Of a stretch of 45,788 nucleotides of DNA, positions 1 through 45,788 are shown piece by piece. The position numbers and the translations under genes were made by a program. Source of the DNA: Thermoanaerobaculia bacterium. Lineage in GTDB: Bacteria > Acidobacteriota > Thermoanaerobaculia > Multivoradales > UBA5704. The notes under the pieces were generated by a model that was not told the origin of the DNA, searched no databases, and saw nothing but the letters and a program-made list of their open reading frames with translations. Location of the stretch: assembly GCA_044226625.1 (NCBI GenBank), contig JBGAGQ010000055.1:1-45788 (forward strand), in the 5' to 3' direction. Numbering within the stretch: position 1 is the stretch's first letter; each line of letters starts with the position of its first letter.

Positions 1-138
1 ATCCTGCGGACTGGTCTCTCACCTCCGGTTGCTCCCCACCCCGCCTCACGGCGACGCAGTTTCCTTTGGTTTCAGGCCGGAGAGCGTCTGCCTGGAGAGG
101 ACTTGCACCTCTCTGAACGAATGCGCTCACGGGCGCAC
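1..138 (-). mobile_element. Group II intron, 5' end (start of domain I); the rest lies left of the window
   Basis: The minus strand from 138 reads GTGCGCCCGTGAGCGCAT...GAGAGGTGCAAGTCCTCTC...AACTGCGTCGCCGTGAGGCGGGGTGGGGAGCAACCGGAGG: a GUGYG 5' boundary plus domain I hairpins typical of bacterial group II introns. CHAT-like coding sequence begins abruptly at 139. Confidence 0.85.
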
Positions 139-618
139 GGTGCGGCGGCCACCAAGGCCGCCGTGCTCGAACGCATGCCGCGCAGCCGCATCCTCCACTT
201 CGCCACCCATGGTCTCCTGGGCGACGTCGAGAAGGAAGATGTTCCTGGCGCTATTGCCCTCACTCCATCGGGCGGCGATGAGAAGGGGCTGTTGACCGCC
301 GCCGAGGTCATGAGCCTCAGTTTGAAGGCCGAGCTGGCCGTCTTGAGCGCCTGCCGCACCGGCGACGGGCGGCCGAGCAGCGACAGCATCGTCGGCCTCT
401 CCCGGGCCTTCCTCGCCGCCGGGGTCCCCAGCCTCATCGTCTCCCTTTGGTCGATCCCCGATAACTCCACCTCGCTCTTGATGAAAGAACTCTACCTGGC
501 GCTCTCCCAGGGTCTGGGAAAAGCTCAAGCCTTGCGGGAGGCCATGCTCGCCACCCGGAGGCTCCATCCGGACCCGCTCCATTGGGCAGGGTTCGCCCTC
601 CTGGGCGAGGGGGCCTGA
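139..618 (+). pseudogene. C-terminal part of a CHAT (caspase-like) protease gene interrupted by the intron
   Basis: GAAATKAAVLERMP..ILHFATHG (catalytic His), LAVLSACRTG (catalytic Cys), GLSRAFLAAG, SLWSIPD and PLHWAGF are CHAT motifs. The ORF-track start at 103 lies inside the intron. Confidence 0.85.
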
Positions 619-673
619 AAGAGGCCTCGCCGGACTAATACAAACGCACTCCTAGAGTGTCTTATGGTACGCC

Positions 674-1729
674 ATGGAGGACTTCATCCTGACGCTAGTG
701 CCGCTGCCTGACGGGCACTTGGTGCGCGCCGACTGTCAGCTGATTGGCCAGCCCGAGCCGCGCCGGATCAGGCTCGAAGAGCGGCAGAAGCTTGAGGAGC
801 TGGGAGCGCGGCTCGCGGAGCGTCCCCTTAAGGAGATCACGGAAGTGGTGAAGGTCGGCCGAGATCTCTTCGGTCGCCTGTTCGGCAAGGAGCTCGCGGC
901 CCCCTTCTGGGAAGCGTCGGAGAAGGCACGGAACGACGGCGGCTTGAGGGTTCTGCTGCGGTTCGCAAAAGACGACCGCTTGCAGGACCTCCCCTGGGAG
1001 CTGCTGCACGACGGCCGCTCGCCTCTGGCCTTAGACCCCGCGACGGCGCTCGCGCGTTATATCGAGATGCCGCAACCGATCAAGGTGCCGCGGCCGAAGG
1101 GGCGGCTGCGGGTGCTCTTCACTTCGGCCTGCCCCCCCCTGGCCCAACGGCTTGACCTGGGAAGCGAGGAAAGAAGGGTCCGCCGCGCCCTGGAACTCGC
1201 AGGTGTGGACCCCCAGATTGAAAACCGGGTCACCTTGGAGCTGCTGAAGCTTCTCTTGATTCAGGCCGAGCACACGGGTAAGCCTTTTCACGTCTGGCAT
1301 CACGCCAGCCACGGTTTTCTCGACCGGCAGGGAAGCTTCCATCTTGTCCTCGAAGGTGGTGAAGAGGGGCGGCATGTCGGGACCGACGAGGTCTCCGGCA
1401 TCCTCGCGCAATGCCCCAGCCTGCTGGCCGTCGTGCTCAATGTTTGCCACGGGGCAGCCCTCGCCACCTCCCTCGCCTGCGCCAAGGTCCCGGTAGCGAT
1501 CGGGTTCCGCGAGCAGATCCAGGACCGCGCCGCCTTGCTGTTCGCCGAGCGCTTCTACAAGAGCCTTCTAAGGCATCCCGTGGAGGTCGCGCTGGCGCAC
1601 AGCCGGCTGGCGCTCGCCTACCAGGGCTGCCCACTGCTGAACTGGACGAACCCCATCCTGTACACGAGGACCACCAGGGCGGTCCGCTTCGTGGAGGAGC
1701 GCCATGGAAGATCTCACGGAAGAGCCTGA
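674..1729 (+). CDS. Stand-alone CHAT-domain (caspase-like) protease
   Basis: LQDLPWELL, VWHHASHG (His), VVLNVCHG (Cys), FAERFYKSL and W..PILY motifs; 351 aa. Confidence 0.85.
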   Translation: MEDFILTLVPLPDGHLVRADCQLIGQPEPRRIRLEERQKLEELGARLAERPLKEITEVVKVGRDLFGRLFGKELAAPFWEASEKARNDGGLRVLLRFAKDDRLQDLPWELLHDGRSPLALDPATALARYIEMPQPIKVPRPKGRLRVLFTSACPPLAQRLDLGSEERRVRRALELAGVDPQIENRVTLELLKLLLIQAEHTGKPFHVWHHASHGFLDRQGSFHLVLEGGEEGRHVGTDEVSGILAQCPSLLAVVLNVCHGAALATSLACAKVPVAIGFREQIQDRAALLFAERFYKSLLRHPVEVALAHSRLALAYQGCPLLNWTNPILYTRTTRAVRFVEERHGRSHGRA

Positions 1730-4700
1730 AATTGGCGTAGCGGAGGAGGGCGAGGATTTCGATCCCGCGGTGAGAGATTTCGTGCGCGTAGACGAGGACG
1801 ACTTGCCGGCGATTCCGCCCCCGCCCTCCCTTCCCGAGCTCGACGTTCCCCCGGACCTACTAGACGACCTGGAGGGAGAGACCTTCGGACCGGCAGACGC
1901 CTATCACGGCGAGAACGACGAGAGGGATGTTGAAGAGGAAGCGGAGGAGAAGGAGGATTACAGCGACGACGACGATCCAGCCGCCCTGTGGATCGACAAA
2001 TCGCTCATCGCGCGCGTCAACCAGATCTTCGTCGCGCCGCCGGGCTACGGCGAATCTCTACAGAAGCTACGCGCGCGGATCCTCAACAGCCACGTCTTCA
2101 TCCTGCATGGCGGAGAGCATTCGGGCAAGCTGACTTGCGCCCTGCACCTCGCGCAGGACCTCCTCACTCGGAGCGGTAAGGAGCCGAGGATCGGCTGCTA
2201 TCGCCGCCGCGCGGACGAGTCGCCGTCGCTTCTCGATCTCGTGCGGCAGGATGCCGTCAAGAGAGACCGCGCCTACATATTCGAGGACGCGTTCCCTAGC
2301 CTCTCGACGGAGGATCTTGAGCCGCCGTTTCTCAACCGGTTGAACGAGAGACTACAGGACAGGGGGTCTTTCCTCCTTCTGACGACCGAGAGACCGGTGC
2401 AGGAGCTACCCGTTAGCGTGGCGAAGGTGCACGTGGCGATCTGCGACCTGAGCCGCGTTTTCCTCAACCACCTCGACGTGTATCGCACCAACCTGATCGG
2501 CGCCGACCGCATCGTCATCGACGACGAGGCCCTCGATCTCGCCGGCCAAAACTGGGATGCGCTTAAGGGCGACCTGAAAGACCCCGATCAGATCGACGAG
2601 TTCTGCCGACGGCTGGGTGTCCAGGGAGGAGTACCGAGCGCAGAGGAGCTGAAGAAGCTCGCCCGGGAGATTGCCCTGCGCCGGATCGAGGCGGCACGCC
2701 CCTGGTTCGCGGGCCTCAGGCTGCATGAGAAGCTTTTCGCCTTCCTGGTGGTCCTCTTTCCGGGCCGCGATGGCCTGAGCCTGTACGAGATCTTCCTCGG
2801 TGCCGTCGCCCAACTGCGCGGTCACGGACTTCGGCTGAAGGATCCGCGCGAGCTCGGTTACGACGATCTCCTCGACCGCATTCGGGCTGTGGAGGGGCCG
2901 ACGCGCGAGATCGATTTCCAGGAGCGGGCTATCGGCGGCGAGGTGGAATGGCAGATTAAGAACTACAACCATCTGCTCTGGTCTCTGGTGCCGTGGTTCC
3001 TCGAGGAGATCCAGAGAAGCCTGGGAAAGCAGGGGGCGGAAGCCCGCCGGAGTCTGGCGGTCGCCGTCGGCAGGATCGGGCTCCATCACCCGGCCCAGCT
3101 CCGAGACCGGCTCGAGGAGCTGGCAACGCGTCCAGTCGCCAATGTAGCCGCGGCGACCGGCTATGCCTTCAGCGAGGTCTGCTTGCGCAACCGCGATGCA
3201 GACCAGAGGGTTTGCGAGGTTCTCGCCGAATGGGTGGCCTCCCGGCAGTCTCGCCTGATGTGGGCGGCGAGCTCCTGCATCTGGCGGGTGTACGGCGCCT
3301 TGAAGCGGAGTGGGCGGGACACCGCGAAGACGCGAGAGCACCTGCTGGAAACGCTCGAAGAGCTGATCTCCAGGCTGGCGGAGCCGCTAGGCCCCGAGGA
3401 TCGCAGGGCCGCTGCGGCGATCGCCAGCGACAACTGCCAAGACGCCAAGGCGGCGAAGCGCCAGACCGACGAGACCCTCAAGTCCTGGGCGGACAAGACC
3501 TACAAGGGTGCTCGGACCGCTATCCAGCGGATCGCTGCAGCCGACCCGGAGGGGATGATTGCGAGACTGCGGCTCTGGCTGGCCGGTGGTCGGCCGGCTC
3601 TGCGTCGCATAAGCATCGGGGTGATCCGCCAGCTTTTCGCAGACGCAGCGCGGGAATCGGGCCCGCCACCTCGGCGGCATCTGGCGCTTTCCGAGCTCGT
3701 CGAGCCCGTCCTCGCGCATTGCGGCGAGGGGAGCCAGACCAGGGAAGCGCTGTTCAGAGCGCTGGCCGGCTGGGTGGGCCAGTCCGAGGCGCCCAGGGCC
3801 ACGAAGCTGCTGCTGCAGGCCGCCAATCGCCTCCAGGGCAGGGCGGCGAGAGCGTTTCGCAGCAGCCTTCAGCCGTGGCTCGAGGACCCTTCCCCGGATG
3901 TCCGGCGCCTGGGGGGAGCGCTGCTCATGCGCTCTCTCCTGCTCGAGGGGGCGGTCGTCCCGGCGCCCGACTCGGCTCTGGGCGCCCTCGTCCTCGACGC
4001 TTCCACCGAGGCCTTGGCCGAGACTGACTATGAGCCGATCGCACGGCAGGTCTGGAACCTCTTGCAACCCCGCCTCGGTCTACGGCTGGTCCGCATGGGC
4101 GAGGGGCGCGAGCTGGCGAGCCCGGGCCAGCTTTTCCCCGCGCGCGGCGTCCTGGCGGGCGCATCCCGTCCCCGGCTGTTGCTGCCCACGTTCGACGCCA
4201 TCGGCGCGGAGAGTCTCTGCCTCGCCGTCGTCCTCACCACGGGGCCGATCCTCGACCTCGCGGAGGCCTCAATGGCCGCCTGGTCAAGCAACCTGCTGCT
4301 GGTCGATTTGGCCAAGGCGGGCAAGGAGCAGGATCTCCCGCGGGCGGTCTACCTCAACCTCCGTTCGCCAGCAGGGGGTCTCGCCGATCTGACGGCGAGG
4401 ATCGACGACCGCTTTGCGGCGTTGCTCGCTCCTGTCGGCAGCGGCGTGCACGAGGCCGAGTGCGACGAGATGGAAGCCAGGCTCGAACAGTGGCTCGGGG
4501 AGCTTGACGAGCCGCCCAGCCTGGCGGAGCCGCCGGATCGGGCGCTCGCGATTCTGCGTGGGGTGCTGGGGCTGGCGGAGTCCCATCTCGACAGGTGTTC
4601 GGCCCTGCTGACGCGCTGGCTGGCGCCAAGCTCCGGCGAACTCGCATTGCGCATGGGCGCCACCGCCGTTCGTCTGCTGCTGCGGATCGAGGCGAACCAC

Positions 4701-5777
4701 CCCCCTCCCGCGGCGCCGGCGCGGGCTCTGCTTTTCGGGTTGGCGACCGCCCTTGGCACCTACGGCCCCGAGGGCAGCCTCGAAACGGCGCTCTCGATCG
4801 TGTGCCGCTGGTTGCCGCTAACAGATTGGCGCGCCGCCCTGCTCGACGGCGCTGGCGACAGGCCCGCCGCGCTTCGGCAGTGGATCGAAGGCCTCCTGCC
4901 AAGTCATGCGGAGCTGCTATCCCAGACTCTGACGACTTGGCGGCGCTCCGTCGACGAGGGATCGGAGGAGGACGCGCGGCGGCTGAGCGAGGCCGTGGAT
5001 CGAATCGAGGAGTGGATCGTCGCCGGCCGGATGGCGAATCCTGTAGAGACGCCGCCGAGCGTCGTTCCCGAGGTAGCCAGCCAGCCCCTTCTCGCCCCTG
5101 CGGTGGTGAGGACGGCGGTCCACTCCTCCTCCCACACGGCTGATCCCGCGGGCTTCCCCATGGTGTGGATCGAAGAGATCGGCGCCTACATGCACTGGCT
5201 GCCCGTCACCAAGCTCCAGTTCGAGAAGTTCGTCACCGAAACTCCCGACCCACTCTTCGACGACGCCTGGTATCGCCGGACGCTCGACCTCAACCCGCGC
5301 GTAGCCGTCCCCGAGATCGATCCCGAGAACTACCTCCAGGCCTTCCTCACCGGAATCCTTCCTGAGGAGGCGAGCCGGTTCGCCGCTTGGTGCGGCGAGG
5401 ACTACGCGCTGCCCACCCTAGCGGATTGGCAAAAGGCCTATGCCGCCCTCGCGGCCGAGCCAACCTGCGCGCTGGCAACTCTCGATCTCTCCGCTACGGC
5501 TGGAGAACTCGTGCGGACGTTCCTCACCCGGATCGAATCGTCCGCTGCCGCCCGGCCCGGCCCGGCGCGCACCCGAGTCGATCAGATGCTCATGCGGCGC
5601 GGCGTGCTGGAGTGGGTCAAGCAGGACGGGCGGTCCGGCCGCTGGGGGGGGATGGGAGAGCCGGCGCCTCATTTCAAGATGCTCTGGTCCATCGAGAGAG
5701 GACTGGCCGTGCCCCGCGACGCGGGTTCCTCCCGCTCCAGCGCCTTCGGGTTTCGGCTGATCCGCAGGCCGGCATGA
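1704..5777 (+). CDS. 1357-aa multidomain protein: acidic N-terminus, degenerate STAND-like P-loop, helical (HEAT/ARM-like) repeats, degenerate vWA-like segment, C-terminal FGE/SUMF1-like domain
   Basis: SD GGAGGAG before the ATG. VFILHGGEHSGKLT (Walker A-like), AYIFED (Walker B-like). ALVLDASTE and AVVLTTGPILD are vWA-like with a broken MIDAS. C-terminal LPVTKLQFEKF, FAAWCG..ALPTLADW, VLEWV and FGFRLIR fit the FGE-sulfatase fold. Confidence 0.7.
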   Translation: MEDLTEEPEIGVAEEGEDFDPAVRDFVRVDEDDLPAIPPPPSLPELDVPPDLLDDLEGETFGPADAYHGENDERDVEEEAEEKEDYSDDDDPAALWIDKSLIARVNQIFVAPPGYGESLQKLRARILNSHVFILHGGEHSGKLTCALHLAQDLLTRSGKEPRIGCYRRRADESPSLLDLVRQDAVKRDRAYIFEDAFPSLSTEDLEPPFLNRLNERLQDRGSFLLLTTERPVQELPVSVAKVHVAICDLSRVFLNHLDVYRTNLIGADRIVIDDEALDLAGQNWDALKGDLKDPDQIDEFCRRLGVQGGVPSAEELKKLAREIALRRIEAARPWFAGLRLHEKLFAFLVVLFPGRDGLSLYEIFLGAVAQLRGHGLRLKDPRELGYDDLLDRIRAVEGPTREIDFQERAIGGEVEWQIKNYNHLLWSLVPWFLEEIQRSLGKQGAEARRSLAVAVGRIGLHHPAQLRDRLEELATRPVANVAAATGYAFSEVCLRNRDADQRVCEVLAEWVASRQSRLMWAASSCIWRVYGALKRSGRDTAKTREHLLETLEELISRLAEPLGPEDRRAAAAIASDNCQDAKAAKRQTDETLKSWADKTYKGARTAIQRIAAADPEGMIARLRLWLAGGRPALRRISIGVIRQLFADAARESGPPPRRHLALSELVEPVLAHCGEGSQTREALFRALAGWVGQSEAPRATKLLLQAANRLQGRAARAFRSSLQPWLEDPSPDVRRLGGALLMRSLLLEGAVVPAPDSALGALVLDASTEALAETDYEPIARQVWNLLQPRLGLRLVRMGEGRELASPGQLFPARGVLAGASRPRLLLPTFDAIGAESLCLAVVLTTGPILDLAEASMAAWSSNLLLVDLAKAGKEQDLPRAVYLNLRSPAGGLADLTARIDDRFAALLAPVGSGVHEAECDEMEARLEQWLGELDEPPSLAEPPDRALAILRGVLGLAESHLDRCSALLTRWLAPSSGELALRMGATAVRLLLRIEANHPPPAAPARALLFGLATALGTYGPEGSLETALSIVCRWLPLTDWRAALLDGAGDRPAALRQWIEGLLPSHAELLSQTLTTWRRSVDEGSEEDARRLSEAVDRIEEWIVAGRMANPVETPPSVVPEVASQPLLAPAVVRTAVHSSSHTADPAGFPMVWIEEIGAYMHWLPVTKLQFEKFVTETPDPLFDDAWYRRTLDLNPRVAVPEIDPENYLQAFLTGILPEEASRFAAWCGEDYALPTLADWQKAYAALAAEPTCALATLDLSATAGELVRTFLTRIESSAAARPGPARTRVDQMLMRRGVLEWVKQDGRSGRWGGMGEPAPHFKMLWSIERGLAVPRDAGSSRSSAFGFRLIRRPA

Positions 5778-5807
5778 CCCGGGCCTGCAGCAAGCAAGGA
5801 GTCTTTC

Positions 5808-6812
5808 ATGAGCCCCGACCGCCAACTCATCTGCCCGCTTAGCCTCAGGGAGACCGCGGTGGCCGGATCCCCGGCGAAGTGCAACTGCTGCAGCGAAGTC
5901 CTGCCGCCACTTTACGTCAATGAGGCACAGGGCCTCCAGCCGTTGCCGATTCAGTTCTTCGGCCTGAGCGGACATGGCAAAACCGCTTACCTGGCGGCGC
6001 TGACTGTGGCGCTGCAACGAGTGAACTCGGTCTGGAACGGCTTCACGGCAACGCCGGCGACCGAGCAGTCCCGCAGGCTAGTCCGGGAAGCCAATGTCTA
6101 CTTCGCCAGCGGGCAGCTGCCGCCACCCACGCCCTTAGGGTCCAAGGGCTGTTTCCTGATGCTGCTGAACCGCATTCCGAAGTGGATGAAAGCAGCGCTC
6201 ATGATCCGCGACTGCTCGGGCCAGGCTTTCCGGGACTTCAACGTCGATCTGCAGGAAGCCAGCTACCTGCTCAGGGCACCGCTCACCTTTCTGTTCATCA
6301 GCCTCAAGGACCTCCAGGGCGGGGATACCGTCGATGTCCTGCTCAATGACTACCTCGATGCCCTCGCCGCGCACGGGGTGCGGCCCGAGCTGGAGATGAA
6401 GAAGCTCGTGGTCGTGCTTACCAAAGCGGATCTCTTGCAGGAGGAGCTCCCGGACGACCTGCTGCAGGCCGTCCGGGAAGATCGGCTTTGGCAGGCATCC
6501 CAGATGGAAACGGAGCCCAGGTGGTCCGCCGTGGCGGACATGGACACCGACCTGGGAGCCCTGGGTGAGATCAGCCGGAGCATCGAAGCTTGGATCTGCC
6601 GGCGAGCCGCCGGCCGCACCCTGGTGACGTTGGCGCGCGACCGCAGCATCGAGATTCGGTTCACCCTCGTCTCGTCGACCGGCTCCGCACCGCGCGCTCA
6701 GGACAATGTCCTGGCGACTGGCTGGGAGCCGAGCCGTGTCCTCGATCCGCTGATCTGGGCCCTGGAGCTCAACGAAAGACGCATTAAGGATATGCGGCGG
6801 TATTTCCGGTGA
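5808..6812 (+). CDS. TRAFAC-class GTPase with N-terminal Cys cluster (resembles the double-GTPase family of NTP-dependent conflict systems)
   Basis: G1 GLSGHGKT, PPPT (G2-like), G3 DCSG, G4 TKAD; N-terminal CPLS...CNCC; SD AGGAG. Confidence 0.75.
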   Translation: MSPDRQLICPLSLRETAVAGSPAKCNCCSEVLPPLYVNEAQGLQPLPIQFFGLSGHGKTAYLAALTVALQRVNSVWNGFTATPATEQSRRLVREANVYFASGQLPPPTPLGSKGCFLMLLNRIPKWMKAALMIRDCSGQAFRDFNVDLQEASYLLRAPLTFLFISLKDLQGGDTVDVLLNDYLDALAAHGVRPELEMKKLVVVLTKADLLQEELPDDLLQAVREDRLWQASQMETEPRWSAVADMDTDLGALGEISRSIEAWICRRAAGRTLVTLARDRSIEIRFTLVSSTGSAPRAQDNVLATGWEPSRVLDPLIWALELNERRIKDMRRYFR

Positions 6813-6862
6813 AACGAACCCGGCGCCGCACGTCGGCGTGGAGGTAGCACCGGCGGGGACGC

Positions 6863-8068
6863 TCACGAAACGTAGTCGCCGATGTTCGTCTCGACCTTGG
6901 CCATCTCCTTCTCCTTCCACATCTCCACGATCCGCTCGGCGATCTCCGATTGAGCGCCCGCGATGCGTTGCATCAAGGTCATGTTCGCCTGCAGCTCGGT
7001 CTCCTGCCGCTGCCTGTTCCTCTCCGAGTTAAGGAACATCTCGGTTTTTGCATAGTCGTCGACCTCGGAGGTCTCGTTCCGGGTCTTGACGTCCAGCCTG
7101 TGCTGCGTCACCTCTCGGAACTGCTTGGACGACGCGACGACCTGGAACTCGCGGTCCTCCAGCTTCTGCTCATAGGGTCGGTAGGGACTCAGTGTCGACA
7201 GCAGCTTGACGCTGATTGGCGCGGTCTCGAGAGCGATGAAAAGCAGAGTGATGAACAGGTTCGCCGAGTGCATGCCGTCGCTCGCGTCGTTGAGCTGGGC
7301 GAGCGCCTCGAGCCGTGCCAAGAGCCCGTCCGCTTTCTCCCGCGCATCCGCCGCCTGCTTGATCCGCTGCTTTCGCTCTTCCTCGAGTCTGGAGATTTCT
7401 TTCTCGTTCGGTAATATAAGTTCGTTGTTCTTTTTCTCCAGATCGTCAAGTTGCCGCTTCATCTCTTTGAGGCGCAGCTCCTTCTCACCGAACACCGGAC
7501 CCTTGCCCGGAATGAACGTTCCCCCGGTCCCCTCCGCTTCCTGTATCCATTCCTTGTACAGCTTGTCTAACGCCTCTTGCTTGTCGCGGATCTCTTGATG
7601 AAGCTTCTGATTCTGATCCTTGAGGCCCTGGAGTGCTCCGTAGGCGCTATCGACGGCTCTTACTGTTTGCTGATAAGTCTCGTTGTTGTGCTGGGCGATT
7701 TGTGCCTCGATCTCGCGCTCGAAAAGCTTGAGCTCGAGAGGCTTGGCGATCACCATGGCCAGCAAAGCGGCGAGCAACAATCTGGGTAGTGCATAGAGAG
7801 CATCCCACCAGAAGCTCGCCTGCTTGCGCATGCCGGAGATGATGACGCGATCGAGATTGAAGATCATGATCGCCCACAGCAGGCCGAACAGGCAGGTGAC
7901 CCATACCGATCGAAATACGGTGAAGAGGGCGTACCCACCAGAGAGGCCGGCGAGCATGGCGGTAAAGAAGATGGTTGCGCCGATGCCGACGTACTTGGTG
8001 ACCTCGGTGGGGCACTCTTCCAAGACTTCGCGGTTCGCACCGGAGCAAAAGATGAAAAACCCTTTCAT
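6863..8068 (-). CDS. DUF4407-like membrane protein with long coiled-coil (401 aa; start corrected to 8068)
   Basis: MKGFFIFCSGA..CPTE.TKYVGIG start with SD AGGAGG and an ATGA overlap with the kinase stop. Three N-terminal TM segments (IFNLDR, IAKPLEL..FE.EI), a coiled-coil with EAEGTGGT..PGKGP, and a C-terminal TM (FIALETAP). Confidence 0.75.
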   Translation of the reverse strand: MKGFFIFCSGANREVLEECPTEVTKYVGIGATIFFTAMLAGLSGGYALFTVFRSVWVTCLFGLLWAIMIFNLDRVIISGMRKQASFWWDALYALPRLLLAALLAMVIAKPLELKLFEREIEAQIAQHNNETYQQTVRAVDSAYGALQGLKDQNQKLHQEIRDKQEALDKLYKEWIQEAEGTGGTFIPGKGPVFGEKELRLKEMKRQLDDLEKKNNELILPNEKEISRLEEERKQRIKQAADAREKADGLLARLEALAQLNDASDGMHSANLFITLLFIALETAPISVKLLSTLSPYRPYEQKLEDREFQVVASSKQFREVTQHRLDVKTRNETSEVDDYAKTEMFLNSERNRQRQETELQANMTLMQRIAGAQSEIAERIVEMWKEKEMAKVETNIGDYVS

Positions 8069-9648
8069 TTCGACCCTCCTATGACCTGGTTCGTCGCACT
8101 CCTGAGTTGGTCGAAGAGGGCGCTGATCTGCCCTCCAAGGCGGACGGCAAGGCGCGGGAAGCGCCGGGGTATCCGGGCGTGGAGCCCCCGGACCGACTCC
8201 ACCGCACCCCGTTTCAGCGAAGGGTCCTTGACCTGCGCCGTGAGGACGAGCGCGATCGGCAGGCGAATCGCCGGGATAGCAGCCGGCAGGACTCGCAAGG
8301 AGACCTGCTGGTGGATGTGGCAGGTGGGGACTGCGACCGATCTCATGACTGGGATGGGCCACACACGCACCGAGGTATATTCCGTGGCGGACACGCCGTT
8401 CCTCGCGCGGGCGCTTAGCGTGTAGGTCGTTCCTCCGGATGGCGACAGCTCGATCGAGCCTGTGGCGTCAATGGCGCCGACACCCTGGTCGATAGATACA
8501 TGATGTGCGCCTGTCACTCGCCAGGAGAGGCGCGTACGCGTCCCTTCAACGAGTGTCTCTGGATCGGCGACGAAGAAGGCGATCTCCGGCCCTCGTTGGG
8601 TGGCGCGCAGGACCAAGGCCCACTGCTGGTAGGAGGTCCGCAAGCGTGGATCGGAATGGCCTTCGTTCATGGTCGCCTTGAGCTTCTGCACTAGGGCCCT
8701 GGGCAAGGCGTCGAAGTCGCCGCGGTACTGGTGGTACAGCGGCTCGGAATCCGGGTTGAAGATCGGATCGTCGGGAGCGATCTCCGGCCACTCGTAGCGC
8801 TCGAGGTAGCTCTCGACCGACTCTCGGCTGAGATAGTTATTGAAGAAGAAGAGTGGGTGAAACAAGAAGAGCAGGTGATGAATGCCGATGAAAACCGACC
8901 AGGTGTCAGTGAAACGATCGACTCGAATTGCCGCGCCGGTTGTGGGCTGCGTCACCATCTGCTCTTTAATCTCCGGCGCCAACCACTCGTCGCGCTTGCC
9001 GAAGGTAGTGGGTTGCTCGTCCACACGATCGGTCACTGCGCCGCTGTCGTAATCGATGATGGCCAGATGGCACTCTTCGATGTTGACCAACAGATTGGGA
9101 GCGTTGATGTCGGCATGAATGAACGACATCTCGGCCAGCGCTTGGAAACCCTCGACGAGCTCGGTGGCGAGTAGGAGCCGATCCTCCATGCTCAACCTCT
9201 CATACGGGGAGTAGCCCCCGTGATAGTCGTCGAGGATGGCTGATAAAGAGACGTACCCTTCCGTGTCGAGGCGGTCCGCCGCATACCCCAGCACCTGGCG
9301 GCCGTCCATCTCGCCGATGAAGCTGAACTGGGGCAGGGCGCGGAGCGCCGGAAGGCTTTCGAGACCGGGTTGCCCCGAGGCGGCGCGCCGGGCGTTGCTC
9401 TCGCGGATCCTGCCTTGCAGCTTGCGGATCGCCTCGAACCCCTTGCGCGCACTGCCGAAGCCGTTGTCGCGCAGGATCTTGACCGCCTGAGCCGAGGCGG
9501 GAGCGGCACCGTTGATCGAAAGGCAAGCGTAGACCTCGCCGAAGCCGCCGCGCGCGAAGATGGGGCCCGCGAGTTCCAAAGAATGGATATACCCGAAGCC
9601 GGGTCGCAAGCCCGAGTGGAAACTATCGATGTTGGTGACGACTAGCAT
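8065..9648 (-). CDS. TerY-P/YegI-like Ser/Thr kinase with Ig-like C-terminal region
   Basis: ARGGFGEVY Gly-loop, AVK, HADINAPN catalytic loop, IIDYDS (YegI-type DxDS instead of DFG), WLAPE, D.WS. C-terminal beta-rich segment LSWRVTGA..SIDQGVG...TYTLSA. Confidence 0.8.
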   Translation of the reverse strand: MLVVTNIDSFHSGLRPGFGYIHSLELAGPIFARGGFGEVYACLSINGAAPASAQAVKILRDNGFGSARKGFEAIRKLQGRIRESNARRAASGQPGLESLPALRALPQFSFIGEMDGRQVLGYAADRLDTEGYVSLSAILDDYHGGYSPYERLSMEDRLLLATELVEGFQALAEMSFIHADINAPNLLVNIEECHLAIIDYDSGAVTDRVDEQPTTFGKRDEWLAPEIKEQMVTQPTTGAAIRVDRFTDTWSVFIGIHHLLFLFHPLFFFNNYLSRESVESYLERYEWPEIAPDDPIFNPDSEPLYHQYRGDFDALPRALVQKLKATMNEGHSDPRLRTSYQQWALVLRATQRGPEIAFFVADPETLVEGTRTRLSWRVTGAHHVSIDQGVGAIDATGSIELSPSGGTTYTLSARARNGVSATEYTSVRVWPIPVMRSVAVPTCHIHQQVSLRVLPAAIPAIRLPIALVLTAQVKDPSLKRGAVESVRGLHARIPRRFPRLAVRLGGQISALFDQLRSATNQVIGGSK

Positions 9649-9666
9649 CGGCGCTACCTAACCTTC

Positions 9667-10557
9667 TCAAGGAGCCGCGTGGCGCCGCTTCCGCCGCTGG
9701 TACTCGCGCGCCGCGCCGGTAACGATAAGGCCGAGGGTGGCGTCGTCCTCGATGAGAGAGCGGTCCTTCAGACCTTGGAGAAAGTGTTGCATTCGGTCCT
9801 TGAGGGACGGACCACCGCAGGGTTGGGAGAAGTAGCCGCCTAGGCAAGCGTAGAATTCCACCATAGGCTCCTCGGCCTTGATCCACAGGTCGCCTTGCGC
9901 GTCGGTGCCGTAGAGGAGCCGGTCGGCTGAACAGACTCCGTCGGTGCAGAGCAACAGAATGTCGCCAAACCGTGGGTCCTTGTCGACGGCAACCACGGTG
10001 GGTGGGAAGCGGTCGAACTCCTGAGAGAACGCGACGAGGTTGTAGAGCTGCTCCTTGCCATCGCTGAACAGGGAGTGGGGGCGCAGGTAGTTGGCCGAGC
10101 TCCACGGCAGCCCGTTCGTCGGCGCAGATTCGTCGAAATTGCCCCGCAGATGCCAGATGGCGCCGTTGCCGACATAGGCCGCCAGCAGGTGGGTGGGGGT
10201 CTCGACGCCGAGAAGAAGAGTCGTTCCGTAGCAAGGTTGAGAGGCGTCCGGAGGGGGCTCGCGCTTACCGAACTCGCCCCGCAGGTCCTGTCGCAGCCTG
10301 CTGAAAAGGGCGCAGAGGCCTGCGGACGAAGCGGGCTTCTGCGACTGCGCGAGCGCAGCCGCCCGCTGGACGGCGAACCGGGCAGCCTCTCCCGCGTTTA
10401 TGTAGCTGCCCAAGCCGTCCGCCACGGCGACGCCCCGGTAGGTCGAATCACTTTCTACCCAGAGCACCGCCGCATCTTCAGTCTCCTCCTCCCTGGCTCT
10501 CAATGTGACCGAGGCCAGGCAACAAAGAGAGCCTAGGGGCTCGCCGTCCGCCGTCAT
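9667..10557 (-). CDS. PP2C-family phosphatase (TerY-P/YegK-like)
   Basis: VAVADGLGS, GTTL, VGNG, LLCTDGV and DDATL motifs; ATGA overlap with the vWA stop. Confidence 0.85.
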   Translation of the reverse strand: MTADGEPLGSLCCLASVTLRAREEETEDAAVLWVESDSTYRGVAVADGLGSYINAGEAARFAVQRAAALAQSQKPASSAGLCALFSRLRQDLRGEFGKREPPPDASQPCYGTTLLLGVETPTHLLAAYVGNGAIWHLRGNFDESAPTNGLPWSSANYLRPHSLFSDGKEQLYNLVAFSQEFDRFPPTVVAVDKDPRFGDILLLCTDGVCSADRLLYGTDAQGDLWIKAEEPMVEFYACLGGYFSQPCGGPSLKDRMQHFLQGLKDRSLIEDDATLGLIVTGAAREYQRRKRRHAAP

Positions 10558-11228
10558 AGCGAAGGGATACCCGTGTTGATGGACATTGACTCGTGGAGGA
10601 AGCCCCTGAGGCTCTCGGCGTCGTGTACGGTCTGGTATCCCCTGGCGGGATTGCTGGCCAGGTGCCTGAGATGCTCCTGCGCCACGGTGTCCTGGCTGCC
10701 GAGCCCGGCGAAGTAGGTCGAGCAGACTGTGATCGCTTGGTTGCGCTTGATCTCTTCGGAGACGCGCAGGCTCTCCGCTGGGTCTACGACCCCACCTTCG
10801 CCGTCGCGGCCATCCGACATCACCACGAGAACCACCGATGAGGGGACGCCGCGGGGGGCCTGGCGCAGGAAATCCTCCGCGACTCGCTTAGCCTCCAGGA
10901 GGCCGGACCCGATGTTGGTTCCGCCGCCATGGTTCTGCAGGGGGTCATAGTTGCCATCGTCATTGACGTCGATGGCAGCAGTGACTGGCGTGTGGAGCTG
11001 GGCGTTCTCGTCGAAAGTCACGACGGAGAAAGAGAAGTTCTTGACGTAGCGTGATTGGCGGAAGCGAGTGAAGAGGCCGCGGACGGCGGAGTTCACCGCC
11101 TCAGCCTTGCTGATGTGGCCGGCCGCTGGCTCTGACATCGAGCCGCTGCCGTCCAGGACGAGGATTCCCAACTGGTTGAAGGACGGTGGCGCCAGACTGA
11201 CGGTAGTGGTGCGCGATCTTTCAAACAT
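10554..11228 (-). CDS. vWA-domain protein, TerY/YegL-like
   Basis: Intact MIDAS: LVLDGSGSM, GGTN, VMSDG. First gene of the vWA-PP2C-kinase triad. Confidence 0.85.
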   Translation of the reverse strand: MFERSRTTTVSLAPPSFNQLGILVLDGSGSMSEPAAGHISKAEAVNSAVRGLFTRFRQSRYVKNFSFSVVTFDENAQLHTPVTAAIDVNDDGNYDPLQNHGGGTNIGSGLLEAKRVAEDFLRQAPRGVPSSVVLVVMSDGRDGEGGVVDPAESLRVSEEIKRNQAITVCSTYFAGLGSQDTVAQEHLRHLASNPARGYQTVHDAESLRGFLHESMSINTGIPSL

Positions 11229-11420
11229 GTTTTCTCCGGCTTTCGGTTATGGATGCTGCCAGCCTCGGGGATCGAGGCAAATTACAGGCACGGTGCCCGG
11301 TGAGAAAGACACCGAAGGGGGCGGAAATGTATGAAGGCGGAGAGAATGAAGGGTGCACCCGTTTCCACCGCCTCAAAACCTCTCAGAACGTTGGCCCGCA
11401 ACTTAAGGAGCGGGGGCACC

Positions 11421-12020
11421 TAGTGGCTCGTAACGAAGGAATTAAAGCCGCTATGATCTTGCTTCAGGGCATGACCGAATCCAAGATTGTGTTGAGCGTT
11501 GCAGAGCGTGAAGAGCTTGAGCGGCGTCGCGGGTAGCGCAAGCTTCGGGCGGACGACGTGCGCCGCGCTCGTCTGATTCTGATGTTGGCCGCGGGAGAGT
11601 CATACACGTCGATTCAGACGGTTCTGGGCTGTGACCGCGGCTACATCGGCCGATGGAAAAGCGCTTTCTGGAGGAGCGCTTGGCGGGCCTGCACGCTCGC
11701 CATCTCGGCCGAGTAGCGACCATTCAGACTCCTCAGATGGAGGCTCGAATCCTCTCCTGGACTCGGCGTAAGCCGACCGATGGTTCGACGCATTGGACGG
11801 CGAGAAAGCTCGCGAAAGAGCTTGGCGTGTATCCCACATGTTGGTCGCGCGGGTCTGGAAGCGAGCGAATCTGAAGCCCCATCGGCTCGAACGATATATG
11901 GCGTCGAATGACCCTGATTTCGAAACGAAGGCCGTGGACGTGATAGGGCTTTGCATGAATCCGCCCCAGCACGCCGCGGTGTTCTGCGTCGACGAGGAAA
12001 CGGCGATTCATGTCTTGGCA
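11421..12020 (+). mobile_element. IS630-family element remnant with a pseudogenised transposase
   Basis: Putative left end TAGTGGCTCGTAACG at 11421. MTESKIVLSVAEREELER is followed by an in-frame TAG (11534-11536). Later fragments in different frames carry THWTARKLA, LKPHR, SNDPDFETKA.DVIGL.MNPP and VFCVDE. Truncated after the first catalytic Asp. Confidence 0.8.
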
Positions 12021-12049
12021 CGCGGATCAAGTGGACCGGATTGTTGAGT

Positions 12050-12873
12050 TTGGTGTAACCACATTGTTCCAGAGCCATTCGGGCCAACGCCGGGGACCGA
12101 ACGCAGAAGATCTTCCTGGACCTTCCAGGAGGGGCTCGCCTGCACCATACGATCCAGGTCACGGTCTAGCGGTTCGATCCGTTTGCGCAGCCAGGCGATG
12201 TGGGCCTTGACGTTCTTGATTACCGCTGGCTGACGACTTTGGGCGAGGCGGTTTGCTCTGCGCCGAGCATCTCGAGAAGCGGTCGTCGACCAGACAGAAG
12301 ATCCTCGAGCTGCTATCGTTCCGCCAAGGCCCAAGGGCGCGGCTCCGGTCGGACGCGTTCGTCGAAGAGGGCCAAGACCTTCGCGTCAACCCGATCGGTT
12401 TTGGCCAACTGGCCGAGGGCTCGAGCGAAGTCTCGCACCTGTCGGGGATTGACGATCGAGCAAGGGATTCCCGCGTGAGCCAGTGCGGCCCCAACGGGCT
12501 TCTCAAAGCCGCCTGTTGCCTCCAGGACGACCCGCACATCGGGCAAGGCGGAGAGCTGGGCAACCAGCTCCGCGAGACCCCTCTCGTCCGCTGCGACGGA
12601 TCCTTGGATCCCCAACGGCTGAACGAACCAATCCAACTGATTCTTGGAAAGATCAATGTCGGCGATCCGGTCCATGACAGTCTCCTCTGCCTTGGCTGGC
12701 ACCGTAGCTGCCGTACACGCTCATCCTTGCGAATGCGGGCTCAGGAGAAGCCCAGCAACTCGGGCTCTGCGGCAGCCTCACCGGTGGCGCTCAAAGCTCC
12801 CCCACGTGCTTTTAAACACCCGGAACGATCGAGCTACCACCGGCGCGGCGGTTACACCTGAGGAAGATACAAG
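12050..12873 (-). mobile_element. IS110-family element remnant: frameshifted, truncated transposase plus a non-coding left end
   Basis: DIDLSK, VVLEATGGFE, NPRQVRDFARALG and KTDRVDA (DEDD RuvC-like domain). A second frame gives LLRSVPGVGP and then truncates. The minus strand starts CTTGTAT at 12873. Confidence 0.8.
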
Positions 12874-13017
12874 GGACGTTCCGCCGAGAGGTTGGGGTCG
12901 CTTTGGACTCGAGCGGCCAGAGTATCTCGAAGTCCGAAACCGCTAGATCGCGCGGTCCCCCTCCGCAGGTGCCTCGCCGAGAGGTTGGGGGTGGTGCCTC
13001 AGGTTCGGGCGTCTCCC

Positions 13018-14088
13018 CTAAGGACAACGGACGAACGATGTCGTGTCGATCACCGGAGCCGCCGGGGGACCGGGGTAGCGGAAATAGATCCGCGCCAAAC
13101 CACCCCGGATGTCGAAGACCTCGATGCGCTGGAACAGGCTCGAGGGCGACGAGAGTGCTAGGGTGAATTTGCCCGAGGTCGAGCACGAGTCGATGACGTT
13201 GGCGAGGACCTGCCAGATGTCGTCGTTCGGGAAGGCGAGGATTCCGGAGGACGTTGAGGAGGTCCGCGCGGCCTCCACGGTCTCGTCGGTACCGGGGGCT
13301 CCGACGCGGTATTTCGCGGAGATCGCGAAACGATCCTGGAGGCAGAGCGAGGTCGAGGTGCCGGTGCAGGTCAGCGCCACGGGGAAGGTGAAGAAACCCG
13401 TTCCGGAACCGCCGACGGAGCCGTCGTGCGGTCCCACCACGTCGTTTCCGTTACCGTCGAGGGACCAGACGGCGACCAGGCCCGGCTGCGGCGCGGTGAT
13501 CGTCCGGTTGAGGAACTGGCGAATTTGCGCCTGCGTCCGCGCGATGCTCCAGAGGCGGACCTCATCGATCGAGCCTTGAGGGCTGAACGGGAAATTGAAT
13601 TCGCTGCCGATCCGCACATCGACGTTGTCTGTGGTCAAGGGCCCCGTCTCGGGAACGCTCAAGACCAGCTCGCCGTTGATGTAATGAAGGCGGCGCGTCC
13701 CGTTGAAGACGACCGCGACGTGGGTCCAACCGCTCGGGACCACGCCCCCTTCCTGGATCGAGGCGTTGCCTTTGAGGTAGGACCGGAGGCGGTTGCCGCA
13801 AACTCCGACCCACCACGCGCGGGAGAAATCCTTGCCCGCGATCGTGCTGCAGCCGTTCGGATCGGTGATCGCCACCCAGGCTTCGAGCGTGAAGCGATTC
13901 GTCGGATTGAGCGCCGGGCTGTGCGGAACGAGGATGTACCCCTCCGTCGGCCCGGACAGGTGGAACCAGGCGCCGAACGGCTGGGCGCCGGCCTCGCGGG
14001 GGACCATCAGACATCCGAGGGCGAACACGCCCCCGAGCAGAGCGGCACGAAGGGTCGGAACGGAGCGGAGAGGCGAAAGGGCGTTCAT
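13018..14088 (-). CDS. Secreted LamG/concanavalin-like domain protein
   Basis: Signal peptide (..EAGA). FTLEAWV, WTHVAVVFNG..LHYING and GSIDEVRLWSIART are LamG_3 motifs. C-terminal domain begins CTGTSTSLCLQDRF. Confidence 0.8.
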   Translation of the reverse strand: MNALSPLRSVPTLRAALLGGVFALGCLMVPREAGAQPFGAWFHLSGPTEGYILVPHSPALNPTNRFTLEAWVAITDPNGCSTIAGKDFSRAWWVGVCGNRLRSYLKGNASIQEGGVVPSGWTHVAVVFNGTRRLHYINGELVLSVPETGPLTTDNVDVRIGSEFNFPFSPQGSIDEVRLWSIARTQAQIRQFLNRTITAPQPGLVAVWSLDGNGNDVVGPHDGSVGGSGTGFFTFPVALTCTGTSTSLCLQDRFAISAKYRVGAPGTDETVEAARTSSTSSGILAFPNDDIWQVLANVIDSCSTSGKFTLALSSPSSLFQRIEVFDIRGGLARIYFRYPGPPAAPVIDTTSFVRCP

Positions 14089-14287
14089 CGAACGGACCTC
14101 CTCGAATTCAAAAGGAATCATCAGAAACGGATAGCAATGCGGCGATCTTAGCTTTGAATGGGCGCGGGAACAGCTCTCGGCGTTTCAGGTTCGAGGCCGC
14201 CCCGCGGATCTCGTGGGGTTCGCCGGCGAAGCCCTCGGGGCGGAAGGCCGACACCGTCTAGAATTCTCGGCCGGAGAATTCCCCGCC

Positions 14288-14677
14288 ATGTCGGACCACC
14301 ACGATCCACCGCCCACCGAGTCGGGGCCGCATCTCCCGGCGACGCTCCATCCGCGCCTGCGGGTGATGCGCGGCGAGGAGATCGCCTTCGGACCGGGTAA
14401 GGCCGATCTGCTCGCTGAGGTGGCGGAGGCCGGGACGCTCGCCGAGGCGGCGCGGCGGTTGGGGATGTCGTACATGCGCGCTTGGAAGCTGCTGCAGACG
14501 ATGAACGCGAGCTTCCGCGCGCCGGTCGCGATCGCCACCCGGGGAGGCGCGGCGCGGGGCCGGGTCGAGCTCACGGAGACGGGTAAGAGGGTGCTCGCGC
14601 TCTATCAGGAGATGGACGCCGCGTGCCGGCAGGCGGCGGATCCGGCCTGGCGGGAGCTCGCCGATCTGCTCGCCTGA
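14288..14677 (+). CDS. modE: ModE-like winged-helix regulator (HTH only, no Mop domain)
   Basis: FGPGKADLL..V.EAGTL..AARRLGMSYMRAW.L..MN, RGG..G..LT; directly upstream of modABC. Confidence 0.85.
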   Translation: MSDHHDPPPTESGPHLPATLHPRLRVMRGEEIAFGPGKADLLAEVAEAGTLAEAARRLGMSYMRAWKLLQTMNASFRAPVAIATRGGAARGRVELTETGKRVLALYQEMDAACRQAADPAWRELADLLA

Positions 14678-14694
14678 ATCGAAGGCCCGCACCG

Positions 14695-14724
14695 CGCCGA
14701 AATACTTGACGGGATATATCGGCG
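14695..14724 (+). promoter_or_regulatory. ModE box-like palindrome overlapping a -35 element
   Basis: CGCCGAAATAC-TTGACGGG-ATATATCGGCG fits CGnTATAT-N8-ATATAnCG with two mismatches in the left arm and contains TTGACG. Confidence 0.65.
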
Positions 14725-14763
14725 TTGGTAGGGTCCGCCCCACCTTTTGCTAAGGAGATCCGG

Positions 14764-15879
14764 ATGCGCCGTATCGGACTCGGCTCGATCGTCGCGGGCT
14801 GGATGATTTCGATTCCAGCGTTCGCGCAGCAGAGTCCGAACGCCGTGGTGACGCCGGCGGGGCGCGAGCCGACGCTCGCGATCGGCGGTCTGATCCAGGC
14901 GCAGGCGGAATTCGGCGACAGGGGCGACGCGCGGTTTTCGAACGACAACGATCGCTTCTTCCTCCGCCGGGCGCGCTTGAACGCGACCGGAAAATTCTTG
15001 GAGGAGTTCGATTTTCGGCTGGAGCTCGACCTCGCCGGGAGCCTCACGAACACCTCGGCGCTGCGCGCGCAGGCGACCGACGCCTACGTCAACTGGAACC
15101 GGTACCGATGGGCCAACGTCCGCGTCGGGCAGTTCAAGACGCCGTTCGGCTTCGAGCAGCTCTATGGCGATCCGCGGCTGCTCACCGCGGAACGGAGCCT
15201 CCCGAACGACCGGCTCACGCTCGGGCGGCAGATCGGCGTCCAGGTGGCCGGGGATTTCCACGACAAGCGGCTGAGCTATGCCGTCGGGACGTTCAACGGC
15301 AACGGCACGAACAACAACTTCAACGACGACGATCGCTTTCTGGTCGCCGCCCGCGGCGCCGGGGTTCCCTGGAAGGGAAAGCTCTGGGGCGCCTCGGCGA
15401 GCTGGTCGGTCGGGGCGAACGGCTATCGATCGACCGACACGAACGTGCCGCAGGGCGCGGAATTCGGTTTCGATTCGACGCCCGCGACGCCCGATCGCGA
15501 TGCGATCTTCTCCGGCGATCGGCGCGGCTGGGGCGTCGACAGCCAGCTGGTCGCGGGCCGCTTCGAGCTCTGGGGGGAGTACCTCACGACGCGCTGGGAA
15601 CCGACCTCGCGGCTCCCCGCGGCGAGCGTCGATTCGACGGGCTGGTACGCGCAGGCGAGCTGGTATGTCGTGCCCGATCGGCTCCAGATCGTCGCTAAGA
15701 CCGAGACGTTCGATCCCAACACGGATCGCTCGGGAGACGCGACGACCACGCGCACCGCGGGGCTGAGCTGGTTCTTCAAAGGGCACGACCTCAAGCTGCT
15801 GCTCGACTACCTCCGCGTCCAGGCGAACCGCGAGCCGGATCAGGACAAGGGGATCCTCCGGATGCAGGTGGTGTTCTAA
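14764..15879 (+). CDS. Anion-selective porin (OprO/OprP-like beta-barrel)
   Basis: Signal peptide; FFLRRARL, TDAYVN, VGQFKTPFGFEQL, AERS; C-terminal Phe (MQVVF); SD AAGGAG. Confidence 0.8.
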   Translation: MRRIGLGSIVAGWMISIPAFAQQSPNAVVTPAGREPTLAIGGLIQAQAEFGDRGDARFSNDNDRFFLRRARLNATGKFLEEFDFRLELDLAGSLTNTSALRAQATDAYVNWNRYRWANVRVGQFKTPFGFEQLYGDPRLLTAERSLPNDRLTLGRQIGVQVAGDFHDKRLSYAVGTFNGNGTNNNFNDDDRFLVAARGAGVPWKGKLWGASASWSVGANGYRSTDTNVPQGAEFGFDSTPATPDRDAIFSGDRRGWGVDSQLVAGRFELWGEYLTTRWEPTSRLPAASVDSTGWYAQASWYVVPDRLQIVAKTETFDPNTDRSGDATTTRTAGLSWFFKGHDLKLLLDYLRVQANREPDQDKGILRMQVVF

Positions 15880-15888
15880 GGCTCCGCC

Positions 15889-16668
15889 ATGAGATGCCGG
15901 AACGTTGGGCTCGCGAGTTTCCTGATCGCTTGGGCCGCAGGTCTCGCCGCCGCTCCGCTCGGCGCGGCGGAGATCCACGTCTCGGCGGCGGCGAGCCTCA
16001 CCGACGCGCTCCAAGAGATCGCGAGCCGGTACGAGTCGACCTCCGGCGACCGCGTCGTCCTGAATCTCGGCGCTTCGAGCCTGCTCGCGCGCCAGATCGA
16101 GGAGGGCGCTCCGGCCGATCTGTTCCTCTCCGCGGACGAAGCGAAGATGGACGCCCTGGAACGAAAAGGTTTGCTCGAGCCGGGCACCCGGAGAAACGTC
16201 TTGGGCAACACGCTCGTGGTCGTGGTTCCGCTCGATTCGAAGATCCGGATCGCGGGGGCCGGCGATCTCGCCGCGCCGTCGATCCGCGCGCTCGCGATCG
16301 CCGAGCCGCAGACCGTGCCGGCGGGGATCTACGCCAAGCAGTGGCTCCAAAAGACGGGCGTCTGGCGCAAGGTGATCGATCGCGTGGTGCCGGCCGAAAA
16401 CGTCCGCGCGGCGCTCGCCGCGGTCGAATCGGGCAACGTCGACGCCGGGGTCGTCTATCGGACCGACGCCGAGATCTCGAAGAAGGTGCGGATCGCCTAC
16501 GCGGTGCCGCGGGCCGGCGGCCCGAGGATCGTCTATCCGTTCGCCGGGGTGAAAGGGGAACAAGCGGCGGGGCGTCGATTCCTCGCTTACCTCCAATCGC
16601 CCCCGGCGCTCGAGGTCTTTCGACGGTACGGATTCCTGATCGAGGCCGCGTCGGTCGACGCGCCGTAG
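15889..16668 (+). CDS. modA: Molybdate ABC transporter substrate-binding protein
   Basis: VSAAASL, GASSLLARQIEEGAPADLFLSA, GNTLV, VPAGIYA, NVRAAL, DAGVVY.TDA. Confidence 0.95.
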   Translation: MRCRNVGLASFLIAWAAGLAAAPLGAAEIHVSAAASLTDALQEIASRYESTSGDRVVLNLGASSLLARQIEEGAPADLFLSADEAKMDALERKGLLEPGTRRNVLGNTLVVVVPLDSKIRIAGAGDLAAPSIRALAIAEPQTVPAGIYAKQWLQKTGVWRKVIDRVVPAENVRAALAAVESGNVDAGVVYRTDAEISKKVRIAYAVPRAGGPRIVYPFAGVKGEQAAGRRFLAYLQSPPALEVFRRYGFLIEAASVDAP

Positions 16669-16684
16669 CGACCGGCGAGGCGTT

Positions 16685-17353
16685 TTGTCCGGCGACGAGA
16701 TCCAGGTCCTCGGTTTTACCCTCGGCATGGCGGGTCTCGCCATGCTCGCGATCCTGCCGCCCGGGCTCGCGCTCGCCTGGCTGCTCGCGCGCCGCGCCTT
16801 TCCGGGAAAAGCGCTCCTCGAGACGCTCGTCGCCCTACCGCTCGTCATGCCGCCGGTCGCGACGGGCCTCTTCCTGCTCAAGCTCTTCGGCCGGCGGAGC
16901 CCGTTCGGCCGCTTCCTCCACGACCGGCTCGATCTCGACGTGATCTTCACCTGGCGCGGCGTGCTGGTCGCGATGGCGGTGATGTCGCTGCCGCTCTTCG
17001 TCCGTAGCGCCCGGGTGGCTTTCGAAGAGGTGCCGCGGCGCCTGGAGCAGATCGCGCGCACGCTCGGCGCCTCGCCGATCCGGACGTTCGCGACGATCAC
17101 GATGCCGCTCGCCGCGCGCGGCCTGGTCGCGGGGTTGCTGCTCGCCTTCGCCCGCGCGCTCGGGGAGTTCGGGGCGACGATCGTCGTCGCGGGCAACATC
17201 CCCGGCCGCACGCAGACCTCGGCGCTCGCGATCTATCAGCTGATCCAGCTCGGCCGCGACGACGAGGCGATCCGGCTCTGCCTCGCCGCGGCGGCGATCG
17301 CGTTCGTGGCGCTGTTCGCCTCCGAACGGCTGCTGCGAAGGAGGAGCGGATGA
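16685..17353 (+). CDS. modB: Molybdate ABC transporter permease
   Basis: LPLVMPPVATG.FLL, ARTLGAS, FARALGEFGATIVVAGNIPGRTQT. Confidence 0.95.
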   Translation: MSGDEIQVLGFTLGMAGLAMLAILPPGLALAWLLARRAFPGKALLETLVALPLVMPPVATGLFLLKLFGRRSPFGRFLHDRLDLDVIFTWRGVLVAMAVMSLPLFVRSARVAFEEVPRRLEQIARTLGASPIRTFATITMPLAARGLVAGLLLAFARALGEFGATIVVAGNIPGRTQTSALAIYQLIQLGRDDEAIRLCLAAAAIAFVALFASERLLRRRSG

Positions 17354-18042
17354 AGCTCGCGCTCCGCGGGGTCCGCCTGCCATTGCCCGGGTTCACGCTC
17401 GAGGCCGACCTCGAGCTCACCGGCCGGATCGCCGGCCTGTTCGGCCCGTCGGGCGCGGGCAAGACCTCCCTCCTCGAGCTGATCGCCGGCCTGCGCCGCC
17501 CGGCCGCCGGGAGCCTACGCCTCGGCGACCGGCTGCTCGTCGACGAGGCTTCGCGCCGCTTCGTTCCGCCCGAGCGGCGGCGGATCGGCTACGTGCCGCA
17601 GGACGGCGCGCTCTTCCCCCACCTTTCGGTGCGCGGCAATCTGCTCTACGGCGTCCCGCGCGGCGATCGGACGGGAAACGGCGGCCGACGCCTCGGCGAG
17701 ATCGCCGAGGTGCTCGAGATCGCGCCGCTGCTCGACCGTGGCGTCGCCGGGCTTTCGGGCGGCGAGCGCCAACGGATCGCGCTCGGGCGCGCGCTGCTCG
17801 CCTCGCCCGAGCTGCTCCTGCTGGACGAGCCGTTCGCCGGGGTCGATCGCCCGCTGCGTGGCCGCATCCTGCCCGTCCTCGAGCGGGTGCGCGACGAGCT
17901 GCGGGTGCCGATGCTCTATGTAAGCCATGAGCCGGAGGAGATCCTCGCCCTCTGCGACGAGGCTCTGCGGCTCGATCGCGGCCGCGTCCTCGCCCACGGC
18001 ACGCCGGCCGAGGTCCTCCCGGCGATCTCTCCGGTCAGGTAG
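17350..18042 (+). CDS. modC: Molybdate ABC transporter ATPase (no TOBE domain)
   Basis: GPSGAGKT, LSGGERQR, LLLDEP, YVSH; ATGA overlap with modB. Confidence 0.9.
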   Translation: MKLALRGVRLPLPGFTLEADLELTGRIAGLFGPSGAGKTSLLELIAGLRRPAAGSLRLGDRLLVDEASRRFVPPERRRIGYVPQDGALFPHLSVRGNLLYGVPRGDRTGNGGRRLGEIAEVLEIAPLLDRGVAGLSGGERQRIALGRALLASPELLLLDEPFAGVDRPLRGRILPVLERVRDELRVPMLYVSHEPEEILALCDEALRLDRGRVLAHGTPAEVLPAISPVR

Positions 18043-19264
18043 CTCGTTCGAGCAGAAGCGCGGTCCAGTCGTCTTCGAGATCGGTCGAGGTCCCCGCCTG
18101 CAATCGCTCGAACAGGGCATCCAACCACGGTCCGGGCGTCGTGAACCGGCCGGCCGCGAGCTCGCCGATTCGTTCGGAGAGCGCTTCGTAGCCGAGCGGC
18201 TCGCCCTCTTTCGTCGGCGCCTCGGGAAGGCCGTCGGTGAACAGCAGCAGCCGATCGCCCGGGGCGAGCACGAGGTCGAGGGACCGGTACTCCACCTCGC
18301 GGCGTGCTCCGAGCGGTAGCCGCGGACCGGGCACCGCGAGAGGGCGCGGCGGGCTTTCGTTCGAGATTCGGTAGGGGTCCGGCAGACCGGCGTTCGCGAG
18401 GGAGAGAGCGCCGGTGGCCGGATCGAATCGGGCGTAGGCGAGAGCCACGAATTCGCGCGGCGAGAGCTCGGAGGAGAGACGACGGTTCAGCTCGCGGAGC
18501 GCCACCTCCGGGGTTCTCTCGGCGGCGAGAAAAGGCAACGTCGCCTTGACCGAGGCCATGATCAGCGCGGCCGCCATCCCCTTGCCCGCAACGTCCGCCA
18601 CGACCAGACCGAGAGCGCCTTCGGCGAGCGGAAAGACGTCGTAAAAATCGCCCGCGACCACGCGGGCCGCGAGGTTACGCGCGGCGATCCGATAGATCCC
18701 CCCTTCGATCTCCGAGGGCGGCAGCAGCCGGCTCTGGAGGCCGCGCGCCAGATGCAGCTCGCGCTCGGCGAATTCGACCTCCTTGACCCGGGCGACGCTC
18801 GCCGCCAACCGGTTGTTCAGGAACTCGTAGGTGTAGATCAGCAGGCCCACCACAATCGCGGTTCCGCCGCCCATCACGAACAACGGATAGAGGATCGAAC
18901 GCCAGGGAAACTCGCGGAGCCCCCCCTGCCAGGCGATCTGGCTCACCGCCACGAGCAGAAACCCGGAAATGCCGGACACGAACAGGATGACGGCGAGCAG
19001 GGCGAGCCGCTTCGCGCCCTGGCGGCGCTCGATCCAGGGCCACAGGAGCTGGATCAGACTTTGACCGATGGCGTAGATCGAGAGGGAGACGAGGACCGAG
19101 GTGGCGACCATGCCGAACGATGGAATGCCTCGGCCGAGGCTCGTGACCGCCGCGACCCCCACGCCGATCAGAATACAGACCAGAACCCGCCGCCCGACGA
19201 CCGCGAGCGGTAGCAGGGGGCGCACGGAGGACCCGGAAGCGGGCGGTCGAAGGCGGGACTCCAT
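18035..19264 (-). CDS. Membrane-bound SpoIIE/RsbU-type PP2C phosphatase
   Basis: Four N-terminal TM segments; VAGDFYD, VADVAGKG, ANAG, FTDGL.EA, DDWT. Start approximate. Confidence 0.85.
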   Translation of the reverse strand: MESRLRPPASGSSVRPLLPLAVVGRRVLVCILIGVGVAAVTSLGRGIPSFGMVATSVLVSLSIYAIGQSLIQLLWPWIERRQGAKRLALLAVILFVSGISGFLLVAVSQIAWQGGLREFPWRSILYPLFVMGGGTAIVVGLLIYTYEFLNNRLAASVARVKEVEFAERELHLARGLQSRLLPPSEIEGGIYRIAARNLAARVVAGDFYDVFPLAEGALGLVVADVAGKGMAAALIMASVKATLPFLAAERTPEVALRELNRRLSSELSPREFVALAYARFDPATGALSLANAGLPDPYRISNESPPRPLAVPGPRLPLGARREVEYRSLDLVLAPGDRLLLFTDGLPEAPTKEGEPLGYEALSERIGELAAGRFTTPGPWLDALFERLQAGTSTDLEDDWTALLLERAT

Positions 19265-19324
19265 TCGTAGCTTACGTCGCCCCGAGAAGAGGGTTTCCGC
19301 GGGCACGGCGCACCCGCGGAGCGC

Positions 19325-19458
19325 TAGCCGGCTGCTGAAAGACTCTCCTCCCGTCGCAGAGTTCCCGACGGCGACCCCAGCCTGTGTGAGCGAAGCGAGT
19401 CACGTGGGGCGCCCGCCGGGAATCTCCTGCGACGAAGGAGTCTTGCAGCACCCTGCTA
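19325..19458. repeat. MITE/REP-like long palindromic element (about 134 bp)
   Basis: Terminal inverted repeats TAGCCGGCTGCTGAAAGACTCT and (reverse complement) TAGCAGGGTGCTGCAAGACTCC match at 18/22. Internal arms CGTCGCAG..TTCCCG..CCCCA and TGGGG..CGGGAA..CTGCGACG also pair. Confidence 0.6.
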
Positions 19459-20781
19459 CAGCAGCGTACCGCGCAGGAACAAGCTCGCCATCGTGAAATA
19501 GATGACGAGGCCCGTGACGTCGACCAGGGTGGCGACGAACGGGGCCGAGGCGCTCGCCGGGTCGAATCCCAAGCGTCTCAGGAACAGCGGCAGCATCGAG
19601 CCGCAGAGGGTGCCGAAAAGAACGACCCCCACCAGGCTGAGCGAGACGGTCGCCGCGACCAGCAGGTAATGCTCGCCGTAGCTCTTGAAGATTTTTTGCC
19701 AGGCGACGATGCGGGCGAAACCGATCGCGGCGAGCACGGCGCCGAGCGCGAGGCCGGCCGAAAGCTCGCGCCGGATGACACGCCACCAGTCGCGCAGGCG
19801 CACCTCGCCGAGCGCCATCGCGCGCACGACGAGGGTCGAGGCCTGCGAGCCGGAGTTGCCGCCGCTCGAGATGATCAGCGGCAGGAAGACGGCGAGCACG
19901 ACCGCTTTGTCGATCTCCTTCTCGTAGAACGCCATCGCGGTCGCCGTGAGCATCTCGCCGAGGAACAGCGCGGAGAGCCAGCCGGCCCGCTTCTTCAACA
20001 TCTCCCAGAAGTGGATCTGCAGGTAGGGCTCTTCGAGGGCGGCCTGACCGCCCAACTTCTGGATGTCCTCGGTCGCCTCTTCCTCGGCGACGTCCGCGAC
20101 ATCGTCGAACGTGACGATGCCTTTCATCCGGTTCTCGGCGTCGACGACCGGAATCGCGATCAGGTCGTAGCGCGCGAACATCTGGGAGACCTCTTCCTGA
20201 TCGGTCTCTTCGGGGATCGTCACCAGGTCGTCCGCCGGCACCATCAGGTCGCGGATCAGCGCGTCGCCCGAGGCGGAGAACAGCGAGCGGAACGAGACCA
20301 CGCCGAGCAGATGCTGCTCGGCGTCGAGCACGTAGGCGTAATAGATCAGGGCGGTCCGGTCGCGCGATTGGCGGCGCAGGTAGCGCAGCGCCTCCTCGAC
20401 CGTCATGTCGGGACGGACGCGCGAGTAGCGCGGGCTCATCAGGCCACCCGCCTCGTCCTCGGCGTAGGCGAGCAGCGCGCGCACCTCCCGGCGGGCGACG
20501 TCGTCGAGCAGGGAGATCAGCTCGTCGCGCAGCTCGGCTGGCGCTTCCTGGAGGAGGTCGGCCGCGTCGTCCGGCTCGTACGAGCGCATCCAGAGCCGGC
20601 GTTCGACGAGCGGCAGCGAGCCGAGCAGCCGCGCCTGCTCGTGAGGCGACAGGTTGAGCAGGAACTCCTCCGCCTCCTCGCGCGACAACAGCTCGAACCC
20701 CTCGACGCGGTCCTCGGGAGCGAGGATCTGCCACGCCTCGTCGAGCTCTTCGGCCGAGAGCTTTTGTTCCGTCTCCGGCAA
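19456..20781 (-). CDS. mgtE: Magnesium transporter MgtE
   Basis: MgtE_N, AGGLM and CBS pair, EEATEDI, KRAGWL, SSGGNSGSQAST, DPASASAPFVATLVDVTG. Confidence 0.95.
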   Translation of the reverse strand: MPETEQKLSAEELDEAWQILAPEDRVEGFELLSREEAEEFLLNLSPHEQARLLGSLPLVERRLWMRSYEPDDAADLLQEAPAELRDELISLLDDVARREVRALLAYAEDEAGGLMSPRYSRVRPDMTVEEALRYLRRQSRDRTALIYYAYVLDAEQHLLGVVSFRSLFSASGDALIRDLMVPADDLVTIPEETDQEEVSQMFARYDLIAIPVVDAENRMKGIVTFDDVADVAEEEATEDIQKLGGQAALEEPYLQIHFWEMLKKRAGWLSALFLGEMLTATAMAFYEKEIDKAVVLAVFLPLIISSGGNSGSQASTLVVRAMALGEVRLRDWWRVIRRELSAGLALGAVLAAIGFARIVAWQKIFKSYGEHYLLVAATVSLSLVGVVLFGTLCGSMLPLFLRRLGFDPASASAPFVATLVDVTGLVIYFTMASLFLRGTLL

Positions 20782-21000
20782 GGGGTGACCCTCCTCGAAT
20801 CGAAAGGCCCCGGAGGTCCGGGGCCCACGGGCGCTCGATGATCCACGGTTTGCCCCCGGCTGACAAGCCCCTGGAGAAAGACCCGGCGACCCGGTCCGAG
20901 TCGCCCCCCCTCCCGGAGGATTTCCCGACGAGGCCCGGCCTTTACGGTGCCTTCGGACGAATTTGCGCTCCCCCTCTAGACATTCGCCTCTTCGGAGAGT

Positions 21001-21022
21001 AAATTTTGAGCGCCCAAAATTT
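21001..21022. promoter_or_regulatory. AT-rich palindrome upstream of mntH, candidate DtxR/MntR-type operator
   Basis: AAATTTTG-AGCGCC-CAAAATTT has perfect 8-bp arms and lies about 20 bp before the mntH start in a GC-rich background. Confidence 0.6.
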
Positions 21023-21041
21023 TTGAGGTCCGAGGTTTCCC

Positions 21042-22955
21042 ATGGCTACCGATTCCGCACCGGCAACGTCCCCCATTCCCTCGACGCCATCGCTCCAGGA
21101 GGTGCACCGGAGCGTAGGGATTCCGACCGCGCCCGGCTTCTGGCGGCGGCTCTTCGCGTTCGCCGGCCCGGCCTACATGGTGAGCGTCGGTTACATGGAC
21201 CCGGGCAACTGGGCGACCGACATCGAAGGCGGATCGCGGTTCGCCTACCAGCTGCTCTGGGTCCTGCTGATGTCGAACCTGATGGCGGTGCTTCTCCAGA
21301 CGCTCTCGGCCCGGCTCGGCATCGTCACCGGCCGCGATCTCGCGCAGGGGTGCCGCGACGCCTATCCGCGTCCGGTGGCGCTCGCGCTCTGGATCCTTTG
21401 CGAGCTCGCGATCGGCGCCTGCGACCTCGCCGAGGTGCTCGGTACGGCGATCGGCCTCCAGCTGCTGTTCGGGATTCCGCTGATGACCGGCGTGCTGATC
21501 ACCGCGTTCGACGTCTTCCTGCTGCTCGCCATGCAGCGGCTGGGCATCCGCAAGATGGAGGCGTTCATCCTCACTCTCGTGGCGACGATCGGCGCCTGCT
21601 ACATCGTCGAGATCTTCCTCGCGAAACCCGAATGGGGGCCCCTGCTCGCGGGCTTCCGTCCGCACCTCGAGTCGACCGAGGCGCTCTACATCGCGATCGG
21701 CATGCTCGGCGCGACGGTGATGCCGCACAACCTCTATCTCCACTCCGCTCTGGTGCAGACCCGCCAGGTGCCGCCCACCTCGGAAGGGAAGCGCCGCGCG
21801 AACCGATACAACTTCATCGATTCGGCCGTGGCGCTCAACTGCGCGTTCTTCGTCAACGCCGCGATCCTCGTGCTCGCCGCCTCGGCCTTCCACCGCAACG
21901 GCGTCGTGGTGACCGAGCTGGGCCAGGCGCACAAGCTGCTCACTCCGCTCCTCGGCACGACGATCGCGAGCACGGCCTTCGCGGTCGCCCTGCTGATCGC
22001 CGGCCAGAGCTCGACGCTCACCGGCACGCTCGCGGGCCAGGTGGTGATGGAAGGCTTCCTCGATTTCCGGATGCGTCCGTGGCTCCGCCGCCTGCTCACC
22101 CGCAGCCTGGCGCTGGTCCCGGCGGTAATCACCATCGCGCTGCTGGGCGACAAGGCGACCTACAAGCTGCTGATCCTGTCGCAGGTCATCCTCTCCATGC
22201 AGCTGCCGTTCGCGGTCATCCCGCTCGTCCAGCTGACCAGCGACAAGCGCCGGATGGGCGAGTTCGCTAACCCGATCTGGATGAAGATCCTCGCCTGGAC
22301 GACCGCGATCGTGATCATCGCGCTCAACATCAAGCTGGTGATCGGCGTCACCGGCGAATGGATGACGGCGGGACTCCATCCTCTGGCCCGGATCGCGCTG
22401 ATCGTCGCCCTGAGCACGATCGGCCTGCTGCTCCTCTACGTGGCGCTCCACCCGACGCTGCGCAAGCTACGGCGGCGCGGCCGGACCAGCCTCGCCGAGG
22501 AAGCGGTGCAGGAAGGCCCCACGCTCCGGGAGGACCTCGGCTACCGGCGCATCGCGGTCGCGCTCGCGGTCGACAGCCACGACCAGGCGGTGCTCGACCA
22601 CGGCCTGTCGCTCGCCCGAGCGCAGCGGTCGGAGCTGCTCCTCCTCCACGTCGCGGAGGGCTTCGGCCCGCGCTACTTCGGCGGCGAGTCGACCGACGAG
22701 GAGACGAGGGACGACGCGAAATACCTCGATCGAGCGAAAGAAGCCGTCGAGAAGCTCGGCGTCACGGCCCGCGTGCGCCTGCTCTACGGCGACCCCGTGG
22801 TCCAGATCCCCAAGGCGGTCGAAGAATTGAACGTCGACCTTCTCGTCATGGGCTCCCACGGCCATCGCCTGGTCGGCGACATCTTCTTCGGCTCGACCGT
22901 CGAGCCGGTGCGCCACCGGGTGAAGATCCCGGTGTTGGTGGTGCGGTCGGATTGA
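21042..22955 (+). CDS. mntH: Nramp Mn2+/Fe2+ transporter fused to a C-terminal universal stress protein domain
   Basis: YMDPGN, MPHNLYLHS, GQSSTLTGTLAGQVVMEGF; C-terminal USP motifs LLHV, LLVMGSHGH, GST and IPVLVV. Confidence 0.93.
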   Translation: MATDSAPATSPIPSTPSLQEVHRSVGIPTAPGFWRRLFAFAGPAYMVSVGYMDPGNWATDIEGGSRFAYQLLWVLLMSNLMAVLLQTLSARLGIVTGRDLAQGCRDAYPRPVALALWILCELAIGACDLAEVLGTAIGLQLLFGIPLMTGVLITAFDVFLLLAMQRLGIRKMEAFILTLVATIGACYIVEIFLAKPEWGPLLAGFRPHLESTEALYIAIGMLGATVMPHNLYLHSALVQTRQVPPTSEGKRRANRYNFIDSAVALNCAFFVNAAILVLAASAFHRNGVVVTELGQAHKLLTPLLGTTIASTAFAVALLIAGQSSTLTGTLAGQVVMEGFLDFRMRPWLRRLLTRSLALVPAVITIALLGDKATYKLLILSQVILSMQLPFAVIPLVQLTSDKRRMGEFANPIWMKILAWTTAIVIIALNIKLVIGVTGEWMTAGLHPLARIALIVALSTIGLLLLYVALHPTLRKLRRRGRTSLAEEAVQEGPTLREDLGYRRIAVALAVDSHDQAVLDHGLSLARAQRSELLLLHVAEGFGPRYFGGESTDEETRDDAKYLDRAKEAVEKLGVTARVRLLYGDPVVQIPKAVEELNVDLLVMGSHGHRLVGDIFFGSTVEPVRHRVKIPVLVVRSD

Positions 22956-22984
22956 GGAACGCGCGCGGCCGCGCGAGGTGCTTC

Positions 22985-24271
22985 TCAATTTTTGGGCTGG
23001 GGGGATTCTTCGAAGGGGTTCGCCGCGAAGATCGTCAGCTCGAGCTCGGCGTCGTCGATCAACCGGTACTCCGGCCTCTTGCCGGAGATCGCCTCGCTGC
23101 GGTCGAGGATGATCGGTACGCCTTCTCCACGGCGGTCCATCAGGGTCCGACGATCGGTCTGAAACCAGGGATCGTCGGGGATCGGGCAACGGGCGAGGAG
23201 GCTGGTGATCACTTCGTTTCGGGCCGATTGGCGATACCGCATGCTGCCGATGTCCATGGTGTTCGGCAGCGCACCCGGTGAATACAGGACGATCCGATCC
23301 TCGTAGAGCCGCAAGCGGATCTTCGAGCCATAGATCGAATAGTCGCGGTGTGCCACCGCGTTGACCACGGCTTCCAGCACGCTCGAAGAATCGAACGCGG
23401 GGAGGTCGATGCGCCCGAAGTCCTTGCGCGCCGCCACGCGCGAGTTGCGGGCGACGAAGCGGCAAGCCTCGATGATCTGCTCGTCGAGCGGTCCCGCGAA
23501 GTCCTTGGCGTCGATCTGGTAGGGGCTGCCGGAGGTCTCCGGCACCGAGGAGGAACCCGCGTAGGCGACCGCTTGAACGAAGGCGTTCGGGAGAAACCGG
23601 CGTGGCGCCCGGCTCGCCACGAGGACTCCGGCCACCGTGGGACGCCAAATGCCGTCGTCGTCGCGCCGCGCCATGCCTTGCTTCGACAAGAACTCTTCCC
23701 GGTTGCCCTGGGATCGCGAAGTTCGGAACCGTTCCCACAGCACCGGATCCAGATCGTCGAGCGTGGCCTCGGCGACGGCCTGCTCGTCGAACCGGATGAT
23801 CCGCGTTTGGCTCCGCTGCTGGAACAGCCGTGCCAAGGCGTCCGGGCGAAGAGGCCGCTTCGAGCTTCCCACCCGATGGAAATATCCACCCGGGCTCCGA
23901 TGGACGAAAAGGCTCTTGGGGATGTCGACCTTGAGGACCGCTCGCTCGACACCCTCGCCGTCCGGCAGAGTCGTTCGGAGGATGTACGCGTTGACGGGAG
24001 GATCGCTGCAGTCGCGGACCGCTTCCTGCACGAGGGTCTCGACGAGGTCGAGCTTCTCGATCGGGATCCCTTCGATGGCGCGGCTCTTGTCGTCCACGCC
24101 CAGCACCAGAACTCCCTCTCTCGTGTTCGCGATCGCCGCGATCTCGTCGGCCAGATCGTCTCGCGCCGGGCCGCGGACCTTCTCGCCCGCGAAACGGACC
24201 GCCTTCAGCTCGAGGACGGTGTCCTCGCCGAGGCGGATCTTCTCCAACAGCTCTGGCTTCGAATCGAACAC
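22985..24271 (-). CDS. AlbA_2 (Schlafen-like) plus HATPase_c_4 protein
   Basis: GED..LELK, IAAIANT.EGVLVLGVDD, EAVVNAVAHRDYS, DRI..YSPGAL, RNEVI, DRRGEGV. GTG start at 24271 chosen by domain start and an upstream -10 element. Confidence 0.85.
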   Translation of the reverse strand: MFDSKPELLEKIRLGEDTVLELKAVRFAGEKVRGPARDDLADEIAAIANTREGVLVLGVDDKSRAIEGIPIEKLDLVETLVQEAVRDCSDPPVNAYILRTTLPDGEGVERAVLKVDIPKSLFVHRSPGGYFHRVGSSKRPLRPDALARLFQQRSQTRIIRFDEQAVAEATLDDLDPVLWERFRTSRSQGNREEFLSKQGMARRDDDGIWRPTVAGVLVASRAPRRFLPNAFVQAVAYAGSSSVPETSGSPYQIDAKDFAGPLDEQIIEACRFVARNSRVAARKDFGRIDLPAFDSSSVLEAVVNAVAHRDYSIYGSKIRLRLYEDRIVLYSPGALPNTMDIGSMRYRQSARNEVITSLLARCPIPDDPWFQTDRRTLMDRRGEGVPIILDRSEAISGKRPEYRLIDDAELELTIFAANPFEESPQPKN

Positions 24272-24314
24272 GGAGGCAAGGATAACCGATCCCTCGGCGG
24301 GCCCGCTTTGGCCT

Positions 24315-25367
24315 CTACTCCCCGATCTCCACCTCGACATAAGGGGGGAACGGCTGGATGTTCGTGAGGTCGTTTTCGAGCAGGGCGACCTCGCCGTTCT
24401 TTTCGATCTGTTTGAAGCCGGCGAATTTGTAGGTGACCAGCATCATGCGGTTGCGGTCGTTGTTGACGAACTCGGCGCGCAGGCGGACCCCCGCGCGTCG
24501 GGCGCGGTCGAGGATGTGGTGGACGAGGATGGTGCCCACGCCTTTCGACATAACGCGGCACGACATGAGGAGGAGCTTGACGGTCCAAACGTCGGGCTTT
24601 TCCGAAGTCCCCAGCTCGATCAGGCAGAGTCCGATCTTGCCATAGGTTCCGTACCGGTCTTCGAGGCTCGCGACCAGGAGCAGGTGGTCGGGCGAGCGGC
24701 GGAAGGCGTCGAGCTCGTCGTAGGAGTAGGTATAGCCGGTCGTGTTGAGCTGGTGGGTCCGGACGGTCAGCTCTTCGGCGCGCTTCAAGTCCTCTTCCCG
24801 CGCCGGAGCGATCGAGAACTTCATGTCGAGGGTCGCGAGGAATTCGTCCTTGGCGCCGACGTAGCTCTCCTCCGCCTCGTTGCGCTCGATGTCGGCGCGG
24901 TACATGTGGCGCCTTCGGCTCGAGTCCTCGGTGACGAAGCGTGGGGTGAGCTCCGGCATCTCGGCCAGCCGGGAGACCTCCGTGGCGTCGAGGCAGAGCA
25001 CCTGCGGAAGCGAAAAGGTCACCTCGTCGCGCTCGTGCGGCTGGTCGTCGACGAACGCGAACGCGTCGAGGCCGAGGTTCAGGTCCTTCGCGATCTGCTC
25101 GACCGAGCCGCTCTTTGGGTTCCAGTGGATCTGCGGATAGAGGAAAAACTCGGCGAGACCGAGCTCTTCGAGCTTCGCGAGCGCCATCGACCGGTCGTTT
25201 CGGCTGGCGATCGAATGGAGGACGCCGCGGGCGTCGAGCGCTTCGATCGCCTCGCGCACGCCGGGCCGCAAGCGCACGTCGGGATCCTCGAGCAGGATGC
25301 CGTCCCAGACGGTGTGGTCGAGATCCCACACCACGCATTTGATCGATCCCGCTTTACGCATGCTCAT
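24315..25367 (-). CDS. fkbH: FkbH-like glyceryl-ACP synthase (HAD-IIIC plus GNAT-like domain)
   Basis: KCVVWDLDHTVWDG, SIASRN, FVDDQPHER, RTHQLNTTG, LMSCRV. Confidence 0.92.
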   Translation of the reverse strand: MSMRKAGSIKCVVWDLDHTVWDGILLEDPDVRLRPGVREAIEALDARGVLHSIASRNDRSMALAKLEELGLAEFFLYPQIHWNPKSGSVEQIAKDLNLGLDAFAFVDDQPHERDEVTFSLPQVLCLDATEVSRLAEMPELTPRFVTEDSSRRRHMYRADIERNEAEESYVGAKDEFLATLDMKFSIAPAREEDLKRAEELTVRTHQLNTTGYTYSYDELDAFRRSPDHLLLVASLEDRYGTYGKIGLCLIELGTSEKPDVWTVKLLLMSCRVMSKGVGTILVHHILDRARRAGVRLRAEFVNNDRNRMMLVTYKFAGFKQIEKNGEVALLENDLTNIQPFPPYVEVEIGE

Positions 25368-25417
25368 CGGTTCCGGTTCGAGACTCGCGCTCGCAATTCA
25401 GGGTCAAAGGTTCCGAA

Positions 25418-26551
25418 TCAAAACTCGGGAAGATCGAAACGAGGGATCGCGAGCTGTTGGATCTGGGTCGAGCCCTCGATGATCTCCATCACCTTGGAAT
25501 CGCGGAGATAGCGTGCGACGGGCGAATCGGGCGCGCAGCCGTTCGCCCCTTGAATCTGCACCGCGTCGTTCGCCCCCTTGGCCGCGACGACGGAAGCAAA
25601 GTATTTCGCGATCATCGTCTCGGCGAACGCCGCCGGATCGTTGCGTTCCTGGAGAAACGAGGCGCGCAGACAGAGGAGCCGGCCGGCGCGGACGTTCGCG
25701 ATCATCTCGGCGATCATGGCGCGGATCAACGGGTGCTCGGCGAGCGGCGCGCCGAACTGCACCCGCTCGGCGGCGTACCGCCGCGACGCGTCGAGAGATG
25801 CTTGCAGGATGCCGATCGAGCCCCAGGCGACGCTCAGTCGGCCGAGCTCCAAGACGGACGCCGCGACGTGGGAGATGCCGAACCCGGGGCGGCCGAGCAT
25901 CGCCCACCGCTCCAGCCGACAACCGTCGAAACGGATCTCCGCGAGCATCGAGGCGCGCGTGCCGTGCATGCCGCCGATCGGCACGACCGAGAGACCGGGC
26001 GTTCCGCGCTCGACCACGAACGCGGCGGGTTGGCCCGCCACTTTGGCGAAGACCAGGAAGAAATCGGCGATCTGGGCGAACGTGATCCACTTTTTGGTGC
26101 CGAAAAGCCGGTAGCCGTCGCCGTCCTCGTCCGCTCGGGTTTCGATCGAGGCGGCGTCGCTCCCCGTTCCCGGCTCCGAGAGCGCGAACGCGCCGAGCCG
26201 CTCACCCCGTGCGAGCAGTGGGAGATAACGCTCCTTGGCCTCCGGCTTACCCCACCTCGTGAGCGAGTGCGCGAGCATGTCGTGGACGGTGAGCAGCGAC
26301 CGGGTGGACGAGCAGACACGCCCGATCTCCTCGGTGAGCAGGCCGTAGGTGATCCGGTCGAAGCCGGCGCCGCCGATCTCCCGGGGCAGGAGCGAGCCGA
26401 GGAAACCGTGGCGCGCGAGGTCGTCGATCAGGTCGCGAGGGATCCGCTCTTCACGGTCCCAAACGTCGGCGAAAGGGGCGATGCGCTCCGTCGCGAACGC
26501 GCGGAAGCGTTCGCGCGCGGCGCGCTGTTCGGCGGATAGATCCAGATCCAT
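25418..26551 (-). CDS. fkbI: Acyl-ACP/CoA dehydrogenase, FkbI-like
   Basis: AFALSEPGTGSD, GTKKWIT, ERVQFG, VQIQGANG, RDSKVMEIIEGSTQIQ. An alternative TTG start lies at 26581. Confidence 0.85.
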   Translation of the reverse strand: MDLDLSAEQRAARERFRAFATERIAPFADVWDREERIPRDLIDDLARHGFLGSLLPREIGGAGFDRITYGLLTEEIGRVCSSTRSLLTVHDMLAHSLTRWGKPEAKERYLPLLARGERLGAFALSEPGTGSDAASIETRADEDGDGYRLFGTKKWITFAQIADFFLVFAKVAGQPAAFVVERGTPGLSVVPIGGMHGTRASMLAEIRFDGCRLERWAMLGRPGFGISHVAASVLELGRLSVAWGSIGILQASLDASRRYAAERVQFGAPLAEHPLIRAMIAEMIANVRAGRLLCLRASFLQERNDPAAFAETMIAKYFASVVAAKGANDAVQIQGANGCAPDSPVARYLRDSKVMEIIEGSTQIQQLAIPRFDLPEF

Positions 26552-26577
26552 GACGGAGGACGCTCGAACGAGGGGGC

Positions 26578-26841
26578 TCAACCGGCGGAAACCGGAGCGC
26601 CCCGCTTCTTCGCGATCAGCCGCTCGATCGCGACGATCGAGCGGAAGTTGTCGAGGTCGAGGTCCTCGTCTTCCACCGTCAGACCGAACTCCTTCTCGAC
26701 GAAAGCGACGAGCTGCATCGCGAGCAGCGAGTTGACGAAGCCGAGCGAGAAGATGTCTTCCGCCGGCTGGAGGTCGTGATTCTTGAAAAAACGCGAGAGG
26801 AATTCTTTGATCTTGGCCTGGGTCTCGTTCAGTTCGCTCAT
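26578..26841 (-). CDS. fkbJ: Acyl carrier protein, FkbJ-like
   Basis: 87 aa; DIFSLGFVNSLLAMQLVAFVEKEF has the NSL phosphopantetheine site typical of these ACPs. Confidence 0.88.
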   Translation of the reverse strand: MSELNETQAKIKEFLSRFFKNHDLQPAEDIFSLGFVNSLLAMQLVAFVEKEFGLTVEDEDLDLDNFRSIVAIERLIAKKRGAPVSAG

Positions 26842-26852
26842 GGTTCGGATTC

Positions 26853-27725
26853 TCAGTGTCCCACGCCGTAATCGTAAAAGCCTTGGCCGCTTTTCCTGCC
26901 GAGGAGCCCGGCGTCGACCATTTTGCGGAGCAGCGGGCAGGGGCGGAATTTGGAGTCGGAGAATTGCTCGTACAGGCCTTCGATCGAGAACAGGATCGTG
27001 TCGAGGCCGATCAGGTCCGCGGTTTCGAGCGGCCCCATCTTGTGGCCGAAGCAGGTCTTGAACAGCCGGTCGACGTCCTCGGCCGGCGCGACGCCGTCCT
27101 GTACGAGGAAGATCGCCTCGTTCACGGTGAGCATCAGCACGCGGTTGGAAACGAATCCCGGGGCGTCGTTCACCACGATCCCCTCTTTGCCCATCTGCGC
27201 GAGGAACTGGCGGCCGATCGCGAGCGTCTCCTCGCTGGTGCGGTAGCCCCGGATCACCTCGACGGTGTCCTTTTGCGGCACCGGGTTCATGAAGTGCATG
27301 CCGAGCACCTTGTCGGGCCGCGAGGTGGCGCCGCCGATCTTGGTGATCGAGATCACCGAGGTGTTCGCGGCGAAGCGGACCTCCGGCCGGCAGACGGCGT
27401 CGAGCCGCCGGTAGATCGGCTCCTTTTCCTGCCATTTCTCGATCACGTTCTCGACCACGAAATCCACCTCGGCGAGGAGGTCCAAGTCGGTCGAGAAAAC
27501 GATCCGCGCGAGCACGTCGGCCGCCTTCTCGCGCGGCGCCCCGGACGCTCCCTTGTCGAACATCTGGCCGAACCGCAGTCCCTGGCGGATCGAGCCCCGC
27601 GCCCGCTCCAGGATCTCGTCGGACAGGTCGATCAGGATCGCCCGATGCCCCGTCTGGGCGAGGTTCTGGGCCACCCCCACCCCCATCACGCCGGCGCCGA
27701 CCACGCCGACCGTCTTGATCTCCAT
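26853..27725 (-). CDS. fkbK: 3-hydroxyacyl-ACP/CoA dehydrogenase, FkbK-like
   Basis: VVGAGVMG, VVENV.E, NTS, GMHFMNP, PGFVSNRVL, MGPLETADLIGLD, GRKSGQGFY; SD GGAG. Confidence 0.88.
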   Translation of the reverse strand: MEIKTVGVVGAGVMGVGVAQNLAQTGHRAILIDLSDEILERARGSIRQGLRFGQMFDKGASGAPREKAADVLARIVFSTDLDLLAEVDFVVENVIEKWQEKEPIYRRLDAVCRPEVRFAANTSVISITKIGGATSRPDKVLGMHFMNPVPQKDTVEVIRGYRTSEETLAIGRQFLAQMGKEGIVVNDAPGFVSNRVLMLTVNEAIFLVQDGVAPAEDVDRLFKTCFGHKMGPLETADLIGLDTILFSIEGLYEQFSDSKFRPCPLLRKMVDAGLLGRKSGQGFYDYGVGH

Positions 27726-27906
27726 GCTCAGGTCTCCATCCAAGATTCGAAGCCGGCCTCGACTCCAGGCGATGGCGGCGCGCCGCGACGAGCGCGCCCG
27801 ACGCTGGCGGCCGGCGAAGATCGATATCCTCCTAAGAGTGCCGAAAAACGACCCAGGCGAGACCCAAGACGCCAGACTCGCCCTCTCCGGGGAGAGGATC
27901 CCGCCC

Positions 27907-28959
27907 ATGAACGAAGAGACCGGGCCGCCCGAAGACGGGTCCTCACCGGCCGAGATCCCCTCCTTCGTCGCGCTCGAGGAGCCGGCGCCCTCACGCCCGC
28001 CGGCCTCGTTTCTGGACCGCCACCCCAAGGTCCGGGCGAGTGGGATCGCGTCCTTGTTTCTGGTCGCCTATGTGGCGGTCGAGGTCCTGCTCGGGCTCAC
28101 TTTCCGGCCCTGGATCGAGCGGCTCGCGAGATTCCTGCCGCTCGAAGGGGACCGCCTCCTTTTGAGCCGCGCGGCGAGCCTGCCGTTCGTGCTCGCCTAC
28201 GTGCTGCTCTTCGCCCGCTGGATCGGGCGGGTCAAGCCGGCCCGCTACGGTCTCTCCTGGCCGCGGGGCGCCGAGCGGGGCGGGGCGATCGCCCGCCAGG
28301 CGGTCGGAGCGACGCTCGGAACGCTCGCCTTCCTCACTCTCTGGCTCGCCTTCGCGATGGCCGGAGGGCGGCTCGAGATCTTCGGCTGGAGCCCCGCGGT
28401 CGCTCCGGGAGGGTTCGAAGCGCGCGACCTCGGTGCGCTCGTCCTCCTGTTCGGCGCCTTCTTCGTCCAGGGAGGGCTCGAGGAGCTGGTGCTTCGCGGA
28501 GGATTTTACGGTTCGCTCCGCCAGGCCCTCTCCCCCCTGTCCGCCGCGGTCGTGAGCTCGACGCTGTTCGCCCTGGCCCATGCCACCAATCCCGGTTTCA
28601 CGCTCCCAGCGTTCGCCAACACGCTGCTCGCGGGCGTCCTGCTCTGCGCCCTGTTCGAGCGGACCGGAAGCCTCTGGGCCCCCACCTGGGTCCACGGGGT
28701 CTGGAACTTCGCGATCGGCGGGCTCCTGTCGCTTCCGGTCTCCGGGATCGAGATCTTCCGCCTGCTCGACGCGCGCCTGGTGGGACCGGAGGGATGGACC
28801 GGTGGCACCTATGGGCCGGAGGGGAGCTGGGCGCTGGTGCCGATGATCGCCGGCTGCATCGTGGCGATCGCCTTGCTCCCGAGGACGGGTTCTTCCCAAG
28901 GAAAAGGCGGGCCGGAGACCGGCCCGCCTTTTCGAGACGACGAGGGGAGCGGGGTCTAG
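27907..28959 (+). CDS. CPBP (Abi/CAAX-like) intramembrane metalloprotease
   Basis: Multiple TM segments; LEELVLRG, FALAH, HGVWN, GGTYGPEG. Confidence 0.88.
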   Translation: MNEETGPPEDGSSPAEIPSFVALEEPAPSRPPASFLDRHPKVRASGIASLFLVAYVAVEVLLGLTFRPWIERLARFLPLEGDRLLLSRAASLPFVLAYVLLFARWIGRVKPARYGLSWPRGAERGGAIARQAVGATLGTLAFLTLWLAFAMAGGRLEIFGWSPAVAPGGFEARDLGALVLLFGAFFVQGGLEELVLRGGFYGSLRQALSPLSAAVVSSTLFALAHATNPGFTLPAFANTLLAGVLLCALFERTGSLWAPTWVHGVWNFAIGGLLSLPVSGIEIFRLLDARLVGPEGWTGGTYGPEGSWALVPMIAGCIVAIALLPRTGSSQGKGGPETGPPFRDDEGSGV

Positions 28960-29585
28960 GCCTTCGCTGCCTTCGCGTCGGAGCAGCTCTTGCCGTCGCA
29001 GCAGGAAGCCCCGTCGTGGCCGCAGCAGCCTTCGCAGCAGCCTTTCCCGTCTTTCGCCATCGCGTCGCCGTAATGGCAGCAGCCTCCCTCGGCGCAGGCG
29101 GCCTTCTCGTCGCCTTTGGCTCCCTGGGCCGCGTCGCCATGGTGGCAGCAACCCCCGCCCATGCACGCGGCTTTGCCGTCCGCGGGAGCGCCTTCCCCGT
29201 GCTGGCAGCAACCGCCCTTCATGCAGGCGGCTTTCTCATCCCCGGCGGCTCCGGCCATCTTTTCGCAATGGGCCGCGCAATCGGCGTGATCCGCGCAGGG
29301 CTTGCCGTCGGCGTGTTTGCAGGCCGCGTGGTCCGCGCACGGCGTCCCGTCGCCCTTCGCCTTGTCGCCGTGATGGCCGCATCCCTCGGCACAGCAACCT
29401 TTGCCGTCCTTACCCTTCGCGTGATGCATCGGGCAGTCGGCCGAGCCCTTGTCGTGCATCTTCGCGGCGCACTTGTGTCCGTGACCCTCCGCGCCCTTCT
29501 CGTCGAGCGCTCCCACGGGGGAACCGAAGGCCAATCCAATCGCGAGCGCTCCGGCCGCGAGCGTCAGTTTTCCCAGATGTCGCAT
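28956..29585 (-). CDS. Secreted Cys/His-rich repeat protein (metallothionein-like composition)
   Basis: Signal peptide, then repeats KAACMKGGCCQHG / KAACMGGGCCHHG / KAACAEGGCCHYG, CADHA twice and KDGKGCC twice; SD GGAGA. Confidence 0.7.
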   Translation of the reverse strand: MRHLGKLTLAAGALAIGLAFGSPVGALDEKGAEGHGHKCAAKMHDKGSADCPMHHAKGKDGKGCCAEGCGHHGDKAKGDGTPCADHAACKHADGKPCADHADCAAHCEKMAGAAGDEKAACMKGGCCQHGEGAPADGKAACMGGGCCHHGDAAQGAKGDEKAACAEGGCCHYGDAMAKDGKGCCEGCCGHDGASCCDGKSCSDAKAAKA

Positions 29586-29694
29586 CGTAAATCTCCGTTT
29601 TCGGAAGATAGATCGTCCATTCCGGCGCGCCAACGACGGCCGCCGGGATTCGCTTGGGATCGAGAAGACAGACTTCGGGATCCGACCGCGACGA

Positions 29695-30033
29695 TCAATT
29701 CCGCCAGACGGAGAGCAGCGAGAAGGGGCGAGGGGGAAGCGGCTGATCCTGCGGGAAGACGGTCACCAGAGCCGCCGTCTCGGACCGGCTGGGAACCGCG
29801 ACCGTACGGCCGGCGGCTACGGTTTCCCGGGCGCTCGCGCGCCGGCCGTGATCGAACGCCAGGCCGAGCGTGAACGATACGGGAACCCGCGAGCATTCGC
29901 GGGCCATCGGGCAACAACCCGCTCCCGGCGCCGCCTGCATCGGGCAGACCATCGCGGCAGCTCGGGTCGGCACCAGCGGGAGGCCGAAGATCCCGAGCAG
30001 CAGCGGAAGCAGGAGAAAGCGGCGCGTGCGCAC
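29695..30033 (-). CDS. Small exported Cys-motif protein upstream of the Cys/His-rich gene (leader-like)
   Basis: 112 aa from GTG; signal-like N-terminus, VCPM..GCCPM..C and a Pro-rich tail PLPPRPFSLLSVWRN; TACAAT 7 nt upstream. Confidence 0.55.
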   Translation of the reverse strand: MRTRRFLLLPLLLGIFGLPLVPTRAAAMVCPMQAAPGAGCCPMARECSRVPVSFTLGLAFDHGRRASARETVAAGRTVAVPSRSETAALVTVFPQDQPLPPRPFSLLSVWRN

Positions 30034-30205
30034 GAGGGGAATTGTACGCCTCGGCGCTTCCCGTTCAAGCCCCCCAAACGGGTGGAAATGCATGAAAAAT
30101 GTAAAGGGAGGCCTCGTATTCGCGAGACCTCCCGGGGCGCCGTGCCGTCGGCACCGGACGATCCGGGGACCTCCCCGCGGGAGATCCGGCCGGAACCCGA
30201 TCCTT

Positions 30206-31030
30206 CTACTGCGAGACCCCCGACGAGCAGGCGGTCGAGAAATCGCGCTCGTCGATGCTCTCGATCGAGCAGTTGCTGCAGGCGCACCGTTCGAGCGCGG
30301 TCGCGTTCTCCTGGGAATCGGCGTAGAGCTTCCGCGTCGAGCAGTACGAGCCCTGGCTCTCTTTGAAGTAGAACGGCGTGGTGGGCGCGGGCTCGGCGAC
30401 CGGAACCTGCGTGCAAGTCTGCTGGTTCGCGGTGCAGGTGAGCCCGGTCGGATGGAAGCCCGCGGGGCACGCCTTGTAGCAGAGCCCGCCGATCTGCTCG
30501 AGACCGGGCGCGCACTGGAGCGATTCCCCCACGCCCCTTCCGTAGGTGTCCTTGGCGAAAATGTGGACGTCGATCCGGCAGGTGCAGCCATCGTTCGCGT
30601 ATCCGAACGGACACTGGGTACACCCCTTGGCGAACGTCAACCCGCACTTGTCGTACCACGGGCACGAGCTGTTGTTGGCGCTGATGATCATGGCGTTGCG
30701 GCGGCAGAGCGCGCCGTCGTCCGTATAGCCCGCGGGGCAGACCTGCCAGCAGACCGGACCGACGCCGTTGTATCCCGCCCGGCACTGTGGATAGCAAAGC
30801 GCGCCGTCCTTCTCGAGCCCCTGGCGGCATGTGGTCAACACGGTGGCCCCGCGGAGGTTCGACTCCGTGTAGCAGCGCGTCTCGGTGCGCACCGGACCGG
30901 TCCAGACCAACTGGCAGTTGCGGACTTCCCATTGGGCGGCGCTCGGCGAGGGAGCGAACGCGGAGACGATCAGGAGAAACAGAAACGGCAGACCGCGGCG
31001 GAGATTGGCAAGGTTTAGAGAAGCGGACAT
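30206..31030 (-). CDS. Secreted cysteine-rich repeat protein
   Basis: Signal peptide; repeats CRQGLEKDGALCYPQCRAGY.GVGPVCW and CAPGLEQIGGLCYKACPAGF; SD GGAGG. Confidence 0.75.
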   Translation of the reverse strand: MSASLNLANLRRGLPFLFLLIVSAFAPSPSAAQWEVRNCQLVWTGPVRTETRCYTESNLRGATVLTTCRQGLEKDGALCYPQCRAGYNGVGPVCWQVCPAGYTDDGALCRRNAMIISANNSSCPWYDKCGLTFAKGCTQCPFGYANDGCTCRIDVHIFAKDTYGRGVGESLQCAPGLEQIGGLCYKACPAGFHPTGLTCTANQQTCTQVPVAEPAPTTPFYFKESQGSYCSTRKLYADSQENATALERCACSNCSIESIDERDFSTACSSGVSQ

Positions 31031-31249
31031 AGATCCTCCCAGGACGCTCCCCGGTGTCGCCGGGCGAGCGCTGCGAAAAGGGCTTCGATCGAGCGTTCAA
31101 CGCGCGATCGCGCGGGTTCGTGTTCTGAGAGGGGTTATGCCTGGGCTTAAAGAATGGTTACAAAGAGATTTTAAGCGAGGCCGCGGAGTCGGCGTTCGAT
31201 CTGAAGCGCGGCGCGCTCGAATGGGCCGCCTGATATCATTTCGCCGAGA

Positions 31250-31438
31250 ATGAAAGTCAGTGCCTTACTCCGGCTGCTGGCAGATGACGGCTGGTACCTT
31301 GTCGCGACCGTCGGCAGCCACCGTCAGTTCAAGCATGAAAAGAAGCCGGGGCGTGTTACCGTTCCGGGCAAACCGAGCGACGATCTGGCGATCGGTACGT
31401 TGAACAGCGTGCTCAAACAGGCCGGTCTCAAGAAGTGA
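31250..31438 (+). CDS. hicA: HicA mRNA interferase toxin
   Basis: DGW..V...GSHRQFKH.KKPGRVTVP, GTLNSVLKQAGL. Confidence 0.92.
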   Translation: MKVSALLRLLADDGWYLVATVGSHRQFKHEKKPGRVTVPGKPSDDLAIGTLNSVLKQAGLKK

Positions 31439-31445
31439 GGCTTCC

Positions 31446-31667
31446 ATGCGCTACGCGGTCGTGATCGAAAAGGCCCCTTCCAACTACTCGGCTTACGTGC
31501 CCGATCTGCCGGGATGCATTGCGACCGGCGCCACGATCGAAGAAGCCGAAACGCAGATTCGAGAGGCTATCGTCTTCCATCTGGCGGGGCTAGTCGAAGA
31601 CGGCGATCCGATTCCCGAGCCGTCGAGTCGCGTCGACTACGTCGAGGTCGCCGAGGTCGCCGCCTGA
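31446..31667 (+). CDS. hicB: Short HicB-family antitoxin (no DNA-binding domain)
   Basis: YAVVIEK..NYSAYVPDLPGCIATGATIEEA; 73 aa. Confidence 0.9.
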   Translation: MRYAVVIEKAPSNYSAYVPDLPGCIATGATIEEAETQIREAIVFHLAGLVEDGDPIPEPSSRVDYVEVAEVAA

Positions 31668-31683
31668 GCGGCGGCGCGCTCCC

Positions 31684-33594
<1,911 letters not shown>

Positions 33595-33760
33595 CTACGG
33601 CTACCGGCGGGGTACCCCGCGCGGGCTTGGCGGCGCCCGGGGAGCAGGGCGGTCGAGGGCCGCTCCGTTGCGCGGCGCGAAATGGCGGGTAAACTTCCCC
33701 GATCAGGCCAAATTTGAGCGTCGCTTTTCCCAGGAGTCTCCGAGCAGGGAGGGACAGATC

Positions 33761-35608
33761 ATGGTTACCTTAAAGACCGCTGTGCTTCGTAGGGTGGCTC
33801 GCGCCGCCCTGGCCCTCGTCGTCGCCGTCCCGAGCGTTGCGGCCCGTCCGAGCCACGCGGCCGTGCCGGCCGATCTACCCCCCGGCGCCAGCACGGGTTG
33901 GCACGTCGTCCGCCCCGGCGAGACCCTGCACAATCTGGCGCAGCGGTACCTCGGCGACTCCCGGTACTGGCGCCAGCTCGCCCGGATGAACCAGAACATC
34001 GCCGACCCCGATCTCATCGAGCCGGGGCAGCGCGTTCAGATCGCGGTCGCCCGCGCCAAGGCGGAGCCCGCCGCGCAGGTGGCCCTCCTGTCCCGTCGGG
34101 TCGACGAGCGGCCGGCGCCGATTCCCTGGGGCGAGGCGCAGATCGGCGACCTGCTGGTGGAAAAGGACGGCATGCGGACCTATCCCAAGTCGTCGGCCGA
34201 GCTGCGCTTCATCGACGGCACCCGCCTCGGCGTGACCGAGGACTCCCTCGTCTTCCTCCATCGCGCGGGGGGCGCCCTCGCGGGCGTCGAGCGCAAGGCG
34301 GTCGAGATCGTCGAAGGGCAGGCGGAGCTCGAAGCGGGCGCTCCGCTCGCCTCCTCGCGCGCCTCGGAGGTGGAGATCCTGATCGGCGGCACGAGCGCCA
34401 AGGCTCGGCCGAACGCCCAGGGAAAATCCCAGACGCGGGCGCGGAAAGCCGAGAAAGGGGCCGCGAAGGTGATGATGTACGGCGGCCAGGGAGAGGTCGA
34501 ATCGGCCGGCGCGAAGGTCGCCGTGGCGGAGGGGATGGGCACTTCCGTCGAAGAAGGCGCGGCGCCCGGGGCACCGGAAAAGCTCCTTCCCTCGCCGGCC
34601 CTCCGAGCGCCCAAACCCGACGATCGGATCCCGGTGAACCGGGCGAAGCTCGAGTGGCAGGAAGTGCCGGGGGCGGCCTCGTACGTCGTCGAGGTCTGTC
34701 GCGACGCGGCGTGCGGCGAGACGATCGACCGCGCGACGGGGGTCCAGGTCGCCTCCTGGCGGCCGAATACGGCGTTGCCGATCGGTAAGCTCCTTTGGAG
34801 AGTGACGGCCCGTAGCGCCTCAGGCCTCGACGGTTATCCGAGCGGCACCTCGGCGGTCGAGGTCACGCCGGCCGTCTCGCCGGGCCCGCCCCCTTCCGCG
34901 AAGCTCGCGCTTTCCGGGGTCGCCGTGGGCGTCGCCGAAGTGCTGTTCGGAAGCGGCGCGACGCGGCTCGACGTCCAGGACGAGCTGTCGGCCTGCGGCA
35001 TCGCCCAGCGGACCTACAAGCTGGACGGCCAAGAGGTGAGCGAAGCGGCGTTTCACGCGCCCACCCCGGGCCCCCGGGTGGCCGAAGTGGTGTTGACCGA
35101 CGCCTGCGGTCAGTCGACGACGGTCGGCCCGTTCGCCTTTACCCTGGACGCCGACGCTCCGACGCTGCGCACCCAGACGGTGGACACGGGGATCTACGAC
35201 GACCGCGGCGAGCCCGATCGCGGTCGTCGCCGCAACCCGAGCGATTGGAAGCCGGAGCGCGGCGGCGCGATCGCCTGGTCGGCCGACGGCCGGCGCTGGC
35301 TCCCGCTCACCTGGGGCGATCGGCCGGCTCCGAGCGACGGCGTCTGGTCGGAGAGCACGGCGTCGGCGAACCGGCCGCAGGTCTTCTTCTCCGGCCAGGG
35401 ATGGCGCCTGGTGGCCGAAGACGGCACGGCCCTGGCGGACGGACGCCTCCTCTGGCTGACCGGCGACGACGCCGGCAGCGGCATCGCGAAGCTCGTCTAC
35501 CGGACCAAGGTGGCCACAGGGGATTCGAACGCCGCGGCGCTGCTCGAGGTCGAGGCGACCGACCTGGTCGGCAACACGACCGTGAAGACCTGGAAGATCG
35601 CGCGGTAA
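33761..35608 (+). CDS. Secreted LysM plus FecR plus FN3/Ig-like protein
   Basis: Signal peptide; HVVRPGETL.NLAQRYLGD..W..LA.MN..I.DPDLIEPGQ (LysM); MRTYPKSSAELRFIDGT (FecR); LEWQEVPGAASY.VE, WRVTA (FN3). Confidence 0.8.
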   Translation: MVTLKTAVLRRVARAALALVVAVPSVAARPSHAAVPADLPPGASTGWHVVRPGETLHNLAQRYLGDSRYWRQLARMNQNIADPDLIEPGQRVQIAVARAKAEPAAQVALLSRRVDERPAPIPWGEAQIGDLLVEKDGMRTYPKSSAELRFIDGTRLGVTEDSLVFLHRAGGALAGVERKAVEIVEGQAELEAGAPLASSRASEVEILIGGTSAKARPNAQGKSQTRARKAEKGAAKVMMYGGQGEVESAGAKVAVAEGMGTSVEEGAAPGAPEKLLPSPALRAPKPDDRIPVNRAKLEWQEVPGAASYVVEVCRDAACGETIDRATGVQVASWRPNTALPIGKLLWRVTARSASGLDGYPSGTSAVEVTPAVSPGPPPSAKLALSGVAVGVAEVLFGSGATRLDVQDELSACGIAQRTYKLDGQEVSEAAFHAPTPGPRVAEVVLTDACGQSTTVGPFAFTLDADAPTLRTQTVDTGIYDDRGEPDRGRRRNPSDWKPERGGAIAWSADGRRWLPLTWGDRPAPSDGVWSESTASANRPQVFFSGQGWRLVAEDGTALADGRLLWLTGDDAGSGIAKLVYRTKVATGDSNAAALLEVEATDLVGNTTVKTWKIAR

Positions 35609-35631
35609 GAAGCAACTCGTAGCAACTCTTG

Positions 35632-35659
35632 GGAGTGCGGCGACGCGTCGCCGCACTCC
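35632..35659. terminator. Perfect 28-bp palindrome between convergent genes (terminator or REP-like)
   Basis: GGAGTGCGGCGACG-CGTCGCCGCACTCC; lies between the stops at 35608 and 35663. Confidence 0.6.
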
Positions 35660-35662
35660 AAT

Positions 35663-37633
35663 TCAAGCCGCGGTCTTGGTCTTCTGTTCCGGCTGCCCCT
35701 CGTACTCCGGCTTCCACCGCCAGCGAAGACGCAGCTCGGCGGCCAAATTCTCGAGGATGGTGGCGACCTCCGCCGCGCTGCTCGGCCGCTCGGCGGGATC
35801 GCGGGCGAGGAGCGAGAGCACGAGGCGATCGAGCGCCTCGGGCAGGCCGGGTACCTTCCGGCTCGGCGGCTCGGCGTCTTCGGACAGCGTCGCGCGCACC
35901 ACGTCGCGCACGGTCCCCCCGCCGAACGGCCGCTTCCCCACCAAGGCGTGGTAAAGGACGACCCCGAGCGCGAAGAGATCCCCCCGGAGGCCGTAGCCGT
36001 CGCCGCGCAGCGTCTCGGGCGGGATGTAGCCGGGGGTGCCGAAGATCGAGGCGCCCCCCTTTTCCGAGACCGAGGCGAGCTCCGAGATGCCGAAGTCGGT
36101 GATCTTGATCGCGCCGTCGCGGCCGAGCAGGAGATTCGCCGGCTTGATGTCGCGGTGCAGAATCTCCCGCTCGTGCGCCGCCGCGAGCCCGCGCGCGATC
36201 GCCGCCCCGAGCGGAATCACCTCCTCGGGCGAGAGCTTGCCGCGGTTCCACAGCACGCTCTCGACACTCGTACCGTCCACCAATTCCATCGCGATGAACG
36301 CCGCTTCGACGGCGTCTTCCACGTCGTAGACCGCGACGATGTTCGGATGGTTCAAACGCGCGACCGTGATCGCCTCGCGCCTCAGGGTGTGGAGCTGCTT
36401 GGCGCGCGACTCGGCGTTCGGCAGGTCGCCGAGCCGGACCGTCTTCAAGGCCACCGGGCGTTCGAGCCGCGGATCCCAGCCGCGGAACACCGACCCCATC
36501 GCCCCCGATCCGAGCAGCTCGATCACTTGGTAGCGCCCGAGGAAGATCTGCGCCAGCGCCTCGCGATCCGAGACGCTCCGCTCGAGCATCGAGAAGGCGT
36601 TCTTGAGCTCGGCGATCTCGTCCCCGGCGAGCGGCGCGCCGCCGCGGGCGAGCCGGCGCTGCGCCCGCACCAGATCGCGGAGCGGCTTGATTACCGAGAA
36701 CCAGGCGAGCGCGCCGAGCAGCGCGATCAAGCCGAGGGCGGCGCCGATCGCGGCGAGCGCGCGCCGGCGCAGCCGGTGCGCCACGGCGTCGGCCACCCGC
36801 GCCGGCTGGCGCGAAAGCACCGACCAGCGAGCCCCTTCGACGGGAGCGTAGGCGCCGAGGATCGTCTCTCCGGCCCGATCGCGAAAGCGGCGCGCGCCGC
36901 CGAGCTTGCCCGAGAGGCCGTTGCGCACCAGCTCCTCGGGAAAGGCCGACAGCGGAGTGCCGGAGGTGACGATCGGCTGCCGCGAGGAGTCGACGATCAG
37001 CAGGTCGGCCTCGTCACCGATCTCGTTCGGCCGCGCGATGTCGACCAGCGGCTGGCCGTCGCAGACCAGGCGAACCGCGCCGCGTGGCGCCGCGCCGGCC
37101 GCCACCGGAAGCGCCGCCGAGACGACGATCGTGGGCGCGCCGTGCGGACGGCTGAACGGCACCGGCTCGTTCGAGCGGGCCCCTGAGCGGACCGCGGCCA
37201 CGAGGGCGCCGTCGATCCGCGACCGATCCGCGCCGCGGATCTGCGCGCGCAGCCCCTCGCGACCTTCGGGATCGACGATCGCGATCGCGAGCACGCCGAG
37301 GTCGGCCCAAGCGCACAGGTTCTGGCGCAGCAGCTCCTGCGCCTCGACGGAGGTCGGATCGGCGAGGGCGGAGCTGCCCGCCATCCCCTCGGCGAGCGAT
37401 CGGCGGACGGCGAGGTACGAGCCGACCCGTTCGGCGGCGGTGTTCGCGGCGACCGCGTGGGTGCGGAGCACCTGCACCTCGATCGCCTCGCGATTCAGAT
37501 CGGCGAGCCCGAACGAGACGATGCCGAGCGGCAGCAGACCGACCGCGCCGAGCGCGAGGAGGGTTCGGGCGAGCAGTCGCGGCCGAAGGCGGGCGAGAAG
37601 CCCACCGCGGGCCGGCGGATGGATCGAAGGCAT
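35663..37633 (-). CDS. Membrane Hanks-type Ser/Thr kinase with Cache-like periplasmic domain and HAMP
   Basis: Two TM segments flank the extracellular domain, followed by HAMP-like KPLRDL..GDEIAEL. Kinase motifs LGSGAMGSVF, VALK, HPNIV, HRDIKPAN, DFG, GTPGYIPPE. Confidence 0.9.
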   Translation of the reverse strand: MPSIHPPARGGLLARLRPRLLARTLLALGAVGLLPLGIVSFGLADLNREAIEVQVLRTHAVAANTAAERVGSYLAVRRSLAEGMAGSSALADPTSVEAQELLRQNLCAWADLGVLAIAIVDPEGREGLRAQIRGADRSRIDGALVAAVRSGARSNEPVPFSRPHGAPTIVVSAALPVAAGAAPRGAVRLVCDGQPLVDIARPNEIGDEADLLIVDSSRQPIVTSGTPLSAFPEELVRNGLSGKLGGARRFRDRAGETILGAYAPVEGARWSVLSRQPARVADAVAHRLRRRALAAIGAALGLIALLGALAWFSVIKPLRDLVRAQRRLARGGAPLAGDEIAELKNAFSMLERSVSDREALAQIFLGRYQVIELLGSGAMGSVFRGWDPRLERPVALKTVRLGDLPNAESRAKQLHTLRREAITVARLNHPNIVAVYDVEDAVEAAFIAMELVDGTSVESVLWNRGKLSPEEVIPLGAAIARGLAAAHEREILHRDIKPANLLLGRDGAIKITDFGISELASVSEKGGASIFGTPGYIPPETLRGDGYGLRGDLFALGVVLYHALVGKRPFGGGTVRDVVRATLSEDAEPPSRKVPGLPEALDRLVLSLLARDPAERPSSAAEVATILENLAAELRLRWRWKPEYEGQPEQKTKTAA

Positions 37634-37776
37634 GGCGCCAAGTATAGAAGAGGCACCCCGGCGACCTGCTACCATCGCCGCCCGCCGGGTTCCGCTCCGC
37701 CCGCACGGCTCCGTTCTTCGAAGACGAACCGAGCCGCTCCCGCGAGACCCGCCTTGGAGCCTTCCGCGAGGTCGCC

Positions 37777-39573
37777 ATGATGAGCCGTCTCCGTCCTCTT
37801 TCCGCCGTTGCGATCGCCGCCGTCCTCTTCCTCCCGTCGGCAGGAGCGCGCGCCGCCGATACTCCGAGCGCCGCCGGGACGCCGATCGAAGCCTCGGGCT
37901 ACCAGCGCACTCCGACGCTCGACGAGACGGTCGCCTGGCTGCGCGAGCTGTCCGGCCGATTCCCGGAAATGAAGCTCACGACGTTCGGCCGTTCGGCCTC
38001 TGGGCGCGAGCTGCCGCTGGTGATCGTCTCGAAGGACCGTAACTTCGATCCACCGCGGCCCGGCGAGCGGCCGGCCCGGCCGATCGTGCTGATCCAGAGC
38101 GGCATCCACGCCGGAGAGATCGACGGCAAGGACGCGACGACGTTGCTGCTCGCCGACTGGGCCGCGGGCCGGCACCGCGCGCTGCTCGACGCCGCGACGA
38201 TCCTGTTCGTGCCGATCTACAACGCCGACGGCCACGAGCGGATCTCGCCGTTCAATCGCCCGAACCAGGACGGGCCGACGGAGGGGATGGGGTTCCGCAC
38301 CACCGCGCAGGGATTCGATTTGAACCGCGACCACGTGAAGCTCGCGAGCCCCGAGGCGCGCGCGCTGATCGCTCTCGTGAACATCTGGCGCCCACAGCTC
38401 CATGTCGACGTCCACGTCACCGACGGGGTGGACATGCCGGCGGTCTTTACCTGGACGGCCGTCGAGGCGCCGCAGCTCCCCGCGGCGGTCGACCGCTGGA
38501 TGAAGGCGCACGTCCCCGCTGCCGAAGCGGCGGTCCGGACCGCCGGATACGCGGCGGGCCCCTACGTCGATCTGCTCGACCGAACGGACGTCGCGAAGGG
38601 CTTCACCTCCTGGGTTGGCGGCGCCCGCTACTCGACCGGCTATTTCGCGCTCCGGAATCGCCCGTCGATCCTGATCGAGACCCACTCCTACAAGCCGTAC
38701 CGCGATCGCGTGCTCTCGGTCCGCGCCTTCCTGGCCCAACTGCTCGCCGAGGTCGGCAAGGATCCACGGGGCCTGATCGACGCCGTCGCCGAAGCCGAGG
38801 CGCACGAGGTGGCGATCGGCCGCCCGGGCGCGCCGGCATCCGATGTCGTGCTGGCCTGGGCGGAGAGCGACACCGGCGACCGAACCCGTTGGCCGGTCTA
38901 CGCCTCGCACGCGGAGACCTCCGCGGTCACCGGCAAACCGGTGACGTTGTTCGATCGGAACCGTACCGAGACGATCGAGGTGCCCTGGATCCACGCGTCC
39001 AAAGCCGAGCGCTCGGTCCCTCGGCCGCGCGCCTACGTCGTCCTCCCCGGCTGGCCGCAAATCGAAGAGCGCCTGGCGGCGCACGGGCTCCGCTTCTCCC
39101 GCCTCGCCGCGCCCCTCGAGATCGAGGTCGAGGTCTCCCGTCTCTCCGAGCCGAAATTCGCGATGTCGTCCTACCAGGGGCAGACCGCGGTCACCCAGGT
39201 CAAGGTCGAACGCCGCCGCGAGAACCGGAAGATCCCCGCAGCCTCCCTCTGGATTCCAGCCGACCAACCCGATTTCGAGGTCGCGGCGCAGCTGCTCGAA
39301 CCGGAAGCGCCCGATTCGCTCCTCTCTTGGGGCTACCTTTCGACGATCTTCGAGGGGAAGGAGTACATCGATCCGAAGGTCCTGGAGCCGTGGGTCCGCA
39401 AACGTCTCGAAGACCCCGGCGTCGCCAAAGATTGGGCGGAGAAATTGCGCAACGAAGCCTTCGCCGCCGATCCGCAGGCGCGCTATACGTGGTGGTACAA
39501 GCGCACGCCGTACTGGGACGAGACGATCGACCTCATGCCGGTGTTTCGGGTGATGGAGAAAGCGGGATCCTGA
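37777..39573 (+). CDS. Secreted M14 zinc carboxypeptidase
   Basis: Signal peptide; GIHAGE, NADG, DLNRD, DVH. Confidence 0.88.
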   Translation: MMSRLRPLSAVAIAAVLFLPSAGARAADTPSAAGTPIEASGYQRTPTLDETVAWLRELSGRFPEMKLTTFGRSASGRELPLVIVSKDRNFDPPRPGERPARPIVLIQSGIHAGEIDGKDATTLLLADWAAGRHRALLDAATILFVPIYNADGHERISPFNRPNQDGPTEGMGFRTTAQGFDLNRDHVKLASPEARALIALVNIWRPQLHVDVHVTDGVDMPAVFTWTAVEAPQLPAAVDRWMKAHVPAAEAAVRTAGYAAGPYVDLLDRTDVAKGFTSWVGGARYSTGYFALRNRPSILIETHSYKPYRDRVLSVRAFLAQLLAEVGKDPRGLIDAVAEAEAHEVAIGRPGAPASDVVLAWAESDTGDRTRWPVYASHAETSAVTGKPVTLFDRNRTETIEVPWIHASKAERSVPRPRAYVVLPGWPQIEERLAAHGLRFSRLAAPLEIEVEVSRLSEPKFAMSSYQGQTAVTQVKVERRRENRKIPAASLWIPADQPDFEVAAQLLEPEAPDSLLSWGYLSTIFEGKEYIDPKVLEPWVRKRLEDPGVAKDWAEKLRNEAFAADPQARYTWWYKRTPYWDETIDLMPVFRVMEKAGS

Positions 39574-40567
39574 CGTCGAGCACGTTGCCGAACTTCCGGT
39601 GCTCCCGGAGCACCGCGTCCACCTGCTCGATGCGTTGTTCCAGGGATCCGCTCACCCGAAAGAACGGCACGCGCCGTTCCGCGAGGTCGCCCACGATCTG
39701 GTTTTGAAACCATTTCCGCTTGCCGTCCCCGCTGCGGTCCCAAGTGTCGGCATAGGGCATGTCGGTGTCGCACAGGAAAAAGAGGTCGTACCGCTTTTCC
39801 GCCTCACGCGCCAAACGCGTCAGGACCGGGCCGGCCGTGCCGTGGTAGTCCTTCGCGAAGACGTAGGTCGTAATCGGGCAGGTGTCGCAGAAAAGGTATC
39901 TCCGGCTCTCGAGCACGAGCGCGTCCTCGCGGCGATTGTGCTCCGGGGCGATCTCCTCGAACTGCGGGAGCGAGATCCTCCGATCCACATGGTTCTGCCG
40001 CCAATACTCGGCCCCGTACTCCGGCATCCATTCCGTGCGGTGACGTTCCGCCATCGCTTGAGCGAGCGTCGTCTTGCCGGTGGAAGGCGCGCCCAGAAAA
40101 CAGACCTTGGTCACCAAATCCGCATAGACCGTCGGCGCGAGGAATGGGCGCCCCGCGAACGGGTCCGCCCGAAGGGCGCTGCCGCTGATCGGCACGGCCG
40201 AGCGTTCCGGATCCACCCTGCGATCCACAGCGCCGAGGGCACGGCTCACGTGGTCGCCGTAGAACTCGCTCGAATAGAAATGGGTGATGGGGAGCCCGTT
40301 CAGCTTCGCGAGGATGTAGTCCTCTTGCTCCCGGCGGATCTCCGGCGTGTCGCCATACCCTTCGGGACCGTCCCAGGCCTCGATCACGCGGACCATGGGA
40401 TAGAGCGTTCGGATCCATCCCGCGCGCACCTGCAACGGGACCTCGATCACGTCGGTGTCGTAGACCAGGACGACCATCTCGTCGACCTCCGCTAACGCGG
40501 TCTCGACGAGCCTTTGGTGTCCGAGGTGAAACGGCGCGAATTTGCCGAGGGTCAGGCCCCGTCGCAT
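39533..40567 (-). CDS. nadR: NadR-type NMN adenylyltransferase / ribosylnicotinamide kinase (no HTH)
   Basis: GKFAPFHLGH (HxGH), SSEFYG, PISGS..R, GAPSTGKT, EYG, FCDT. Confidence 0.88.
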   Translation of the reverse strand: MRRGLTLGKFAPFHLGHQRLVETALAEVDEMVVLVYDTDVIEVPLQVRAGWIRTLYPMVRVIEAWDGPEGYGDTPEIRREQEDYILAKLNGLPITHFYSSEFYGDHVSRALGAVDRRVDPERSAVPISGSALRADPFAGRPFLAPTVYADLVTKVCFLGAPSTGKTTLAQAMAERHRTEWMPEYGAEYWRQNHVDRRISLPQFEEIAPEHNRREDALVLESRRYLFCDTCPITTYVFAKDYHGTAGPVLTRLAREAEKRYDLFFLCDTDMPYADTWDRSGDGKRKWFQNQIVGDLAERRVPFFRVSGSLEQRIEQVDAVLREHRKFGNVLDVRIPLSPSPETPA

Positions 40568-41307
40568 GCCGCCGCTCCGACGCCTCGATCTTCGGTCGCT
40601 TCGGCCAGCCTTTCGGACGCCGCCCGTTTCGCTCCCACGTGCCAGCGCCAGGTTCCGAAGATCGCATTCAGCAGGAACAGCGACCACATCAGCACCATCA
40701 TGTCGCCTGCATCCCCTCCGGCCATCCAGCGCAAGGCCCACATGACCACGGTGACCGCATTGAGAATGATGTAGAGCGGCCACTGCTCCATGTAGCGCCA
40801 CATCATCAGGAACGTCGCGACGACGGAGAGCACGTTCGTGGAGGCGTCGATGAACGGAGTGTTCTGGTTCGGGTTGAGCCGCAGCAGCATCCCGAGGCCG
40901 ATCGTGCCGAGGACGCAGACCGCCGCCAAGGCCAACCGGGGCAGCCAGGTCAATCGCCTCATCGCGACCGTTTGGTCCCGGGTCGTGTGCCGCTGCCACA
41001 TCAGATAGCCGATGACTCCCGTGGGCACGAAGAAGAGCAGGTTCAGGTAGACCTCGCCGAACAGGCCGTTGCTGTAGGCCAGGACAGAATAGGCGAGGCT
41101 GTTGTAGAGGCCGAGCAAGTAGCCTTCGCGCCGGCCGACGGCCGTCAACCCGACGCAGAGGATGCCGGACAAAAAGACGGTGAAATCGAAAACCCGCGCC
41201 GCGAGAAAGAGGCTGATCGCGCTCCCCACGACGACGAGAAGGGCGAGCCAGGCCAAGTCATACCTGTGGTCGTCGGCGGCGGGCTTATTCGACGGGGACG
41301 AACACAT
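40552..41307 (-). CDS. pnuC: Nicotinamide riboside transporter
   Basis: About 7 TM segments, GYLMW, PFIDA, EQW; overlaps the nadR start. Confidence 0.85.
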   Translation of the reverse strand: MCSSPSNKPAADDHRYDLAWLALLVVVGSAISLFLAARVFDFTVFLSGILCVGLTAVGRREGYLLGLYNSLAYSVLAYSNGLFGEVYLNLLFFVPTGVIGYLMWQRHTTRDQTVAMRRLTWLPRLALAAVCVLGTIGLGMLLRLNPNQNTPFIDASTNVLSVVATFLMMWRYMEQWPLYIILNAVTVVMWALRWMAGGDAGDMMVLMWSLFLLNAIFGTWRWHVGAKRAASERLAEATEDRGVGAAACDGA

Positions 41308-41345
41308 CGGTCAAAGCCCGGGCCGCTACCTCGGCGTAAAGTCGC

Positions 41346-41717
41346 TCAAAGATCGGCCTTCCCGATCATCAAGAGATAAGGAGTCTCGCGATCCTCGTGG
41401 GCATAGGCGACCCACAGGCGGCCCCGGTCGGTCTCCCACCAGGAGGCCCCCCCCACTCCGCCGAGAGGAACCCAATCCACCTCATCTGCATCGTCCGTCG
41501 ACGATTCCGGTCCGAAGGTTTGAGAGAGCTCCTCGGTTACGCTCCTCCATGCTTCTTGGAACTCACCTTCCAGTCGCTCCTGGAGCGTCTCATCGTGGGC
41601 TTCCACATCGTCCTCGAACTGATAGAGCCAAAGTGGTTCCATCGCTTCGTCCGATGCCGACAGGCATCGATTCGCAAGCTCCACCGCCTGCTGGCGGTTC
41701 TCGGCGTACTCGTACAT
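41346..41717 (-). CDS. Acidic hypothetical protein
   Basis: Plausible globular ORF with SD GGGAGA; no recognised motif. Confidence 0.5.
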   Translation of the reverse strand: MYEYAENRQQAVELANRCLSASDEAMEPLWLYQFEDDVEAHDETLQERLEGEFQEAWRSVTEELSQTFGPESSTDDADEVDWVPLGGVGGASWWETDRGRLWVAYAHEDRETPYLLMIGKADL

Positions 41718-41761
41718 AGGTCTTGATCTCCCCTTCGTCTGTACCGAACCCAAGCGCCCTA

Positions 41762-42109
41762 CTATTTCGGAACATGCCGCGGAAGATCCATGGCATCGTG
41801 GAGCAACCGCAGAACCTCGAGAACACGAGCTGATTCGTCGATGACCCGGAACATGACCAGGTGGCGGCCCTTTCGGCCGTTTCGCGAAACGTGTAGGGAC
41901 AGCAGACCGGACGCAATCTCGTCCCGGTTCTTGGCTCCAAGGAGATTTGGACCAGCACCTAGCTCCCTGAGCGCCAACATCAAGGTCTCAGCATAAACAA
42001 GAGCCTGCCGGTCCCCGAAACGGTTTGCAGACCAAAGGACGGCCTCCCGGAAGTCACTCTCCGCACTTTCCGTGATGCGTACCGTCCAGAGCGAGCCGCT
42101 CGCCGTCAT
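41762..42109 (-). CDS. parE: ParE/RelE-family toxin
   Basis: ITESAESDF..WSANRFG..QA..Y, RHLVMFR, EVLRLLHDAMDL; ATGA overlap with the antitoxin. Confidence 0.85.
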   Translation of the reverse strand: MTASGSLWTVRITESAESDFREAVLWSANRFGDRQALVYAETLMLALRELGAGPNLLGAKNRDEIASGLLSLHVSRNGRKGRHLVMFRVIDESARVLEVLRLLHDAMDLPRHVPK

Positions 42110-42405
42110 TTCCCGCGTTGCGGCCCACCGGGGGCAAAGATCTCGTCAACAAGAGCCTGGAGATGCTCCCGAAGAACCAAATCCGATTCGAAAGTCTTGA
42201 ACCGGCCAGCTTCGGAGTCGGCGAATCCAACCCCCACAGCTTCCCGAAGCGCGACCAAGCGCGCCTGGTTCTCGGATTCCTCTCGCTCGACGAGTCGGAG
42301 TCCATCCCGTAAGACTTCACTGGCATTCTGGTAGCGACCCGACGAGACGAGTCGGTCCACCAAATCGGCTTGATGAGTCGTAAGCACCACATTTCTCGTT
42401 GGCAT
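42106..42405 (-). CDS. parD: ParD-family RHH antitoxin
   Basis: MPTRNVVLT..Q...V..LVSSGRYQNASEVLRDGLRL. Confidence 0.9.
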   Translation of the reverse strand: MPTRNVVLTTHQADLVDRLVSSGRYQNASEVLRDGLRLVEREESENQARLVALREAVGVGFADSEAGRFKTFESDLVLREHLQALVDEIFAPGGPQRGK

Positions 42406-42420
42406 CGCATCGATCTCCAA

Positions 42421-42435
42421 TGGCATATTATGCCA
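42421..42435. promoter_or_regulatory. Palindromic operator upstream of parDE
   Basis: TGGCATA-T-TATGCCA is a perfect inverted repeat 15 bp upstream of the parD start and contains CATAAT on the minus strand. Confidence 0.65.
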
Positions 42436-42534
42436 CCGACGGTCTACTCCTGCTTTCTGCTCCCGCCTCCTAGAGATCAGATCGATGCCGCTTGGTAGGG
42501 CAACTTCCGCCCCGCTTTCCGATTCGCGCTCGCG

Positions 42535-42687
42535 GAGACGGAGCCATGGGCCAGCGAGTCGGTCTCGAGAAGCGGGAGACGGTCTTACGGAGCCGGAGAC
42601 GATCTCAGAAGGCGGGAGACGCTCTCGCCGAAGCAGCAGACGGTCTCCGGACCGCGGAGACCGTCTGATAGGACCGGGCTCCGTCTC
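42535..42687. repeat. Array of eight 11-bp GAGACNGTCTC-like units at 20-21 bp spacing
   Basis: Units start at 42535, 42556, 42576, 42596, 42616, 42637, 42657 and 42677. The first (GAGACGGAGCC) and last (GGCTCCGTCTC) are exact reverse complements. Confidence 0.8.
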
Positions 42688-42732
42688 AGGATTTTGAAAT
42701 TCGGTGGGAGATCCTGGAATAACTCGGCGAGA

Positions 42733-42749
42733 TAGTTGTTATCAGCAAC
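42733..42749 (+). promoter_or_regulatory. Candidate MarR operator (copy 1)
   Basis: TAGTTGTTATCAGCAAC (GTTG-N7-CAAC) abuts the marR start and is 15/17 identical to the copy at 43506. Confidence 0.7.
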
Positions 42750-42750
42750 C

Positions 42751-43254
42751 ATGATGGACACGACCACCTCCCTGAGCGACCCGGATGCCACCCTTGCCCG
42801 CGACGCGGTGGAGGTGCAGCGTGCGCTGTCCGACCTGGTTCGGATCGTCCAGTTCCGCGACAGGGACCGGATTTGCTGCCACGACGTCTCGGTCACCCAA
42901 TGCACGGCGCTCGAGGAGATGATCCGCCGCGGGCCGCTGACGCTGAACGAGCTGGCCGAGGCGCTCTATCTCGACAAGAGCACCGCGAGCCGGGTCGTCG
43001 ATGGGCTCGAGCGGAAGGGATACGCGCGCCGTGCGCCGCATCCCGACGACCGGCGCGCGGTGCTGCTCACGGCGACCCCGGAAGGCAAGGCGCTCCGGGA
43101 GACGATCGAGGGCGAGCTGCTCGCCGAAACCCAGACCCTGCTCCTCGACGTCGAGCCGGAGGTGCGCCGCTCGATCGCGCTGCTCCTCGGCCGGCTCGCG
43201 CGCGCCGCGTCCCGACGAATCTCCTGCGGCCCCGGTGGCTGCTCGACTTGCTGA
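42751..43254 (+). CDS. Cys-rich MarR-family regulator, probably arsenic-responsive
   Basis: RICCHDVSVTQC, LNELAE.L.LDKSTASRVVDGLERKG, PDDRRAV.L.AT.EG; C-terminal CGPGGCSTC; adjacent to arsM. Confidence 0.85.
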   Translation: MMDTTTSLSDPDATLARDAVEVQRALSDLVRIVQFRDRDRICCHDVSVTQCTALEEMIRRGPLTLNELAEALYLDKSTASRVVDGLERKGYARRAPHPDDRRAVLLTATPEGKALRETIEGELLAETQTLLLDVEPEVRRSIALLLGRLARAASRRISCGPGGCSTC

Positions 43255-43505
43255 GGAACGCAACGTGAACGTCCCAATCCCGGTCCCAGCCTGTGCCCTG
43301 CCGATTGGAAAGGGTGGAGCCTCGCTCCGCTCCAGGGCCGGAGCTCCGCAGGGCTCGTTCACGGCCCGCCGCCCGACCTCCATTCCCGCCTCTCCACCTC
43401 TCACCGTCCACGCTGACATCCGAACCCCTCGTCGCGCCGACGTCGCGGCGTTCCGCTAGAACGCCGTCCTGAAGATTCGTGCCGCGAGGAACCTTTACGA
43501 CCCAT

Positions 43506-43522
43506 TAGTTGTCATCACCAAC
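43506..43522 (+). promoter_or_regulatory. Candidate MarR operator (copy 2) upstream of arsM
   Basis: TAGTTGTCATCACCAAC, 22 nt before the arsM ATG. Confidence 0.7.
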
Positions 43523-43544
43523 AAACACCTTGAAAGGAAACGCC

Positions 43545-44471
43545 ATGTCCGAACTGCAGACCGCTCCCACCGAATCTTCCGCCGCCCCCTGCTGTGGCCC
43601 GACCTGCTGCTCGACGACGGCGGCCGGCGCCGGCGAGGGCAAGGGCTTCGATCCCGCCGCGATCCAGGCGGCGGTGCGCGAAAAGTACGACTCCGTGGCC
43701 CGCGCGGTGGCCGCGGGAAAGACCGGCGCGAGCGCGGTCTCCTGCTGCGCCACGACGGGATGCGACCCGATCACGACCGATCTCTATTCGCAGGCTGAGA
43801 CGCTCGGCCTGCCGGCCGACGCCGTGCTCGCTTCACTCGGCTGCGGCAACCCGACCGCGCTCGCCGAGCTCTCGGCCGGCGAGACGGTGCTCGATCTCGG
43901 CTCGGGCGGCGGGATCGACGTCCTCCTCTCGGCGCGCCGGGTCGGCCCGACCGGTAAGGCGTATGGCCTCGATCAGAGCGAGGAGATGCTCACCCTCGCG
44001 CTCTCGAACAAGGCGGCGGCCGGCGCCACGAACGTCGAGTTCCTTCGCGGCTCGATCGAAAGCGTGCCGCTGCCGCGCGCCACGGTCGACGTCGTGATCT
44101 CGAACTGCGTGATCAACCTGGCGAACGACAAGCGCCAAGCGTTCGCCGAGGCCTTCCGCGTGCTGAAGCCGGGCGGCCGTCTTGCGATCTCGGACATCGT
44201 CTTCCTCCAGCCCATCCCCGACTCGTGGAAGCGGAGCGTCGCGCTCTGGACCGGCTGCGTCGCCGGAGCGCTCCAGAAGGACGAGGCGGAGGCGATCCTC
44301 GCCGAGATCGGTTTCGAGGAGATCGACATCACGCCGACGCGCGTCTACCGCGCCGAGGACGCGAAGGGTTTCCTCTCCGAAGACCAGCTCGTGCATCTCG
44401 GCGGCAAGCTCGACGCGATCGACGGCCGCGTGGCCGCCGCGTTCGTGAGGGCGAAGAAGCCGGCGGCTTAA
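43545..44471 (+). CDS. arsM: Arsenite S-adenosylmethionine methyltransferase
   Basis: [44 protein letters not shown]; extra N-terminal CCGPTCC. Confidence 0.93.
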
Positions 44472-44529
44472 GCTCCGGCCCCTTGGAGTCATCTAGCGGC
44501 GCTCGGCCTCAGCGGCCGGGCGCCGAAGA

Positions 44530-44967
44530 TCACGCCTCGGCGTTTGGCAGGCGTTCGAGAAAATCCCCGATCCGCGCTTCGAGATCCTCGGCCACCCGCA
44601 GGAACGCGCCGAGGCGTTCCTCTTCGCTCCCGGTGACCGCGGATGGATCGGGGAGGCTCCAATGGATGCGCACCGGAGCGCCGGGAAAGATCGGACACGT
44701 TTCGCTCGCGTGATCGCAGACGGTGATCACGTAATCGAACGTCCGGTCCATCAGCTCGTCCATGTGCTTCGAGCGGCCTCCGGCGTGATCGATCCCGCGA
44801 CGCGCCATCGCTTCGATCGCCAGGGGATGAACCCGGGAGGGCTGCGACCCCGCGCTCTCGACGTCCACGGTGCCGCCGCTCAAGTGACGGAACAGCGCCT
44901 CGCCCATCTGGGAGCGGGCGCTGTTGTGGGTGCAGAGGACGAGGATGGAAGGGCGCGGATGATCCAT
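44530..44967 (-). CDS. arsC: Thioredoxin-type arsenate reductase (LMW-PTP fold)
   Basis: LCTHNSARSQM (CX5R), SAG, VITVCDHASETCP.FPG (two resolving Cys), HW.LPDP. Confidence 0.88.
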   Translation of the reverse strand: MDHPRPSILVLCTHNSARSQMGEALFRHLSGGTVDVESAGSQPSRVHPLAIEAMARRGIDHAGGRSKHMDELMDRTFDYVITVCDHASETCPIFPGAPVRIHWSLPDPSAVTGSEEERLGAFLRVAEDLEARIGDFLERLPNAEA

Positions 44968-44981
44968 GAAGAGTTTCTCCC

Positions 44982-45788
44982 CTACTCGTACCGCAAAGCT
45001 TCGATGGGATCCTGCCGAGCGGCTTTGAGGGCGGGCCACAGCCCCGCGACGAGGCCGACGGTCGTGGAGACGCCGAAGCCGAGGAGGATCGACCAGAGCG
45101 GCGCCGCGGCTTGGAAATCGAAGGCCACGCGGGCGAGCAGCGCGACGCCAATGCCGATGCCTATCCCGATCGCCCCGCCCAGACCCGTGAGCGTCACGGC
45201 CTCGGAAAGGAACTGGATCGCGATGTCGCGGCGGGTGCCGCCGAGCGCCTTGCGTAGGCCGATCTCGCGCGTGCGTTGGGTGACGTTCACCAGCATGATG
45301 TTCATCACGCCCACTCCCCCCACGACCAGGGCGATTGCGGCGATCAGGATCATCACCGCGGCGATTCCCCCGGTGATCTGGCGGAAGTTCTTGAGCTGGC
45401 CGACGCTCGTGAAGGTCGCAAAATCGTTCGGCTGGTTTGGGCGCAGCTGGCGCCGGGCGCGCAGGATGGCCGTCTCCTGCTCGATCAGGGCGTTCACGTC
45501 CTCGGGCCGGTGCGGCACGGTCGCGATGTGGAGCGAGTCGCCGTCGCCGTTCTTGACGTCGGGGAACATCTCGTCGAAGGCGGAAATCGGGACGAGGATC
45601 AGATTGTTTGCTCCGCCGCCCAGGAACGTGCCTTTCTTCTCGAGCACGCCGATGATCTGGAAGGTCCAGGCGGAGATCCGGAGACTCCGGCCGATCGGAT
45701 CCTGCTGGGGAAAGAGCGCCTCGACCACGTCGGGGGCGACGACCGCGAGGTGGGAGCCGTGGCGGACGTCCGCGTCGGTCAGGAACCG
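44982..45788 (-). CDS. MacB/FtsX-type ABC permease, 5' end outside the window
   Basis: VGGVGVMNIMLVNVTQRTREIGLRKALG, QFLSEA, PALKAARQDPIEALRYE. Confidence 0.92.
   Translation of the reverse strand, partial: RFLTDADVRHGSHLAVVAPDVVEALFPQQDPIGRSLRISAWTFQIIGVLEKKGTFLGGGANNLILVPISAFDEMFPDVKNGDGDSLHIATVPHRPEDVNALIEQETAILRARRQLRPNQPNDFATFTSVGQLKNFRQITGGIAAVMILIAAIALVVGGVGVMNIMLVNVTQRTREIGLRKALGGTRRDIAIQFLSEAVTLTGLGGAIGIGIGIGVALLARVAFDFQAAAPLWSILLGFGVSTTVGLVAGLWPALKAARQDPIEALRYE

Follow-up and report, generated by a model that had tools for sequence, protein, structure and literature searches.

Do the four genes at the start of this contig constitute an undescribed conflict system, or do they belong to a family that already has a name? 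The window, i.e. the whole 45,788-nucleotide stretch of DNA analysed here, begins with four co-oriented ORFs on the + strand, the first of them open at its 5' end, which are successively spaced by a 55-nt gap, a 26-nt overlap and a 30-nt gap. An earlier note, made from the sequence alone, had described this tight packing with the same spacings, which the ORF coordinates confirm, and had proposed that the four genes form an undescribed conflict system. The features in question are:

1..618, + strand: 3' fragment of a TPR-CHAT gene (P0001; open frame at the contig edge, Pfam CHAT 8e-45)
674..1729, + strand: CHAT (caspase-like) protease, P0002, 351 aa (Pfam CHAT 9.9e-14, His/Cys dyad)
1704..5777, + strand: scaffold, P0003, 1357 aa (AF2 model, Foldseek, alignment)
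5139..5777, + strand: FGS (formylglycine-generating-enzyme/C-type-lectin fold) domain, fused at the scaffold C-terminus (AF2, VIA-align, Foldseek)
5808..6812, + strand: DO-GTPase2 ('GTPase B' orthologue), P0004, 334 aa (Pfam, G motifs, tree)

The first gene had been taken to start at position 139 and to be part of the system, but neither point holds. Its frame is already open at base 1, where the contig (C48) itself begins, and its CHAT match is confined to profile positions 123-289 of 289, indicating that it is the 3' end of a longer gene; anything more distant upstream lies beyond view. The nearest full-length relatives of P0001 are TPR+CHAT proteins of 797-840 aa, with P0042 at 93% identity. 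No related locus has a P0001 orthologue upstream of the system, and in a related Acidobacteriota record the P0001 homologue (QOF89_1673) is encoded apart from the system (QOF89_5055/5057). P0001 is the end of a common TPR-CHAT gene that is a neighbour of the conserved system and lies outside it. The conserved unit comprises three genes, coding for a CHAT protease, the 1357-aa scaffold and one DO-GTPase2.

To which family this unit belongs emerges from a comparison set of 83 non-duplicate related loci. The complete core order scaffold-GTPase A-FGS-GAP1-GTPase B is present in 25 of the 83, with eight further partial copies, and the six-gene operon of the relatives reads CHAT–scaffold–GTPase A–FGS–GAP1–GTPase B. 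According to database records the loci span five phyla: Acidobacteriota, Chloroflexota, Verrucomicrobiota, Planctomycetota and Gammaproteobacteria. For each of the three core genes of the window, dozens of loci across these phyla contain a full-length homologue, with the order preserved, which places the arrangement beyond chance and bears out the gene-order conservation on which the earlier proposal depended. In the relatives, the gene between FGS and GTPase B codes for GAP1-N2 and GAP1-M domains (E 3e-9, 8.4e-8 and 6.4e-6). This makes their operon a GTPase-centric system of the GAP1-N2 type, as named 'double-GTPase' conflict systems by Kaur, Burroughs, Iyer & Aravind (eLife 2020; PMC7159879), whose passages on these systems are the basis of all comparisons with that paper made here. 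As the same genes occur in the GAP1-N2 operons of relatives, the locus is not an undescribed system, and the statement that it matches no named one has to be withdrawn at the family level. What survives of the original proposal is a conflict-type operon of CHAT, iSTAND-like, FGS and DO-GTPase components; its novelty as a system, and the first CHAT gene as one of its parts, do not. PADLOC has no model that matches any core protein, in either the canonical or the reduced form. We found no experimental test of any DO-GTPase system in the literature, in which we came upon the 2020 paper and passing mentions only, and the 'conflict system' role is thus itself a prediction. The locus appears to be a GAP1-less derivative of this described, so far only predicted, conflict-system family.

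The absences that set the window apart had been recorded correctly: Pfam and genome profile searches confirm that it has no MoxR, no GAP1 and a single GTPase of this kind. Just 30 nt lie between the P0003 and P0004 genes. The Pfam GAP1-N2 profile (PF20013) finds no match in the genome at E<=1, and clade-specific HMMs run against the genome, which is estimated to be 97.9% complete, recover no second GTPase and, for GAP1, nothing that scores better than E 0.1. P0004 is itself the sole above-cut-off match in the genome to the Pfam DO-GTPase2 family (PF19993; 40.2 bits, cut-off 27, E 4e-10). In a quick IQ-TREE phylogeny of the GTPases (94 rows; outgroup, the GTPase A clade), the A and B GTPases separate into two clades (SH-aLRT 99), and P0004 groups with the proteins of two other loci, L002 and L041 (SH-aLRT 100), inside a 20-row clade (94) with GAP1-preceded GTPases. 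This nesting points to the single-GTPase state as a secondary loss. The nearest relative, L002, with core proteins 62-67% identical to those of the window (43-72% in the further locus L014), retains a truncated GAP1, 303 aa long and matching positions 1-272 of the 534 in the profile (E 1.4e-72). FGS is a separate gene of about 220 aa in the 25 canonical loci. We reconstruct the ancestral operon as CHAT – scaffold – DO-GTPase A – FGS – GAP1 – DO-GTPase B, from which the lineage of the window arose by fusion of FGS to the scaffold and loss of GTPase A and GAP1.

Turning to the individual components, the CHAT protease P0002 matches its Pfam family (PF12770) with 51.9 bits against a cut-off of 24. 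Both CHAT proteins have the His/Cys dyads previously ascribed to them (H70/C118 in P0001, H213/C258 in P0002), and the predicted catalytic residues of P0002 sit in conserved WHHxGHG and NVCxG motifs, which are kept in 18 of the 21 orthologues encoded directly 5' of scaffolds. The 26-nt overlap between the CHAT and scaffold genes is identical in L002.

The scaffold starts with a disordered acidic tail (residues 1-89), followed by a STAND-like P-loop domain predicted to be inactive (~90-250), a helical/winged-helix region (~250-410), a HEAT/ARM solenoid (~410-750), a small alpha/beta domain (~759-869), a helical region (~890-1110) and the FGS domain (1146-1357). An AF2 model of residues 90-1140 (pLDDT 83.8, pTM 0.75) displays the alpha/beta P-loop domain with disrupted Walker motifs, and Foldseek searches with it retrieve HEAT solenoids together with SAMD9, NLRP9 and Avs4. 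Across 21 aligned scaffold homologues neither the Walker A lysine nor the Walker B acid is conserved, the Walker A position being K, R or T, after which L/F/Y stands in place of S/T. Pfam iSTAND (PF19995) does not match the window's scaffold, and among 22 homologues the iSTAND model matches one (E 0.022), nSTAND3 three and NACHT one, all below cut-off. The Pfam STAND and HEAT matches of the scaffold all fall below threshold too, and the whole of P0003 yields just a sub-threshold FGE-sulfatase match (19.2 bits, cut-off 23.3). The small domain (model residues 670-780), which the earlier note had labelled vWA, is a 5-stranded alpha/beta unit of ~110-130 aa with a LVLDAS / VVLTTGP motif pair; hhalign against a 3-sequence vWA profile gives it a probability of 7.5%. 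The earlier description of an inactive STAND P-loop, a helical part and a domain with the FGE fold is thus upheld by AF2, Foldseek and the Walker-motif alignment.

The fold of the FGS domain is well defined (AF2 pLDDT 90.1): VIA-align pairs the model with TvpA, a DGR variable protein (2y3c; Z 12.4, rmsd 3.4 over 159 residues), and with FGEs (Z 10-11), and every one of the top ten Foldseek matches has the FGE fold. No cysteine is invariant or nearly invariant in 14 aligned domains, which leaves no catalytic Cys pair and suggests a non-catalytic binding module rather than an enzyme. The mean pairwise identity of the domain, 0.66, matches that of the rest of the scaffold; such even conservation is unlike that of a diversifying invader sensor and speaks against that role.

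P0004 has the intact G1, G3 and G4 motifs reported for it (GHGKT at 55, DCSG at 135, TKAD at 205), in line with the TRAFAC-type patterns GxxxxGK[ST], DxxG and [NT]KxD, and G52, G57, K58, D135, G138, K206 and D208 are invariant in 25 GTPase sequences. Its N-terminal Cys cluster is likewise present (Cys 9, 25, 27 and 28), with the first CPxC knuckle reading CPLS, as it also does in the closest relatives. P0004 matches no Zn-ribbon family in Pfam; an N-terminal zinc ribbon is reported for 60% of the DO-GTPase2 family (PMC7159879). The same account treats the Walker B glutamate (DxxGE) as a family hallmark, but P0004 has DCSGQ, with glutamine in place of the glutamate. All 31 GTPase B copies preceded by a GAP1 gene have DxxGE. 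The residue is Q in the window and in L041, and E in L002, which retains the GAP1 remnant. In the compact clade just 6 of 18 database proteins have E, the residues seen being Q, R, A, D, K and E, and in the other GAP1-less lineage E is found in 1 of 11, the G3 glycine being gone in 9 of the 11. The varied Walker B residue could reflect relaxed selection rather than a new regime.

Such a pattern raises the question of whether these genes still work. Two components that Kaur et al. (PMC7159879) call constant are missing, six different residues occupy the Walker B glutamate position within the clade, one zinc-ribbon knuckle is degenerate (CPLS for CPxC) and most genes of L014 are frameshifted, all of which could be expected if the genes left after the loss of GAP1 and GTPase A were a non-working remnant in the course of becoming pseudogenes. 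We regard this as very improbable. The three core ORFs of the window are intact, the GTPase retains G1, G3 and G4 and the protease its CHAT dyad, and ten fused scaffolds of 1315-1386 aa, with many invariant residues at 51-85% identity, remain full length down to 51%; a 4-kb ORF that stays open across such divergence argues for selection. The frameshifts of L014 extend to the neighbouring module described below, and L014 is apparently a long-read MAG, making assembly error as likely a cause as decay. With full-length fused scaffolds, their invariant residues and the kept CHAT dyad, we take the core to be under selection.

A further operon converges on the GTPase gene from the opposite strand:

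6863..8071, - strand: DUF4407 membrane/coiled-coil protein (Pfam DUF4407 1.1e-88)
8065..9648, - strand: Ser/Thr-type protein kinase (Pfam Pkinase 3.8e-7, PK_Tyr_Ser-Thr; HADINAPN and DYD motifs)
9667..10557, - strand: PP2C-family phosphatase (Pfam PP2C_2 1.9e-15; L002 and L014 orthologues)
10554..11228, - strand: stand-alone vWA protein (Pfam VWA 7.6e-11; MIDAS motif intact, DGSGS ... SDG)

The vWA gene, 64-69% identical in L014 and L002, is the first of this operon, which is tightly spaced (4-nt overlap, 18-nt gap, ~1-nt gap); synteny with these two loci stops after it. The kinase (56% identical in L002, 46-57% in L014) ends in a beta-rich region and a hydrophobic segment. The DUF4407 gene, separated from the GTPase gene by a 50-nt spacer, likely starts at Met98 of a 499-aa ORF (6863..8362), the L002 orthologue having 403 aa, and its product combines hydrophobic segments with a long charged helical stretch. 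The convergent operon forms a transcription unit of its own and could be just a hitch-hiking neighbour.

All six fused-type loci have DUF4407 convergent to the GTPase, against none of 27 canonical or type II loci whose sequence extends 1.5 kb or more downstream, and the full kinase–PP2C–vWA set is found in all four fused-type loci that extend far enough; kinase, PP2C and vWA adjoin the core in L002, L014 and L042. L002 matches the module proteins at 56-69% identity and L014 at 44-73%, a spread similar to that of the core. These associations show that the vWA–PP2C–kinase–DUF4407 operon travels with the fused-type system. Defence genes cluster in islands, and such general clustering could also have brought together two separate systems, a CHAT–scaffold–GTPase system and a TerY-P-like vWA–PP2C–kinase–DUF4407 system, on one mobile island where they are co-inherited by linkage only. 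The opposite strand and the tight operon of its own fit this reading, as does the absence of the module from those 27 canonical or type II loci, which implies that the core has no need of it; moreover, a vWA + PP2C + kinase triad has alone been reported as anti-phage (TerY-P, Gao et al. 2020, as summarised in the part of PMC7699616 that deals with it). Mere linkage is harder to reconcile with a module that adjoins six of six fused-type loci at 43-72% protein identity with constant orientation and synteny end, with a kinase for which 20 other genomes of the family give no match at 1e-20, and with the recurrence of kinase–PP2C–vWA in GAP1-N2 neighbourhoods (PMC7159879). PADLOC reports no TerY-P family for these proteins either: the vWA and PP2C proteins are without a match, and the kinase matches mad6 (1e-9) and PD-T4-6 only. 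Two independent neighbours are therefore a possibility that we take seriously without thinking it probable.

What, then, would the locus do? It is, in our view, probably a reduced, GAP1-less, single-GTPase derivative of one GAP1-N2 DO-GTPase subtype that mounts a GTP-switched, protease-executed response against invaders. As in the earlier note, we infer that GTPase and scaffold gate CHAT proteolysis. The scaffold, by virtue of its inactive STAND-like P-loop and HEAT solenoid, would be an assembly platform that keeps the co-translated CHAT protease inactive, and the FGS lectin-fold domain and/or the solenoid would bind the trigger, be it an invader or cell damage. The GTPase, with its intact G1, G3 and G4 motifs, would bind guanine nucleotide and act as a switch or timer licensing a rearrangement of the scaffold; the CHAT protease thus released would cut cellular or system targets, so that the infected cell stops growing or dies. 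The TerY-P-like phospho-module and the DUF4407 membrane protein may provide a second threshold or a membrane effector, and the phospho-module may substitute for the regulation formerly exerted by GAP1 and GTPase A.

The same parts could instead serve housekeeping or developmental signalling, e.g. stress proteolysis, envelope remodelling or differentiation, with GTPase and phospho-module controlling the CHAT protease. CHAT proteases do function in cell division and differentiation as well, and the NCBIfam HetF model matches P0002, though at 51 bits it lies far under the cut-off of 1200; kinase/PP2C pairs, like vWA proteins, are general building blocks of signalling, the FGS domain shows conservation instead of diversification, and no phage or mobile-element gene was recognised beside the locus among the scanned ORFs. 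Yet the distribution is that of a patchy accessory element, present in 5 of 401 genomes of the class, in none of three other species of the genus and nonetheless in five phyla. The upstream effector slot is exchanged or inactivated in some loci, where it holds an EAD8 protein or Trypco2 or lacks CHAT, and some loci carry tandem duplicates of the GTPase B and FGS genes. Since Kaur et al. (PMC7159879) argue that features of this kind are hallmarks of conflict systems, a non-immune role seems unlikely to us.

Within the favoured reading of a reduced anti-invader system, a more specific version may be entertained, tentatively: the fused clade could be a working hybrid in which other parts have taken over the function of GAP1 and the second GTPase, the regulator pair that defines the family. 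Its one DO-GTPase, where a Ras-like Gln or some other residue stands for the catalytic Glu, would be wired directly to the inactive-STAND::FGS scaffold and CHAT, and a recruited TerY-P-like switch with DUF4407 would set the threshold or execute the response. On this version GAP1 would work via the Walker B glutamate, because DxxGE is present in 31 of 31 GTPases with GAP1 and was lost independently in two GAP1-less lineages. If true, the co-variation of Glu and GAP1 would mark GAP1 as acting through that residue, i.e. as a true regulator of GTP hydrolysis.

Several known systems share parts of this architecture. STAND/NLR-like Avs proteins are anti-phage sensors, and SAVED-CHAT and Craspase are caspase/CHAT effectors of type III CRISPR systems. 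The scaffold resembles SAMD9, NLRP9 and Avs4 in its P-loop plus solenoid, as the Foldseek matches indicate, and the locus has a caspase-like protease as the likely executor. Here, however, the P-loop is predicted to be inactive and the protease is a separate protein; the window has no CRISPR array and the core proteins match no SAVED or cas families. The convergent operon shares with TerY-P (PMC7699616) a vWA/MIDAS protein, a PP2C phosphatase and a Ser/Thr kinase, and differs in its fourth gene, DUF4407, and in always lying beside the fused CHAT–scaffold–GTPase core. In the iSTAND ternary systems (MoxR–vWA–iSTAND, PMC7159879), the constant 'third component' is a protein with an inactive STAND P-loop, the most frequent effector domain is FGS (about 22% of examples) and caspase-like peptidases also act as effectors. 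The window combines a candidate inactive STAND-type P-loop with FGS and a caspase-like peptidase, but it lacks the MoxR AAA+ and CoxE-type vWA partners, and its NTP switch is a GTPase.

The closest counterparts are the GAP1-N2 systems themselves. The cited account ties to them a GAP1 protein (GAP1-N2, -M, -C) that is fused to the GTPase or encoded beside it, and a partner protein whose FNIII repeats evolve rapidly, unlike the window, where fn3 families are absent from the 12 ORFs scanned (as they are from 20 + 72 ORFs of related loci), and the window further departs from them in having no GAP1, a single GTPase and Gln for the Walker B Glu. Its family also has a 1250-1780-aa inactive-STAND/HEAT scaffold and an upstream CHAT, neither of which is mentioned for GAP1-N2 systems in the passages of PMC7159879 used for this comparison. 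That paper describes a theme of kinase (with a beta-rich domain or TM), PP2C and stand-alone vWA, which it confines to actinobacteria; here the theme is found in Acidobacteriota and is joined by DUF4407. It further notes that GAP1-N2 systems of planctomycetes have FGS effectors, and sets out a two-threshold model that involves peptidases. New here is the GAP1-less variant, the family itself being already described as a predicted one. With that family the window shares a GTPase of the DO-GTPase2 family with a candidate N-terminal zinc ribbon, the FGS domain, the kinase+PP2C+vWA 'third theme' and a patchy, mobile-type distribution (PMC7159879), and the operons of its relatives include GAP1 (N2+M) along with a further, paralogous GTPase.

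The locus lies at the start of contig C48, all of which forms the window, in a 6.6-Mb genome of 133 contigs (estimated completeness 97.94%, contamination 5.53%). The ORF coordinates confirm the arrangement that the earlier note had described, namely four plus-strand ORFs, of which the first two lie 55 nt apart, the second and third overlap by 26 nt and the last two lie 30 nt apart; a minus-strand operon converges on them:

Genes of the locus (coordinates, strand, content)
1..618, 5' end open (+): gene 1 (P0001), Pfam CHAT 8e-45, limited to profile positions 123-289 of 289
674..1729 (+): P0002, CHAT protease, Pfam CHAT 9.9e-14
1704..5777 (+): P0003, scaffold with C-terminal FGS domain, Pfam FGE-sulfatase sub-threshold at residues 1162-1246, 19.2 bits against a cut-off of 23.3
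5808..6812 (+): P0004, GTPase with a putative zinc ribbon, Pfam DO-GTPase2, 40.2 bits against a cut-off of 27
6863 to about 8071 (-): DUF4407 protein, containing two or three hydrophobic segments, a long helical and charged stretch and a further hydrophobic segment
8065-9648 (-): kinase whose tail is beta-rich and hydrophobic
9667-10557 (-): PP2C
10554-11228 (-): vWA, MIDAS intact

The first CHAT gene had been counted as a component of the system; it is instead a neighbour, and its candidacy as a second effector is rejected. Its frame extends past the contig start, and a search among longer proteins returned 1930 matches, the best being TPR+CHAT proteins of 797-840 aa (93%, 70% and 71% identity), i.e. 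it is a member of an abundant TPR-CHAT family, and no related locus has an orthologue of it upstream of the system. One of these best relatives, QOF89_1673, comes from the same Acidobacteriota record as a scaffold (QOF89_5055) and GTPase (QOF89_5057) of the system. In L002, a close relative of the window's form, the upstream gene is an M28 peptidase; M28/PA-domain peptidases adjoin the system in two different reduced forms, upstream in L002 (2282-3976, +) and downstream in L016 (11069-13018, -). PADLOC gave no match for the core proteins of canonical or reduced forms, NCBIfam gave only far-sub-threshold matches (HetF, 51 bits against 1200), promoter and terminator counts in 1-12000 were no higher than in shuffles, and neither relevant CRISPR or tandem arrays nor Rfam matches were found. 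A 20-nt tandem repeat at 42556-42647 (4.6 copies, 71% matches) is unrelated to the system.

Few proteins belong to the P0004 family (28 at E<=1e-3 in a word-indexed search). Contig scans yielded related loci from genome contigs (24) and metagenome contigs (64), spanning, per their record titles, Acidobacteriota, Chloroflexota, Verrucomicrobiota, Planctomycetota and Gammaproteobacteria. With one HMM per component, built from 12 canonical loci, we classified 83 non-duplicate loci including the window; L054, L091, L045, L049 and L079 were left out as duplicates, and L102 gave no match.

Operon forms among the 83 loci
Canonical, complete: scaffold, GTPase A, FGS, GAP1, GTPase B; 25 loci
Canonical, truncated at contig ends: incomplete copies of that order; 8 loci
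Lacking GTPase A: scaffold, FGS, GAP1, GTPase B; 2 loci
Type II: CHAT, scaffold, FGS, GTPase B, lacking GTPase A and GAP1; 9 loci and 2 partial
Other order: GAP1 downstream of the GTPase; 4 loci
Type III (fused): scaffold::FGS fusion; 4 loci (window, L002, L014, L041) and fragments L042 and L055
Too short or too distant: 27 loci

A CHAT orthologue lies immediately upstream in 11 of the 25 complete canonical loci; several others end at the scaffold with the contig, and L004 and L018 have none upstream. The gene between FGS and GTPase B matches Pfam GAP1-N2, with GAP1-M in addition in two cases. GTPase-centric systems defined by a DO-GTPase and GAP1 were described by Kaur, Burroughs, Iyer and Aravind (eLife 2020, PMC7159879), whose text reports that the DO-GTPases often occur as two paralogues, often bear zinc ribbons and conserve a Walker-B Glu, and that the GAP1-N2 type has FNIII-repeat partners and, in planctomycetes, FGS effectors. 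The GTPase pair, GAP1 and FGS of the canonical operon match this description of the GAP1-N2 type, and it is therefore regarded as a subtype of that family (PMC7159879). The window's system is thus very probably of the GAP1-N2 type, and the earlier view that it matched no nameable system gives way to that of a GAP1-less, fused variant of a described family (PMC7159879); the observation otherwise largely holds.

Tandem duplications occur in otherwise canonical operons, of GTPase B in L008, L056 and L062, and of FGS in L010, L060, L063 and L064. L003 encodes a 528-aa protein (673-2259, +) in which a TIR domain (TIR_2, 1.3e-26) is fused to a DO-GTPase of GTPase B type with 39% identity to P0004, with no scaffold, FGS or GAP1 gene nearby. 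Within the window's class, P0004 homologues (E<=1e-10) are found in five of 401 sampled genomes and in none of three other species of the genus: the distribution is accessory and patchy.

A quick maximum-likelihood tree built from 94 GTPase domains splits GTPase A from GTPase B as two clades (SH-aLRT 99), P0004 being an orthologue of the latter. The window, L002 and L041 form one group (SH-aLRT 100) inside a 20-row clade (SH-aLRT 94) together with the canonical, GAP1-preceded GTPases of L005, L044, L047 and L053 and the type II clade, the branching within these 20 rows being unresolved. The L002 GTPase shares 62% identity with P0004 and is separated from its scaffold::FGS gene by a 303-aa ORF matching GAP1 profile positions 1-272 of 534 (E 1.4e-72); no GAP1-like ORF is present at this position in the window or L041. 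Across the window's genome, Pfam GAP1-N2 is without a match at E<=1; of the clade HMMs, that for GAP1 reaches E 0.1 at best, those for the GTPases detect no second copy, and those for scaffold and FGS match the window alone. That a remnant of GTPase A or GAP1 is hidden in P0003 is rejected, as the HMMs match there only a domain of ~110 aa common to GTPase A and scaffolds. Taken together, the sequence comparisons indicate that the window's form is a derived one. Contig C24 of the same genome encodes a 429-aa protein (L105, 5801-7090, -) with an N-terminal zinc ribbon and weak matches to DO-GTPase2 (1.3e-3, below the cut-off) and MMR_HSR1; an adjoining 715-aa ORF (7101-9248, -) is the sole, very weak (E 0.1) match of the clade GAP1 HMM, and together they may represent another, highly divergent pair of GTPase and GAP1-like protein.

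The residues taken from the Walker-B alignment column follow the presence of GAP1:

Residue at the E position of DxxGE
GTPase B preceded by GAP1: all E (31 of 31)
Tandem duplicates of GTPase B: all E (3 of 3)
GTPase A: mostly E (23 of 27), otherwise Q (4)
Fused type: E in L002 (with the GAP1 remnant), Q in the window and L041
Database proteins of the compact clade (18): 6 E, 4 Q, 4 D, 2 A, 1 R, 1 K
Type II loci (11): E retained in one, G3 glycine lost as well in nine

Thus, two GAP1-less lineages have departed from the hallmark motif of the family. G1 and G4 are intact in both, and G3 in the window's clade. The comparison of 83 loci provides a testable rule, i.e. that the presence of GAP1 pairs with the Walker-B Glu, which points to the role of GAP1; it also indicates that the "constant core pair" of the family can be lost twice with the remainder still under selection.

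The scaffold was modelled with AlphaFold2 (P0003 residues 90-1140, 22-sequence alignment, pLDDT 83.8, pTM 0.75); the preceding residues 1-89 are acidic (36 D/E) and poorly conserved.

Predicted regions of the scaffold (model residue number plus 89 gives the P0003 residue)
1-160: alpha/beta P-loop domain
160-320: helical region with a small beta hairpin
320-660: long helical solenoid
670-780: five-stranded alpha/beta domain
800-1022: further helical region

Foldseek with this model ranks HEAT/ARM solenoids first (CAND1 5e-6, importins, SF3B1) and also retrieves STAND-type proteins, e.g. SAMD9 (7e-5), NLRP9 and Avs4. Pfam matches in 22 scaffold homologues are all sub-threshold (HEAT_2 in five, nSTAND3 in three, NACHT and iSTAND in one each), and the scaffold profile recovers from the PDB only HEAT-like alphaRep and AP-2 matches and weak P-loop matches. 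In the P-loop, GxxxSG[K/R/T] precedes L, F or Y in the place of S/T, and the Walker-B acid is not conserved beyond the window's clade; therefore, the domain is probably not an NTPase across the family. The degenerate STAND domain proposed earlier is accordingly seen as a predicted P-loop fold with disrupted, probably inactive, Walker motifs. The ~110-aa domain of the GTPase A C-terminus (GTPA HMM positions ~327-440) recurs once or twice in scaffolds, as in the GTPase A and scaffold genes of L018 (L018:6661-8040 and L018:2782-6609); P0003 has a single copy (~705-867) overlapping its five-stranded alpha/beta domain, the fused type retaining one copy but not the C-terminal one. This alpha/beta domain aligns to vWA with 7.5% probability (hhalign), and a Protein Atlas search with it gave no usable match. 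Complex prediction with P0004 and P0003 residues 700-1357 yielded no support, a result weighing neither for nor against interaction.

The FGE-type fold of the C-terminal domain, sub-threshold in Pfam, is recovered by structure alignment: the model (pLDDT 90.1) aligns to the DGR variable protein TvpA (Z 12.4), PvdO (12.0), CarF and FGEs (Z 10-11); as a sequence profile, the FGS alignment gives only chance-level helical matches in the PDB. No Cys in it is conserved; it is accordingly read as a binding module, not an enzyme, and its degree of conservation matches that of the remaining scaffold (0.66 vs 0.55-0.70). The FGS profile matches 494 cluster representatives at E<=1e-3 and 211 at 1e-30 among 1.84 billion; the best 150 of the 494 are mostly stand-alone proteins of ~210-250 aa, with a fusion exceeding 1300 aa in one. 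CHAT and FGS are paired again in L002, in a different architecture: just beyond its vWA gene are the genes of a 607-aa CHAT + FGE-sulfatase fusion (15570-17393, -; 2.9e-33 and 6.2e-29) and of a 932-aa protein that ends in a CHAT domain (18174-20972, -).

The His/Cys dyad of P0002 is intact, as had been noted, with H213 and C258 in motifs that 18 of the 21 upstream orthologues retain; both residues are lost in L009, L011 and L021. The 26-nt overlap of CHAT and scaffold genes is identical in L002, which would fit coupled translation. In the canonical locus L011, the dyad-less CHAT-like protein (455-1348, +) carries an EAD8 domain, and downstream are an FHA protein and a fusion of EAD8 to a kinase (11069-12811, + and 13154-14308, +); this arrangement fits effector recruitment via matching EADs as described by Kaur et al. 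(PMC7159879).

The vWA–PP2C–kinase–DUF4407 module follows the GTPase in all six fused-type loci, with the full block in the four whose contigs extend far enough, and is absent from all 27 canonical or type II loci that have 1.5 kb or more of downstream sequence. Its proteins have diverged from those of L002 and L014 similarly to the core proteins, and synteny stops after vWA; a search for the kinase at 1e-20 across 20 other genomes of the family returned nothing. In L014, nearly all core and module genes are broken into two to five frame pieces, either by long-read assembly error or in a decaying copy. A kinase (with a beta-rich domain or TM), PP2C and a stand-alone vWA are a GAP1-N2 theme in the text of Kaur et al. 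(PMC7159879).

With the parts, their order and conservation, the intact protease and GTPase motifs, the loss of GAP1 and GTPase A and the module linkage as observed, the mechanism may be envisaged by the logic of Kaur et al. (PMC7159879): the scaffold would hold the CHAT protease; binding of a ligand to the FGS domain or solenoid and the nucleotide state of the GTPase would jointly release or activate it; proteolysis would execute the response; and the kinase/PP2C/vWA/DUF4407 block would supply an extra threshold or membrane effector. A role in conflict or defence is slightly favoured, and this specific wiring is a tentative proposal, doubtful in its particulars.

A full-text literature search for experiments on any DO-GTPase system found none, returning only PMC7159879, passing mentions and unrelated papers. 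DO-GTPase systems form a large, computationally predicted family of NTP-switched conflict systems. Relative to the GAP1-N2 systems as Kaur et al. describe them in the text, the canonical subtype differs in its CHAT and large scaffold, which that description does not mention; the paper's figures (among them Figure 6), supplements or source data may list this subtype (PMC7159879). The family being already described as a prediction, what is new is the GAP1-less, fused variant: a minimal three-gene form (protease, scaffold-sensor and one GTPase), which should be far easier to reconstitute than the six-gene operon and couples one informative evolutionary correlation to a compact, experiment-friendly architecture. 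The gene content of its module equals the TerY-P defence triad as summarized in PMC7699616, PADLOC reporting no family of that name for the module's vWA, PP2C and kinase; a TerY-P-like phospho-module and the uncharacterised DUF4407 family are now linked to a DO-GTPase system.

What the first reader, a model, noticed from the sequence alone, without database searches (positions are those of the whole stretch)
6863..11228. TerY-P-like triad extended by a translationally coupled DUF4407-like membrane coiled-coil protein
Seen: vWA, PP2C, kinase and membrane protein, with ATGA overlaps at 10554-10557 and 8065-8068. Established: vWA/PP2C/kinase is the TerY-phosphorylation triad (E. coli yegL/K/I-like), which has reported anti-phage activity. 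Unusual here: a fourth coupled gene with about four TM helices and a long coiled-coil. Inference: this is a membrane effector or kinase substrate, giving a functional hypothesis for a DUF.
Basis: partly seen in the sequence, partly recalled or inferred. Interest (0 to 1): 0.7.

Follow-up and report, generated by a model that had tools for sequence, protein, structure and literature searches.

The report
Kinase switch cassette with DUF4407 membrane partner
A four-gene unit (metal-binding adaptor, phosphatase, protein kinase and a membrane coiled-coil protein of unknown function) is real and is kept together in at least three bacterial phyla, and the kinase carries a small domain that elsewhere is a separate partner of the same membrane protein, which gives this uncharacterised protein family its first testable role.

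Summary
On the minus strand lie vWA (10554-11228), PP2C (9667-10557), a Ser/Thr kinase (8065-9648) and a full-length DUF4407 protein (6863-8068, Pfam E 5.8e-89), with ATGA overlaps at both stated places.

The link is conserved, but only for part of the DUF4407 family.
- The same four genes stand together in three other genomes: two Acidobacteriota and one Bacteroidota.
- 25 of 43 close DUF4407 relatives share a contig-length fingerprint with a kinase or vWA relative.
- About 160 ordinary DUF4407 loci, mostly Bacteroidota, have no triad.

New here: the kinase ends in an Ig-like module. In 4 of 4 loci of one Bacteroidota clade, this module is a separate membrane-anchored protein encoded directly upstream of DUF4407.

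DUF4407 also sits beside other kinases, beside PP2C and FHA genes, beside CheR/CheD/CheB genes, and in defence islands.

My reading is that DUF4407 is the membrane platform and probable substrate of a TerY-P-type phospho-switch, most likely in a conflict system. Whether it is an effector or a transducer remains open.

I found no functional description of DUF4407 in print. The scan's earlier findings held triads with other fourth genes, but none with DUF4407.

The parts
10554..11228 (-). vWA (TerY/YegL-type) protein, 224 aa, MIDAS motif intact
   Evidence: PF00092 E 7.6e-11. D26, S28, S30, T104 and D139 are invariant in 23 aligned relatives. Some relatives are named YegL by a source.
9667..10557 (-). 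PP2C-type Ser/Thr phosphatase, 296 aa; its start overlaps the vWA stop (ATGA 10554-10557)
   Evidence: PF13672 E 1.9e-15; the overlap was read.
8614..9648 (-). Kinase domain of the 527-aa Ser/Thr kinase (residues 1-345)
   Evidence: Pfam kinase models. K57, H178, D180, N185, D199, D201 and A224/E226 are invariant in 33 aligned relatives.
8347..8589 (-). Ig-like beta-sandwich of the kinase (residues 354-434)
   Evidence: AF2 pLDDT about 94, 8 strands. Best Foldseek matches are Ig and PKD domains, E 5.5e-4. The same module is a separate gene upstream of DUF4407 in L003, L014, L070 and L081.
8068..8346 (-). Kinase tail (residues 435-527): conserved VRVWPxPxxxSLxVP linker, a low-confidence stretch, and a terminal helix with IFxQL
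   Evidence: Alignments; pLDDT below 50. In three relatives a TIR domain replaces the tail.
6863..8068 (-). DUF4407 membrane protein, 401 aa; its start overlaps the kinase stop (ATGA 8065-8068)
   Evidence: PF14362 E 5.8e-89; overlap and Shine-Dalgarno sequence read; AF2 model pLDDT 86.
7850..7990 (-). DUF4407 hydrophobic segments 1 and 2 (residues 27-73)
   Evidence: Family-averaged hydropathy; no K/R in these segments.
7265..7720 (-). DUF4407 helical hairpin (residues 117-268) with a conserved Gly-rich tip loop (residues about 177-190), between hydrophobic segments 3 (97-116) and 4 (269-290)
   Evidence: DSSP of the model; E177, G180 and G190 are invariant in 111 sequences.
5808..6812 (+). 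DO-GTPase2-family GTPase, convergent with the cassette; co-conserved in the two Acidobacteriota relatives only
   Evidence: PF19993 E 4e-10. Orthologues sit next to the cassette in L001 and L207. Close orthologues were found only in those two of 381 genomes. Absent beside the cassette in L223.
1704..5777 (+). 1357-aa protein with a weak C-terminal FGE-sulfatase match; co-conserved with the GTPase
   Evidence: E 0.0011, below the cut-off; orthologues in L001 and L207.
674..1729 (+). CHAT (caspase-like) protein heading the convergent operon; a second, cut CHAT ORF lies at 1-618
   Evidence: PF12770 E 9.9e-14 and 8e-45; CHAT is in the same position in L001 and L207.
11641..12702 (.). Insertion-sequence remnants directly upstream of the cassette
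   Evidence: DEDD_Tnp_IS110 fragment at 12313-12702 (E 4.2e-15) and HTH_32 at 11653-11874.

Best explanation
This is a four-gene cassette: a TerY-P-type phospho-switch (MIDAS-bearing vWA protein, PP2C phosphatase, active Hanks-type kinase) joined to a DUF4407 inner-membrane protein. The kinase is soluble. Its C-terminal Ig-like module with tail is a DUF4407-associated adaptor that brings the kinase to the cytoplasmic face of DUF4407. DUF4407 is therefore the membrane platform and the most likely substrate of the kinase, and PP2C resets it. The vWA protein gates or targets the switch through its metal site. The cassette behaves as a horizontally moving conflict (defence-type) module. In the Acidobacteriota it travels together with a convergent CHAT / giant protein / DO-GTPase2 operon. 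Shown: gene content, coupling, conservation, intact catalytic residues, and the split and fused forms of the Ig module. Inferred: docking, phosphorylation of DUF4407, the trigger, and the output. I lean towards DUF4407 as a sensor/transducer platform (about 0.45) over a lethal membrane effector (about 0.3).
For: Linkage:
- The same order vWA-PP2C-kinase-DUF4407 stands in L001/G401, L207/G738 and L223/G1063 from a Bacteroidota sample, the last with a 4-nt kinase/DUF4407 overlap (Pfam).
- 25 of 43 close DUF4407 relatives (20 of 26 with contigs of 6 kb or more) share a contig length with a kinase or vWA relative. For the 75 more distant relatives the figure is 3 of 75, and all three are second paralogues on the same contigs.
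- P0009 and P0126 carry adjacent NCBI locus tags.
- All triad-linked rows except L223 fall in one clade with support 100.
- Pairwise identities of DUF4407 and kinase correlate, r = 0.88, with 0 of 2000 permutations as high.

Adaptor:
- The kinase's Ig module plus linker is a separate protein with an N-terminal hydrophobic anchor, encoded 0-37 nt upstream of DUF4407 in L003, L014 and L070 and as a contig-cut fragment in L081. That is 4 of 4 loci of that clade.
- The module is present in 36 of 37 close and 73 of 83 distant kinase relatives.

Enzymes look active: kinase and MIDAS invariant residues.

Other signalling neighbours of DUF4407:
- Kinases in L165 and L209.
- PP2C + FHA on two Rhodococcus plasmids.
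- CheR-HK-CheD-CheB in L015 and L027.

Conflict signature:
- DUF4407 was found in 4 of 401 genomes of the phylum sample and in neither genome of the same genus or family.
- No kinase-domain match (only Ig-domain matches) in any of the 400 other genomes of the phylum sample, at E 1e-8 or better.
- IS remnants lie beside the cassette.
- Three kinase relatives are fused to TIR.
- CHAT, DO-GTPase2, restriction-type and TerD genes are neighbours.
Against: - No data show binding or phosphorylation.
- About 160 DUF4407 loci have no triad and no Ig-module gene, so the family has a function that does not need this kinase.
- By the positive-inside rule the long hairpin would be periplasmic (K+R: N-terminus 3.4, loop 1-2 0.3, loop 2-3 5.2). 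That would leave only the N-terminus, one loop and the C-terminal helix for a cytoplasmic kinase.
- A C-terminal helix signature shared by the triad clade and the Ig-linked clade also occurs in a group without an Ig module, so no docking site is identified.
- No PADLOC defence model hits the vWA, PP2C or DUF4407 proteins.
- No relative of the kinase was found in IMG/VR, and defence activity is untested.
- The contig-length fingerprint is indirect and uses only the 120 listed hits of each search.
Confidence: 0.5

Rival explanations
1. DUF4407 is the killing effector. Once the switch fires, phosphorylated DUF4407 oligomerises and depolarises or permeabilises the inner membrane, aborting infection.
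For: It is the last, translationally coupled gene of a defence-type triad. It has four hydrophobic segments with invariant charged residues inside segments 3 and 4. Weak Foldseek resemblance to alpha-pore-forming toxins AhlC, YaxA and MakA (E 0.1-0.3). It occurs on plasmids among nucleases and restriction genes and in Lak megaphages.
Against: Most family members are solo genes in stable Bacteroidota neighbourhoods with no visible regulator, which would be odd for a toxin. Other obvious effector candidates sit in the same systems: CHAT, TIR and NYN. The structural matches are not significant.
Confidence: 0.28
2. The cassette is a housekeeping envelope-stress or cell-surface signalling module, not an immune system. 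DUF4407 reports the state of the envelope and the triad relays it.
For: In 35 of 163 loci DUF4407 follows a BlaI/BlaR1-like sensor pair. It also neighbours Che-type genes and an FtsW/RodA-FHA-PP2C set. A DUF4407 gene is listed among PhoP-dependent genes in Riemerella and among root-induced genes (tables only).
Against: The distribution of the triad-linked form is very sparse and patchy. IS remnants, TIR fusions and CHAT, DO-GTPase2, restriction and TerD neighbours are typical of mobile conflict systems.
Confidence: 0.17
3. The adjacency is inherited gene order without any functional tie between DUF4407 and the triad.
For: Two of the three other genomes with full context belong to the same class as the window.
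Against: The order is kept at 36-60% protein identity across Acidobacteriota, Longimicrobium-type contigs and a Bacteroidota genome whose flanks differ. Start and stop codons overlap in the window and in L223. The kinase's Ig module independently pairs with DUF4407 as a separate gene.
Confidence: 0.04

Closest known systems
TerY-P triad (Anantharaman et al. 2012, recalled and not readable here; described in PMC11090510 and PMC4978471, passages read) and the TerY-P defence system of Gao et al. 2020 (as cited in PMC11090510)
   Same: A vWA protein, a PP2C phosphatase and a Ser/Thr kinase in one operon. Sparse, island-like distribution. In L223 the cassette lies about 2 kb from two TerD genes.
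   Different: Here the kinase ends in an Ig-like module plus tail, not the zinc ribbon (CoCoNuT-linked) or OB-fold (Gao) described. A fourth, coupled DUF4407 membrane gene is present. The partners described in print are DNA/RNA-processing, McrBC-type and WXG/FtsK modules, not a membrane coiled-coil protein. No PADLOC model hit the vWA or PP2C proteins; I could not check whether that library holds TerY-P models.
E. coli YegL - PphC (YegK) - YegI
   Same: The same three domain types in one operon; the kinase works at the inner membrane (bioRxiv 10.1101/819920, passages read).
   Different: YegI is itself an integral membrane protein with two TM helices. Here the kinase has no hydrophobic segment, and membrane contact would come through a separate protein, DUF4407. 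No sequence comparison with the E. coli proteins was made.
DO-GTPase conflict systems (Kaur et al. 2020, PMC7159879, passages read)
   Same: The convergent neighbour operon holds a DO-GTPase2-family GTPase, a CHAT peptidase and a giant protein with an FGS-like end. The paper lists caspase-like peptidases among effectors shared across its systems, and FGS effectors and membrane-proximal components in DO-GTPase systems.
   Different: No GAP1 domain was detected. The paper's main text never mentions TerY (0 occurrences). This operon accompanies the cassette only in the three Acidobacteriota genomes, not in L223.
Methyl-accepting chemotaxis proteins (analogy only)
   Same: A membrane-anchored protein with a long antiparallel helical hairpin and a very conserved tip, standing beside enzymes that covalently modify proteins (kinase/PP2C here; CheR/CheD/CheB in L015 and L027).
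   Different: No MCPsignal or HAMP match. Chemoreceptor hits in the fold search are generic hairpins (Z 8.5-9.6, below the level that counts for helical proteins). By the positive-inside rule the hairpin may be periplasmic.

Membership tests
DUF4407 (PF14362) | Full-length match to the Pfam profile above the gathering score | tested here: met
   E 5.8e-89, 298.7 bits against a cut-off of 31.3, profile positions 1-297 of 297.
TerY-P triad | vWA, PP2C and Ser/Thr kinase genes together in one operon | tested here: met
   the same set is in L001, L207 and L223.
TerY-P triad | The vWA protein is of the TerY/YegL type | tested here: inconclusive
   Only generic VWA models hit. Several relatives carry the source name 'uncharacterized protein YegL'. 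No TerY-specific model was available to me.
TerY-P triad | Kinase C-terminus fused to a zinc ribbon (CoCoNuT-type) or an OB-fold (Gao defence type) | tested here: not met
   The C-terminus is an Ig-like beta-sandwich plus a low-confidence tail. No zinc-ribbon or OB family appears in Pfam. The feature is taken from PMC11090510.
TerY-P triad | Association with Ter (TerD) genes or with DNA-processing/restriction modules | tested here: inconclusive
   Not in the window. In L223 two TerD genes, an SNase and an HSDR_N protein flank the cassette.
TerY-P defence system as catalogued (PADLOC) | Hits to the catalogue's models | tested here: inconclusive
   No hit for vWA, PP2C or DUF4407 even at E up to 10; the kinase hits only mad6, PD-T4-6 and MkoA. 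Whether the library holds TerY-P models was not checked.
Active Hanks-type Ser/Thr kinase | ATP-binding Lys, catalytic HxD...N, DFG-type Asp and APE motif | tested here: met
   K57, H178/D180, N185, D199/D201 and A224/E226 are invariant in 33 sequences. The motif names are recalled knowledge.
vWA with MIDAS | DxSxS ... T ... D metal site | tested here: met
   D26, S28, S30, T104 and D139 are invariant in 23 sequences. The motif definition is recalled.
DO-GTPase system (Kaur 2020), for the neighbouring operon | A DO-GTPase together with a GAP1 protein | tested here: inconclusive
   DO-GTPase2 E 4e-10. No GAP1 family was reported for the 1357-aa protein.

The most novel reading that the evidence does not exclude
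DUF4407 proteins are a so far unrecognised class of membrane signal transducers. They would be a membrane-embedded base carrying a long helical hairpin with an invariant tip, whose state is set by covalent modification, and to which modifying enzymes dock through dedicated adaptors. The modifiers would be the Ig-module kinase with PP2C in the triad cassette, PP2C/FHA sets in Actinobacteria, and CheR/CheD/CheB in some Bacteroidales. The triad cassette would then be a receptor with a non-covalently attached kinase that senses envelope or phage-entry events.
Probability: 0.25. Interest if true: 0.75.

Novelty: new variant of a known kind. Interest (0 to 1): 0.6.

Why it matters
DUF4407 is a large family: 1919 clusters passed E 0.001 among the 8000 candidates scored. 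In the literature I could search it has no described function. 'DUF4407' occurs in 3 papers and 'PF14362' in 1; in the two that I opened it appears only in tables.

The conserved cassette and the split/fused Ig module give a concrete, cheap experiment: does the module bind DUF4407, and is DUF4407 phosphorylated? They also add a membrane-linked subtype to the TerY-P triads, whose mode of action is itself unknown.

It also shows that the variable C-terminus of the triad kinase (Ig + tail, Ig + TIR, FGE-sulfatase, BON) is the slot that decides the partner.

Tried and rejected
- Complex prediction of DUF4407 with kinase residues 345-527 gave no verdict (score 0.00). It counts neither for nor against binding.
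- Fold searches with the DUF4407 model: Foldseek against the PDB found nothing at E 0.001 or better. VIA-align wide gave at best Z 9.8, all generic helical hairpins and below the level that counts for helical proteins.
- The ESM Atlas gave nothing beyond DUF4407 itself (best score 0.75).
- PHROGs had no hit for DUF4407, and NCBIfam had nothing specific.
The context of most close relatives therefore had to be inferred from contig-length fingerprints.
- A C-terminal helix signature (E358, N362, I369, A372, V381, W384, E388) looked like a docking site. I rejected it as specific, because a Che-linked group without an Ig module also has it.
- The promoter/terminator scan was no better than shuffles.
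- The kinase family was not found in IMG/VR.
- Anantharaman et al. 2012 could not be read. What it says about partners of TerY-P triads is known to me only through later papers and recall. Supplements of the CoCoNuT and Kaur papers were not opened and may list DUF4407 contexts.
Full report
**What is in the window**

Four co-directional genes lie on the minus strand.
- vWA, 10554-11228, 224 aa (Pfam VWA E 7.6e-11).
- PP2C, 9667-10557, 296 aa (PP2C_2 E 1.9e-15).
- A Ser/Thr kinase, 8065-9648, 527 aa. PK_Tyr_Ser-Thr scores just above its cut-off and Pkinase just below.
- A membrane protein, 6863-8068, 401 aa. It matches the whole DUF4407 profile (PF14362, E 5.8e-89, positions 1-297 of 297).

PP2C and the kinase are 18 nt apart.

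The enzymes look functional. The kinase keeps K57, H178/D180, N185, D199/D201 and the APE-type A224/E226 in 33 aligned relatives. The vWA protein keeps the MIDAS residues D26, S28, S30, T104 and D139 in 23 relatives.

**Anatomy of the DUF4407 protein**

The family has four hydrophobic segments, at about residues 27-50, 57-73, 97-116 and 269-290. Two N-terminal cysteines are conserved: C8 is invariant and C19 is invariant among close relatives. Invariant charged residues sit in segments 3 and 4 (E112, E281, K288).

An AlphaFold2 model built on 111 sequences is confident (mean pLDDT 86) and entirely helical. A long hairpin (about residues 117-268) lies between segments 3 and 4. Its tip loop carries invariant E177, G180 and G190. 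A single helix of 97 residues follows segment 4.

Counts of K+R are 3.4 for the N-terminus, 0.3 for loop 1-2 and 5.2 for loop 2-3. By the positive-inside rule the N-terminus, loop 74-96 and the C-terminal helix would be cytoplasmic and the hairpin periplasmic. This is an inference. If segments 3 and 4 do not span the membrane, the hairpin would be cytoplasmic.

No solved structure resembles the model beyond generic helical hairpins.

**Is the fourth gene linked to the triad elsewhere?**

Yes, but only in part of the family.
- Full context was obtained for three other genomes. L001/G401 and L207/G738 belong to the window's class of Acidobacteriota. I infer this because G131, 'same order' as the window, reappears as G416 in the class of G401. 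The third, L223/G1063, came from a sample of Bacteroidota. All three carry vWA-PP2C-kinase-DUF4407 in the same order. In L223 the kinase and DUF4407 genes again overlap by 4 nt.
- For relatives known only as proteins I compared the length of the longest contig on record. Of the 43 closest DUF4407 relatives (43-89% identity), 25 share that length with a relative of the kinase or the vWA protein. Among those with contigs of 6 kb or more the figure is 20 of 26. Of the 75 more distant listed relatives only 3 do, and these are second DUF4407 paralogues on the same Longimicrobium-type contigs. One pair carries adjacent NCBI locus tags.
- On a FastTree of 145 DUF4407 proteins, all 31 triad-labelled rows fall inside one clade of 50 rows with support 100. 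The L223 protein is a separate long basal branch.
- Identities of DUF4407 pairs and of the matching kinase pairs correlate (r = 0.88, 22 pairs, 0 of 2000 permutations as high).
- By contrast, of 163 DUF4407 loci taken from genome and metagenome collections, nearly all Bacteroidota, only L001 has the triad. Their commonest neighbour is a BlaI/BlaR1-like pair upstream (35 of 163).
- The triad-linked form is rare. DUF4407 of any kind was found in 4 of 401 genomes sampled from the window's phylum, and in neither genome of its genus or family. No kinase-domain match (only Ig-domain matches) was found in any of the other 400, at E 1e-8 or better. A kinase of this family, searched with P0171, was found in 1 of 401 Bacteroidota genomes at E 1e-25 or better.

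**The kinase carries a DUF4407-associated module**

Residues 354-434 of the kinase fold as a confident eight-strand beta-sandwich. Its best structural matches are Ig and PKD domains (E 5.5e-4). It is followed by a conserved VRVWPxPxxxSLxVP stretch and a tail ending in a short helix.

The same module, sandwich plus linker, exists as a separate protein of 215-249 aa. This protein has an N-terminal hydrophobic anchor followed by basic residues, so it is probably cytoplasmic. It is encoded 0-37 nt upstream of DUF4407 in L003, L014 and L070, and as a contig-cut fragment in L081. That is 4 of 4 loci of one Bacteroidota clade.

A part that is fused to the kinase in one lineage and free next to DUF4407 in another is the strongest argument here that the kinase is physically directed to DUF4407.

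The module is present in 36 of 37 close and 73 of 83 more distant kinase relatives. The one distant relative whose context I could fetch (L223) has DUF4407 downstream. In three Longimicrobium-type relatives a TIR domain replaces the tail. One of them shares its contig length with a DUF4407 relative.

**Other company that DUF4407 keeps**

- Other kinases stand directly upstream in L165/G034 (together with CHAT and a weak STAND-like NTPase match, E 0.0035, below its cut-off) and in L209/G694 (Pkinase + TPR).
- Two Rhodococcus plasmids carry NYN - DUF4407 (one or two copies) - PP2C - FHA - FtsW/RodA.
- A third Rhodococcus plasmid has DUF4407 among DUF262, GIY-YIG, DUF3883 and restriction genes.
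- In L015 and L027 DUF4407 follows CheR - histidine kinase - CheD - CheB.
- Lak megaphages encode a homologue (15 of 50,697 phage records).

DUF4407 therefore recurs beside enzymes that modify proteins covalently, and in conflict-type islands.

**Surroundings in the window**

Convergent with the cassette lies an operon of CHAT (674-1729; a further CHAT ORF is cut by the window start), a 1357-aa protein with a weak FGE-sulfatase end, and a DO-GTPase2-family GTPase. The same operon stands in the same position in L001 and L207. Close GTPase orthologues occur only in those two of 381 genomes of the class.

It is absent beside the cassette in L223, where HSDR_N, DUF6804, SNase, OmpA and two TerD genes are the neighbours. 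The four-gene cassette is therefore the autonomous unit, and the DO-GTPase operon is a lineage-specific companion.

The outer flanks differ between the genomes: IS110 and HTH_32 remnants here, a RecQ-like helicase in L001, and a CHAT-FGE-sulfatase protein in L207.

**Mechanism**

I commit to this model. The triad is a reversible phospho-switch. The kinase is brought to the cytoplasmic face of DUF4407 by its Ig module. DUF4407 is the platform and the likely substrate, and PP2C resets it. The MIDAS site of the vWA protein binds the trigger or a partner.

I rate 'platform/transducer' at about 0.45 and 'lethal membrane effector' at about 0.3. The reasons are that most DUF4407 genes live alone without a regulator, and that separate effector candidates (CHAT, TIR, NYN) accompany it.

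A conflict role is more likely than housekeeping, given the patchy distribution and the company it keeps. None of binding, phosphorylation, trigger or output is shown.

**Comparison with what is known**

The architecture is that of the TerY-P triad (passages of PMC11090510 and PMC4978471) and of E. coli YegL-PphC-YegI (bioRxiv 10.1101/819920 passages). There are three differences.
- The kinase C-terminus is an Ig-like module, not the zinc ribbon or OB-fold described in print.
- The membrane contact is outsourced to a separate protein, whereas YegI has its own two TM helices.
- A DUF4407 gene is part of the operon.

The original description of the triad (Anantharaman et al. 2012) could not be read. 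I cannot exclude that it mentions such a membrane partner under another name.

Searches for 'DUF4407' and 'PF14362' found 3 and 1 papers; in the two that I opened the family appears only in tables. The Kaur et al. 2020 text holds no 'TerY'.

Earlier findings of this scan describe the same kind of triad joined to other fourth genes, such as a nicotinamidase, and none with DUF4407. This fits the view of the triad as a portable switch.

**Verdict**

This is a new variant of a known kind. Interest is 0.6, because it turns a large domain of unknown function into a testable partner of a known switch.

Noticed in passing
window 1-6812 (+ strand); L001 9236-15849; L207 2802-9783: A CHAT / 1357-aa protein (weak FGE-sulfatase end) / DO-GTPase2 operon lies convergent with the cassette. 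It is kept in the same position in two other Acidobacteriota genomes, and L207 has one more 303-aa gene between the giant protein and the GTPase. It looks like a DO-GTPase conflict system without a detectable GAP1.
   Followed up: partly
L015 4489-11707; L027 4345-12353: In Bacteroidales-type loci DUF4407 follows CheR, a small histidine kinase, CheD and CheB, and precedes a PAS/GAF protein. No MCP was seen among the eight genes called around DUF4407, so DUF4407 may stand where a methyl-accepting protein would.
   Followed up: partly
proteins P0245, P0252, P0253, P0262-P0264, P0268, P0274, P0275, P0282, P0285-P0289, P0293: 16 of the 120 listed vWA relatives carry an N-terminal DnaJ (J) domain. 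Two of them (P0264, P0274) share contig lengths with DUF4407 relatives. This suggests Hsp70 recruitment in some cassettes.
   Followed up: no
proteins P0141, P0148, P0151: Three kinase relatives from Longimicrobium-type contigs have a TIR domain in place of the tail after the Ig-like domain.
   Followed up: partly
proteins P0026/P0048, P0027/P0055, P0035/P0046: Longimicrobium-type contigs seem to hold two DUF4407 paralogues, one full-length and one of about 310 aa that aligns to only about 75% of the window's protein. Their relative positions could not be seen.
   Followed up: no
L214 (pLW2) 5127-10680; L220 (pFiD188) 4093-10720: Rhodococcus plasmids carry NYN nuclease - DUF4407 (800-aa form, in pFiD188 also a 382-aa form) - PP2C - FHA - FtsW/RodA. 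In pLW2 the NYN and DUF4407 genes overlap.
   Followed up: partly
phage records MK250015-MK250029: All 15 phage records with a DUF4407 homologue are Lak megaphages of Prevotella (32-34% identity).
   Followed up: no
window 7001-8000: G+C drops to 0.575 over the DUF4407 gene, against 0.62-0.70 in the neighbouring kilobases. This may reflect the Lys/Glu-rich coiled coil or a foreign origin.
   Followed up: no
window 11249-12702: Fragments of insertion sequences (IS110-type DEDD transposase N-terminus, HTH_32) lie between the cassette and the next intact gene, a Laminin_G_3 protein at 13018-14121.
   Followed up: partly
L003 6900-7100: Upstream of the stand-alone Ig-module gene lies a run of short tandem repeats (units such as gatggac and gatgaat).
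   Followed up: no
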